DNA of 64,000 nucleotides, taken from the NCBI GenBank assembly GCA_964036045.1, contig OZ038378.1, positions 156,736,001-156,800,000 on the forward strand, written 5' to 3'. How positions within the stretch are numbered: the stretch's first letter is position 1; the number at the start of each line of letters is the position of its first letter. Positions 1 through 64,000 of this stretch are shown here, piece after piece. The notes below the pieces were generated by a model that saw only the letters and a list, made by a program, of their open reading frames with translations, ran no database searches and had not been told where the DNA came from. Position numbers and translations under genes: made by a program. The stretch comes from Eutreptiella sp. 'Long Island Sound 2002'. Its lineage: Eukaryota; Protista; Euglenida.

Positions 1-32
1 TGGAGCTCGAAAAAACACTCAAGTGAAGAGGT

Positions 33-1504
33 ATGGAGAAGACGCGGGTGACACACTGGACTGCATGGAAAAGGTCCAAGCATACATGGCATCCGGGAAA
101 CAAATCGTGCCAGAATTGTTCTTGGCAACACGTGGACTTCTTCAATGTGGACATTGGTCCGTCGGGCAGGTTCCTCCAAAATGTCTTGCGGAACAGCGGC
201 ATCAAAGCGAAAACACCATGCCATCACCATGCCCAGTTCATTCATAACAAAGTGACACGTTTCATATTTCCTTTCTCTTGGACAACTTGTCCACGATATT
301 GACCGTCCATTTTTACTTTGATCTTTTTCGCAACTTTGTACGTGTGGTCAGCCGACAATTTTGCCGCACCGATTTGCGCGAGGCAATTGTCCCAAAATCC
401 GTTGTTCGATCCGAAGTATCGATACTATACAGGAAACATAACATGTCAATCATCAAATTTGTTCCCGGCGGTGCACCTCAATCATCGTAAGTCATGGGTT
501 CTTGCAACGTGTTCAACACGAATTGGAAATTTATGTTGTACATCGCCGAGATCATGTTTGCTGTTGTCCTTGTGGGCACACCTCGCACTAGGCCTTCAAG
601 AATCATACTAAATAAAGTGACGTCTACGCAACCATTGGGTGTTAGGATGAATGGAAACCCATCCAACACCTCTTGAGGCCATTGATCCTTGATTGAGCAT
701 ACAGTAAACGTCTTGGTAGATGACTGTGTGCTGCATGCAGGATAGCTATAGCGAGGCTGAAGCAAAGCGTAGTTTTCGCACACACAAACACAGAAAATGC
801 CGTGGAGATGGGATGTGCTTTTATATTAATAGATTTGATCGCCATCTGGACCGCATGGGTGGCGGAGGGGATCCCAAACTGTTCCACAAAATCACGTTTG
901 CCGATGTCATGCGATTTGTTAAGTTTGATCTGGAGGCAAATGACCTTTTCCTTCTCGGTCCAGCTCCGTGGTGTTGCCATTGGTGGCACCTGTTCTGCAC
1001 CCCTGGCATGTGCTTATTGCATTCAGCGTGAAAACCTGTATTATCAATATGTTGCCCCCTTCGCCCTTGACCTTGTCAATGCCCTACACCCCCAGCACCT
1101 CCCGGCCCAGCCTGTACGATTTAGAGATAATCTGGAAGGCATAAAGTTTACGAATCAGTCCATTGACACCTTGAAGCAGTGTTTTGAGGGTATGTACAAT
1201 CTCGACCTCCAGATCGCCTAGCGGATAAAAGCCACAAGTTTGTGAAAGAACATCACGGTTGTTTCGCTTCCCGGACAAACACTGTGCGAAAGCTCTTCGT
1301 ACACTCAAATCCTTGGTGCCCTCCAGAGCAAAGTCTGCCATCTACTTCAGGATCACCCCCGACGACCTGTCTGCCAATGTAGGCCTCATTGTGCGTGGAA
1401 TGAATAGAAAAGGCTATGCTTCCTCACATTGGAAGCCACAGCTTTCCTACAGATTGAAGCGCTGGGGTGTTCCTCACCATGTCCTGAAACAGCATGGGCT
1501 GTAA
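33..1504 (+). pseudogene. Degenerate coding region of unknown family (chain of protein-like ORF pieces; likely mobile-element remnant, may extend left of the window)
   Basis: Consecutive + strand ORFs 33-302, 720-1031, 802-1221 and 1259-1504 read as protein-like segments (e.g. YINRFDRHLDRM...KITFADVMRFVKFDLEAN; LYYQYVAPFALDLVNALHP...; FRFPDKHCAKALRTLKSLVP...) joined by frameshifts or stops. No motif recognised. Confidence 0.3.
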
Positions 1505-1941
1505 ATAGCCATTGTCATTGTCCCTGCCTGCACCTTGCTTGCCCTGTGATGGACAGCCTGCTCTGCCCCCGCCCCCCCTACCAGTGACCGTGTATACCTG
1601 CACCCACCCATGTCCCTGCCTTTTGTTTGCCTATTTGTTGAAGTCCGCCGTCACACGTTCCGTGTACGTGCACCAGTGCGTGCTATGCATTTCCTGCGTA
1701 CATACCCCGGTTGTCAGCACCCCTCAGCCTGTGCACATTCAAGCCTGAAATCGGTGCCTGACTCTACGATTTTAGTTTGTCAAGTGTAAGTGCTATTTGC
1801 CCTGGTCACTCTGTGCATTGCCCTCTGCAACTGTCACCTACCGTATGTTTCCCACAGCAAGCTCGGTTGAGCTCAGGCCACCTGTCTTTTGCATGTGCTT
1901 TGTTGCCCTGTGACTGAACTGGTGGAGAAGTTGTGCCTTCG

Positions 1942-2184
1942 TTAACGTGGGAACATAATTTTGACAAGATCTAAGACAGTCCACACTTGCTCCGGGTGCC
2001 ATATGTAGTAAGCAGGTGCTCCACGTGGTCGATTGGTAATTAGCACACCAATCTCACCAATGGTGCGTCCATGCAATTCACGGACAACATCGGAGCATTT
2101 CCCATCGCTGAAGCGTTTGGGATTGGAGTGTGTGCCCAAACATAAGGAACACACCAGTAGCAAAATCAGTAGGCGAATATTCAT
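1942..2184 (-). CDS. Small putative secreted protein, 80 aa (MNIRLLILLLVCSLCLG-THSNPKRFSDGKCSDVVRELHGRTIGEIG...)
   Basis: Internal ATG of ORF 1942-2304. Basic-hydrophobic signal-peptide-like N-terminus. On the - strand the ATG is directly preceded by a pyrimidine tract and acceptor (ttttttactttttctgtcacag|cttggaATG). Confidence 0.45.
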   Translation of the reverse strand: MNIRLLILLLVCSLCLGTHSNPKRFSDGKCSDVVRELHGRTIGEIGVLITNRPRGAPAYYIWHPEQVWTVLDLVKIMFPR

Positions 2185-2266
2185 TCCAAGCTGTGACAGA
2201 AAAAGTAAAAAATCAAAAATGAATTGAAATTGGTCTTGAAATTCAAAATTCGAATTTGTCAGCGAT

Positions 2267-2530
2267 GGTATATACTGTGGTATATAGTGTGGTATTGCAC
2301 ACACTCTTGTTCAGACCCTACCATGAGCAATATTGTTATTGGCTGAGGAGTTGGTGCCTGCATGCTTTGTTGAGCTAGTTATATATTGCGGCGGCGGTGG
2401 TATATATTGTGGTATATACTGCGGTGGCGATGGTATATACTGTGGTATATACTGCGGCGGCGGCTGATATATACCGCGGTACATACTGCGGTATATACTG
2501 GTATACTAGTATATACCGCTCGTATATACC
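2267..2530. repeat. Irregular short-period repeat built on the palindrome GTATATAC (ggtatatactgt/gcggcgg)
   Basis: Many GGTATATACTG-like units at 2267-2297 and 2378-2530. Confidence 0.75.
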
Positions 2531-3469
2531 GGTATTTATGCGAGCGGCAATCATCCCGAAGGGTGTTTTCCTTTGCAGTTGCGCGGGCGACACTTACCTC
2601 CTATTGTATGTTTCTCCCTGCTCTGTTTGAAACTAAACAGCAACTGAAGGGGACAGGCTGAGTGAGTGCCATGCTATGCAGCCCAATCAGTTTGCAAGTA
2701 GTACAATGAATGCAGTCCACACCTTATGGACAACTGCTATTTTATTGATCCTGGTTGTTCTTTAGAGTCGGCAGAAAGGAAAAGCACTCAAGTGACCTGC
2801 AGAGCTAACTGCAAAAAACGCCTCACTGTACTTTACATAGTGGAGCACCCCAACCAAGAAGGGGACACGTGCATTGATTGGACTTCGCAGTACTGCTGGA
2901 CTAATGGCTGGAATTGTCTATGGCGGGGACATTCAGTCTATCGGAACCGACCATTGATCCCCCCTGTACCTGGGTACTGCTTTTTGGGGGGGGGGGGGGG
3001 GGCAGGGTCACTCACTATGTGTCAATCCAGCCCCAGGCCGTGGGCTTTTTTCTCCGGCATGGACCCCCTAACCAATGGCAGGATACTGGGCTCTATCTCT
3101 GGGTACCCCCAGTTGGCCCCTCCATGGCGCTCCACGGGTGAGGAAGTAGCCATGGGGTGGTTGAAAAAATCGCAATTTTCGGGCGACCTCCGACGACCCT
3201 TGGGCCAGCGTTGGGTGATCATTCGGCGACAATGGGAGCACCTACAAACCTTGGGGTGCCAAGTGGCACCAATTAGGCCCTCCTAGTGGTGCTTATCGGC
3301 CCCCAAAAAGCTCCGTTTTGGGTCTGTTTGCACTCGAACATCGCTCGTCTCTCTTTGAGGCGCCTTGCCGAAGGGAATGTAATTTTAAGATTTCAATGTT
3401 GCTCTTGCAAGAGGGGTGGGGTAATGATTGCTATGAGTGTCACTGTTTGGATCCGTTGCTCCAGATCAA

Positions 3470-5578
3470 ATGGCGACAGTTCATCTTGCAATTGGATGCC
3501 TGATGGCATCCCTGATCTTCTGTGCCAGTGTACACGCAGTGGTGTGTGCAATGCTGTTGCACGGCAACAAGATTCTGATGGGCACGTTGTTTGGAATCCA
3601 GAGCCTGGGCTGTGTGGTACTCACTGCGTTCCCTGTTGTGCACTGTCTGATGCATGCACACAGGCCCAGGAGAAGATGGACAGACCCAGAGATCTATCTT
3701 ACTGGAAGATGTTTTTCCCAGCGTCATATCATCCGTACCGACGCCTCTGGTGAAGAATTTGTGCAGCAGGCCCCCGAAACCTCCACTACATCATACGACC
3801 CGACGGGTTGCTGGATGTGGCTCCTGGTTCTATTGGTCGGTGTTGGTGATGTGCTGTGGGCCTTGTGTGGCGTGCGCTCTTGCTGGTTTGTGGTGACACT
3901 AAGTCCGATCCCAGCAGGGGCACGAGCACCGATGGCTGCGCTGGCAGTGGGCGTTATTGTGTCTACTGTGCTGCTCGGCATGGGCCACACAGTGGCCACA
4001 GTCACCTCCCTGGGTCCACAGGTGCTCGTGGAGGTGGGGTGCGTTCCGTTGCCTTGCCTTTTGCTGTTGGCCCAGCTTGCATCTCGTGGGGCAGCACCGC
4101 CGTCGCCAGGCTCCCCGCGATGCAGTCCCTCTCCGTCCGCTTCAGGCAGTGCCCCGCCGTCCCCAAAAGGCCGTCGCCTGGAAGAAGTAAACACGCACGT
4201 GGATGACGTTGGCACGTCTCCTGCACGCTCCTGCGACTGCGACATTCCGAGCAGCAAGCGTACGTCCGACTTCCGTATGCTACGCAAAACCCGGGTGCGG
4301 CAGTCGGCGCACAAGCCACTGCGGTACAGCGTGGCTTCGCAGATTGCCTCAGGAGGGTTTTCGGACGTGTTCCTGGGCCTCAGCCATGACACCGGAGACC
4401 TGATCTGCCTCAAGCAACTGAAAGTCGGATTCGCAGAGTCCGACATGGCATCCATGGAGGCCGAGGTCAGCCTTTTGAAGCAGTTGGCCCATCCCAACAT
4501 CGTGCAGTATTTCGGGACAGACCGACGAGGAGAGCGCTTCACGATCCTCTTGGAGTACGTGCCCGGGGGATCGATCGAGACAGTACTGTCGGAGTTCGGC
4601 GCCCTTGAGGAGGAGGTGGTGCGGCTGTACATGCGACAAGCCGTTTGCGGGCTGGAGTACCTCCATCTCCAGGGCTTTGTACACGGCGACATAAAAGGGG
4701 CCAACATCCTGGTCTCTGACAAGGGAGAGGTGCGGTTGTCCGACTTCGGATGCTCGTACAGCTCTCGCGCTTCCCAGGGCGACTGCCTCGCCATGGGCAC
4801 TGTGCTGTGGATGGCCCCGGAGAAGTGTCGGCAGGAGCGTTCCAACTCCGCATGTGACGTCTGGAGTCTTGGCTGCACCATTTTGCAGATGGCCACCAAC
4901 CAGGAGCCGTGGAGCGAGAGACGATTCGAGCACATCATCTCGGGCTTTTACCACATCGCCACCTGCCAGGAGCCTCCACAAGTGCCCAGCACCATCTGCG
5001 GCCCCATGCGGCACGTGGTGCTGCAGTGCCTCCAGCTGGAGCCATTGCGCCGCCCCTCGTGCACTGACCTGCTGGCAACGGTTTGGCTGGCTACAAATGT
5101 CGATGGGATGGACGGACTGGCGTCCTTGCCCACCCCTGAGACCAGCCCACGGTGGTCGCGCCTGCAGCTAAAGGAACAACCCAAACATCAGAAAGTCAGT
5201 AGTTTCCGAAGTGATTCGTCTGGCAGCCTCCAAAAGCAGTTTTCGGACGTGCCCGGGCAGGTCCCCTCCACCTCATCATTACTTCCAGTAACAACAGCTC
5301 CCATTTTGGAGACGTCCAGTGCGTTTTTTTCAAGCGCATCAATGTCGAGCAACGAGCCAGGGGAATCGCGGGCGCTGCCCTGTGTTGTGCCGGAGAGCGA
5401 AAGCGTCAGTGTGGACGACTTGCGTGGGAGCCTAACGGGCGCCATGTATGGGGACGTGCAGCACACGTTCCGTGGGGATTGCGGTCTGCGGGATGGCATC
5501 TCCTCAAGTCGTTCTGGCAAACTTCCAGGCCCACCCAGCGTCGCCAAGTCCAATCCCTGTTGGCACCCCCGGCCCTAA
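3470..5578 (+). CDS. STE11/MAPKKK (MEKK/NPK1-like) Ser/Thr kinase with N-terminal multi-pass hydrophobic region, intronless, ~702 aa
   Basis: Kinase domain ~4325-5090: IASGGFSDV (G-loop), ICLK, HPNIVQY, LEYVPGGSI, HGDIKGANIL, DFG, GTVLWMAPE, DVWSLGCT. About 5-6 hydrophobic segments upstream. First in-frame ATG at 3470 follows ctccag (possible acceptor); the track start at 3437 is a GTG right after a TGA. Confidence 0.9.
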   Translation: MATVHLAIGCLMASLIFCASVHAVVCAMLLHGNKILMGTLFGIQSLGCVVLTAFPVVHCLMHAHRPRRRWTDPEIYLTGRCFSQRHIIRTDASGEEFVQQAPETSTTSYDPTGCWMWLLVLLVGVGDVLWALCGVRSCWFVVTLSPIPAGARAPMAALAVGVIVSTVLLGMGHTVATVTSLGPQVLVEVGCVPLPCLLLLAQLASRGAAPPSPGSPRCSPSPSASGSAPPSPKGRRLEEVNTHVDDVGTSPARSCDCDIPSSKRTSDFRMLRKTRVRQSAHKPLRYSVASQIASGGFSDVFLGLSHDTGDLICLKQLKVGFAESDMASMEAEVSLLKQLAHPNIVQYFGTDRRGERFTILLEYVPGGSIETVLSEFGALEEEVVRLYMRQAVCGLEYLHLQGFVHGDIKGANILVSDKGEVRLSDFGCSYSSRASQGDCLAMGTVLWMAPEKCRQERSNSACDVWSLGCTILQMATNQEPWSERRFEHIISGFYHIATCQEPPQVPSTICGPMRHVVLQCLQLEPLRRPSCTDLLATVWLATNVDGMDGLASLPTPETSPRWSRLQLKEQPKHQKVSSFRSDSSGSLQKQFSDVPGQVPSTSSLLPVTTAPILETSSAFFSSASMSSNEPGESRALPCVVPESESVSVDDLRGSLTGAMYGDVQHTFRGDCGLRDGISSSRSGKLPGPPSVAKSNPCWHPRP

Positions 5579-6108
5579 AGCCACCAATGGGGTCCCTTGC
5601 ACATGTGCTGCGTGGCGGTCCGTCGGCCCTCAGCCTCTCTGGAAGCAGCCACGCGTCCGTTCCATTGAACCGCAACATATCATCAGATGAAATGTTCTCA
5701 TGTTCAAGGTGGCGGGAGTCCTTTCCCTCTTCGCAGAGTCATGGTCCAGTCAAGTCCGCCGGCCCGGCCTCTGAGGAGGTATTTCCCACCTCACGAACTT
5801 ACTGTCTGCGGGATGGCAAACTTCCAGGCCCACCCAGCGTCGCCAAGTGCGGCCAATCCCTGTTGGCACCTCCGGCCGTAAAGCCACCAATGGGGTCCCT
5901 TGCACATGTGCTGCATGGCGGTCCGTCGGCCCTCAGCCTCTCTGGAAGCAGCCACGCGTCCGTTCCATTGAACCGCAACATATCATCAGATGAAATGTTC
6001 TCATGTTCAAGGTGGCGGGAGTCCTTTCCCTCTTCGCAGAGTCATGGTCCAGTCAAGTCCGCCGGCCCGGCCTCTGAGGAGGTATTTCCCACCTCACGAA
6101 CTTACTGT
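5486..6108 (+). repeat. Tandem duplication (320 bp + 303 bp) in the kinase 3' region
   Basis: Copy 1 is 5486-5805, copy 2 is 5806-6108. They are near-identical except that copy 1 lacks 4 nt (aagt[gcgg]ccaatc) and copy 2 lacks 21 nt. Confidence 0.95.
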
Positions 6109-6240
6109 GCGCCGGTACGCCGCCGCAGTTGGAAGGCCCAGTTCGCTCAGCAGCTGGAGTTCCTGGAAAGCATTGCATTCACTGAAGATCGTGTACGCTC
6201 TCTTCGTGAGGGGAGGGCCAGTCTTAAGGATACTGAATGA
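5549..6240 (+). other. Out-of-frame ancestral C-terminal tail of the kinase (ends ...QQLEFLESIAFTEDRVRSLREGRASLKDTE*)
   Basis: Restoring the 4 nt seen in copy 2 moves the kinase frame into ORF 5479-6240 (GKLPGPPSVAK-CGQSLLAPP...). Confidence 0.7.
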
Positions 6241-6646
6241 TTCTGGTCTTGCACCCAAATGTAACAGGTACCAAAAGACCCGACGACTCACCTTCGCAGC
6301 TTCTCAGGTTCCGTATACTGAGAAAAAAAAGATGATTAATGATTGCTCAGCTCTCGTGATGATTTTAAGGTTGGATTCCCTTTCTGATTCCCTTTCTGAA
6401 GCCTTTGCGGCTTCTACTCTGAAAAGTGCTAATTGGAGACCTTCATCGCATGTTGCTTTGAATGGGCTAGGTATCTTGTGCCTAGGGATGTGTTACCGCC
6501 GTTTCGGAATATTGTTGTGTTCACCAAATGGCGTGTCCAACGAACACTCCTGTTCAGATCGTATCTTTTGACGACAAGATTGTTCATATGCCTGTGACAC
6601 GGGGGTAAATGTGAGCTCTGTATCTGTTGCTTTATGGCCCTTTCCG

Positions 6647-6705
6647 TCCTCCCTCCCTCCCTCCCTCCCTCCCTCCCTCCCTCCCTCCCTCCCTCCCTCC
6701 CTCCC
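6647..6705. repeat. (CCCT)n microsatellite
   Basis: About 14 CCCT units read directly. Confidence 0.95.
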
Positions 6706-6991
6706 AACCCCCCTTGATCAGTACCCACCCAGTGTCGCACCCAGGGACTGGGGGAAGACGTTTGTCACTTTGAGTTTTCCAATTTTAATTAGATGGTTGG
6801 ATATTGGGCTTCTCCTGTGTGTCTATTGTTTGGACAAGGCAGTATTATTGGTGTATTGGTGTGTAATTAATATTTCGTGCATCCAAGTCACTGCACATAC
6901 CCTTTTGCAATTTCAGCAATGAATGTCGATCACATTGTCACAAGTGTTGCCAATTTGCTAATTTCCAACGTTCAGGGGGCAGTGTTGTGCT

Positions 6992-7096
6992 TGTCCCCTG
7001 TGCATGAGCGCACTGGGGCCTTATTGAATTCCTGTCCCCTGTGCATGAGCGCACTGGGGCCTCATTGGATTCCTGGCCCCTGTGCATGAGCGCACT
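6992..7096. repeat. 41-bp minisatellite, ~2.6 copies (tgtcccctgtgcatgagcgcactggggcc...)
   Basis: Units start at 6992, 7033 and 7074. Confidence 0.9.
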
Positions 7097-7971
7097 CAAG
7101 AATCTGGCCCCTCAGCGTGGTGCTGGCTAACAGCTCATCACATATGAGTGCTCTGGTACTGTAGTGATCCCTCCGTGCTTTGAGGCATCGATCAATGCTG
7201 GGGCCCGATGGAATAAACCGTACATGGTCTCGGCATACATTTTGGCTCGGCATACATTCGGCCCGCCTGCCGGCCGGCCGAATGTGCGGCCGTTCCCCTT
7301 TTCTATTGCCTCCCCCACAGGGGCGGAATGCCACTCCCCAGCCCGCCGTAACCCTGCATGTGTTCTTGCTTCCTTCTTAGGGCTCTCCTGTTTGTCACCG
7401 ACCACTCCCCCTAAACTGGAATGGGGACAGCAGTGTTCTCTGCCCCAAGCGAATAGTGGTCAACTGTACCCACCCCGCTTTGCATATCATTTGCGCTTGC
7501 ATAGTTCAGCTGCTTGCTGAGAGCGGTCATGCCCCCCCCTCAGAGAGAAACGCTACACTGCAGGATGTGCCGCGTGCTATTCTGTTGTTACATGTTGAAC
7601 GTTCCACAGTAGCAGGGACGTGAGGACGAAAATGGTCAACTTATCAACCTCCTTATCAAAGCATTGTGGATTTCGCCGCCCACACCTCTTCTCAGGGGAG
7701 CGCCACAGGAAGCAGAAAAGACAAGAGCTGTTGATGTACCTGCCAATGTTTTCCCGTTCTTCTCCCTTGGCCCCTCAGTCTTTGGTCTGAATGGCTGACC
7801 GAAGAGTGCCTAGCAATGCAGGTCACCAAGTTGTACCGGCCCAGCAATGCCATGTTTTGCATTGCCAGAATTGATTTTTTCCTTCCGATTTTTTGTGTTT
7901 TTGCGTGCACAATAGCTAAAACTGAATGCATCCCATGTGGGTCAACACCCACCCACAAGCGATCAGCCCCA

Positions 7972-8241
7972 CGGGATGGATTCTCATCGCCTTGCTCAAG
8001 ACTACACAACTGCGGCACTACATAAACAGGGGCGACAGGCCCCAGCCACACATGCCAACTTGTCCATACGCCCTGACACGCATGCCGAGCCACACAGAAA
8101 CCAGGCCGCCCGGCTTCAGTCTGTGTTCATCGGACAGAGCTGCATTGCTGTGTACTTCAGATGTTTTGCATCCAAGGCACTCCACTGTACCCTGTATCAT
8201 GCAGAACACTTTAGTGCGAACAATGCTGTGGAGAGAAAGAG
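7972..8241 (+). repeat. Left arm of a 270-bp inverted repeat (partner 10392-10661)
   Basis: ORF 7926-8270(+) and ORF 10267-10674(-) share the identical translation GWILIALLKTTQ...MLWRER. Confidence 0.95.
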
Positions 8242-8559
8242 AGAGAGAGAGAGAGTGTGTGTGTGTGTGACGCCCAATCATTTCAACAATCTCAAAGCGT
8301 TTGCTATCATACAACACCTCTCTACAGCAAGAGAGAGAGCTTGCGTGGACAACAACACCATATTATAGAGGAAGGCCTGCATGGGTCTCCGGGTCAGCTG
8401 TCATAGCGAGGGCTCTTCCTGCGTCACTCTCCCTTGCAAAGGGCGAGCTACCGGCGCCCTCCCGCAGTTGGACCCTCACCTAGGCCAGAGAGTGTGTGTG
8501 TGTGAACACTTTTTGGCCCCCCGTAATAGGAGGCAGGAGCGTAACCGTGCCTGAGCATC

Positions 8560-9650
8560 ATGGTACCCTCCCCCCTCTTATGCAACGACTGGCAATGCTC
8601 CTCCCCAAAATGGATTCCCGCATCTGTTCTTCTGCCTTTCCTTGTCCTAAGCGGAGTGAGCAGAGGGCGCAGGGGAGGGCCCAGCCAGCAGAGCAGGGGG
8701 CAGGCAACGCTGGTTTTGAATCAACACATCCCCACCAACAGTGTCACAGCTGCGGGTTCACCGTGGCAACGTCTGTTTGCCATCCCGATGGGAGGATCTT
8801 TCAGCGCACAAGCCGCAGATCTATATTGCATATGGGCTTTTCATTTACTGAAGGCACGTTCACGACAATGGGGTAAACTATCTACCTCTCCGGAGGGCTA
8901 CCCTGTGTGGACATCCAGTACAGGTCGCATCATGGCATTAGCACAATTCCGTGACAATATACTCATAGCATCGGCAGGACCCCGCGCTACATCCGTTGTG
9001 CGCGACGTATGCAACACTCTCACCAACGCATGGAACTACAACATACGGAGTACGCGCAACAACGCGCGTCAAAGCCCTGTGGGCCGCGCGGAGGGTGACT
9101 GCAGGGGAATGGCCACACAGGAGCCCCATGTTGATCCATGCGGCGCAACTCAAAAGCAGTGCACCCCAGGAGTGTATAAAAGGTAAAGCGTTAACCAGGA
9201 CATTGGTATACAGGTTTGCTAGGGCAACATCCTGCACTGCCCAGGCAGATTGCAAAGAGGGTCCTAGTTTCAAATCCCATGGTCAGTGAACGCAGACGGG
9301 TGTGCGATGCATGTACCTATCCCATTTGCCCGGTGCATGCATACTCCGAGGGCACGGAGGTCGGGCGTCATGCAGGCTGCAGTACACTGGTCACCAGGAT
9401 TTTGTATACATGGGCACAGGACCGGCAAGACTCCAGTCGCAAGTGCATTGCATATATTATGCCTCAGATGCCGACCAACAAAGCCACTGTCGCACGTCTG
9501 GTATGTACGTGGCTGCAACGGTCCGCTTTTTGGGATGACTATAAATATGCTTCCTTTCACGCAGACCATCCTGGTGCACATACTGAGTGGTGCGGTGACT
9601 GGAGCACTGATTGGATCGCTTTACAGAGGATAGCAAACCTCCCACCTTCC
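8560..9650 (+). pseudogene. Reverse-transcriptase fragment, Penelope-like (degenerate)
   Basis: AIPMGGSFSAQAADLYC resembles RT motif 4 (GxPMGSxxS). AQFRDNILI sits at the YxDD position (8944-8958). Downstream sequence is frameshifted. Confidence 0.55.
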
Positions 9651-10118
9651 GGTGGGGGGTGAGGGTGAGGGGTGGCTCCAGTCTGAACCATGTCTGTATA
9701 CTTTCTTGTGTATGTAGTAGCTGCAGTTGACATTGATGTTGCCTCCTTCCTACCGCAAATGGTCAACTTTCTCCACAACTCTCACAGACCTTTTGCGAAA
9801 GGTGCCTAGGGCCGGTTTCGGCTCTTGACAAGCTTTTCTCCTCTTCTTGTGGCCTGCATGTGCTGATTTGTTGCTGACGTCGCCTCAACCAACAACACAC
9901 ACATGACAGCTCACACGTCACCATACGGGGGGGGGGGGGGTTATACAGGTTACAATTTCTGTGTCACACATTTCATGCGAATGTTTGTACCCAATTTGTA
10001 TTTGAATGTCATCCCCCTCTCCCTCCCTGTCGCTGATAGTGTATGAAATGCAACCCGCTGATTCGTCTCACCCTTCAATCTTCACACCGCTGTCTTTTTC
10101 AGCCTACCCCCCCCCCCC

Positions 10119-10192
10119 CCTTGCGCATGCACGGCCTTGTCTAAGCACGGGGTGGGCGTTGGACCGCCGTTTGGAGGAAATTTTGGGACCGC
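10119..10192. repeat. ~75-bp repeat next to a C-run; inverted copy at 13885-13956
   Basis: ttgcgcatgcacggccttgtctaagcacggggtgggc...gggaccgc matches the reverse complement of gcggtccc...gcccaccccgtgcttagacaaggctgtgcatgcg. Confidence 0.8.
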
Positions 10193-10391
10193 TGTTTTTG
10201 TGGTCCAGAATGGAGGATTGGGTGTTTGTAGAGCGTTCGTACAAGGAAAGAGGGGCTCATTCATGTCTATGATGGTGCATTCTGTTCATAACAACATTGT
10301 ACTACACATTGGAACCCCATGCTGCTTGTTCTGATGTGATTTTCAGCCCTGGCTAACAATGTTATTCCCGGTCTGGCTGTCACATGTGTCA

Positions 10392-10661
10392 CTCTTTCTC
10401 TCCACAGCATTGTTCGCACTAAAGTGTTCTGCATGATACAGGGTACAGTGGAGTGCCTTGGATGCAAAACATCTGAAGTACACAGCAATGCAGCTCTGTC
10501 CGATGAACACAGACTGAAGCCGGGCGGCCTGGTTTCTGTGTGGCTCGGCATGCGTGTCAGGGCGTATGGACAAGTTGGCATGTGTGGCTGGGGCCTGTCG
10601 CCCCTGTTTATGTAGTGCCGCAGTTGTGTAGTCTTGAGCAAGGCGATGAGAATCCATCCCG
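10392..10661 (-). repeat. Right arm of the 270-bp inverted repeat (partner 7972-8241)
   Basis: Reverse complement of 7972-8241. Confidence 0.95.
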
Positions 10662-10940
10662 GCCACCAAGACATTGTATCAATGTCGGGGAACCTCTATC
10701 AATGCACCATGCTGCTGGCGGCAAGGGATGACCGTCACGATTGATTGTTGCATCCAATGCGCGAACAATGCAGGGCCAGTGGGTACTGTCTCAAAATTAT
10801 GCAATTGCATTCAGATGCAAGGCATTGTGTTTTGCCAGCGAGTGACGGTTTGGTGTGGGATGTCCAGTTGAGGGTTTGGTGCGAGAGGTCCGGTGCTCTG
10901 TGTTGCCACAGGGTGTCAAACATCACTTGCGTGTGGTAGG

Positions 10941-11560
10941 TTTGCCATGCTGCACAACATAGCCCCGGGACTTGGAACGGAGGGAGGGGGTGACGTGCAG
11001 CGCACATGCGCATCAGGATACATGGATGCGGCCAACCGCACGTGCCCTGGCGCACCATGTGCACTGCGCGCACCGCTTGGGCGGCACCCTCATGGTGCTT
11101 TAAATGAAAAATAGGCTGAGGTGGGAAAGGTTGGGAGGGCAGGATCAGGGATAGATGGTGCAGTGCGGGGGGACCATGGAGCGACAACACAAAGCCATAC
11201 ATGGTTGAGTCGTTCGTTGTGTGTGGTGTGTACTCACTGTGTCACACACAGCCACAGCGCTCTGGTGTGGCACACCTGGAGTTCTCCGTGCTGCGACTGT
11301 TGGTGGAGACTGTTGCTGAGGACGCGGGGCTGTCTGGGACTGTATCCCTGTGGTATGAGAGGAGGTCCAGTGACGCTCTGAGGGTGCCACCCGCGCACCG
11401 CGCAGGCTGCGTCATTCAAGTATCCCGGTTTTTATGCCATGCTGCACAACATAGCCCCGGGACTTGGAACGGAGGGAGGGGGTGACGTGCAGCGCACATG
11501 CGCATCAGGGTACATGGATGCGGCCAAACGCACGTGCCCTGGTGCACCATGTGCACCGCG
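10941..11560 (+). repeat. ~130-bp direct duplication (10941-11070 and 11434-11560)
   Basis: gccatgctgcacaacatagccccgggacttggaacggagggagggggtgacgtgcagcgcacatgcgcatcagg... occurs twice. Confidence 0.9.
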
Positions 11561-12344
11561 CAGGCAGCACCCTCTCTAGAAGTCATGGTGTCATGGTGTC
11601 CTCTGCCAGGTCCCGCCCGCTCAGGAGCGGTTGCCTGCAGTCCCGGCCAGGCCAGAGCAGCACATTACCGCAGCAAGTGCAGTGCCCTGCCGCGCAGCGC
11701 ACGCACCCGCGCCCCCCCCCCCCCTGTTCGCTCTCTGCCCAAGGCCACACGGCCCGGGCAGTCCCACACGGGCCCCACGGCTCCAATGACACGGCAGTTC
11801 TTCTCTTTTGCACGGGCACACGCAAAAGTTCTTCAACACGGTTGGGTGTCCATATTCGAACCCAAGTTTCACAGAAACCAAAGTTTGGCACCACTGTCCC
11901 CGCGTTCTGCCGACAGGGATTTGGCCAGCACTCTCGTCGGTCAATGATTTCTGAGTTCACTGAGTGCCGCTCTGTGTGGGGGATGGGAGGAGGGAGGACG
12001 GAGAGCCAAACAGGCAGTGCCCCTTGACACGCATCCCAAGAAACAGTTTCCCAGTTATTTTGTGGATCATATGCCATTGTGTTTAGCTGTGGGAAGGGTT
12101 GGCGCAGTGGGGATGTGCATGGGGTGGAGCATGGTGGGTCCTGGTGCTGGCAGTGCGGTTGGTTGATGCCGTACCAGAAGACGTGGACCGCACGTGGACC
12201 CCAGGCTTGCTGGAATCAGGGTCCATGCTCCTACCCAAAAGGGGAAGATAGCGTGGTGAGCTGGTTCAAGAAAGGGGAATGCACAAATATCCCCAAAATC
12301 AGAACTATGTGGGTTCAAGTGGGCAAACACTCACAACAAATGTG

Positions 12345-12527
12345 TCTATGACCCGAGGTGACTGGCAAATTTGTCACCTTATCTGGCCGCACTGCATTTG
12401 TACCGTCTATGACCCGAGGTGACTGGCAAATTTGTCACCTTATGTGGCCGCACTGCATTTGTACCGTCTATGACCCGAGGTGACTGGCAAATTTGTCACC
12501 TTATGTGGCCGCACTGCATTTGTACCG
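12345..12527. repeat. 61-bp tandem repeat x3 with internal hairpin (aggtgac...gtcacct)
   Basis: Period 61 (gtctat at 12344, 12405, 12466); one mismatch between copies. Confidence 0.95.
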
Positions 12528-14008
12528 AATCAAATTAGGTACCAAATTAATACGGTTCCTACGCCCGCTTGGACAAGGGCGTAGCTTTTGCCACTGATTA
12601 TTCTGAATCCGAATCGTCCTCATTGTTGCCAATATCCAGCCCCTTTATTTTGCCATGCCAAAGTACAGCGGATACAAGTGGCAGGCTCACAACACACTGA
12701 CCTTCAAGACAACACAATGACCCGCAACAAAATTTTGGTGTTGTTGACCAAGTGAAGCCCCCTGAAGGAACTCTGGGCTATTGCGCGTGTGCACAAGGGG
12801 CAGTCAGCACAAAGCGCAGAAAGAAAATGGCTCGTCAGTGGCCTAGAAGACCTGGGATGCAGAGATGCCAGTGGTTGGAACACTGACGGTAGCAAAGCAG
12901 TGACAACGCAGCGGTAAGCCCAAACCACCGCCATGCAGTGGCCACCAGACTTGTCTATCAATTAACCAATGAGCTCACATATACAGGAAATGCTGGCGAC
13001 CCCTCCCCCGCGGTCCAAGCCCTGACGCGATGGGAGTAAGCGGGCCCAAAAGTGGCGTCAGGGACATAGCACCAGTCGCGTATCTTTTACAAGGCGGGGG
13101 GTGTGACCGAATTAAAAAACAGACAAGTGCAAACCAGAGGTAATGCACTCGACAGTCAGTTTTACAAGGTGGCCGCACGCAGATCAAAGAGCGCTGCACG
13201 TCCTGGTATGCATATGCAGCAATGTTTTATAAGGTGGGGGGGGGGGGGTACTTGTACACCTTCAGAGGAGGGAATCCTCATGTGGCAAACCCCAACAGCC
13301 AGGGAAAATTATTTTCACCAGGTGAGAGTGGGGTAGTTGTAGTTGTCCTTGTGCTCAAGGGTGCTCACTACCACTGATGTGGGACATGTAACAGGGACCA
13401 ATCAATTCAACCAGTGCGGAAATGAAACACTCTTGGGGCTGCACACAAGTCAAAAAGCGTTCCACACATGTATGTCCTGGTATGCACAACACCCTTAGGG
13501 CGTTCAAAGGTCAGGTGTGGACCCGCCACAGTGCTCCAGCTGCACCTGCCTTCACACGGCCTTCATTGCCAACTCAGTGCGATTCATGTTCGACTGGCCA
13601 TTGCAAGGCCCATTGGCCCATTGTTCTTTTTTTTTTTCCGGTGCTGACCAAGATGAGCTGGCGTGGCCCACTCACTTCACAGTACTCGAGATGACCTCTC
13701 GGAATCAAGGTAGAGAGCTGTCCAGTGCTACCATGATCCCACATTGGCTGTGATCTGACACGCAGTGAGGATTAGCTGAGTCTGAAACCAGGTAATGTAG
13801 TGGGAGGCTGCCACGCCCGTAGGCTTCCCAGTGTGCATGAGACACAATGACTGTACCCCCCCCTCCCCTTGCGCAAGCACGGCCGCGGTCCCAGAAGTCA
13901 GGCCAAAACGGCGGTTCAATGCCCACCCCGTGCTTAGACAAGGCTGTGCATGCGAGAGAGCGTGTGTGTGTGTGTGTGTGTGTGTGTGACGCCCAATCAT
14001 TTCAACAA

Positions 14009-16395
14009 GCGCTGATGGGAAGCCCGGCCCGCCCACCCGCGACAAGACCCGGCGGGATAGTGGTAGTTACTGTTAGTCACTTCCATGTCACATGCCCATG
14101 TCACATACCAGGGTTTTTTTGTGTGTGTTTTTAATAGGAGGGGCATGGATATAGTTGAATTGCATAATTATGGCTCATTTCTTTAGTCAAAATAACAATC
14201 AAAATAGACCAAAGAATGCATACTTCATAGCTCTTGTTCATTGTGTTACAGAGTGTGTTACATCACACTTTTGGTCCATACACTTTTTTTGGTACACATT
14301 ATATTATTCAGCCGAAAAAGAAAATGACGAAAATGAAAAAGAGCAACTATCATCACCACATGCTACTACACGCGCCCAAAACAATAGTTTCCGCGATCCA
14401 TCATGAGAACAATACAACCTAAGCATAATATACATTGCAGCAAAAATTTACCCATTTGCAAAATGGGTATGCAATGCAATGCAAATGCAAATGCAGTTAG
14501 AAAGACATAAAAAAAAAAAGAAAGAATCCATGGCATTAGCTTTGTGACTAGGCTTGGGAAGGACTCGCTATGCTCCTCCTTCCCAAGCCTAGAAAGCCGA
14601 AAGTATCAGAAATTCTGGTACGTACCAACAAGTACACATTTCATTGAGCTGATTTTGACCGAAAATCATGACTAAAAACCTGATTTTTGCGGAAATTGGT
14701 CACAAGCTAGACTATGATCATTCCTCGAATTCTATTACGATATGTCTTCACCTTTCAAAGGAGCCAAACGGTTCGTTCCAACTCAACAATATGTTCGAGA
14801 ACGAAGTCCGACAAATGGAAGCATAAACTGTGAATTGCTACTTTGGACAAAAATGCAAAACCCCCAACGCTTATAAATCCGGGCCAACGGGGCTTCAATG
14901 GGCAAACAATTGACCTTTTGCATTCTTCTAGATCCAAATAACTCCATTATGCTTGGTTGAGGGCTTGGTAACATATGTGCTTCCTACTTGACTACGTGCC
15001 GACAGGTACACATTTTGCCGTGGCAGGGTACGCACAAGATACAACTGATTTTTGTCAAAAAGGACCACCAAAGATGCAATTTTTGCGTGAAATGGGTGTG
15101 AGACGGCCTGTGGCGGGTCCTATTATCCTTTTAGGACATGTTCTCAGCTTTCAAACGAGCCCAACACTTTGTTCTAACTCCACGGTATGTTGGAGAACGA
15201 CCTCCGACAAATGGACCCACAAACCGAAAATGTCCATTTTTGACCAAAATGCCAAACCCCCGGCTTCTATATCTAGGGGTCTTTGGGGGTACACCAGGCA
15301 AACTAGTAGCCATTCCCCTCCCTCTAGGTCCAAACTACTCAAATATGCTTGGTTGAAGTCGCACAAAAGCATGGGCATGCAACCGGAACACCGGGGGGGG
15401 AGACCCATGATTTTGGTAGGCTGGTGTTGTGACAGCACCCAAAAACACAGCTTAAAAAGCACATATCTTTGAGTTTTCGCCCCCATGTGCTCTCTATAGA
15501 GGCCATAGGGACGTAACATTGCTTATACCCGTTCCATCGGACCCATACGGGACTAGTTTGCACAAAGGTTCAATCCCTAGGCCGGGATATAGCGCTTTGA
15601 CAAGGCTGTACAATGGAGACAGCAACCTTCCCTAAGTACTGTTTTTTCTACCGTTTGTACCCTCTTTCTAGGCATCAAGAGGAGGCTGGAGTGGTCAACC
15701 TTGGGGATTTTCACATCATTTGGGTGCAAATGAACTTGGATTGTCACTTGGGTCGTTGCTAGACCCTCGTGGTTTCGCTACAATAGGCCTACGAAACAGG
15801 CCAAAATGGCCAAACTGAGCCTACTGTATAAAAACTTGAAAAAATCATATCTTTGGCCTACCGGCTCGAATTTTGATAAACCGAAAGCCAAATCTGGGTA
15901 GTTTTTGACGCTGAACACGAATATTCAGTCAAAACCTCGGCGTCGAACACGCTGCTGGTGGAAATCGACGATCGGTGTTCCGAAACAGTGATTCGTGCAG
16001 TTTTGCGAAACACCGATTTTACAGCATTATCCGGGCTTTAAAACCCTTCACATTCATGGGCTTAAATCGAATTTTCGTCAACTCTAGCTAGGTGCTGAGT
16101 TCAACAGGAGAAATGTCGGCGACAGCCATTGGTCACGCGTGCGCGCTGATTTTTGACCAGAAATCCGGATTCTGGCCAGTAAAAAAAAAGTCCCCTATAC
16201 AGGCTTGTAGGGGCTGTCCTGCCATCCACAAATATGCCTTTGGTTTGTCCGAAACCTCGTCCGTTGCCATCATTACGGCAGGGCCAATCTCTAAACATAA
16301 TCATCGGGGTCAGCTTTACAGCTGAGCGTCGCAGGCGGCCGCGGAGCCCCTCCCCCGCGGCAAGACAGCGAACGGCGGGCCTTGCGGCCCCAGGG
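14009..16395. mobile_element. ~2.4-kb insertion between CAACAA direct repeats inside the hAT transposase remnant
   Basis: The left flank gtgacgcccaatcatttcaacaa (to 14008) and right flank caacaatctcaaagcgtttgctatcatacaac (from 16396) are contiguous in the uninterrupted copy at ~8266-8316. Confidence 0.7.
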
Positions 16396-18250
16396 CAACA
16401 ATCTCAAAGCGTTTGCTATCATACAACCTGCTGGTGGCATCACCATCCTTGTTGATGAAACGAGTGACAGTGTGGCTGATAATGAACCAGTCAACATACT
16501 CATCATTACTTCTGTTGCAGCATACTACTGCGACACCATTTTTGTGCAGCACAGTAAAGAAGATGAAACAAAATACGGTGATGCTTTTGGGAATGCTGTT
16601 GTTGATTGGTGGGACAGCTGGATCTGCCCATACGAGGACCCAAATCCAAGCCATTGCGTTACTCCGTGCGAGCCTTTGTCACTGACAATGTCAATTATAA
16701 TATTAGTGCATTTAGAAGACGTTGGTCACCCAAATTTCCAAATGCCACACATTTCCGCTGCATTGCCCATGTGTTGAACCTGGTGGGGGCAGTCTTCCGG
16801 GAGCACAAGTGTATGCAATTGTTGCGGGACTATATGGCCAAAGCCCAATCTGTGCTGAAGGGGGGAGAAAACCTCAAGCGACCTCAACGACTCAGAAAAC
16901 AGTTGAGGCAACCGGGTGCAGTACAGGAGGTTGAGGGATGCAGTACCCCCCCTGATTGGGCTGACACTCGGTGGTCTGGGTGGTACCCCCCCCCCCCTTG
17001 CAAAGTCCCCCCCCTTGCAATCTCCCCCCCCCCCCCCCCGGGAGACCGTCACTTCCATGTTTTTCTAGTTAACATGTATTGTGCTGGTTTGTGTTGCCCA
17101 TCTGCTTTACGCATGGCCTTGCATTGCTTTCCCAGTACTACAAATCAAGCACCTGTGTATGTTCTGTGATATTCTCTCTCCAAAGGCGTTGTATGGGTGT
17201 GTTGAGTTGCCACTTCAGACCCAAGATGTTTTCTCCCGGTGACCATGTACGGTACCACACACACACACACTGTCATGCAAACCGAGCATGTGCAACAATT
17301 CAAAGTGTGTTATTCTCGTACCCAGAAGTTCTTTACCGTTCCTTTGGATCCTCAATAACATTTGTGTTGGATGAAACACATTGGCACCGCATCAACGCGA
17401 AAGTCGCTTCACACGTGTTCTCTTTGCTTGCGTCAGTGGAGGGTACCACAGTTTGCCTTGAGATACCTTTGCAATCCCCCCCCCCCCCCGGGGGACCGTC
17501 ACTTGGTGACCGTCTCCCCCCCCCACCCGGGAGACCGTCGCGCGCTACCCCGGGACTTTGCAAGGGGGGCGGGGGGTATGAGTGTTCCACCTGGCACTGC
17601 AGACATTGTACAGATTTCAAAACCTGGCTGGAGGTTGAGGCCCATGCTGCAGATGCCCCAGCCACTATGAAAAACTTGCCTCAGTGGCTCACAGCGCATT
17701 CTTCGTTGGTGCGGTTGCAGCTCATTTTTGTTGTGGAGCATGCGAAAGAAGTGTTTGAGCTTTGACCGTGTCCAAGTGTCGACATCTGCCACCCTCCTGC
17801 ATGGTAACCCGCAAAATAGGCTCAAACCACAGATGCATCGTGTGCATAACAGAATGTTTGCATTGTATACCACGCTGCAGGAATTGGTGAATAAGAACGC
17901 ACTGCGCAACCTTACCAATGCGCGCTTGCATGGGAAAAGGCTCGGAAACTCAGCACCGGAGAAACCCCTCAAAAACCACTGAAAAAGGCTTTTGACCCAC
18001 TCCATCTTTTTCCCAACTCCTGCCCCAACTCCTGCCCCAACCCCTGCCCCCCGACACACGCAAAAACGAGGCACCAGGCACGGCACACCTGCAGCAGCGC
18101 GCCCCGTCACTGCTACCGCCGTCCGCCGGGCGGCGCATGTCCTCCTCATATTCCTCTTCCGCTTGCCTGCGGAAGAGGAATCGAACTCGGGTCTTCACGG
18201 CTGCAACCGGCTGCACAGCCGCTACAGCACGCCGCCAGAAACCTTCCTGC
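16396..18250 (+). pseudogene. hAT-superfamily transposase pseudogene
   Basis: ITILVDETSD (first catalytic D, ~16454), VRAFVTDNV (second D, 16681), FRCIAHVLNLV (CxxH), DTRWSGW (TRW). A possible SSSAC dimerisation-domain remnant at ~18152. Frameshifts at ~16635 and ~17762, plus a MITE insertion. Confidence 0.85.
16986..17576. mobile_element. 591-bp MITE with C-run/G-run TIRs (CCCCCCTTGCAAAGTCCC) and TA TSD
   Basis: Left end ta|ccccccccccccttgcaaagtccc; right end gggactttgcaaggggggcgggggg|ta. Removing it with one TA restores ...TRWSGWY-ECSTW in frame. Confidence 0.85.
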
Positions 18251-19386
18251 GGGCCCCATACACCTTGACCCGGCACTTGGGCTGCCCTCCCGCTTGCTAG
18301 ATTTCGTCGCCAGAGAACCGTAGATGTGTATGTGCCACTGATGACTGAACCACTGCAAAGTCGACACACCAATGAATGATTGAAGAATTTGTGAACTTTC
18401 ACGTTTCTGGGTTGCTTCGGCGAGCCCCTGACTTCACCTGCCGGATGCGGTGCGCGCATATTGCATACCGCGAGTTTGGTTTGCGGCTACTCAGGGGGGA
18501 GAATAGGCGACATTCTGAGAACTTCCCATCCTCAAGTCCGGCTGAGCAATTGCCGGGAACCAAAAAAACGAACTTTGGCTGGAACTTTGCTCTTTCTGCT
18601 GCGCGCTTGCCTGCTTCTAAGACGCCGAATCCATGGATCAGCTCAATTTGAATTTCAGCGGTCAGTCGACAGCGTCCGTCGGTCACTGCTGCAATAATTC
18701 ACGGTTTGCCACTGTTGTTGCTAACGACGTTTATTGACGTCCTATTCCTGTGAGTTTACAGCCTGTTTTGGCTTCTGTTGGAGCAAGTCGTTTTTTTTGG
18801 GACACGAACGGACTTTTTCTGATGGTAGAGGATGTGGTACTAGTGTTTGTTACTTTCTGTTCCCAACCTTGTCTGGCAGTGGCCAAAGGCACGTGCAGTC
18901 TGACAGCAGGAGACAGGCATTGCATTTTTGAGTGCAGCGCCAAACTAACTTTGAACTTGTTGTCATTGGCGACACAAAAAATTGAGATCGTCTGTTTCTG
19001 TGTGACAACGCACATCAGGCATACTGCTTTGTTCTTGAGACAACCAGTTGGATCTGCAGCTTGCGGGGTGCAGATGCACAACTGGGATCTGGAGCAGGCA
19101 AAGCGAACACAGTAACAGTAGCCGCAGGTGCCTCTGGGATGCATCCGCTTCTTATTTCGGCTGCAGAAACATCGTTTGTGATGTACTGTGGCTTTGTGCT
19201 TGTGTAAGGGCTGGCTTCCCTGATATTGTGAAGAAGATGGCAGGAGTAAAATGATAGCACATGCGGCAGACCTGCCTCTCGGGTGGCAGGTTGGAGGAGC
19301 AGTGAGAGAATTCCAGTTGTTGAAGTGAGTTGTCCCCTGCAGCTTTGTCTGTGCTTCAAACACAACTTCTGCTGTAGGTCCAAACT

Positions 19387-19806
19387 ATGTCGGTGAAATT
19401 TGACGTCGCGGCTACGTGCGAGACTGAAGGGTCTGCGGCTCCCGAACCCAGTGTCCGCCCTGCGCTGTGGAAGCAAGGAAGTCACTCCGTGGTGCCCTGC
19501 GAACACATTTCGGAATGGCTGCCGGACCTCAGTAGCTACTGCAACCCTATGAGCACTCTCCGCAACCAACAGTACCGCAACAATTCCGAGTTTATCCTGC
19601 AGAACGTCTCCGGAAACAACGACCCAAGCCTGCAATCCAGGCAAAAGCTGGAGGAGTACGACGCCATTTTGCGGGCGGGCCCTAGAAAGTCCATCGCTTT
19701 CAACCCCAGAACAGTGAACGTTTGCATCGTCAACACCGGTGGGCTTTGCCCTGGTCTCAATAGTGTCATCGAGGAGTTGGTGCGGACGCTGTGCCTCTCA
19801 TATCAG
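19387..19806 (+). CDS. PFK: ATP-dependent 6-phosphofructokinase, exon 1 (140 aa)
   Basis: ILRAGPRKSIAFNP...IVNTGGLCPGLNSVIEELV. Donor cag|gtgctt. Acceptor-like ctgtag just upstream of the ATG. Confidence 0.92.
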
Positions 19807-20445
19807 GTGCTTTGTGTCACTCCAGGCAGGTCCAGGCTCCGTCGAAATAGGGAAGCGGACATCCTACAAGCAACCACAGAGATATTGACAGCGGTTGGCA
19901 CATATGCCTGCTGAGGGGTATCCCGGCTTACCAACGGGGCACTGTCGCGCTAGAGTGGATCTTTTTTTGGAGGCAGGCTTTGAATTCTCCGCTGCTGCAG
20001 ATTACTGGGACAGCAACACCTCACTTGACTCTTTCACATCAAGGCCTGCCACCGGAGGAAAAACCACCCCCGCACCACTGTGAAAAGTGTGACGTGTGGG
20101 AAAGCGTCGTAGGTGGCAAAGGTAAGGGAATCCTGGATCTCAAGGCTTGTATTTGTTGCACTCCGTTTCCACCCCCCCCCCCCCCGGCTTGCCCATGCAT
20201 TTCGTTTCTCACACCATTTTGCAGCGTCTTCCATTCCTGCCTTTTTTAGACCGGTAGGTGGCTGTGTTAAACAGGGTACTAAAGGTTCCAGCCCCCCCCC
20301 CCCCCCCGCACAACCAAAACACGTTCGGGCCCACAGAGGGTCAGAATGAGCAGTGGCGATAGGCCAATAGGCCCCGCCAAAGGCAAACAATCAGATACCG
20401 AGGCCTTGTGCCAACCCCCCCCCCCCCGCACCCCGCCTCAACCAG

Positions 20446-20631
20446 GTGAACACAGTTTACGGCATGCGCTACGGATTCCGGGGGTTCGATCCAGCGGAGG
20501 TGGAGCCCATGATTTTGACCCCGGCCAACACAGTCAACATTCACCAGAAGGGCGGCACGATCCTTGGTACTTGTCGGGGACACTTTGATGACAACAAGAT
20601 CAGGACCTTTCTGCAGGAAAGACAAGTGAAG
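20446..20631 (+). CDS. PFK: PFK exon 2 (62 aa)
   Basis: VNTVYGMRYGFRGF...IHQKGGTILGTCRG. Acceptor accag|, donor aag|gtgtgc, phase 0. Confidence 0.92.
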
Positions 20632-21739
20632 GTGTGCAAGCACTTCAGGGTTGGAAGGCGACAGGACGCTGTGTCTGTGAAGTGCACGCCAACAATTAAT
20701 GCAAATTTATTTGTCTTGGACCCCGGGTTTTTGCCCTTGCAACGTGTGCTGTCCTGTGGTGCAGTCAGGGGGGAAAAACCTCACCCCGAAGAAGTGAGAC
20801 CCGCTCCTTCGTCGTCGAAATCGAGTACATATCCTCCAGATTCAACCCCACTGATTCGGCGCGAAATCACAGCAGCTGCCTCCTCTAGATGATATTCAGT
20901 AGGGCCTTCGGGATCTTTTCCTGAGCCGGGACAAAGGAGCCCTCCAGAAAGCTGCCACATGACCTTTGGGGCTTGAGTTTGAGTAAACAGTGAACCATGT
21001 GGTACCAGTGCTGGTGTCAAAAAGACAATCCACATAGAGGGTTGACATGTTGGTTTTATATGCTTGGGCTTGCTTTTGCTTTTGAAGCCCCCCCCACCCC
21101 AGACAACACTACTGGGCAATTCCCGCACTAGAAGTGGCATGGTGTATTTACCTTTTGGGGAAGTGAAAATTTTCAAGAGACTCGGTTGCCGTAAGCGACG
21201 TGGTTCATAAAAAAAGACTTGAAATCTTTGCCCTTTTCATCATTTGCTTCAGCCGTGAAAATATCTTCGCGTCATCCAAGTTTTTTTGGAAAACACTGCA
21301 AAGTCATTGCATTGCATTGTGTTGTACCCTTGCCATCACTATGCTTAGGGAGGGTGGTTGCATCTTCTCGGGATGGACTGCAAGCATCTTGCTTCTTTGA
21401 ATTGATGCTGCACACCCCAGCCACTCGCAGCTTGATGGTGTACTTATGTTGGCCTGCCAAATTGTTTCCCTCTTTGACACTCATTGAACCACCAAGTCTT
21501 TTTGTTGATTGCATGACATCCACCAATTGTTCCAAGTGGACACCGTCAGTGTCATTTTCACTCATGGGTAAGAGCTCGGCACAGAAGGGAATCATTGACA
21601 AAGGGACTCATGGAGCACACACACTTAACCCACAAGTGACACAGTTGAAATCCCCCCATTTGTGCAACACAGCTACATTGCCCAGGAGCAAAAAACCAAG
21701 AGTACACCAATACTGTTGGTGAGGGCGGGGGGGGGGGGG

Positions 21740-21961
21740 CATTATTGGGCACCGCTGACGCGCAAATGGCACACCATGCCACATTCAGCACAGCCCCAAC
21801 ACACCAACTACTGGGCTTCGCGAACGCGGAAACGACACCAGCAAGAGCACCAGCCGCAGCGGCCGACAGAAAGCAGCAACCCGACGCCACATGCGAAGAG
21901 AAGAACGGGTGACTGTCCAGGGCCCTGTAAAGGAGCAACAACACAGACGGAATGTCACACA
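21740..21961 (+). repeat. Interspersed repeat family R, copy 1 (in PFK intron 2)
   Basis: attattgggc...gggtgactgtccagggccc...gacggaatgtcacac, bounded by G-runs. Homologous to 35263-35318, 58345-58590, 59040-59330, 61848-62140 and 63218-63273. Confidence 0.9.
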
Positions 21962-22288
21962 GGGGGCGGGGGTCAACTGGCAGCCCCTCCGTTTTGGCAG
22001 GGTCCCAAGGCAAGGCTTTCACTTAAGGGGGTTGGTGGGTCTGCCGTATGGGTGAAAGGGGGGTTGCCGCCAAAACAAGTTGGTCGGCACAGGCCCATTA
22101 GCCCCCTTCCCTCCCTCAGCAAGCAAGGGCCTGGCCTTGGCCTTGCCTGAAATGAGTGCTGGTGGTGGCCTGTTCGGGCAGCATGGGCTTTCCAACGGGC
22201 GAAATGTGACTTCAGGGATAAAGGTCTAAAAACTACCACCACTAATACCCTCATCATTTGCCATCAACACCGTTCTCGCCTGCTGCAG

Positions 22289-22465
22289 ATGGTTTTTGTG
22301 ATCGGGGGTGATGGTTCCCACCGGGCAGCAATGAAAATTCATACCATCTGCAAAGAGGCCAAAATGGAATGCGTCGTGGTTGGCATCCCTAAGACCATTG
22401 ATAACGACATCCTGTATTTTGACAAGACCTTTGGGTTTGACACAGCCGTGCAGGTTGCTTCTCAG
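22289..22465 (+). CDS. PFK: PFK exon 3 (59 aa)
   Basis: VFVIGGDGSHRAA...GIPKTIDNDI...TFGFDTAVQVASQ. GGDG + PKTIDND is the signature of the plant/trypanosomatid ATP-PFK group. Acceptor ctgcag|, donor cag|gttgtt chosen from spacing to exon 4. Confidence 0.92.
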
Positions 22466-23251
22466 GTTGTTTCCTCTTCCCAGCCAGAGCCACGTGAATA
22501 ACAAGGATGCCATGCTGCTTGCCTCAGGGGTTGGAGAACAGCACTTTGAAAGGGAATGGGGAAGGGGCAGCAAACATCCCTGCTTGCCATCGCGCTGTTG
22601 TAAGGGGCTCAATGGCGAGCCAATGAGAAAGCGTTGTCATGTTTGTGTATTGAGTTGGTGAAATGCCAAAGGATGCCAACCGCTGGTCCGCTTGTGACAC
22701 GCACAGTCCCATTTTTCAAGCCAAGGCAGCGGGGGACTGCTGGACCCACACCATTTACCCCCGATCCCAGCCCCTCTTTCAGTGATCCAGCGAAGTCTGT
22801 TTCGATGCCCTAGGATGAGCCGAAATTCTGGCAGCACTTTGATCAACTTGGGCCTGGCCTGTGGCCCCAAAACTCAAGGCTTCGAAGAATTTTTTTTCGG
22901 GGGTCGGGGGCTGCAGGGCAATTACCCCCCATGCTTCAGTTCAGTGTGGTCAGGCGCGCTTTGAGGGAGAATTTGCACCCATAGTCTGTAATTTCCTCTC
23001 CAAACCAAGCCCTGCCTCTTCTTCAACAATATCCAAGCCATGGGTGAGGGGGGGGGGGAGGGGCAGGGACTTGCTTTAATTTTCATTCCGGCAGGGGGGG
23101 GGGGTTGGCACAAGGCCTTGGTGGTTGGCTCTGTCAGCCTGTGGCAGCGCCTATTGGCCTCTCGCCTTTGAACCTTCTGCTATGACAAGCAGACATCCGT
23201 ACTACTGCAGACATCCGCACTGCCCTGGGCATCCACCTTCCTGGGTGGGTC

Positions 23252-23600
23252 GTCATAGCAGAGGGAGAGGAGTTCTTGTTGGAGAACCTGTGTTTCCCCA
23301 GAGTTCTTGACCTGGATTTCCCACCCAAGCAGGTGGATGCCCGCGGCAGTGCGGAAGTCTGCTCGTCATAGCAGAGGGAGAGGAGTTCTTGTTGGAGAAC
23401 CTGTATTTCCCAGGAGTTCTTGACCTGGATTTCCCACCCAGGCAGGTGGATGCCCGCGGCAATGCGGAAGTGTGCTCGTCATAGCAGAGGGAGAGGAGTT
23501 CTTGTTGGAGAACTTGTACATACCTTGGAGTTGGAGAACTTGCATTCCCTAGGAGTTCTTGTTGGAGAACCTGTACATCAACCCCAGGCCGCTGCAGCCC
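23252..23600. repeat. ~113-bp imperfect tandem repeat (~2.5 copies)
   Basis: gtcatagcagagggagaggagttcttgttggagaac starts at 23252, 23365 and 23478. Confidence 0.85.
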
Positions 23601-24632
23601 GCAGCGGCGTGGATGCCTGCAGTATTGCGGATGCAGTAGTACGGATGCCTGTTCTGGGCACTGTGCATGACGTTGGGAGGGGAGTTGGCTCCTGGACATC
23701 TTCCCCAATGTGCATTGGGCCCGAGTGTGACCGGGCATGGGGCTCCCCTGTACATCTTCCCCCACCCTTTGAAGTTTTACCCTTCGGAAGGGGAGTGAGC
23801 CCGAGTGCGACCGGGCGTGGGGTCCCCCGGCAGCGGAGTATGGATGGTGCAAACAGGACAAGGCGGACCGCGCACACCACAAATGGCGCAGAACGCAGAA
23901 GGGAATCGCGTATCACAGGCGTAGCTCCCAGGTAGGCCTCGGTGAAGGAAGGCCTTGTAGAGTGTGAGGGCCTACCACAGCTCCGTTGCACTACATCTTG
24001 GGGGTACAAACCTGACATCCTAAGGTGCCGGCCTGCACCCGGGATAGGTAGTTTCACTGGTGCAAAAAAATGACCACAAACCCCTAATAGTTCAGTATAT
24101 TTCTGAAGACAATAGTTTTTGACCCTGCTGTTTTTTGAAATCGAATTTTTAGGCGCCAACGGGCCAAGGTTTCACTGTCAACAGTGAAACTCGAGGTGAA
24201 AGGCCACATTATATGCCACTTTGGGCCGTATCCAACCCCTCCCACCTGTCTACAACCCCCCCCCCCTTGGGTGTTGGTGGTGGTTCATTTGGGTGTGATG
24301 GAGTATGCATGGACCCAAGTGAGGTTAACAGTGCAAGGTAGTTTCACTGTCAACAGTGAAACTACCTGTCCTGCAAGGTAGTTTCACTGTCAACAGTGAA
24401 ACTACTTTGCACTGGAACAATTGTGCTGATACCTCAAGGTCCCGGTGGAGTACCTGTCTTACTGACCGGGCTAGGAATATGGTGTTTCACCACTTGGTCA
24501 CCAATATCCTACCAAACATGTCAAAAAAATAGCAGTTTGGTAGTGTTAGATGAGTTACCCTTCTCAACGGGGCACTTGCCGTGCCTAGTGGGTGACCACG
24601 TGGTGGTGCGATATGCCACCTGGTGGCTAGGC

Positions 24633-24711
24633 TGGGGACGTAGCGGGATTCGAACCTAGCCCCCCACTGGGACGAGACGAGGTGGTTATCTACTGGACCA
24701 CACGACGGTCC
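24633..24711 (-). ncRNA. tRNA-like/SINE-head relic
   Basis: The - strand has an A-box-like tggtccagtag, a B-box ggttcgaatcc, ggac...gtcc acceptor-like pairing and a 3' CCA. T and anticodon stems are imperfect. Confidence 0.35.
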
Positions 24712-25865
24712 GGTGATATTTCCGGTTCCGTTTTTTACAGCCTTTTTCAAAAAAATATTTCCTTTTACTCGTTTTTCCTGCTTATCCATTAACACCACAG
24801 TATGGGAAACAGTTTCACTGTTAACAGTGAAACTGTTTGAGGCCTCTTACTCACTTACTTTGTCATCTCATCCACCCAGGCCACGTTATCACACGTAGTT
24901 TCAGTGTCAACAGTGAATCTACTTTTGGTCATCAAGTACATATGGTAAGTTCCTGCAGCTATGTGCCCTTGTGCTTCCTTGTGCTTGTGCCGTGGTGGGG
25001 GGACAGCGGGGTACCAGAGGAGGATGTTATTGCAGTTGTACCCCCCCATTGTGCCACCATTCCATGTGTTGTTCTCTTGCCTTTCAGGTGGTTGGCCTGC
25101 ACAGCACCGAAGCACTGAGACTTTCACTGTCAACAGTGAAACCAACTGCCACCACTCCCTGTTAGGAACATGCTGTGTTCAAGCTCTTCCGCGGCATGCT
25201 ACTCGCAAAGCCGATGATAGTGGCAAAAACGGTCCCCAATGCAAGGGCTATGACAACACTAACCAAGGAACAGCGGCTTGAGTTGCGGGGAAGTGGTTTT
25301 GTACTCTTGCGGGAACCACCATTGGCCAACCGGGTTGCCTTTGCAAAAGAGAGGATCCGCCAAGAAATGACACAAGGATTATGTGACATGGGCACACCAA
25401 TTTTGCAAGAGCCTCCATTTTTTAGCAGCCTGCGGGGAGCAAGGAGGTGCCAGAAGTGGGAGAAAAGCAGCCCCAAACAGTACCAAATTGCATGCCCCAG
25501 GCACCTCTTCTAATGGGGTTTCACTGTCAACAGTGAAAGTGTGCTGCAGGCGATTCGGTTCAAAGGACCATTTGCCTTTGGTTGTCACTGGAGCATTAGT
25601 TTTAGTACTTCACTATCACGCAAGATGCTGGGTTCAGCTTATTTTGCCTGTTTTCAATTTGCTGAATATGTTGTTGAACACAAGACACAAGGCAACTATC
25701 AGTTCTTAAAACTAACATTGTGTCAACTGGTGCTGCAACATAATGCTTCCTGCTCCTCATTTACTTGTAGTGGTTCCTTCTGCCAAGGGATGCACAATAA
25801 AGACTGAAATTAATTGTGCACTATTCTTTATGGCCGAACCCTACCATGAATCATATCATGCTAGC

Positions 25866-26475
25866 CCTTTTTGAATGTGCGGTACATGGACGGACACACA
25901 TACAACAGGCAGGAGGAATCAAAGAGAATGGTGTGAAGGCTGATGCATGAACACAGGCAAGGAAGCTAGCATCAGAAGTTCCTTGACACCCTGTTCCCTG
26001 GCACCAGCATTCCAAAAAACTAGACTCTCCGAGGAGGTTTCACTGTTGACAGTGAAACTGTCTGCCCAGAAGCTACCTCATCCCGTGCTGTCGATTCTGT
26101 GGTTCATGTGCCCCCAACTGTCCTCAAACCTACCTTCAATGCCGTTAGTGTCGATGCAAAACCAGCTCCCGCGAAGGCAACAAGGAACAAGAAGGGGAAG
26201 GCCAAGCCCCTTGCCAAGGCAGGTGCCAAGCGGCCGACTGAGCAAACCACCCTCACCCAGATGGACCTAGAGAATACCGTGGATTTACACAGCATTGACA
26301 AGGGCCAGTAGCAAGCAATTGCAGCGCAGCTTTAGGACGCAAACAACGTGGGATCCGGCGGACGAGGAGCCCCCGGGTTGAAGCGGAAACCCAAAGTCCC
26401 TGCCGTGACCATCCCCAGTGTGGCTCAGCTTGAGCAAGCTTCCCGGAGGACCCGCAAGTGCAAAGCAGTAGGCTG
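25866..26475 (+). pseudogene. Degenerate ORF inside the TIR element, reading in frame through palindrome 8
   Basis: NVRYMDGHTYNRQEESKRMV*RLMHEHRQGS*HQKFLDTLFPGTSIPKN*TLRGG-FTVDSET-VCPE...KATRNKKGKAKPLAK...GQ*QAIAAQL*DANN...RKCKAVG*. One frame with 5 internal stops; family unknown. Confidence 0.45.
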
Positions 26476-27570
26476 AATGGGAGGACCTGTCAGTTGTGCT
26501 TTTTTGAGAACTGCTTCTGGTTGTACTGTTGCTGCCCTAACAATGTCTGCTGGTTTGCTGGGTTATCACACCGTACTTTCACTGTCAACTGTGAAACACA
26601 CATAATGACACCTGTGCCCGAAATGCTTGAAACCGGTGTTAGATTTTTTCCTGTCACTGCACTGCTCTGTGATGACCTACTACACACAGTTTGGTCCGGA
26701 AGTCCACTATGTGCTTTTGTTTTTCAACAGACAGGAACAATCATTTATGAACCATAAACCGTACCCTTCAGCCTCTGTCTTGGACTGCACGGACATATGA
26801 CACTGTCCCTGTGTATTTGCACTGTACTTCACTGCAGGAGCCACGTACTGTTTATCTTCTATGTCAGTTTCACCAATAGGGTCATATATCTGCTGTATTG
26901 TTTCCACGTTGCACCTCGGAGTGCAGTATACAACTCTGTTTCACTGTTAACAATGAAACTCTCTCCCTTACTGATGTCATTTGCCAGTGACAGTATTTTT
27001 CATTACGGATATGCTTCTACAAATGCAGGTACACTGTGTGCACAAGTGTCCTACCTGTGTTTTGTGTTGCTCCTTTACATACACTCGTTTGTCTCACATG
27101 GGATGCAATGGAGGGGGGGGGGGGTTCTGGGGACGCCGTCCATCACACCTCAATGCTTCTATGTCACTTGCTGTTTCACTGTTGACAGTGAAACATTATG
27201 AAATATGGCCCCCACAGTGCGGTTTTGGGAAATTGAATTTTTATGTGAGTTTCACTGTTGGACACACAGGCCAACAGTGAAACTTTTTGTCCGTTTTCGG
27301 GGTCCCCGTCGGCCCGGGATGTCAGGTTCGTACCCCCAAGTACATTGCCAGGGTGGCCTGCAGTGGACAGTTGAGCTTGGGCCGGTAGTTCTTAGATCAC
27401 GTTCTGATCTATGGTTTAGCTCTGTTTGTGGTGTGCGTGTGTGAGTGTGTGTGGTATGCATGCGTGTGTTTTTATCGTAGTGCAATTTTTGCATTTGAGC
27501 CTGCAGACCAGACGAGGGTCACACGTAGAGTCAAACTCCGTGATCATTGGTATAGACCCGGCTAGCAGTA

Positions 27571-28611
27571 ATGTCGATGTCAGATTTCGCGGCATTTGCC
27601 AGGGGCAGTATTTGCTCCACCTTTATCGATTCGGTGCCCCTCATCGAAATTGCGAGGGCCACGTCGACAGTTGAAATGGCACTGTCGGTGTTGATGGAGA
27701 GGAGAAAGGAGTGGGAGGACACATTTACCAAAAAGTTTGGGGTGCCGGTGGATGGAGAGGTAGGGCTACCAAAAATGATAGGAGCGTTCTGTGTGATGGC
27801 GCAGTGCAACCTTGATGTGGAAGGGGTGGGTTTCGTGAAGACGGCACCACCCCCGGCCCCAACGCCTGAGCTGCAGGAGTTGAAGAAGCTGGTGGAAGAC
27901 TAGCGTATGGCCATGGAGGGGCTGAGAAAAGAGTTGGCGGAGGTCGGCGCGAAATCCCAGGCCGCAGCGAAGAGGAAGATGGCAGGGGTACCCCCTTTGA
28001 GCAAGGCAGAGCTGCTGAAGGTCCGGGAGCTGGACGCCAAGCCCCAATGGGTATATGCAAGCCTACTGGCTTTGTCCACGCTACTGTGGCGCAGAGAGGT
28101 GCCGGCCCACAAATGCGTGTCGCGCTTCCGGGATAAGGATGTCACTTTGGATGTCACTTTGGATGATCTGGCCCCAGTGATGAATTCTGATGCCGCTTAC
28201 ACCAAGGTTTGGTGTCTGGAGTCCATGGATGACAAGGAGATCGACAGGCTGAAAGCCTTCGTCCTGGCGGTGTGGACGTTTACGGCAACGTCCTTGTCTG
28301 TGTATAGAGGTAAATGGGGTCTTGACCCCAAAGGGGCGGTTGATCAGCGAGAGACGGAAGACGACGAGCCCAGTCTGCCGGCGAGATCGCAAGGCTGTAC
28401 AGGAGCCGCGGAGGAAGAGGTGGTGGCGCGAAGGCTGGCGGCCATGAAGGCGAAGTTCAAGGTCGAGGGAGACCGCAGGCTGTACACGACAAAGCCTGGG
28501 GCAGAACCAATGGATGTGACGTGCGCGCCAGTGACAGCGTGCCGGGCTTGCAAGAATGCGGGGAGAGGCATGAAACACCACTGGTTTCATGAATGCCCGG
28601 GGTTTGACTAA
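27571..28611 (+). pseudogene. Gag-like ORF of the YR retroelement (one in-frame TAG at 27901)
   Basis: ORFs 27571-27903 and 27907-28611 are in the same frame. The C-terminal CRACKNAGRGMKHHWFHEC is zinc-knuckle-like. Confidence 0.7.
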
Positions 28612-29567
28612 TGGGGGCGCTGCCCGGTTGGGCGCCAGGCAATCGAATCCCGACAAGATGTGGTGGTCTTGCAGCCGACCGACTTCCGGGATGGGGGCGA
28701 CGTGGTCTGGCGTCTGGTATGGGCAGCGTGGAGACGGCTGTGGGAGGAGGATGAGATCACCTCCGTGGATGCCCTGCAGGCGTCCTCCTAGGCGAAGAGC
28801 ACCATGGGTACGTACTGTACCCACTACAGGAAATTGGCCCTATGGGTCGGATACACACCGATCGATGGCCTGGAGACAAAAGCATGCAGGTACCTGTTCC
28901 ATCTCTGGGGCCTGGGGTATTCCAGGAGTTTCCGTAGGGGGGCGGTATCAGCAATGCGCGCATTGGAAGAAATGGGATGGCTACCGGAAATCGTTACCGG
29001 CTGGGTACGGGGGTGCGCAAAGTGGGCCACATCTGAGGCGGTGGCACGCCCCTACGCGGGTCTGGAGGAGCTCAGGAGTTTCGCGAGAGCATGTGATAGT
29101 AGGGCATAGTGGCGGCATATGTGATGGCGGTCCTATCATTTACGCGCCTCCTGCAGGTGGGCGAGGCAGCCCCCATCAGGCGTGGCGGGTCCCGCCGAAG
29201 GGGCTGGGGGTTTCACACCGTTCAATGTGACCCACACTTCGTCCGAAGGAAGCTGGGGAGCTACGGCAGGACATGCCTGCGATGGTTGGACCGAGAGGGA
29301 TCCACATCAGCGGTCCCGCTGGCACACTTCTGCCCACAAGGGGCGGCCTACCTCCAAATGGTCATGGCGAACGCCCTCAACGGATGTGAAAGCGCCCACG
29401 CGCGGTGGCATGCGTGGAGGAGGGGTGGGTCGGCGGCCTTGCGCTGGTTGGGTTTGCGGGTCAGATGGCTCGCTTGGTGGGGTCGTTGGATGTCAGAGTC
29501 AGTGGCGGCCCACTATGGTGACGCCCTAGACGATTTCATCGTGGCAGACAATGTGGAGTTGCCGTGA
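28600..29567 (+). pseudogene. Tyrosine recombinase (inactivated)
   Basis: AKSTMGTY N-terminal motif; FTRLLQVGE (catalytic R appears as Q); WHAWRRGG (HxxR); GRWMSESVAAHY (GRW...Y). Stops at ~28789 and 29107 plus a frameshift. Confidence 0.85.
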
Positions 29568-30313
29568 CCCAGTGCGCGAGGGGGCATGGAGTGGGAGTGG
29601 AGGGTTGTATCCCTCAAAGACATGCTCCCGGGGAAGCTTCTGGCCCTCTGTGTGCGAGAAAAGGATGTGGGTCCAGAAGAAGTCCTGGGGGGGGGTGGAG
29701 GGATGCGGAGGCCACCGCCGAGTCCCGTGCAGACCGCAGCCGACGAGATGAGGGGGGGGGGGGGGGGGGCAAGGAGACAGCCAACCTGCCGGGGGGTGTG
29801 ACACTGAGAGAAATGGAGAGAGTCCCGACAGAAGCGGGGACGCGAGGGTCCCGGATGCCCCTCTGGCCTTCGCGGCCGTGCAGGGGCGACCGGGGTCCGA
29901 GCGTGCTGGCGGACGTCGGGAGAGAGAAGACGTCATCGACGTCAATGCTGAGCCCCCCCCATCGGCAGGCACCTCCTCTATCTGTCGGCTCCGGATCGCG
30001 GCACACCGGACGGGTGCGGTCGCGTTGGTCTTGGGAAAGAGGAAAGCAGCAGGACCGGCCAGGCTTGTGGGGGGGGGGGGGGGTGCGGCTGCCCGAGCGG
30101 CAGTTTCCCGCCGAGTCGGCAGTGGGTCGGTGGGCTCGGGAGCGTCTGCAATGCGGTGAGTGGGATGCGTGGCTGCGTGACCTGCGTGCATGCTTGCCTA
30201 GGGCCCCGCCGGGCTTGTTGGAGCGGAGTGTGCCACCCCCCATGGGGCCTGTCACATAGGCCCTGAACAGGGCGATAGAAGCCGCGCATAACGTATTGGG
30301 TGGGACGGGTGGG

Positions 30314-30460
30314 CTGTAGGCTCAAATGCAAAAATTGCACTACAATAAAAACACATGCATGCATACCACACACACGCACACACGCACACCACAAACAGAG
30401 CTAAGATTTAGCACAAACGAAAGCACACAAGCATGGACACCGAAGCAGGCCAAACAAACT
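30314..30460 (-). repeat. Internal complementary region (reverse complement of the B-A end junction)
   Basis: rc(A) at 30314-30404, then gat, then rc(B) at 30408-30460. The junction GCTAA-gat-TTAGC is an inverted pentamer. Confidence 0.9.
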
Positions 30461-30669
30461 TGATAGTGTGCCGCCCCCCATGGGTCTGGGTCATGCCAAA
30501 AACTGCAGCAAGACATACCCACACAGCTTGTCCCTTACGGATTAAACAGGTGGGCCACGCCCACCACCGGCGGCAGGTGTCTGCCCTCATGCAGGCAATG
30601 CCTGCTCAACGTCAAGTAGACGGTGCCCAGCGGGTACACCACTCGCCACATGTGCGAGCACAGGTGGTG

Positions 30670-30984
30670 CTAGCCGGGTAGCTTCACGTTGGGGGTGCCC
30701 TCGGGGCGGAACGCCTGGGTAGGCGTCCCGTGCAGGCGCCGCGCAATGTCTAGCGCGGCGTCCCGCAGCACCGCCGGCGCGAGGGCCTCCGGGACGTCGA
30801 CCCTGAAAAAAATCTTCGTGGCCGTGCCCAGCAGCACCCGGCGCACCGGCCGGCGGGCCAGCAGCCCGCGGAGGGCCCTGCGCAGGCGCTCCCCGCCTTG
30901 CAGCCGCCTCCGGGCGGTCGCCTCCTGGGATCGCCTGTGCCGGTGTCGCCCACGGTTGCGCTTGTTGCCCTTTTTTCGTGTCAT
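30670..30984 (-). CDS. Small Arg-rich ORF (104 aa) within the YR element
   Basis: MTRKKGNKRNRGRHRHRRSQE... intact ATG to stop, downstream of RNase H on the same strand. Confidence 0.4.
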   Translation of the reverse strand: MTRKKGNKRNRGRHRHRRSQEATARRRLQGGERLRRALRGLLARRPVRRVLLGTATKIFFRVDVPEALAPAVLRDAALDIARRLHGTPTQAFRPEGTPNVKLPG

Positions 30985-31149
30985 AACGCAGGCAAAGAAA
31001 CACTAGGGCGTAGCAAATGCAAAAGCAACACACACCACTCACAGGGCTGGCTCAAGCGCACAGGAACTCGCACGCTACGTCATCGCCCCCACTGACTCCT
31101 CCAGCCTATACTGCAGGAAGACCTCATGGAAGTTCCCCCCCCCCCCCCC

Positions 31150-33000
31150 CTCATACGACCGGATTCCCGATCGCCATGCCTGCGGAAGCACAAAAGGCCC
31201 CATGGGGACGCCCAGGATCCACGAAAAACCGTTTTGCGGTCCGGAAAAGCCCACAGATCGCCTACTCTACGCATCGCAGCCTCGCGTGCCAGGCCCAGAT
31301 CCCCTGCAAACCGGCCATTCAGCCTGCTGATGGGGTCTGCCGGATTCACTGCACCATGCACCCAGTGAATGTAAACCGTAAAACCTGGGCAGGACACCCA
31401 CAGGTACCCGAAACACTTAAGCAGGCGCTGCTGGTACACACGCCCCACACTTGCTTGCACTGCAACAATTGCACCAGTGCCGCTGCATTGTCACCAAAAA
31501 CATGTGCCTCGCGGATGCCTACATTAAGAATAAATTTCAAACCCCACAGGACCGCACGCGCCTCCGCGCACTGTTGGTTTGGCGGTTGCTCAGGGGGCAC
31601 CGCGGACCGCGAACCAAGCTCCATCGAAAAAAGTCCCAACCTGTACACTCCCCCGTCGAGCGCCGCATCAACATACACAAACGCCGGCTTTCTCCGCACC
31701 TCTCTCGGCAGGGGGATCACTAACCAACCCGGCAAAGCCAACACACACACCACGCACATAGAGCGCAACAACTTGACCGGGGTAAACTGCAGACGGGGAG
31801 AGGGGGGCACAACACATGGGCCCAGACCCCCGATAAGTGAGGACTATGCGCAAATCGAGGTCTACAAATCCACTGCGCGCGCCCTAGAAACTGCCGTAAG
31901 CGCCGCACACTACACATACCGACGGACAATCTCAACCAGTGGGCCAGCAGGGCTTCCCACGCATTCCCCGCCGTCCGCAGGCTGCCCCCACCCAAGTCCA
32001 CGTCTTTTCCCAACCACACGAGGCGCGTAACCGGCTCCAAGGTGCTCTTTGGGCTTATAACTCCACCCGCCGCACGCAACGCGTGCACCGCGCGCATAGC
32101 CTGCCCACGCACGTGCCCTTTACCCCGTCCCACAATGTGCACATCGTCGATGTAAATCAAAACCAACACTCCCACCATGCCAATCTCCTCCACCAGACGT
32201 TCCAATACCTTCTGGCATAGAGTGGGGCTATACTTCCAACCAAAAGGCAGGTACCTGAACGACAAAACTCCTCTCTCACCATCCGAGATACGGAAAGCCC
32301 CCCGGGAGGCTTCCGGGAGGCGCAGCGACCAAAAACAATTACTGAGGTCAATATGGCACATACACAGTTCCTCACCCCCCCCCCCCCCCCGGGAGCCCCA
32401 GCACCTCCCAAATTGGCCGGAGACATCGGGCCCTACTATATAAAGGGGGGAGGAAAAAGGAAGACCCCTGCTGTGCCACCTGCGCCAAAAGGGCAAGGAC
32501 CTCCACTGACGGCATCGAAAATTTCTCAGGCTTCTCAGGCATCTCTCTATTCACTGGCACCAAATTCACAATTAGGCTACACTTATCAAGCGTTTTTGGG
32601 ATGGCAAAAACTCCCCCGTTCGGACCCGGTGACCCCGGCGGAATGGGGAACAACAGGTTCTGGCTACGCAAAGCATGCAACATGACTACCGCCTCGTCCG
32701 ATGGGGGCCCAACTCCTGAGAAGTGGCGGCTGGCAACCGACGCCAAGGATTCCGGCACATAACGCTCCCAAATATCAGCCGGGATAGGGATATGCCCAAC
32801 CACCCCCAGGCCCCTACTCAACACTTTGTCCCTTATGCGCTGCATCAGCGACTTCGGCGACGTAGAATCATGTAGCAGGGACTCCCAGACCCCGGAGTCC
32901 AGGGAGGACAGTGCCGTTGCAATCAAGGGCAGGAAATCCGGCTGCCGTAGGTCCCTAGCCGCCTCCACCCCCCAATCCAGAAATTGGATCAAGCGAGTTT
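31150..33000 (-). pseudogene. Reverse transcriptase - RNase H of the YR element (frameshifted)
   Basis: GGVFAIPK...LIVNLVPVN; HIDLSNCFW; LPFGWKYSP; YIDD. RNase H: VYVDAA, AEARA, GDN, WVHGAVNPADPISR. Spread over ORFs 32372-33214, 31720-32496, 31346-31810 and 31080-31460. Confidence 0.92.
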
Positions 33001-34732
33001 GTTTGGCCTGCTTCGGTGTCCATGTTTGTGTGCTTTCGTTTGTGCTAAAGTGGGGGATGGTCCCTAAAGATGGATTGGGCACTGCCGTGCACTCTTGTGG
33101 GGCGGACACACCCCATAGGGGATCCCCACCAGGGGGGGGGGGGGGGGCTCCCCTGGACCCCCTCCCCCCCCCCCTCAGCTCAAGTGCACCCGAAAACCTG
33201 GGTTTTGGGAACATTTTTTAGTCACGGGAAAAAAATTTCGGCGCCTTCGGCGCATGCCATACACTGTGTACATATTGCTCCACGTGTGCTCCATATACCT
33301 GGTTTTCCAAACTACCATGCCCCAACGCTCGTTGTCAGTGTATTTCAGCTCCCTACTCCAACCGTTGCCACGCGCAAAACGTGAAGGCGTAATTGACGCG
33401 CTGCTCTATTTTAGGTTAAAGATAGGAGCACCGGTCCTAAAAGACAAAAAGCCTACAATGAGGCACAAAAGGCATGTGCCACAGTTTTTTTAAGCATACC
33501 AATGACCACACTGTGCGAGTTTGTCGCTGTGGCACAAAAAATGGCCACACACGACCGGGTCAGGCGAGTCTAATTCTGACTGACAAGAAAGATCGATGTC
33601 ATTTGGCATGAGACGGTGAATGTCCCGCTTTGTTGCAGTTGTTGTGTATTGGTGAGATGTGGGAACCCTGAATTGACATTCAATGAAGAATTTCCTTTGT
33701 TTACGGCCGACAACATGACATTTCCATGTGCTGAGTTGTTCATTCTCCAATAATTTTTCTGTTCCCTGTGGATTGGGTATGTTCCGGCAGGGGGGGGGGG
33801 GGGGGCTCCCCCCTGGACCCCCTCCCCCCCTCCCCTGGACCCCCTCCCCCCCCCCCCCGCTCAAGCAAGTCCCTGGGGGGGGGGGACTCACGTCAGAGCC
33901 AGTCTGGAAGTGGTAAGTTTGGTGGTAAGACAAAAAGCAAGTCAAGAGGCGGCTGCAGAACTCTAGATTAACAGACATATACATCCATATAAATATGTCA
34001 CAACGAAAAATCTGCGTGGTTTTACATGTTTGGGCTGTGAGAGCATCGCGAAAACAGAATGTGGTGTGCCTTTGGCCTCTCACAGGCATGTTACGGCCAT
34101 GAAGGCATCGCAAAACACAGTTCGGTAGTAGTCGCCACCCCCTTAACTGCGCCTTGCCCAGGTGGGCTGGCTGGGTCTGCCTTGCCTGCGAGGGGCGGTG
34201 GGCCAGGATGGGCTCGGCGGCTTGGTCCTACTGTAGTGGGTGGCCGTGCAATGCAACATGTTGGGGCTGAAGTGCCTTACCAGGCATGTCTGCTGCAAAG
34301 AATAATAAAATGGGGCAGGGTTCGGAGTAGTTCTAATCTCGGGTTGCTCCCTGTGTGCCCTGCTCTTTGGTTCACGGTGCGCCTTGGGGTACAGAGAAAG
34401 TGAGAAACGTGTGAACTGGTCACATTTGATCACCCCCAGGCAGGTTGGGATCAGCAATACTCAAAAGGGTGAATTTTGTGTGTTGATGATGAGTCAATTT
34501 TACTGCTCTGCGCTTTGTTTGTACACTGCACAGCCATGGCCTCACTGCTGTACATTGTCACCAAAAGGTCCCAAATATTCTTTGAGCGCCAGGCGATTGA
34601 AAAGAATGGGATGCAAGTGAATGCTCTGTGGTCGTTGTCCTCAGACAATAAACGACGCTTCCGGCTCTGTTAAACCCTCATCATCAGCCTCCAAATGTAG
34701 CCTTGCCGTAACATGCATCCTGTTGCTATTAG

Positions 34733-35011
34733 GTCATCGACTGCGCGTTCACAGAAGCGAGCAGTGTCAAGAACGGGGTTGGATTGGTCAAGTTGATGGG
34801 GCGGGATTCAGGGTTTGTCGCAAGAAATGCCGCACTGTCGAACAACGTTGTGGATGCTTGCTTAATCCCAGAAATCCCATTTGAAGTCCACGGCGACGGT
34901 GGGTTCTTGGAATGGCTGTTGGCACATTTGGAGAGGTGTCAGCATGCTGTGGTGGTGATTTCGGAGGCTGCTGCGCAGGAGCACGTCCCTGTTACGGGAA
35001 AAGATTCCACG
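34733..35011 (+). CDS. PFK: PFK exon 4 (93 aa)
   Basis: VIDCAFTEASSVKNGVGLVKLMGRDSGFVA...CLIPE...VVVISE...GKDST. Acceptor ctattag|, donor acg|gtgctg. Confidence 0.92.
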
Positions 35012-35262
35012 GTGCTGCTTACCCTGCTGCCCTCACCACTACACATTTATGGAGGATTTTCTCTGCACAAAAGGCAGTGGAAACCGACCCCACATGTTCA
35101 ACCCAGTGCCTGTGTCTGCGTAAACAGTCCTGGTTTCCGGTTCACCTGCAGCAGGGATGGATATGATAGTGACGACATTACCAAGGTGGGGGTGGGGGGT
35201 GGGGTGCTGAGCCAGAACAGCGGGAACAGGGAACCAGAATGGAGCGGATGGTGGAGCGTGTG

Positions 35263-35318
35263 ACGGGTGACTGTCCAGGGCCCCGTAAAGGAGCAACAAC
35301 CCGACGGACTGTCACACA
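35263..35318 (+). repeat. Family R short copy (PFK intron 4)
   Basis: acgggtgactgtccagggccccgtaaaggagcaacaac...gtcacaca. The preceding 35205-35262 matches 58710-58770. Confidence 0.8.
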
Positions 35319-36510
35319 GGGCGGTGGGGTGCTGAGCCAGGCAGTGACGACGCAATGACGATGAGGATTGCTCTTTTTTTGCTTTACAGGTATGTCCATT
35401 CACAGATGAATGGATGAATCTGCAGCTGCGTCCTGTCCTGTGTTCCTTGTGGCAGAGGGGGTTAATAGTTCAGTGGTATATGCATGGAATTACAGGTTGA
35501 GAGCCCTTGGTTGCATTCCAGGGCGCCATTCTTTTGCCCATCAGCCCTCTCGTCAAACTGCTGCAAAACTGCTGGTCCAACCAGACGGATCCATTGTCAT
35601 TAGCACCGTCATCGCTATATCCATCCCTGACCTGCAGAGCGTTCTCAAATGGTACGCACATACCAGAATTTTGTGCAGAGCAGTAGGCAAAATAGCACCG
35701 TTCCTCCCCTTGCTTTGCAGTGTTCCTACACCGTTCAGCGATTGTTTTGCATCATTCCTGCCCTGTTCCTCCCAACCATTCCTCCCAACCGTTCCTCCCA
35801 ACCGTGGTACTGATCATAGACGTGTCTGGGGATGTACACATTTTTTCAAGATGTTTGGAACATAGTTTTTGAATTAGTCAAAGATTTTTTCAAGAAGTTT
35901 CGGACCCCCAAGATGTGGTAAAAGTGAGTATCAAAATATTTGACTTGGTTTTACCACAGACCTGGCAAAGTGCGTGACAACCATACAGAAGGGGTTTGCT
36001 AGGCTTTACAAAGGGTTTTTGGCATATCATGGTTGATGACCCGAATACTACAACAGCACATTGTGAACATTCTGAGCTTTGACCATCCAAGGCTGAAATT
36101 AGAGGTCGCCAATTCAAACCTCAGCCCCACGCACCTGAGATCGCGAAGACAATTTCACCACTTTTACACTCAAAACAGTTCCAAACTACATGAGCGCTGA
36201 AAATCGCAAACAGCCCACACAATCACCAAACGTTGAACCACTCAAAATCAAGATGCATCAATTATTCGAAAAAAAATCCCACACCCGAACCCCTGAACCC
36301 CACAAATAAAGCCCCCCCCCCCCCCACATTGGGGGGTCCGTAAGCAGCTTTGGAATAAATGTGAGGATTTGCTAGATTTGCTTGATGATGAGGGGTTTGT
36401 GGGGAGAGGGTGGGAGGAACAGAAAACCCCTGAAAATGCTGAGCTGTATGCAAAGCCAATCTTTCGCGTCCAACCCTGATTACATCCACCAAAACCCGCC
36501 TTTGCCTTAG

Positions 36511-36875
36511 GGTCACAATGTCTATGAAGACACTGGCAAATGGCTGAAGAAAACGATTGAGGCGCATTGGAAAGCCACTGAAACCGAGGGCAAGGTGTTC
36601 CTCATTGACCCGTCATATTTGATCCGCAGTGTGCCTGCCAATTCTGGCGACAACATGCTGTGCATTCAGCTGGCGCAGGCCGCCGTTCACACAGCCTTCT
36701 CTGGCTACTCTGGAGTGACTGTTGGCAAGTTCCATGACTTGTTCGGTATCATGCCCATCAATATGGTGGTGGCAGGCAGTCGGAAGGTGAATCCGAAGGG
36801 GAGCTTGTGGCAGACAGTCAAGTCGCGCTTGGCCTTCTATCCAGGGGAAAGGCATTTGTCAAAGAAGGGCACAAG
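36511..36875 (+). CDS. PFK: PFK exon 5 (3' boundary uncertain: donor at 36876, or read-through to the stop at 37026)
   Basis: GHNVYEDTGKWL...IDPSYLIRSVPAN...LAQAAVHTAFSGYSGVTVG...RKVNPKGSLWQ. Acceptor ccttag|. aag|gtgctg matches the GTGCT donors of introns 1 and 4. Confidence 0.88.
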
Positions 36876-38117
36876 GTGCTGTCCCAGAACACCAACTCCT
36901 CTCGCTAACATGCCCCTCATTCTCTGGCCTGCCTTTCTCCTTTCCAGACTGCCTCCTTCCATTGCCTGTGTCTCTGGATGCTCCATTGTGTTGTTCTGGT
37001 CCCCCCGGCCCTTCCTTGCCCCCTAAAAGCTGCTCATCCTGCAGTTTTGTTGCATGTCCAGCATAATGTAGCATGCCACCAGTTTGGTAACATCCACCAG
37101 CATCCACAAGCGCAGCGACCGGCCACATCAAGCATCGCAAGGTGCTACTGTGTGGCAGGTATGTGGGGGGGGGGGTCCTCTTGCTGCTGCTGATTTATCT
37201 TCCCCTCACCCCCTCCAGCAACCTTTGCAGGGGGGCTGAACAAGTATGCCGGTTGGTAGGGGGCGGGGGGTTGTGGCCTTGCGGCTTTTCGCCAGGGGAT
37301 GACATCTGTCCTCCGAACAGAAGAAGGGTGAGATTCCCTACCGCATTTTGCATGTTCTGCAGGGGCTGTAATCCCTCTTGTACAGACAGCTATGTTGTCA
37401 ATGGATCACAGTGTACAATGTGTTGCCCACCTAATGGCCTTACTGTGTGCTGCTGATGGTAACACATAGACAATGGCACCATCAAGACCAACAAAGACTA
37501 CATGCTAGCTTTTGTGGTCTATCACACTTCGGGGGAGGTGTGGAGTTACCCCGCGCCCTTGAGTGGCTTCGCATTGGTGGCATAACCAGTCTAGGGTGGT
37601 TCTGGGGACATGTGGAAGCTTGCTGGAGCCATTCGGGATGGCTCACAGTATGCGAAGCCATTCTCCAAATGATATCATTAAAAAAAAACATGAGAAGAAG
37701 GCCTGAACACCGAACATTGATTCAACATGAGACAACAGTAGACAGGGCTGCACGCAATGAACTGCAAGTGCTGTACCATGCCACCATTTCACCGTGCAAA
37801 TCCGCATGCCCATCCTCACAGTTTGCTAGGGTTGGCAACAAAACAGGTGCCACTATTTCTGGAACCGTTTGTGACCAATTTGTCCCCGACCTGACTGCTC
37901 AATGGAAGAAATGCTGGTGAGGCTCATGTTTTTAGGGGTTCTGCGACTGCACACCTGTCACAATTGTGCTCGCTGCATTTCACAATGCTGGGCTGAACTA
38001 TGCGCGTTTTTCAATCCATCACCTCATTCCCTTGCATGCTTGCTTGCCTGCCTCTTGTGAAATTGGGTGGTGTGTTTTCGTCGCCGCCAAATGGCAATAT
38101 GTCACTTGCCTGTGCAG

Positions 38118-38151
38118 GTTTGACTATAGCTTGCAGCTCGAGAAGGAATAG
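38118..38151 (+). CDS. PFK: Possible PFK terminal exon 6 (R-FDYSLQLEKE*)
   Basis: cctgtgcag|g ttt gac ... gaa tag is phase-compatible with a phase-2 donor at 36876. Would give ~487 aa in total. Inference only. Confidence 0.3.
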
Positions 38152-38973
38152 TGAAAGATTCGCCTGGCTGACTGTTTTAGTGGCACAGCATGCAGACTGA
38201 ATCTAAACCTCGACCATAGACAATGATGTACGTCATCAGAACAACACGCATGCATGTTCCTGCCTATTCTGTCCCCTGGGACCAGACACTGTTTATGGGA
38301 TAAGATTTAACCCAGCCCCGTGCCCATCTGTACCTCTGTTTATGTTTGCATTCAGGTATGGCTCCTGGGGTACAAAAGAGCAAGAAGATGAGGAGCATGA
38401 GGAAGAAGAGGAAGTCATCACAAGCAGTTCATAGTTGGTCGGTTGCTGATTTGCCTCTTTTTCAACCCATGCTACTTCCCCCCACTCTGGGGTAGTTGGC
38501 GTCCAAACCAGAGGAGTCGGCCCCCCTTGGTTGAGTCTCCTCAGAGCCCAAAGTTCAATATGTGCTTTGGCAGCTTTAACGGCACCAGGTTCACAGTACC
38601 TCCCAGTCCCATGCCATGGGCAGTCAAACATTGAAGCGGTGGTCCTTTGCTGCCGTTCTATCGACGTATTGGGGCATGACCCCAGACTCTATATCATTCT
38701 GAAACCATCTGCATGCAGGCATGTGTGCATGCACCTGCAATTAACTTTGAGCCTGTGCCACAAAAATCTGCCAATAGGTCACAGCACACGGGATATAACA
38801 GCATATCACACTGATATGCTACTCTCTCACACACTAACACCCTGATGATCTGTCTGGTCCCCAGAAACCAGGTGGTGCTCATTTCAGATCGCCCATCCTC
38901 AGAGGGGTTGAAGATTCTGCTTACATTTATTACATTTTAATGGCACACCACTTCAAAGTAAGCCCCTCGACGT

Positions 38974-38976
<3 letters not shown>

Positions 38977-39017
<41 letters not shown>

Positions 39018-39160
39018 TTGTCGTGCTGAGAAGGAGTAAAGGAGAGGGGCAGAACAAGATCGAGCATTGCTGCAGTGCGAACAGAGTTGTGGAGTGTGAT
39101 GTATGTTAGCGAACGCTGTGAATCTGGCAAATATTCTGGGTGGGGCTAGCACACACACAC

Positions 39161-39253
<93 letters not shown>
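38977..39253. repeat. (CA)n microsatellites at 38977-39016 and 39150-39253
   Basis: Read directly. Confidence 0.97.
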
Positions 39254-39254
<1 letters not shown>

Positions 39255-40433
39255 CCTCTGACATGAGGATATGCATGTGTGCCGCAGTATTGCAGTCTGC
39301 TGGCGTTTGTCTTTGTGGCCAGTGCTCTTTCATTTGTTTGCATCCGCACAGTGAACACCATTTTTGTGCAACGGGCACAAACACGTCAGCTCTGGTTCTG
39401 CTGTTTTCAAAGACTGTCCCATGTCTGTGAATGGGATTTGGTTTCAAATAGATTACATCTGCAATCCCATGGGTCCCGGTGGTTTGCTCTTGTAAAGGAG
39501 CGCGTTGAAGGTCGTATTTCGCTTTCGATTCGCAACTGTATTTTTCATGCATCATTGTTGTTACACGGTTGACTTTCCGGTACCCCATATCGCCATGAAT
39601 TGCATCAGTTGCATCTGTATTCTGCACACTGATGACAGATCCCAAATGGCAAAATGCAACAGATTGGATTCACAACAATTTGTTTTTTGTTCTTGCACAC
39701 CCATTTCCGTGCTGGCAGTCAACCAGCTGGGATTCAGGCATGTGGGCCACTACAATGCTCAAAAAAGCATGAATCGACTCTGTTTTGGTTCAATCTGGTG
39801 CTGTGGCTCGAGTGTATTGGGTGCTATGCCTTAGGCATGCATCTATATGGAAAGAGTGCCACGCGATAGCGGTATGGAATTGTTGCATGTTTGGATCCTG
39901 TTCTTCAGGGTCTGCATGTAATTATGACACTATTTCTGAAAGTTTCCAAGAAGCACAAGATCTCGCTTTCTGCATAATGCCTTTGTCTTCATTTGTCGAT
40001 TCTTGGCCTAATTGATGCATTCCAATGCTAAGAACCACAGGACACCAAGCGGTGTTGCTGAAATCAGGCGCACAAAGTTTCTGGAGGGAGAGCACTCCCT
40101 GTGGAACATGTGTGCAATGGGTTTTAGGGAAAGCATTTTAGAAAGTGTCTATGATCATTATTTGCTATGCTCTACGTGATGATGATGACAAGTGCTCACA
40201 AATTGTGAATGGACTGCCTCCCCATATCAACATGGATGTGTACCAGGTGCCGCTTGTGGGCCGCTTCAATGAAGTGACAGGAACTCATAGGTTAGCACGG
40301 AGGCAAAAGAATATGAAAAAAACATGAAGCGGTTAGGTTGGCGCAACCGGAGGAAGAAAGTGGGCACTGGGGACAATCAGCTTGGAGTATGCACACTGTG
40401 AATGGTAGGAGAGTATCCAAGGGGGGGGGGGGT

Positions 40434-41385
40434 CAGGGACTTGCTTTAATTTTCATTCTGGCACGGGGGCTCCCCCCTGGACCCCCTCCCCCCCTCCCCC
40501 CTCAGCTCAAGTGCACCTGAAAACCTAGGTTTTGGGAACTTTTTTAGTCATGGGGAAAAATTTTTCGGCGCATGCCATATACTGTGTACGTGTTGCTCCA
40601 CGTGTGCTCCATATAATTTGTTTTGCAGACCACCATGCCCCAACGCGCGTTGTCAGTGTATTTCAGCTCCCCCGGTCCAACCGTCGCCACGCGCAAAACG
40701 CGAAGCCGTAATTGATGTGCTGCTCTATTTTGCGTTTAAAGCTAGGACCACCAGTCGGAAAAGACAAGAAGCCTACAACGAGGCACAAAAGGCATGTGCC
40801 ACACTTTTTTTTGAGCGTACCAATGGCCACGCTGTGCGAGTTTGTCACTGTGGCACAAAAAATGGCCACACGCGACCGCGAAGTGCGTTGCCTGCCGCAT
40901 GAATTTCATGCGATGCAGGCAATTGTTTGCGCGCGACTGAATATGTTTATAATGGAGCAATTGTTAATAATTGCTGGTGATTGTGTCCCGCTTTGTTGTA
41001 GTTGTTGTGTATTGGTGAGATGTGGGAACCCTGAATTGACATTCAATGATGAATTTCTTTTGTTTACGGCTGACAACAAGAGACACCCCATGAGCCCATA
41101 AAGCTCTCTTCAGGCAAAGACAGAACAGCCCAAAAGCCCAACGCCCCTTTCAGCCCGAGCCTCCACTTTAAGCCCCCCATTAAGACCATACTTCGCTTCT
41201 AATCACACCATCCCACCATCCACATCAACCCCCCCCTAGGGACTTGCTTGAGCGGGGAGGGAAGGGGGTGTTAGCAGGGGGAGGGGGTCCATGGGGGGAG
41301 CCCCCCCCCCCATGCCGAAAGTTACCCAATCCACAGGGAACAGAAAAAATATTGGAGAATGAGCAACTCAGCACATGGAAATGTC
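40434..41385. mobile_element. MITE family M second copy (40434-~41078) plus an inverted right-end fragment (41238-41385)
   Basis: Colinear with 23064-23093 + 33148-33715. 41238-41385 is the reverse complement of ~33715-33875. Confidence 0.85.
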
Positions 41386-42989
41386 CTCATGGGTTGCCTC
41401 CAGGCAAGGCGCACTTCACTCACTAGACCCACCATGTGGCGGGTCAGGGGGGGCACACACGCTTTCGTAAGTGCGGGCATGTGTAGCCATGCAATGTGCA
41501 TGGTGGCACTGCATGCGTGGTGCTGGCAATCGCGCCCGGGCTGGGTCTGGCGTTGAGGTTATCGGGCCGGGAGGGTGTGTGCACACCCGAACCCCCCCCC
41601 CCCCCGCCACGACTTTCCGTGAGCCAGGAGAGTACTGATTGGCTGTTTACCCCCCAAAAGAATACTTCTGCCAAAGTCATTTCTCCTGCTTCTACCCAAA
41701 AACAAACAAACAATGGTGTTGATCAGTCTGCTAGTGAAGCGGACAGTCCTATTGTGGAACGTCCCCGCAGAAACATTTTACGCCTTCACTTCTCCCAAAG
41801 CTCAGAGGAAGCCAAGAAAGAAAATTCACCGCAGGTCGCCGCACGCCCACCGAAAGAAAAAACACCCGCCACATGCCAAGTCTCAGAATTACCATGTGTT
41901 TAGGGCGACTAGCACTCGCACCAGTTCACAGGAAAAGCCTCCACTTGATCCGTCTTTCGGGATGATGATTTCATTGTTGCTGCCGAATTTCTTGTTTCTC
42001 ATATGATTTGAACTCTCATTTTTGTCCGTCACACTTATGCACTTTCTGTACTTTGAACTTGATGTCATTTACCAATTCCTGTGATGACCAGGGACGCCTA
42101 GTCTGACTTCACTGAGTTGGTTTCATTCAGAGGTTCAACCAAGCATGGCATAGAGAATAAAGATGCACTTATGCCGTGTCGTGGAGTGCATTTTTTCAAT
42201 TTGTATTGTGGTACTGTCTGTCTGTCTGGCTGTACCTCCAATTTTCATTTCCATCCCAATCCTCACTCTTTAAGCAGGTCTCCCCAAAACCCCTCATGAG
42301 CCTCCCTAGCCCCAGGCTACCCCCCGGAGGGAACCTCAGCTACGAGCACTTCAACTAGGGTTCAGGACGGTGCTAGGGTGCCCGCTGGTATCCCAAAAAT
42401 TACTTGTGCTTGTCTGAAAAACTCAGAGGCGGTGTCCAAAACCAATGTTTCCGACCATGGTCTTTTTTTTGGGGGGGGGGGGCAGGTTCAGGCGGAGCAC
42501 AGCCCATGCGCCTTTTAGGCTTGGGGGGGGGGGGCAGAGGGACAAGTGGGTAGAAAAAATTCTAATGTCAAATACAGACGGAGGATGAGGCTCAAGTTGG
42601 GCTCTAAAAGCCATTTTTACCTACCATCTCTCTGTCTGTCGTTGCGGAGTGGTTTTGAAAGTTGGGCGTTTTCAGCGTTTTTTCTATTCAGGGTGGCATG
42701 GTGTAGCATGAGATACAAAATTAGAGGGCAATAAATTTTTTTCGAACGATTAAACATAAATTTCAGGATTTTGTATACCAACAACTACTTTTTCTCGCAC
42801 ATTCATGTAAAATTATTGGCTCTTGGTGTATCTACAATTTTTCACTTTGCTTATAGAGCTTGTATAGATACAAAGTCAATCAAGTAGAGCTGGCAAGCGA
42901 AGGCACTACTGCTGCTACACCTAGGCTGCTCACAAAAGCATTTGAGGCTAAAAACCAAACGGGACGGCGGGTACAGGGTATCTTGATGT

Positions 42990-43960
42990 CTGATACCATG
43001 ATCACACCCTAGGGGGCTGGTGGTGTCCGTGAAGAGGTGGTAGTGGAGATTCGGAAGGTGATGCTGGAGTCAGCGTTGTTGTTGAGATTGATTGTGCTGC
43101 AATTGTTGTTGATGGTGTTGTGGATTGAATGAATGCAATGAGTATTTAGCTGGTGAAAGCTGGAGGGTGTTGGGATGATTGGAGTCTGATGCAAAGGGGG
43201 TAGTCTGGACAGGGAGGGGGGGAGGGGAGGAGGGGTCAGGGTGTTAAGGCAGATTGGAGTTGTGGTGTTGCTGGGGTCTCGGTAAGCTGTCTCTGCAGAT
43301 GTTTTTGTATAAGTAACTGAGGGTTGATTGGTGGTGGGCGGGGCAGATGAGTTGAGGGAAAATTAGCTTTTTACTAGCCATTATTTGGTGGAACGATGAG
43401 GTTGGTTAGGTGAGGGTGAAGTCGTTGGGGCAGAATGTGGCGGAGTTCTATACTAGAAGATTTAGAGGGAATGTGGGTCTTTTAGTACCGCGTTTAGAGT
43501 GTGGTTGTTTATTATGTGGTTCTCTTGATGAAAGCGGAGGGAAACATAGTGGTTGGGGATTGATAGAGGATGTGCTATAGGTTAAGAGGGGTTCATTCCA
43601 AGAGTTAGAAACAAAAGTTGGGATTAAGTGTTGGAGGTCAGGGATGGGGTTGTCAATGAGCCATTGTTTGGTGTTTTTTAAGAAGAGCGAGAAATTTTTG
43701 TCGGTGTTTTAGAGCTTGTTAGAGCAGTTTTATATTGCTGTAGTATGTAGTGTTCGGTGGGGGAGTGCGAAACTGATTACCGAGTGTGTTGGGGATGAGA
43801 GTACAGAAGAAACTGCGACGGTCGCCTTTCGAGGCGGTGGACCGCCATGTTGTGACGGTAATGTGGAAACGCCCATTCCATGCGTTGAAGAATTTTTGAC
43901 GCATTTCTGGCTTGCCCATTCTTGTAATTACCAACTTTTGTTGATCCCAGCGCATTCACA
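42990..43960 (-). pseudogene. Degenerate coding-like tract, possibly a non-LTR retroelement ORF remnant
   Basis: Strong C/A strand skew on the - strand and protein-like stretches (TDKNFSLFLKNTKQWLIDNPIPDLQHLIP) with many stops. No diagnostic motif. Confidence 0.25.
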
Positions 43961-45805
43961 ATCCAGAGGTTTACTGCACCTGCTCTGCATAGGCATATAA
44001 CAGTTCAGGCACCAAACTTGCCTCGCTATTCTGGTATCACCATGTGCCATCGCCGCTGTTCCATCTGCCGTCCCTCCCAGCAGGTTGGCGCCTCCTGCCC
44101 AGCTCAGCGTCCGCTTGTAGATTTCCGGGAGCTAAATCGGACGTCAATCCAGTTCAGGCCATCCGCCTTCTCTTCAATTCGCCTACAAACCCCTCCTCGG
44201 GACTATAGGTCATTCAGGGCAACCCATTGCGGACACCCTAGTATTGTGAAGGCTGAAATTCGACGTGCCTCTGTCCACAAACCCAACAGTTGGTGTCCAA
44301 CCGTTCAGACACCGTCCTATGACCTTCCCCAAGTCCCTCCCTCACACACGCCTGTTGCCTACACACCCCTGCCCAACCCACAGGAGCCTCTCCCCGCGGT
44401 TTCAACCCTCACATTCGGAAAGCGCCCCCACGCCGTCCCTTGACTGGCATGCGCAAGATCATTTCAGCCGTGCACACGCCACGGGGTAGGCCCCCCCCCC
44501 CCAACCAAGACGGGACTTTAGCGCCCCCCCCCCCCCCCGCCCTCTCTCTCCGTTTGTTCACCAAATCGACTACCACATCCTGCCCTAGGCGCTCAGTGAA
44601 TTTTCAACCCCCTCCCCCTCAAAGCCCAGCAGCATAACAGGACACATCACGGGGAGCAGCAGCTTCATGAGCATCCTTTCCTCTCTGACCAGGGCCCCTA
44701 TGTCCATTTAACCTGGGTGTCCCTCCTAACCCCAACTAGCTCAGGCACCCCACACAGCTCCGCGGTGTACATACACCATGTAAATCCTGAACATTATGCT
44801 ACGCCCCCCCGTGGGCCAAAAAATTGACATTGTCCAAAAAAAAAAAAAAGCAGCACTATAGAAATAAAAATACGAAAAAATAAGCAGTGGTGTGAAGCAA
44901 GTACACGAAAAAAAAACCTGTTCGCCAAAAAAAAGACAAATCCTGATGCCTCCATGATGCAACAAATGACTTGCCAATGCCATGCACAATCCAACCAATG
45001 GTCCTCTTCATAGGCCTTACAGGCATGCACCAGTGCGGCTCATTCAAATCACCCACAAATGGTGATGGAAGAGGCCGCATCGGTGCAGTTTGAACAAAAT
45101 TTGTTGTGCTGCAGTGTACTGCTTGAGGTTGTCTTTGCTGTGCCTGTGTTTCTTATGCTCAATTGCTTTGCTTCGTTTTGCCAGAAAGAGAATTTCTGTG
45201 TGCCATTTCCGTTTCCAAAAAAGAGTAAATCGGGAATCTATGTTTCTGTCCCCCCCAAAGGGTACAAGAAATCCCCCCACTTTCCCCAATTTTTGAGTTT
45301 ATGTCCACACACCCAGTCAGCTGTGTGGTGCCTTGAGATACACACATTCTATGACCTCCCCCTCACATGGTGCACCGTCATTGGCTTGAAGCAACTCAAG
45401 TAGCACTTTCACTATAACGCGCCAATACGATGCAGCAAAAATTGTTTTTTGTTCAGTATATGTAGTTTATGTGATACTATGCTCCGTCTTGACAACAATT
45501 TTTGCTGGGCCACCAAGCAAGGTTTGCCCATGGCTTTGAGGGGGGTGGGGTGTATTTATGAATGGCGGCTGCAGATTGAACACCAGGGACAGACGGTTCC
45601 ACCGCATGGAAACTGGAGAATCTATTGAATCTTGTTGAAAACAACAACCAACAGGTAACCTTCCACAGCATACAAGGTGCTTGCTGGTGGAAAGATAAGT
45701 GTTGAACTCTTGAGTGAACTCAGGTTGCAATGAGTCCTGAGCACCATTTGCCCTTTGGACAGTTTAGGTTTTTTGGTGTTGCATTGTCAGCTAGCTTTCT
45801 TGGCC

Positions 45806-45807
<2 letters not shown>

Positions 45808-45857
<50 letters not shown>
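45808..45857. repeat. (GT)n microsatellite
   Basis: Read directly. Confidence 0.97.
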
Positions 45858-45861
<4 letters not shown>

Positions 45862-46428
45862 CGTGATTTGACAGTTCACTTTTGAAATCGCGCTATGTTT
45901 GCTTCTCTGTGTGCTGTCATGTGTTGCTGCTCATTTACTTGACGTTTGATGTCTAATCTAAGAGTCCAACAGCTTGACTGTGGACAGCAGAGCTCCTTTC
46001 AGCTTTCAGGATACAGCTTTGTGTGTTTGTGTGCTTAGACTGACACCATTTCAGTTTCAAAATCGCTCTCTGGTCCTGCCTGCTTGAATTCCACACACGC
46101 GTCGTTTGAGGTGCCATCCACAGACACCTATGAGGCAGATATGTAACTCGACCCCAAGTGTAAAAACCATGCCCTTTCCTTGTGGGTGCAGGGGAGGCGA
46201 AACGGCTGATGGCAGCAAGCAAATATCTTCAAAATTGGTTTGCTGGGGTGATGAGTCCAAGTTTGCTGTACAGCTTGGGGCTGAGGGGTGCCTGCCATCA
46301 AAGACAACAGAACGGAACCCAATATGGCCCTCTACGGATATCCCTACCTGCCCAATTGGAGGGGTTAAGCCTTACAACTCGAGTCGCGTTGTGAAAACGC
46401 ATCTGCTGGTTCGATCGGACTGTTGCAT

Positions 46429-46995
46429 CTAGCGTGTCACCACATGGGCCCCATAGAACTTGTTATCGATTCGATGATCAGCAGCATCCAGAATTTGGCC
46501 CTCTGCAGCACTTCGCGCAGTTACCGTTGGTGTCAAGTATTCGCCAGAAAAAGAACCCAGGTTGTGGTACGTTGCTTGTTGTGGCACAACCGTTCTTGGC
46601 ACGGTGCCATATGTGCTGCCCACAGAGTAAGTGCTCCCAAAGGGGACACCAACAGAAGGGGCGACGGGCAAACTGGTGGTCGCGGGCAAACTGGTGGTCG
46701 CGGGGATGGTCGTTGAAGTGGTGACTGGGGCGCGGTAAATTTGTGGGGCGATGGTGGTGGCAGTTGTCAAAGGCGTGTGTTGGGTCGGGTGGGCGTTGTG
46801 GGGAACCTGTTGAATGGTGGTAAGGCTAGCGCCGAAGAATTTAGCATCGGTCTTGCCATCGGCACCGTCCAAGGAGTGCACTTCAGCGGGGTTTGACGCT
46901 GCGACAGTGGGTCTCAAAAACTCATCGTGGAAATCCGTCATTTTATACATCTTGGGGGAGTTGTAAACGACCCTGCCGGGTGCGTTGTTAGGCAT
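46429..46995 (-). CDS. 188-aa T/P/V/A-rich protein with two LDxADxxxDxKFxGA motifs (possible cytoskeletal/pellicle-type protein)
   Basis: Clean ATG-to-stop ORF. Motifs SLDGADGKTDAKFFGA and ILDAADHRIDNKFYGA flank a low-complexity core with a PATTSL tandem. Upstream acceptor-like ttgctttcttag / cccgcag. Confidence 0.6.
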   Translation of the reverse strand: MPNNAPGRVVYNSPKMYKMTDFHDEFLRPTVAASNPAEVHSLDGADGKTDAKFFGASLTTIQQVPHNAHPTQHTPLTTATTIAPQIYRAPVTTSTTIPATTSLPATTSLPVAPSVGVPFGSTYSVGSTYGTVPRTVVPQQATYHNLGSFSGEYLTPTVTARSAAEGQILDAADHRIDNKFYGAHVVTR

Positions 46996-49237
46996 ATGAT
47001 CCGGGTACTTGATGCCTGCGGGTACCTAAGAAAGCAAGGATGCGCAGACAGTGGCTTTCATTTTCGCCAAATCGAGAGAAGGCTAAAATTCTTTGCTTCG
47101 AGTATTGCACACAGGCCGAAGGCCCGGAAGAGGACTTTCTCGGTTCACGAAATTAATATTTTTGAGAGCATACCGGGTTGACAATACTTCGAGTCGCAAA
47201 AGCTGGAGTCTGCATAGTGTAGTACTGGATGCCTGGCAGAGCGCACAACAATCCGGAACACGCAGTCGAAGTAGCTGGGAGCTCTTTGCGGTCTCTTGCT
47301 TTCAGAGGGAGGGGCCTGAGTCGACCAATATGGCCACAGAAAACGCAGACAGCCCCCCCCCCCCCCCGGCGGCTGGACCCCACCGCAAAAATTGCACGCG
47401 CGGGCTCTAAGCCTGTGAACCCAAGCAGTCCAGGGATGAAGGCTTTCACATCACGTCGTCTGTGGGTGAACGACTTGGGAATGCAACGGACGTAAACTAA
47501 ACGGAGCAGTTCAGACAAATGTCCCTTTCACCGACGTGTGTGTGTAAGCGGATCTCCTAACGTAGCTGCAGTCACAAACTCCGAAGTCGACGCAGAGCTA
47601 TAAGCAACCACTCGTTGCACAGGCAACCTGCGCCTTGTTTTCACGCGAGTTCCCAACAACACGGTTCGGGGATCGGGGTACGTACTGGTTCAGGGATGGG
47701 GTTCCGGTTCGGGTCCACCGTTCTGGTTTGGCATCTGGGGTTACTGTTTGGGGTCCGGGGTCTGGGGTTCGGGTTCAGGGTCCAAAACCCAAACACAACG
47801 TGCCAATATGAAACGCAATGAAATCTTTTACAGGTGTTTGCGAAATATATATGCACGAATTCAGCAAATATCCAAGAGCTATGCCAGACGAGTTCTCGCT
47901 GTTTTAGGGTGCGAATCATCTCTCCAGTTTTGTGGAGAGGCAACCGTTCGACTCACCTGCCTGAATATGGCGAACTGCAGAGATTGCTTTAAATGATAGA
48001 GTTGCAAAGGATTAAGAAAGTGTATTTTGGAATTGACATTTCACATGGCACCCACAGTACTGCCGTCAAAATTCAACCACTCAAATCCCGCCTGTACACC
48101 AAGGCAAATCGGCCAGGGTACCTGAAACATGCCATGGACTGTGCGTCTGCCCCAAATTGGGGACCATGTCTCCCGCAACCTAAGTTCTGTCTGCACGACG
48201 GTCCAGAAAGGCCCGGTAGCTGATTCCGCGACTTCGATCCTAACTTCGATTTTGAGGCCTACAGAATCACTCAGATGGCCCAAACGAGCAGGAAATCGGG
48301 TTTTTTTGGTATACTGGAACAAAATAACATGCAATGACCTACCGGTGAAGGTCTGTCCCAGAAAATCCCCGCCCCCAACCCTCCGCCCAGCTGTCATGCC
48401 ACATCCCTTGAACTACCAGAACGGCAAGGGTGCAAGGGGCAAGGGGAGGGGGGAGCACGTAGGGCTGAATTGTACACCGTTGGGCAAAGGGGAAGCCAAG
48501 GGCGGAAAAATAGCCGATTTAAGGAATTCAGTGCAACGACCGGCATACGGGTCGGTTTCTCATGCGACCTAGCGCTTATTTTGCCCATCAATGTGGGTGA
48601 TTAGGGGGAGCAAGGCTCGAGGAGTATGCACACACTGGTGGTTTTTGGTAGAATTAGTATTGTGAGAATCGCTACAAAGACTTTTTGAACCGTTGTGTGG
48701 CTGGAATTTTGGTGCCTTGGTCGCAGACGCGGCTTTCAGTCTCAGGTGAGGCTTGATGCCTTGGGGATTTGGATTGGTTTTGCGTCGACCTTCATTATGT
48801 GGTAAATCGATAGGGTGTTCTGGGGATCCGTAAATTGTACCCATCCTTGCTGGGGGCAACAGGGAGGGTTGGGACCTCCGATCCGCATGGATAGGCTTTG
48901 CCAAGTCCCCAATTGGTTTCCCCCACCCACAGCAACTTGCACGGGGCCGTTCGAGCCACTTTTGTCCTTCACGAGGGCAAGGCGCCTTTGCGGATGGAAA
49001 AATAAGGCGGGCGGCAATTGATGTTGATGTATCATGCGATATTTCTTATGTATCGCTCTTTTTCTTGCCGCGATGGATCCAGGTCTCACCGTCTCCTCCT
49101 AGTAAATAAGCACCGTCTTTGTCCGCTCAGTGCTTTCGGAAAAAATTGAGCATGTTGTCGTCGTCTTTGCCACGTTTTCGGCCGGCACCGGAAAGAGAAC
49201 GATGAAAAGGCATTGATTCGATATCCTCTTTTCTCAG

Positions 49238-49506
49238 GGATTCGGGCAAGTGCACAATCGAAGAACCAAACTTGCGCCAGCGACTTGAACATTTGCAATG
49301 GGCACGGTTGTAAAGTGAACGGGAATTGTGCTTGTTGGCAAACCGTTGACCTAGGCTTCTGGAGCGGCGATTTTTGCGAGCGATGCACTTATGGTTGGAA
49401 TGGGGTTTCTTGTTCAACGGTACACACACAATGCAATTTGATATTCGCCGAGTGGGCATCCTTTGGCACGTATGTTCCGAACCCTCCACTCTTGCGGCTT
49501 GATTGA
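49238..49506 (+). CDS. EGF/laminin-EGF-like exon or gene fragment
   Basis: CASDLNICNGHGCKVNGNCACWQ...GFWSGDFCERCTYGWNGVSC. Acceptor cctcttttctcag|. Downstream coding-like frames to ~50100 are broken. Confidence 0.5.
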
Positions 49507-50949
49507 TCTATCGCATGTTGCGCACACCGTCGCCGAATTTGCTTCATGTTGGAATATGGGCCCAAAAGGGATTCCCCCGTTTGGCTTCACGAATGTTTGC
49601 CGCCGCCACTTTCATCGTGACATTCGAGACTAAAATCTTGGCAAACATCGTTCCGGCAATGTGAAGCAGCCGGCATTGTACCATCAAATAATCGGCGATT
49701 ATGATGGGTCTTTGTCCATGCCCGTCACGCGCAAGGTTGTCTGTTGGGTTAGTGAAGTGTTTCGTGTTACCCTCTCAACCCTAATTGAATGGCCCGAGCT
49801 CAAATCCAGGTCGTTTTTCCAACAAACGCGGATTCCTTGCCCGCAAATCAGCTACATTGCTCGCGAACCCAGTTTTACTTGGTTAATGCTTTTGATTCTT
49901 CTATACGGACTTGCAGGGACAGCCAAGATCAATTGCAGTATTACCTCGCACGAGTGATGTTGGTAAATGTTTCTGCGGTGAGGTTTTTGAGCCCATTACG
50001 GAGAGGCACCGTGGGTTTATATCCCGCAACGCAGATGGTTGATTTCCACCTCGTCGGTATGCTCCTTTGCTCGAATGTTCGAAAATTGGAAGGAGGCTCT
50101 TGAAGCCGAAACGGCCCAACAAGATTGCCCCGGCGTTGCCCATTTTGCTTTGGCAACGTGGGAAAACGTGGGTTGACCTAGAGGTGTGTGGTGGAGAGCC
50201 ATATCCCAATTTACACCCTACCAAACCCACCAACAAAATGACCATTTCAGAGACCCACCCCCATTTCGGTGGCCGTTCCCCGACCAAAGCGATAAGAAAC
50301 CCACTTGGAAAATTACACTTTAGGAGACCCACCTCCAAAGTCGAACCGCAACCATGGATCAATGCAAATGGATCGGGGTGGTGTAAACCCCCCACCCCTC
50401 CCCCCAAAATTGATCGCATCATGACTCCAGAAAATTGAACCCTTCCACCCCACCCTCCCCCGTGCCATCTCACGAATGCCATGCTCTCCAAGGGCAGAAT
50501 ATCTAACCTAGCACAAGACCTTAGCAATACCCAAGGAGACGGGGTGGTTGTTGTGGGTACCATGGGGTCCTGTGAAGCACCAAGAGCAGAAGTAGGCTTT
50601 GTTTGGGGGTAATATCCAAATGTAACAAGGCGACCTTTGGACAAATGTGATGTCTTAGAACAAGGCGACCTTTGGAACCTTGGGTCTTTGAAATAAGATC
50701 GTGATGCTTTTCTACCTTGTGGGCCGTCGTGTAGCAAATGCTAGGGGGGGGGGGTGCCAAAATACGTAACAGCACTATCAACCAACACGTCAACCGGTCA
50801 CAACGCGTCCCGGGATGCAAATGTCCTATGACATTTTCACTAAGGCCATGTCCTTTGCATCCGGGTACAGCTGTCTTGTCACGTGGGCTTTGTCGCATTT
50901 CTTTTCTTTCTACATGAAGTGCTTTGTGTCTTGTTTTAACAAGAAGATT

Positions 50950-51459
50950 TTTGCAATTTGGTTTTGAAAATTCCGGGACGTCTCTTGTCCGCTGCATACC
51001 TACGTTGTTGTCACCCCTCCGTGGCCGCGTGGCTAGTGTGCTTTTTGTTGTCAACAAGCTTCCACCCTCCTCCATCGACAACGTCAAGATTATGCCTACT
51101 TAAGCCAATGTATAGTCTTTTTTGCAAAGTTGTTGTGCTTTGCGCGCAATCCAGTTGAGCCCTATAGTAAATAGCATGAAAACCTGAACTCAAACAATCT
51201 TGCCAATGCTTGGAACAAACTTCTAGAGATCCTATTGACTTCTACTTCCACAAATTATCCCGGATGTAGTGTAAGCACGAGGCACCCTTATGACGGGGGG
51301 TTGCTTGAGCATGAGACCTTTGCCCCATCCTTTTATGCAAGAGTTTTGCAACGGGTGCCATGTGGTGACAAGAAACGGATCAATTAGGAGTTGGTGCTTT
51401 TGTGCTTTCTCGGTGTCTATTTTTTTTTTCGGAAGACCATAGTGCAGTGGTTTCTTCAT
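50950..51459 (-). pseudogene. Penelope-like element remnant (RT-thumb linker + GIY-YIG endonuclease)
   Basis: PFLVTTWHP (~51353-51382) resembles the PLE linker LVxTYHP. HAIYYRAQ...KRLYIGLSR (~51100-51178) fits the GIY...YIG spacing loosely. Multiple stops. Confidence 0.45.
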
Positions 51460-52324
51460 TTTGTTTGTCAGCTGCCCTTTTGCCCCGACACTAAGTGCAA
51501 AACCCGGTTGGCCACTTGACGACGGAGTTGGGGTGATTACTCAAGAATAAGTTCAAGTTGTAGTTGTTTGCATCAATGGCCATGTTGCAGCTATTGCTAT
51601 TGCTGGATTTTGTATACGTGCTAGTCGGAGGGTTTTTCATGTTTAGCCCAAGTCGGAGTCGTCAATGCTCGCAAGTGCCTTGTTGTTTGTGGTAATGCGC
51701 GCGCTTTTTGGTGGATCCCCCCCCCGCCCCCCCCACCCCCCCCGGAGGGGGTTCATTCATTCGTTCACTGCGGGAGGGGAGTTCACCACGCATTTGGACA
51801 GCGATCGCATGCGTAATTTTTGCATTGTATTTTGCAAACGAGTAGTGTCAATCACGTCAAGTAATTTCTTCGGACTTGTGCAGTGTTGTGAATTGTTCTT
51901 TCATCGTTATTCTTTCATTGTTGCTGTGTAGGGGTCAAGCACATTGAGGCGGCGCACGGCAAACTAATATCTTTGGTGACCAAAAGCTCTCAAAACTCAA
52001 AGGTGTGTTGAAACGCCGAACCTGCAATTTTGAGGCAATGTAATGAGCCCCCCCCCACAACAAATAATGCAAGTGTGAGCACAACCACATAGATGCACAC
52101 CTCACAAGCCCACACGTGTCACTCTTCATGTGACCTTGCATAATCCGGCACAATGCATTTCGGGAACATGCGTGAGGTTTAGTGGGGACGCGTCACATGC
52201 GCAAAGTTTTTGTGGTACAAGAAGGAATGAACGGCTCGCCGGCTTCCTGGATTTGACGCCAGGTGGTTGTACCGAGCTTGACGCCTGACCATACAAACAA
52301 ATGATTATTTTTGGTACATTCCGC

Positions 52325-52393
52325 AGCGGTGACTTAGTGGTGGTGCACGGGGATGCGGGTCTGCCGGTCGCAGATTCGAATCCCGCGTCGACC
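52325..52393 (+). ncRNA. tRNA-like/SINE-head relic
   Basis: A-box-like tgacttagtgg, B-box-like gattcgaatcc, ends in cca. No proper acceptor stem. Confidence 0.25.
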
Positions 52394-52831
52394 AATGCGA
52401 CGTTTTTATCATTTTGCGTCTCACAAGGGCAAGGTCGACTTGCCGCCATGTTTGGCGTTGTGCCATTGCCGGTTTACCACAAAAGACAAGCATCACTCTA
52501 GGTCTCAGATACATGTTTACCTCCTCGTCAGAGGGCTTAGACTAGAATAGACTATTGCCAAAAAAAAATGGCACTCTAGAGATAGATAGATACTCCCCCG
52601 AGGGAACGTTTCACGTCATCTTATGTTGCTCGGGTAAATTGGGGGGGCATTATTGGACATTTTAATGTGGGCGTGGGATTCCATTTATGACACCACATTC
52701 TGAGTTTGCTTGCAAACAAGTGTGTAATTTGAGGACCCGATTTCAATGCAATGGCTCAATTACTTGCCTGTTCCTCGATTATGATTCATTGATGTTCCAG
52801 ATCCTCGAGCCTAAGACCTTCATTGATCTCA

Positions 52832-53110
52832 CAGGATCACGGTTTCCCCATCCTAGCAATGGTGACAATGGATTTCAATGGCACGACGCGGTACAATTTC
52901 GCTGCTGATGTGTCGTCCGAGGCGCGGTCCCTGATTCGTGGTGTGAAGACGTCCGGCGACCCCAAAGAGCCTGACACGCCACTCAGTCACACCCCCATTG
53001 CGAGTGCCTGGCTCTGGCTGCTGCTGCTCCTGGTACCGGTGTTGCTGCTTGCCTTCGGTATGATGCGCCCCGCCCATGTGCGGTGCCGTGCGTGGCCGAG
53101 ATCGAATTGA
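52832..53110 (+). CDS. Possible terminal exon with a C-terminal transmembrane helix
   Basis: tcacag|DHGFPILAMVTMDFNGTTRYNF...SAWLWLLLLLVPVLLLAFGMMR...*. Confidence 0.35.
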   Translation, partial: QDHGFPILAMVTMDFNGTTRYNFAADVSSEARSLIRGVKTSGDPKEPDTPLSHTPIASAWLWLLLLLVPVLLLAFGMMRPAHVRCRAWPRSN

Positions 53111-53476
53111 GGTATTAGAATGCAAATTCCCGAAAGGGAAGGAATATAAACATGTGTGTGGGAAGAATTCGGTCGGGTGCCCTGTCCCTGTTTTTCATTC
53201 ACAAGGGACGGGATGGTTCCCGGTAGCAAGCCCGCCAATGAAGCTGAAATGCCTAATTGTGTTCGTATGCCTTGAGCCTACTGTTGCGTGCATTTCAATT
53301 GGAGCCCCCCCCCCCCCCCCCCACCAGGCAGGTCATGCGCTCACCATGCACACGAATTCCACTAGAAGGGCCAACTGGACCAATCCGGTGGCAACCACCC
53401 CCCCAAAGGCATGTGTATTGGTCCTGTCAAGAGGATTTCTGGTCCAAGGTAACTACTGTTCTTGGGGGCTGTGGAT

Positions 53477-56420
53477 GGTGTACTACGGCGTACTGAGGCG
53501 TACTAGTGGTATTCCAAGGCGTACTAGGGCGTATTGCGGCATACTCGTGGCATTCCAAGGCGTACTAGGGCGTATTGCGGCATACTCGTGGCGTTTCAAG
53601 GCGTACTAGGGCGTATTGCGGCATACTCGTGGCATTTCAAGGCGTACTAGGGCGTATTGCGGCATACTCGTGGCGTTTCAAGGCGTACTAGGGCGTATTG
53701 CGGCATACTCGTGGCATTTCAAGGCGTACTAGGGCGTATTGCGGCATACTCGTGGCATTTCAAGGCGTACTAGGGCGTATTGCGGCATACTCGTGGCATT
53801 TCAAGGCGTACTAGGGCGTATTGCGGCATACTCGTGGCATTTCAAGGCGTACTAGGGCGTATTGCGGCATACTCGTGGCATTTCAGGGCGTACTAGGGCG
53901 TATTGCGGCATACTCGTGGCGTTTCAAGGCGTACTAGGGCGTATTGTGACATACTCGTGGCATTTCAAGGCGTACTAGGGCGTATTGCGGCATACTCGTG
54001 GCGTTTCAAGGCGTACTAGGGCGTATTGTGACATACTCGTGGCATTTCAAGGCGTACTAGGGCGTATTGCGGCATACTCGTGGCATTTCAAGGCGTACTA
54101 GGGCGTATTGCGGCATACTCGTGGCATTTCAAGGCGTACTAGGGCGTATTGCGGCATACTCGTGGCATTCCAAGGCGTACTAGGGCGTATTGCGGCATAC
54201 TCGTGGCATTTCAAGGCGTACTAGGGCGTATTGCGGCATACTCGTGGCATTTCAAGGCGTACTAGGGCGTATTGCGGCATACTCGTGGCATTCCAAGGCG
54301 TACTAGGGCGTATTGCGGCATACTCGTGGCATTCCAAGGCGTACTAGGGCGTATTGCGGCATACTCGTGGCATTCCAAGGCGTACTAGGGCGTATTGCGG
54401 CATACTCGTGGCGTTTCAAGGCGTACTAGGGCGTATTGCGGCATACTCGTGGCATTTCAAGGCGTACTAGGGCGTATTGCGGCATACTCGTGGCATTTCA
54501 AGGCGTACTAGGGCGTATTGCGGCATACTCGTGGCATTTCAAGGCGTACTAGGGCGTATTGCGGCATACTCGTGGCATTTCAGGGCGTACTAGGGCGTAT
54601 TGCGGCATACTCGTGGCATTCCAAGGCGTACTAGGGCGTATTGCGGCATACTCGTGGCATTCCAAGGCGTACTAGGGCGTATTGCGGCATACTCGTGGCA
54701 TTCCAAGGCGTACTAGGGCGTATTGCGGCATACTCGTGGCATTTCAAGGCGTACTAGGGCGTATTGCGGCATACTCGTGGCATTTCAAGGCGTACTAGGG
54801 CGTATTGCGGCATACTCGTGGCATTTCAAGGCGTACTAGGGCGTATTGCGGCATACTCGTGGCGTTTCAAGGCGTACTAGGGCGTATTGCGGCATACTCG
54901 TGGCATTCCAAGGCGTACTAGGGCGTATTGCGGCATACTTGTGGCATTCCAAGGCGTACTAGGGCTTATTGCGGCATACTCGTGGCATTCCAAGGCGTAC
55001 TAGGGCGTATTGCGGCATACTCGTGGCATTTCAAGGCGTACTAGGGCGTATTGCGGCATACTCGTGGCATTTCAAGGCGTACTAGGGCGTATTGCGGCAT
55101 ACTCGTGGCATTTCAAGGCGTACTAGGGCGTATTGCGGCATACTCGTGGCATTTCAAGGCGTACTAGGGCGTATTGCGGCATACTCGTGGCGTTTCAAGG
55201 CGTACTAGGGCGTATTGCGGCATACTCGTGGCATTCCAAGGCGTACTAGGGCGTATTGCGGCATACTCGTGGCGTTTCAAGGCGTACTAGGGCGTATTGT
55301 GACATACTCGTGGCGTTTCAAGGCGTACTAGGGCGTATTGCGGCATACTCGTGGCATTTCAAGGCGTACTAGGGCGTATTGCGGCATACTCGTGGCGTTT
55401 CAAGGCGTACTAGGGCGTATTGCGGCATACTCGTGGCATTTCAAGGCGTACTAGGGCGTATTGCGGCATACTCGTGGCATTTCAAGGCGTACTAGGGCGT
55501 ATTGCGGCATACTCGTGGCGTTTCAAGGCGTACTAGGGCGTATTGCGGCATACTCGTGGCATTCCAAGGCGTACTAGGGCGTATTGCGGCATACTCGTGG
55601 CGTTTCAAGGCGTACTAGGGCGTATTGTGACATACTCGTGGCGTTTCAAGGCGTACTAGGGCGTATTGCGGCATACTCGTGGCGTTTCAAGGCGTACTAG
55701 GGCGTATTGCGGCATACTCGTGGCATTTCAAGGCGTACTAGGGCGTATTGCGGCATACTTGTGGCATTCCAAGGCGTACTAGGGCTTATTGCGGCATACT
55801 CGTGGCATTCCAAGGCGTACTAGGGCGTATTGCGGCATACTCGTGGCATTTCAAGGCGTACTAGGGCGTATTGCGGCATACTCGTGGCATTTCAAGGCGT
55901 ACTAGGGCGTATTGCGGCATACTCGTGGCATTTCAAGGCGTACTAGGGCGTATTGCGGCATACTCGTGGCATTTCAAGGCGTACTAGGGCGTATTGCGGC
56001 ATACTCGTGGCGTTTCAAGGCGTACTAGGGCGTATTGCGGCATACTCGTGGCATTCCAAGGCGTACTAGGGCGTATTGCGGCATACTCGTGGCGTTTCAA
56101 GGCGTACTAGGGCGTATTGTGACATACTCGTGGCGTTTCAAGGCGTACTAGGGCGTATTGCGGCATACTCGTGGCATTTCAAGGCGTACTAGGGCGTATT
56201 GCGGCATACTCGTGGCATTTCAAGGCGTACTAGGGCGTATTGCGGCATACTCGTGGCATTTCAAGGCGTACTAGGGCGTATTGCGGCATACTCGTGGCGT
56301 TTCAAGGCGTACTAGGGCGTATTGCGGCATACTCGTGGCATTTCAAGGCGTACTAGGGCGTATTGCGGCATACTCGTGGCATTCCAAGGCGTACTAGGGC
56401 GTATTGCGGCATACTCGTGG
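53477..56420. repeat. 41-bp satellite, ~71 units (GGCGTACTAG GGCGTATTGC GGCATACTCGT GGCATTTCAA)
   Basis: Phase is kept exactly from 53518 to 56388 (70 x 41). Only substitution variants seen. Confidence 0.98.
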
Positions 56421-57572
56421 AAAATTTCCAATTTAGAGCAGTGGCTGACGTTCCTCCAAAGTGGGGAGGGTGCGTTCCCGTTTCGACACCCGCCCAGACG
56501 TCCCGCTCTAGCCGCCAATCTTTCGGCCCACAATGAAGGAATTGCGCATGACAGCTCGCCCCATTGGGCTCCCCACCATCATGAACTCTGAATGACATCC
56601 ATGTCGCCCCTTCAGCCGCCGCCGCTTTGGCATGAAAACGGGGAGCACCCCAACACTGTGCTGTTTTGAATCCCTGCAACTGCACCGTACAAACGCAATG
56701 CTGCTAAATCCGTGAAATGATTGCGGCACCAAAAGCGGTGCGTCAATATGAACAACAGCACCCAATGCTTTCACCTCTTCTGAGCCTTTGGGGCGCATTA
56801 TTTTTGTCATTTATGACGAATTTTACAATTTTACTACATCTGCTTGGCACCTCACGCATTTGTTTGGGAGGGCGGCAGCATGGACCATCGCAATCCTTTA
56901 CTCTGCAACCGCACTGGGTTCGAAACGGATGACAACCATTTGGCGTGCAGCACACGGATCCCCCCCTGCAAACAGCCAAACCCCCCTCCAAACAGCGATT
57001 GCTGTGAGTATTGCTCCGTGTTTGGAATGCTGCCTTGATCTTACGCTACAGCGTGGCCGGGCCGTAATTATCTGAAGTCTCGGTGTTTGGCGCAAAAACC
57101 CACAATGATGAAAGTGGACAGCGGGCAGGCGTACGCTGCAATGAAACTCAAGTATGTCCCGTGCGCTTGTGCATTTTTCTGTCTCCACCCCATCCCGTCT
57201 AGAAGCCACCCTCTGATTTCCCCAGTGGGTCGAGGCAGCACCCTGCCCCAAACATGTTCCCTGTACGACGGGGCGTCCAGCGCATTGCTCGGGGACCTAA
57301 GAGAGGCACCCATCTGTACATTTGGGTGCGTTCCTCGTTCTTATCTGCTGCTCTACCTCTTCGAACTGCGTGCGCTTCCTCCCCCTCTGTGTGAAGCGCC
57401 CAGCAGGATAGGGACCATGATCATGAGAGCAGGGACGCCACGTGGGACATGGCGACAAACTGCCCTGCAACCGCATGGTCCGAGGAATGGAACGGAACGT
57501 GGGTCGGGGTGGTCAAGGTCAGAGGGGTGTTCATAGTCATTGTCCGAGCTGATGGGGAGTTGGCAGAGACTA

Positions 57573-57805
57573 CCCCCCGCCCCCCCCGGCCCCTTGCAAT
57601 CCCCCCCCCCCCCCGGGAGACCGTCGCTTGGCCCAAAAAGCACAGGAAACACTGAGGCCGAAGGCGCCGAAGAAATTTTCTTTCGGTCGTCCCAGAATTC
57701 GGGGGAGGGGAGACCGTCCCTTGGTGACCGTGTCCCCTCCCCCCCCTGGGAGACCATCGCGCGCCAGGGGGGGGGGGGGATTGCAAAGGGCGGGGGGGGG
57801 GGGGG
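57573..57805. mobile_element. MITE related to 16986-17576 (C-run...CTTGCAATCCCC / GGGGATTGCAAAG...G-run)
   Basis: Shares cccttgcaatccccc, cccgggagaccgtc and ttggtgaccgt motifs. Flanks are TA (left) and CA (right). Confidence 0.75.
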
Positions 57806-58344
57806 CACGTCAGGGGCAGTGTCCCACCCCAAGACGACCCCTTGGGGCCCCTGCGTAGGTCAGAGCCTTTAGACTTTGGCGGTGGACGGATGCGATCAAT
57901 GCCCACGCCCCTGCCCCTGTGCCGTAGGACCCCGGAAGTGACCGCGGCCGCCGCCGCCCCCCCGACGCTGTTGGCCTGGGCCAACGAGGCGCCGCAGGAG
58001 CCGCCCGAAGTGATCACGCGCACCGACAGCGTCTCCATCGCCGCGGGGGCCACCCCCGTCATGGCCACGTCCGAGGCCCCGAGTACCCCCCCGGCGCCCG
58101 CCGCGGAGCCGCAGGGCAAAGGGACGGAGGGCGTGGACGTGGCCGAGGCGCTGGTGGTCGATGCGCCGCCCCAAGCGGCCCCTCGGAGCCCTCGGCTGAC
58201 GCCCGCGGGCGCCCCGTCCCTCACGGAAATGGAGCACGTCCTGAACCCGCACAGCGTCTCAGAGGGCACAGGTCTGTGGGCCGGACTCATTGCGGGAGCG
58301 CAGGGCCGACGGGAATGGGATTCGATTGTCGGGGGAAGGGGAAC

Positions 58345-61300
58345 AACAACCAGCACAACCCCCAATACGCCAGCCACTGGGCGCCGCTGACGCGCAAACG
58401 GCACATCCCGCCACAACCGGCACAGCCCCAACACACCAACGACTGGGCTCCGCGAACGCGGAAACAACACCAGCAAGAGCACCGGCCGCAGCGGCCGACA
58501 GAACGCAGCGACCCGACGCCACATGCGAAGGGAAGAACAGGTGACTGTCCAGGGCCCCGTAAAGAGACAACACCCCGACGGAATGTCACAGGAGCGCCAT
58601 CAGACAGGGGGAGGAGCAACACAGACACACAGAACGCGGGAGCCACACCAGAAGGGACAAGGGCGAGCACAGCAGACAAGGAGGAGGGGCACAGCAAGGC
58701 AGGAGAAGCAACCAGAACAACGGGAACAGGGAACCAGAATGGAGCGGATGGGAGAGCGTGCGCATGTGAGGCAGCGACAATAAAGGGGATGGCTTGGCCA
58801 GCCAGCCCTGTCGCTACCGGGTGCCAGGGCAACCCCTGCTCAACCGGCATCAGGTGGGGGGTGTCTCCTGCAGCCCAGATGGGCTGTTTGCGCAACAGGA
58901 GTGGGAGCCCTTCAGGGGCAGACCAGCCGTGAGGGGGAAAAGGACATATGGTGGACGGCCGGGACAGCGCGTGGAGGAACAGGGCACCTGGGCCTCACGC
59001 ACACAGAAACACAGCGAGGCAGGGCTATGGACAGCCTGTGGACAGAGGCGCGTGGACAGCAAAAACCGTCAAACAACCCCGGCAACAACCAGCACAACCC
59101 CCAATACGCCAATTATTGGGCGCCGCTGACGCGCAAACGGCACATCCCGCCACATCCAGCACAGCCCCGGCACACCAACGACTGGGCTCCGCGAACGCGG
59201 AAACGACACCAGCAGGAGCACCGGCCGCAGCGGCCGACAGAACGCAGCGACCCGACGCAACATGCGAAGGGAAGAACGGGTGACTGTCCAGGGCCCCGTC
59301 AAGAGACAACAACCCGCCGGAATGTCACACGGGGGGGGGGGGGGGGGGCAGAGGCCAAAAAGAGTTGATGTACCGAAAATCAGCCTCAAATTTCCGGCCC
59401 CTTTGATGAATGTTATTTTTTGCTGCAGGAATTTTTTCTGATGTGGCTGAGGGGGGTCGGCCGCGGCTGGCTTGCCCCCCCCCCCGGGGGGGGTCACTAA
59501 GCCATGGCCTGGTCCTGGGGCATGGGGTTGTGTGTTGGTGATGGGGCTCGATTGTACTTCCGATTTGAAAGCCTGTCCTCCGATGAGGGGGGGGGGGGTG
59601 CTCCATCCCGACGCCTGGGGCCCTGTGGTGGGAGGGGACTCCGTCCCCACGTGGGGGGGTAGGGGCCCCATCATCACAGACCCGCATGCAATGGGACCGA
59701 CCCCCCCTCCCCCACCGCACTACCCCTGCGCAGGAGGAAGGACAGGCCCCGGTGCAGTGGAATGGACCCTCCTTCCCGTCGCGGGGGGGGGGGCGCACCG
59801 TGCGCCGTGCGCGCGCGGCGCGAAAAGGCGGCTGTTTTCCACCCCCGGTGGCCACGGGTCCCAGGATCCTGAATTCTGCGCCCCCGATGCGGTTTTGAAT
59901 GGATCATGACCGCTTCTGTAGGGGGGTGGTTTGCGGGGGTGTTCCCGGGATGAACAACATAATAATTGGCGCCGCGCGCGCGCTGTGCGAAACCGCCCCC
60001 ACAGGCCCCTTCGTAAGTCGGGGGCGACCGGGCCGCGCTTTGGTCGGCTCTGGCGCGGTCTGAGGCTTCGCTCGCCGCTTCCCTCGCGCTGCCCACAGGC
60101 CCCACTTGCTCAGCCGGTGCCCCTGCGCCCGGCAAGTGCCCCGCCTCCCCCGTGCCCCACCAGTGCCCCCCCTCCGCAGCGCCCGCCGTCGCCCCCGTCC
60201 CCGCCACGGACCCCCCGCCCGGTGTCCCTCCGCCGCCCCCGGCCGCGCCCCCCCACCGGGCCCCCACCCCCCGGAACCGGATCCCCGCGGCCCCAAACCC
60301 GGACTCCGCCAGCGGCGCCGGCCACGCGCCGGATCCCGTTCACCGCACCGCCGCCCGCGACCCTTTGCCCCGCATCCCGCGCGCCACCCGCCCCCGCTCC
60401 TTCAGCGGCGCCGTCAGTAAGCCCGTCCCGCTCCTCAAGCGCCCGCCCCCCGCGGCGGTCGTCGGCGGCAGCGCCCCTCCCGCCCCCCCTCTGCCGCCCC
60501 CGCCCTCAGAGCCGGGCCCTGCCCCGACATCAGATCCCGCACTGCGGAGTCCTGCCGGTGCCCCTCCGGACTCGAACCCTCCCGCAGGCGCAACACTCAC
60601 AGACAGCCCCCGGGCCCCTGACACTGCGCCCGCAGACCCCGCCCCCGCCCCGGCGCCGGGCGCGGGTGCGGGTCCGGCCGCGGATCCGAGCCCGGCCGCC
60701 AAAGCGGGGGCGGATCCCGCCGCGCCGCCCCCGATTCCGGCCTCCGGCTTCACCCCCGCGAGCCCCGCTCCGGCCCCCGCCACAGCCCCGACGGCCGCCC
60801 CAGCCCCCGCCCGCCCCCTCTGCCCCACAACTGCCGATCAAAGCGGGGGCCGCGGCGCGACACCAGAAGACTGCCCGGCCCCTCCACACACACACCCCAC
60901 CCCAGCCCCTGCCACTGTGCAGGCCCCCAGTGACCCCGTAACTGTCCCGATCTCGATACCGGCGGACGGGGACCCTGCGGTGCCGCTCCCTCGGCACGCG
61001 GCCCCGTCGCCGCACGAGGGCGATAGTCCCGCCGCTCCGGGGCACACCAAAAGCCCCATCCCGCAGTCAACGGGCCCGGCTACTGACGCCGTCCCTGCCT
61101 CTACCCCCTCCGCGCCGCACACGGACCCCGCGCTCACCTGCACTTTGACCCCGGACCCGCGGCGCACAGAGCCTCCCTCCCCGGCCCCGGACCACGCTGC
61201 CGCTGCGACGCAGTGCGCGCGCGGCAGCCCTGACCCGGCCGCGCCCCCCCCTCCGCCCGCAGCACCATCCTCGCGTCCCGACCCTGTGGCTCCTCCCTCC

Positions 61301-62140
61301 ATCTCCGCCGTAGACCATGACGGCCATGGCCCTGTCCCTGCTCCCGTCCCTGCTTCCGAACCCACGGCGCAAAGACGAGGCTCTGCCTCTCCACCGCCGC
61401 AGGCGCCCGCCCCCTCGGCGGTGGGGGCCGCGCGCGGTGCCGGGCCCGAGCCCACGGCCGCACCCAACGCGAGTGACTTGACGGGGGCCTCCTCCGAGCC
61501 CCTGTCCGTATCCGCTGTGTCGCGCACCTGTTCCGAGATCCTGCTCGAAGAGCACCCCGCCACCAGCAGTCCGAGGCGCCAATCGGCGACTGCAGTCGCC
61601 GGGGCTCTGCAGGTTTGCGCATGAGGGCGGTGGATGCCTTTGCAGAGTGGCGGACGTCCGGGGGAGCGCAGGCGACAGGCATCGGGGGAGTGTGCACTGG
61701 ACCGGGGGGGTGGCGGTGGGGGTGCGTTGCGACGGTAGCGAGGCTATCGGTGCTATCGGTCGGCACATGGGAGGGTGCATGGGAGCAAAGATGGGAACAG
61801 GCCAGTCTTGCTTAACAACTCAGCATCTCCTGCGGGGGGGGGGGGGGTGGACAGAGGCGTGTGGACAGCAAAAACAGTCAAACAACCCCGGCAACAACCA
61901 GCACCCCCCCCAATACGCCAATTATTGGGCGCCGCTGACACGCAAACGGCACATCCCGCCACATTCAGCACAGCCCCGGCACACCAACTACTGGGCTCTG
62001 CGAACGCGGAAACGACACCAGCGGGAGCACCGGCCGCAGCGGCCGACAGAACGCAGCGACCCAACGCAACATGCGAAGGGAAGAGCGGGTGACTGTCCAG
62101 GGCCCCGTAAACGAGCAACAACCAGACGGAATGTCATACA
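58345..62140 (+). repeat. Cluster of three family R copies (58345-58590, 59040-59330, 61848-62140)
   Basis: Shared translation NNQHxPQYAxxWAPLTRKRHIPP...GRTGDCPGP; common 3' end atgtca(c/t)a. Confidence 0.9.
60152..61624 (+). CDS. Pro/Ala-rich low-complexity ORF (490 aa) upstream of an R copy; coding status uncertain
   Basis: Long stop-free frame, but the region is very GC-rich and overlapping long ORFs exist in other frames. Confidence 0.25.
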   Translation: MPHQCPPSAAPAVAPVPATDPPPGVPPPPPAAPPHRAPTPRNRIPAAPNPDSASGAGHAPDPVHRTAARDPLPRIPRATRPRSFSGAVSKPVPLLKRPPPAAVVGGSAPPAPPLPPPPSEPGPAPTSDPALRSPAGAPPDSNPPAGATLTDSPRAPDTAPADPAPAPAPGAGAGPAADPSPAAKAGADPAAPPPIPASGFTPASPAPAPATAPTAAPAPARPLCPTTADQSGGRGATPEDCPAPPHTHPTPAPATVQAPSDPVTVPISIPADGDPAVPLPRHAAPSPHEGDSPAAPGHTKSPIPQSTGPATDAVPASTPSAPHTDPALTCTLTPDPRRTEPPSPAPDHAAAATQCARGSPDPAAPPPPPAAPSSRPDPVAPPSISAVDHDGHGPVPAPVPASEPTAQRRGSASPPPQAPAPSAVGAARGAGPEPTAAPNASDLTGASSEPLSVSAVSRTCSEILLEEHPATSSPRRQSATAVAGALQVCA

Positions 62141-63217
62141 GGGGGGTCTGACCCCCCCCCGCCCTCTGACCCGCCCCCTCCTCCTTAAGGAATTGGGCAA
62201 ATTTTTCTCCGGGCCTTCGGCCACTCAAAAAAATTTTCTGGCGCCTTCGGCGCAAGTCCGTTTTAGGCCAAAAAATTTGTTCAGCGCCTTCAGCGCCTCC
62301 AACAACTCAGGGCTCCTGAGGGGGGGGGGTCCCCCCCACAGCCCCCCCCCCACCCCGACGGAAAACTCTGGAACAGGCAAACGAATGTGTATAGGGTTGG
62401 GCACAGGAGTAGGGGTTGTGGATAGGGGTGTGGTGCCGATGGGAGGGGGATGGAATGGAGGTACTGTCGGTTAGGAACTGCCTAGACACCCCCCCCCCCC
62501 TGTCTATGGCTGCTTTGTAAGCATGGCTTTGTAAGGGACGCACATGGGGGCCGTCACAACCACCGCTCCTTTTGCGCGCGCTGCATACCGGCCCGGGCAC
62601 TTGTGCTTGTGCAGACTGGTCCGATGCCTTTGAGGCCCTGGCCGGACTGTCGGCAGTTTTGACCGGTTGGCAGAGGAACGGAGGGAGGGAAGCAGAACGA
62701 GATGCGGGCACAGTGTGACGATGAGGACGTGCCTCGTGGCTGTCAAGCAGCAGAGGGCGAAGCAGTAGTGCCTGTGCGCGAATGGCCCGTCGGTTGCGGT
62801 GGAAGTGCGCTGCGAGCAGACCACCCCCCGAGATTTGTGGCGTAGTCGGTTCGTTCTGGTCTGGTCGGTCTGTAGGTTCTCGGCGGAGTGCGCCCTCCGC
62901 GTTGTACAGAGCCTGTGAAAGGCGCGTAGGGGGTACCACGGCTGCGCTTTCGTTTGTGCTGTTGACGTGTTGTGCCTCTGATGTCAATGACATGACTTTA
63001 CTATGGGGAGGGTGGTGCGGTCTATTCCGCGGGTTTGAGGGAGGATTGTGCCACACCACCGGTCGGGGGGCTGAGCGAAGGGAAATGCCGTATGGATCTT
63101 CAATGTCTTGACCACCACAACCCGCTGCCGATGGAGACACAGAAATGGTGGGGCCAAGACAGTGGCTTGGCGGACCTTCCGGAGAAGATCGACACTGCAT
63201 CGTGCGGTGAAGAATAC

Positions 63218-63273
63218 ACGGGTGACTGCCCAGGGCCCCATAACAAAACCACAGATGGACTATATGTCACACA
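63218..63273 (+). repeat. Family R short copy, followed by a ~60-bp repeat also found at 23105-23166
   Basis: acgggtgactgcccagggcccc...atgtcacaca; then tggcacaaggccttggtggttggctctgt(t/c)agcc...cctattggcctctcgcc. Confidence 0.8.
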
Positions 63274-63723
63274 GGGGGCGGGGGGGTGGCACAAGGCCTT
63301 GGTGGTTGGCTCTGTTAGCCTGGCGGCGCCTATTGGCCTCTCGCCAGGGGGGGGGGGGGGGGGGTCACGGGTCGCTGAGCTGTGTGAGGCCTGGCATCAC
63401 CGCAGGGCTCATCCAGGACCCCGAAAATAGGCTCAAGACATGCCCAAACGGTTCGCCTTCGGTTGAAACGAGCGGTCCAACACCTTGAGAGCCCTCAGGA
63501 AGACCTGCCCTGTGTGTGCGGCCCCGGAACCCCGTGAATCAGGCCTCGGATGGTGAGCCCTGGTGGACTGCCACCCCCCGAGCGACCCATGGCGGGTGGC
63601 TCCATGGATGTGTGCTCCGTGCTGGGGGGTCAAAGTCGGGTGGGAGCCTTTCGACCGTGTGGCCTGCCGCTGGCAGTGCGCGTGTCATGTCATCAGACGA
63701 AACAATTTCCTTTTCGGTTGCAG

Positions 63724-64000
63724 TCAGGGACCGTCCTGCCTCTGCTCAGGAGCCGGCACCGCACGAGGAGGACGGCGAAACAGGCCTGGACAGCAGCATG
63801 GCTCGGATCGATGCCATCAATTCGCTGGTCGCGCAGCTGCAGATTGAAAAGGACACGCTGCAGCAGGACCAGGTCTCCCTCAGGTCGTCCATTCGGATGC
63901 TTGAAGGCGCACTTTCTGCGGAAGCTCAGGCCCATCGCACCACGTGGCTTATGCTACAGCAGGCGCATGGGGAGAGGCTGTCCCACTCCCGCAGTTTGAT
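63724..64000 (+). CDS. Exon of a coiled-coil-like protein, open at the window end
   Basis: Acceptor tttccttttcggttgcag|. The frame RDRPASAQEPAPHEEDGETGLDSSMARIDAINSLVAQLQIEKDTLQQDQVSLRSSIRMLEGALSAEAQAH... has no stop to 64000, so it is absent from the ORF track. Confidence 0.55.

Follow-up and report, generated by a model that had tools for sequence, protein, structure and literature searches.

An element carrying body-wide 22-bp palindromes in Eutreptiella is an internal-deletion copy of a two-gene cut-and-paste transposon

What kind of element carries the same long palindrome again and again along its length, with apparently unrelated DNA in between? This question is raised by a ~3.3-kb element without intact genes, found in a 64-kb stretch of contig OZ038378.1 from Eutreptiella sp. 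'Long Island Sound 2002' (the window). An earlier note on this DNA offered two readings, either an array of cassettes captured at a palindromic site or a transposon whose protein-binding sites are spread along its whole body. We conclude that the window element is a non-autonomous, internally deleted copy of a ~8.4-kb cut-and-paste transposon, in which the palindrome probably serves as the family's cis-acting site for an element-encoded protein.

A pattern search of the window confirmed the 24-bp terminal inverted repeats (TIRs) and the perfect 5-bp target-site duplication (TSD) described previously (Table 1). The TIRs, which start CTTGG (opening sequence CTTGGGGG), are identical at 23 of 24 positions with a single A/G difference, and their pattern is absent from the rest of the window, with zero matches expected in shuffled sequence. 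TACAT lies directly outside both ends. Contigs from public sequencing runs join the two flanks and omit 3349 bases, equal to the element and one TACAT, and thus represent the empty site, while at least 29 contigs diverge from the window sequence after position 27340 and have different right flanks. These joints and divergent flanks provide independent support for the element boundaries and, together with four complete copies that have distinct perfect 5-bp duplications, demonstrate mobility. Around 1500 contigs per public run match the element at 85–100% identity. A sister copy from an independent assembly (L005, 8425-12210) is colinear with the window element at 94–97% identity, showing that the structure in the window is not an assembly artefact.

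Table 1 Features of the window element (positions in the window).
Feature	Positions	Strand	Evidence or remark
Left target-site duplication, TACAT	23992-23996		Empty-site contigs join 23991 to 27341, with 5 letters in common
Left 24-bp TIR	23997-24020	+	Same TIR bounds copies L004, L005, L007 and L009
Solo half-site GTTTCACTGG, inward-facing, position 55 from left end	24051-24060	+	Position 55 in 5/5 complete copies
Palindrome 1, centre CA	24169-24190		22-mer match; orthologous site in L005
Palindromes 2 and 3 (24341-24362, 24381-24402), from 40-bp duplication	24341-24402		Joint extended palindrome with 39-nt arms
Left non-coding segment with palindromes 4 (24812, TA) and 5 (24898, CA)	24413-24937		Inverted relative to long copies
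Palindrome 6	25121-25142		22-mer match
Transposase gene remnant (codons 2-76, first long ORF piece)	25196-25418	+	tblastn; cut by deletion at ~25413
Intergenic remnant, from the segment that directly precedes gene 2 in long copies, with palindrome 7 (25518)	25412-25646		Comparison with long copies
Gene 2 remnant, last 172 codons (Lys/Ala-rich tail), with palindrome 8 (26037, TG)	25949-26464	+	Stops at 26309-26311 and 26333-26335
Non-coding region at the right, with palindromes 9 (26576), 10 (26938, TA) and 11 (27173, TG)	26576-27194		Orthologous in L004
Split palindrome, half-sites 27249-27258 and 27274-27283	27249-27283		Kept in all copies
Right TIR	27317-27340	-	Pattern match
Right target-site duplication, TACAT	27341-27345		Flank match and empty-site contigs

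The 22-mer was matched 11 times in the window with up to two mismatches, always inside the element (zero expected in 100 shuffles), so that its reported confinement to the element holds across the 64 kb; a palindrome scan of the whole window found no other recurrent palindromes. Twelve copies had been counted, of which 11 are intact and the twelfth is a split site with its halves 15 bp apart. The spacing of 40–539 bp agrees with the irregular ~40–540 bp given before. Sequence between the sites is non-repeating, as had been stated, except for one 40-bp duplication (24332-24371 / 24372-24411). Each palindrome is a 10-bp half-site, GTTTCACTGT, in two-fold (dimer) form. Solo half-sites are found only 55 and 58 bp from the element ends, the latter being the inner-facing half of the split palindrome at the right end.

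We compared the window element with full copies taken from an independent assembly. Three long copies share the window TIRs and have 5-bp duplications of their own: L009 (5069-13437, ACCAA), L007 (ACCTG) and L004 (ATGGC); that of the short sister L005 is AGAAT. The longer, autonomous-type form that the earlier note had proposed to look for therefore exists, as a high-copy element of ~8.4 kb with 24-bp TIRs, a 5-bp TSD and two genes, encoding a DDE transposase and a second protein. Placed on this long form, the window copy consists of the left end, 76 transposase codons, an intergenic piece, the tail of gene 2 and the right end, and at the deletion point the long copies carry on with other sequence, as seen in a loose contig end and a match to L009. 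Its identifiable internal segments thus come from the transposase gene, gene 2 and intergenic DNA of the family itself, with ~275 bp (25647-25921) outside this assignment. A Pfam search of the window's own ORFs gave no match. The window element has the TIRs and duplication length of a longer coding element and a colinear subset of its sequence with no intact genes, and is therefore an ordinary dead non-autonomous transposon copy.

The full element carries ~17 palindromes, located in subterminal and intergenic DNA, in the three introns of gene 2 and in both coding sequences. The one within the transposase coding sequence is predicted to fall in a surface loop of the protein model, and another lies in frame within the fourth exon (exon 4) of gene 2. 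Orthology of the sites extends to all copies, with equal positions and equal centre dinucleotides. Polarity of the centres relative to the element ends is no trait of the family, as the best full copy has them in mixed orientations (8 CA, 9 TG). Among six copies, three segments are found in both orientations; the breakpoints of inversions and deletions lie 11 to >100 bp from palindromes and none is at a centre. Across 94 sites the centres are CA (44), TG (42), TA (7) and CG (0), a pattern consistent with a palindrome that was once perfect and whose central CpG has decayed, given the low CpG of the genome (observed/expected 0.44–0.71).

Between short and long lineages, the palindrome arms are 93–97% identical compared to 75% for the remaining sequence (Fisher p 4e-7 to 7e-12), in a test where sites were defined in one sequence per pair, which favours near-consensus sites. 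Very recent dead copies show no significant excess of conservation in the palindromes over their flanks, a result to be expected once copies are dead and one that lends no support. On these sequence comparisons, the palindrome is best read as a fixed cis-acting site of the family that selection maintains even in copies lacking genes. Among distant relatives of the transposase the private palindromes are different ones, with ~17 copies in L134, three in L012 and one in L011.

The first gene encodes a DDE transposase, for which 406 homologues were found, with invariant columns D76, D213, E414/415 and W248-H249. The AlphaFold model (pLDDT 80) displays an RNase-H fold with a large helical insertion domain, and an acidic triad whose last E is preceded by a long helical insertion, as in the P / hAT / Transib-RAG group. 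Foldseek returned the P element, Hermes, Transib and RAG1 as the best solved structures; the top PDB matches (6p5a, 4d1q, 6pqn, 3jbw) had probabilities of up to 1.0 but E values of ~1e-3 and TM scores of 0.2–0.4. The best AlphaFold-DB matches are DUF6589 proteins (E 1e-8 to 1e-5), which are also the language-model neighbours of the transposase. A Pfam search of the transposase gave no family above threshold: DUF6589 (PF20231) reached at best 20.3 bits (E 2.5e-4), below the 27-bit gathering threshold, and the full-length homologues gave no match. The transposase is a distant relative of DUF6589, but not a member by Pfam's rule. The earlier impression that this combination of TIR, TSD and site resembles no described superfamily stands as far as tested, and the family apparently belongs to an unnamed DNA transposon lineage, characterized by a DUF6589-like DDE enzyme, CTTGG termini and 5-bp duplications.

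Removal of three GT-AG introns from gene 2, each containing exactly one palindrome, yields one open frame of 940 codons (940 aa); in the L009 model the four exons lie at 9445-9895, 9987-10405, 10462-10768 and 10879-12524. A JGI contig considered as a possible transcript proved to be unspliced genomic DNA. Searches of Pfam, NCBIfam, PHROGs and the PDB sequences gave no significant match for the protein, a feature-based comparison with the ESM Atlas returned no match, and word-based protein searches with parts of gene 2 recovered nothing but copies of this family. The AlphaFold model of the largest gene-2 ORF is unreliable, with a pLDDT of 32. Oxygenase and methyltransferase domains were not detected. 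Motifs common to gene 2 and the accessory gene of L134 fall in register with the boxes of the ParB N-domain. Aligned by hhalign to 42 bacterial ParB proteins, gene 2 matched in the expected register at P 0.19 alone and P 0.05 jointly with the L134 accessory protein, neither being significant, and the best PDB match of the latter is sulfiredoxin (E 0.34, not significant). Together these observations suggest a ParB/sulfiredoxin-like domain in gene 2, at a similarity that is not significant; the candidate domain spans an intron. BLAST found no similarity between gene 2 and the second gene of L134, and therefore the transposase, as the only clearly shared protein, may instead be what binds the palindromes.

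Could the palindromes act at the level of RNA, as hairpins that aid intron splicing or feed small-RNA production? The single palindrome in each gene-2 intron would suit such a role, as would weak matches of hairpin-type microRNA models at the duplicated site. However, most sites lie outside introns, in subterminal, intergenic and coding positions and as half-sites at fixed distances from the ends, a placement that suits DNA-level end recognition rather than splicing. The Rfam matches are far below gathering scores, and those obtained under relaxed settings at palindromes 2 and 3 reflect only the hairpin of the duplicated palindrome. We consider an RNA-level role improbable. An RNA-model search of the window returned neither a tRNA nor any Rfam family that reached its gathering score; a tRNA-like stretch at ~24620-24700 was not called as a tRNA in any copy.

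The differing orientation of segments among copies could also be explained if the palindromes were crossover sites for a site-specific recombinase encoded by gene 2, inverting and deleting segments to generate the short forms and inversions. In favour of this, the sites have an asymmetric centre dinucleotide (CA/TG), one inversion junction adjoins palindrome 3 with its fold-back extension, and a stretch of gene 2 recalls, by eye only, a recombinase core-binding motif. Yet crossover at the sites is at odds with breakpoints that avoid the centres, CpG decay fits the centre dinucleotides, and no tyrosine- or serine-recombinase match was obtained in any library searched. This makes recombination at the palindromes very improbable.

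Cassette capture, the first of the two readings in the earlier note, has a recombinase or transposase adding unrelated DNA pieces at the palindrome, in an integron-like or Pack-like fashion. The segments between palindromes do look mutually unrelated, and some joints in public-run contigs have one side that ends at a palindrome. However, the short side of these joints is only 21–33 letters long and consists of the palindrome, mapped to another copy, and we rejected them as real junctions on account of this ambiguity. Capture should leave copies that vary in the number, order or identity of segments, breakpoints at palindrome centres and segments from unlinked host loci. The recovered copies are instead colinear with the same segments, sites and centres, the breakpoints of the copies compared lie elsewhere, and the identifiable segments are remnants of the family's own genes and intergenic DNA. 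Diverged contigs (88–90% identity) traverse palindromes 7, 8, 9 and 10 with unchanged sequence to either side, and searches for a recombinase domain were negative for the window element and the full copies. Neither the variable segments and site-specific recombinase of an integron nor, outside the ~275 unassigned bases, the host-gene segments of a Pack-type element are found, and cassette capture is hardly tenable. Equally hard to credit is the idea that the palindromes, identical and short at many places, are tiny independent insertions (MITE-like or introner-like) that colonised the element, since they lack target duplications, have flanks that sometimes extend the palindrome, do not occur in the remaining 60 kb of the window, are confined to family copies in 160 kb of retrieved loci, and appear as an exact 22-mer in a metagenome collection just twice, singly and in unrelated places. 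The other reading of the earlier note, protein-binding sites spread over the whole transposon body, fits all the evidence, with binding itself inferred.

Ds of Ac and dSpm of En/Spm are non-autonomous deletion derivatives of two-component DNA transposons. The window element resembles them in sharing the TIRs and duplication length of its autonomous form, in retaining a colinear internal subset with the genes deleted, in being present at many different sites and in having to be moved in trans. It differs in its transposase lineage and in cis sites that are long palindromes along the body, rather than short subterminal motifs only. In En/Spm (CACTA) elements TNPA, and in P elements the THAP domain of the transposase, bind repeated sites inside the TIRs at both ends, to which the half-sites 55–58 bp inside each end of the present family are comparable, and the P-element enzyme is the solved structure nearest to the transposase model. 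The TSD is 5 bp, compared with 3 bp for CACTA and 8 bp for P, and unlike in these elements the 22-bp palindromes are also found in introns, intergenic and coding DNA far from the ends. Transib and RAG1 share the 5-bp duplication and a related overall fold, but the TIR opening is not the CACNNTG heptamer, and the Foldseek similarity to Transib is weak (E 0.03) with no relationship at the sequence level.

The Plavaka elements of the red alga Bostrychia also combine a eukaryotic DNA transposon with an accessory gene and multiple inverted repeats: their accessory protein PAG3 has a ParB-like domain and a 2OG oxygenase, accompanied by inverted-repeat arrays, and its authors proposed in 2025 that it binds its own element (bioRxiv 10.1101/2025.02.11.637652). 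A ParB-methyltransferase gene is present in Sola1 of Ectocarpus (PMC12477816). In contrast to Plavaka, KDZ and Sola elements, the transposase studied here lacks the corresponding Pfam matches; neither gene has Pfam domains of a Plavaka/KDZ transposase or of ParB with a 2OG oxygenase or methyltransferase, and the sites are dispersed rather than arrayed in tandem beside the accessory gene. The outer seven bases of the palindrome arms (GTTTCAC / GTGAAAC) equal the half-sites of canonical bacterial parS, TGTTTCACGTGAAACA, a sequence present in 27 papers; the identity is expected by chance about once in 4000 per family and noticed after the fact. The arms are separated by 8 bp more than those of the 16-bp parS palindrome. 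As with ParB-parS, many sites occur per replicon-like unit, although there is no ParA partner, the host is eukaryotic and the similarity of gene 2 to ParB is not significant.

We propose that an element-encoded, sequence-specific protein would bind the half-site at each end and, as a dimer, the internal palindromes, and that it would thereby help to locate, pair or mark the DNA of the element itself. Copies with deletions would be moved by proteins supplied in trans with the sites required in cis, a need that may be why gene-less copies retain them. The second protein is a plausible candidate for the binder and the N-terminus of the transposase a possible one, while some other protein is unlikely. 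A more specific version, which we regard as doubtful, has gene 2 encoding a ParB/sulfiredoxin-derived binder that reads parS-type half-sites (GTTTCAC), loads at the ~17 palindromes and the terminal half-sites, and bridges, condenses or marks the element. Such a centromere-like self-recognition module, needed in cis, would account for selection to keep the sites in copies without genes.

Each branch of this lineage thus has its own long palindrome, spread over the whole element, even in introns and coding sequence. The main additions from the present family are the apparent selection on sites in gene-less copies, the half-site at a fixed distance inside both ends and a half-site equal to that of bacterial parS. 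If a ParB-derived protein does read these sites, the family would clearly exemplify the reuse of a bacterial DNA-segregation module for self-recognition by a eukaryotic transposon, and the private pairs of palindrome and protein could serve as orthogonal DNA-tagging tools.

The window element spans 23997-27340 and is bounded by 24-bp TIRs that differ at one base, with TACAT on both sides, as the earlier note had described. The 22-bp palindrome occurs in 11 copies (0-2 mismatches) within the element, is absent, as claimed, from the rest of the 64 kb, and does not arise in shuffled sequence. No other recurrent palindrome was returned by an unbiased palindrome scan of the window. The twelve copies first counted are therefore 11 intact palindromes and one split site. 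The irregular spacing, estimated earlier at ~40-540 bp, measures 40-539 bp, and the intervening sequence is indeed non-repeating apart from one 40-bp duplication. The element has no functional coding capacity and is a dead non-autonomous copy.

We then aligned the contigs of four public runs (two organisms and an estuary metagenome) to the element region. About 1500 contigs per deep run match it at 85-100% identity, and at least 29 continue differently after 27340. Some connect 23991 straight to 27341, with 3349 bases absent; these are paralogous empty sites, lacking exactly the element and one TACAT. The family is mobile and present in high copy number. The flanks (23578-23996 and 27341-27640) are themselves a high-copy repeat, at which contig depth sums to thousands and empty sites occur in paralogues, so that the window element is nested in another repeat.

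A 112-codon ORF in the window element (25175-25513) matched ORF products of an independent ENA genome assembly, and fetching the contigs of these matches yielded full and partial family copies. Copies on four contigs (L009, L007, L004 and L005) all carry TIRs of identical type. The longer coding copy that the earlier note proposed looking for exists: copies of ~8.4 kb share these TIRs and encode a transposase (gene 1). The short sister on L005 is colinear with the window element at 94-97% identity, the latter having an extra 410-bp deletion. Family sequence of ~670 bp precedes the left TIR on L004 (8183-8850), and the left 1.2 kb of the copy on contig L010 (4236-5476) is inverted; such fragments beside complete copies suggest self-insertion or local rearrangement. 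A predicted tRNA-Ser (TGA) at L004 14787-14858 lies within a 500-bp insertion specific to that copy, which may be a tRNA-derived SINE.

Features of the window element and of the family copies (window positions unless a contig is named)
Feature	Position	Length	Remark
Split palindrome site	27249-27283		twelfth copy of the earlier note
Solo half-site	24051-24060		additional to the sites noted earlier
Segment found in both orientations	25412-25646; L009 ~9218-9451; L007 ~12812-13045	230 bp	palindrome near its centre
L009 copy	5069-13437	8369 bp	target duplication ACCAA
L007 copy	8705-17075	8371 bp	target duplication ACCTG
L004 copy	8851-17703	8853 bp	target duplication ATGGC
L005 copy, short sister	8425-12210	3786 bp	target duplication AGAAT
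Window element on L009, piece 1			left end
Piece 2			codons 2-76 of first long ORF piece, transposase gene
Piece 3	25413		deletion, precisely where long-form public-run contigs diverge
Piece 4			part of region between the two genes
Piece 5		~275 bp	without assigned origin
Piece 6			last 172 codons of gene 2, two stops
Piece 7			right end

Gene 1 encodes a transposase. Its 472-codon ORF on L004 has 406 homologues in a library of 1.8 billion proteins, many of 650-820 residues and ~30% identical, and none reaches membership of a Pfam family. An alignment of 41 homologues contains invariant D, D, E/E and W-H columns, and the conserved motifs are retained in the long copies. The AlphaFold model of one homologue (P0013) is confident (pLDDT 80, pTM 0.80); its best matches among solved structures are P-element transposase, Hermes, Transib and RAG1, and in AlphaFold-DB proteins named DUF6589 (E 1e-8 to 1e-5), in agreement with sub-threshold Pfam matches (best E 2.5e-4) and language-model neighbours.

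The second gene of the long copies comprises, on L009, four ORF pieces joined by three GT-AG introns of matching phases into one open frame of 940 codons. Its protein was recognised by none of the libraries searched, and AlphaFold gave no usable model for its largest ORF (pLDDT 32). By eye, we discerned a ParB/sulfiredoxin pattern around the exon 1/2 junction. Comparison by hhalign with 42 bacterial ParB proteins, which came from loci retrieved by means of the parS sequence, gave the same register without significance (P 0.19). For the accessory ORF of a distant relative on contig L134, the best match among PDB sequences is sulfiredoxin (E 0.34); this ORF shares with gene 2 the motif K[YF]GQxR ... 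L.GQH..A.VK, and a joint profile of the two gave P 0.05 against ParB. We regard a candidate ParB/Srx-like domain in gene 2 as likely but unproven.

Neither the positions of the palindromes nor their centre dinucleotides differ from copy to copy. L009 has 17, at most ~1.3 kb apart, in subterminal and intergenic DNA and exactly one in each of the three gene 2 introns. One palindrome is part of the transposase coding sequence; it encodes SFTVDSET, in a loop modelled with low confidence, and aligns to homologues without gaps. Another is in frame within a disordered part of gene 2. When the short-form lineage is compared with the long copies, identity is 93-97% in the palindrome arms and 75% in all other sequence (Fisher p 4e-7 to 7e-12). 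Selection therefore maintained the sites while the lineages diverged, also in a lineage that has no genes. Such retention points to a requirement in cis. All copies also carry two inward-facing solo half-sites, one 55 bp inside the left terminus and one 58 bp inside the right terminus, and the palindrome thus resembles a head-to-head pair of such end-type sites. The only other solo match, with one mismatch in the transposase coding sequence of three long copies, is probably due to chance. These patterns support the earlier suggestion of protein-binding sites spread along the body, with the palindromes as putative binding sites.

Over 94 sites the palindrome centre is CA in 44, TG in 42, TA in 7 and CG in none. 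The whole window and the loci fetched are poor in CpG (observed/expected 0.44-0.71) and rich in TG/CA (1.3-1.5), the signature of methylation-driven CpG decay in the genome. Decay of a CpG at the middle of a palindrome that was at first perfect accounts for the YR centre, and no oriented crossover core is needed.

Comparison of six copies showed three segments whose orientation varies. One of these, the left segment (24413-24937), contains two palindromes together with a tRNA-like stretch, and the short forms carry it inverted with respect to the long forms. On its left side the junction abuts the fold-back extension of palindrome 3, where the 12 bases left of the site recur as their reverse complement on the right, an arrangement suggestive of template switching at this palindrome. 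All copies have the tRNA-like sequence, which includes a T-arm-like GGTTCGAATCC, in their non-coding DNA on the left (minus strand of the window at 24620-24700; L007 ~9300-9470), and ARAGORN called no tRNA there. The 230-bp segment directly upstream of the gene 2 start codon is oriented one way in L004, L009 and L010 and the other way in L007, L005 and the window copy, without tracking overall similarity. The only repeat at its flanks is an imperfect inverted one of 8 bp, and either an invertible control region or recurrent rearrangement could account for the segment. The third, a 1.9-kb block, disrupts gene 2 in L004. No breakpoint of these inversions or of the deletions falls at a palindrome centre, the position that the earlier note had linked to cassette capture, which argues against site-specific recombination at the palindromes, a reading we disfavour. 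Cassette capture, the other proposal of the earlier note, is rejected: the copies are colinear, the sites are fixed in position, and contigs run through the palindromes, crossing 7, 8, 9 and 10 uninterrupted at 88-90% identity with the sequence on both sides unchanged, and palindrome 1 likewise in one contig with 8 differences in 296 bases.

More distant relatives have palindromes of their own. On L134, from another metagenome, the transposase is ~32% identical to that of the window family, the 23-bp TIRs also start with CTTGG, and the second gene lies on the opposite strand; no matching 5-bp duplication was seen at its ends. Its palindrome, TTCGTAAC-N-GTTACGAA, occurs in ~17 copies, in arrays that flank the transposase gene on either side and at one place within the gene. 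Within L134 700-8257 these arrays are tandem, with a period of 24-29 bp. Around the transposase gene of contig L012, AGTAGTCGTC..GACGACTACT occurs three times, and on L011 a single perfect 24-bp palindrome lies just downstream of the transposase gene. Since each has its own palindrome, private palindromes travel with the transposase lineage.

In function, En/Spm (TNPA) and the P element, with their repeated internal binding sites, are the closest parallels. A further parallel is a hypothesis put forward in 2025, by which ParB-like accessory proteins encoded in transposons of red and brown algae bind the inverted-repeat arrays of their own element (bioRxiv 10.1101/2025.02.11.637652; PMC12477816). 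The outer seven bases of the palindrome arms are identical to canonical bacterial parS half-sites, although the arms are 8 bp further apart; this match was noticed post hoc and is a lead. The family is a new variation on a known type of system, and its window copy is dead.
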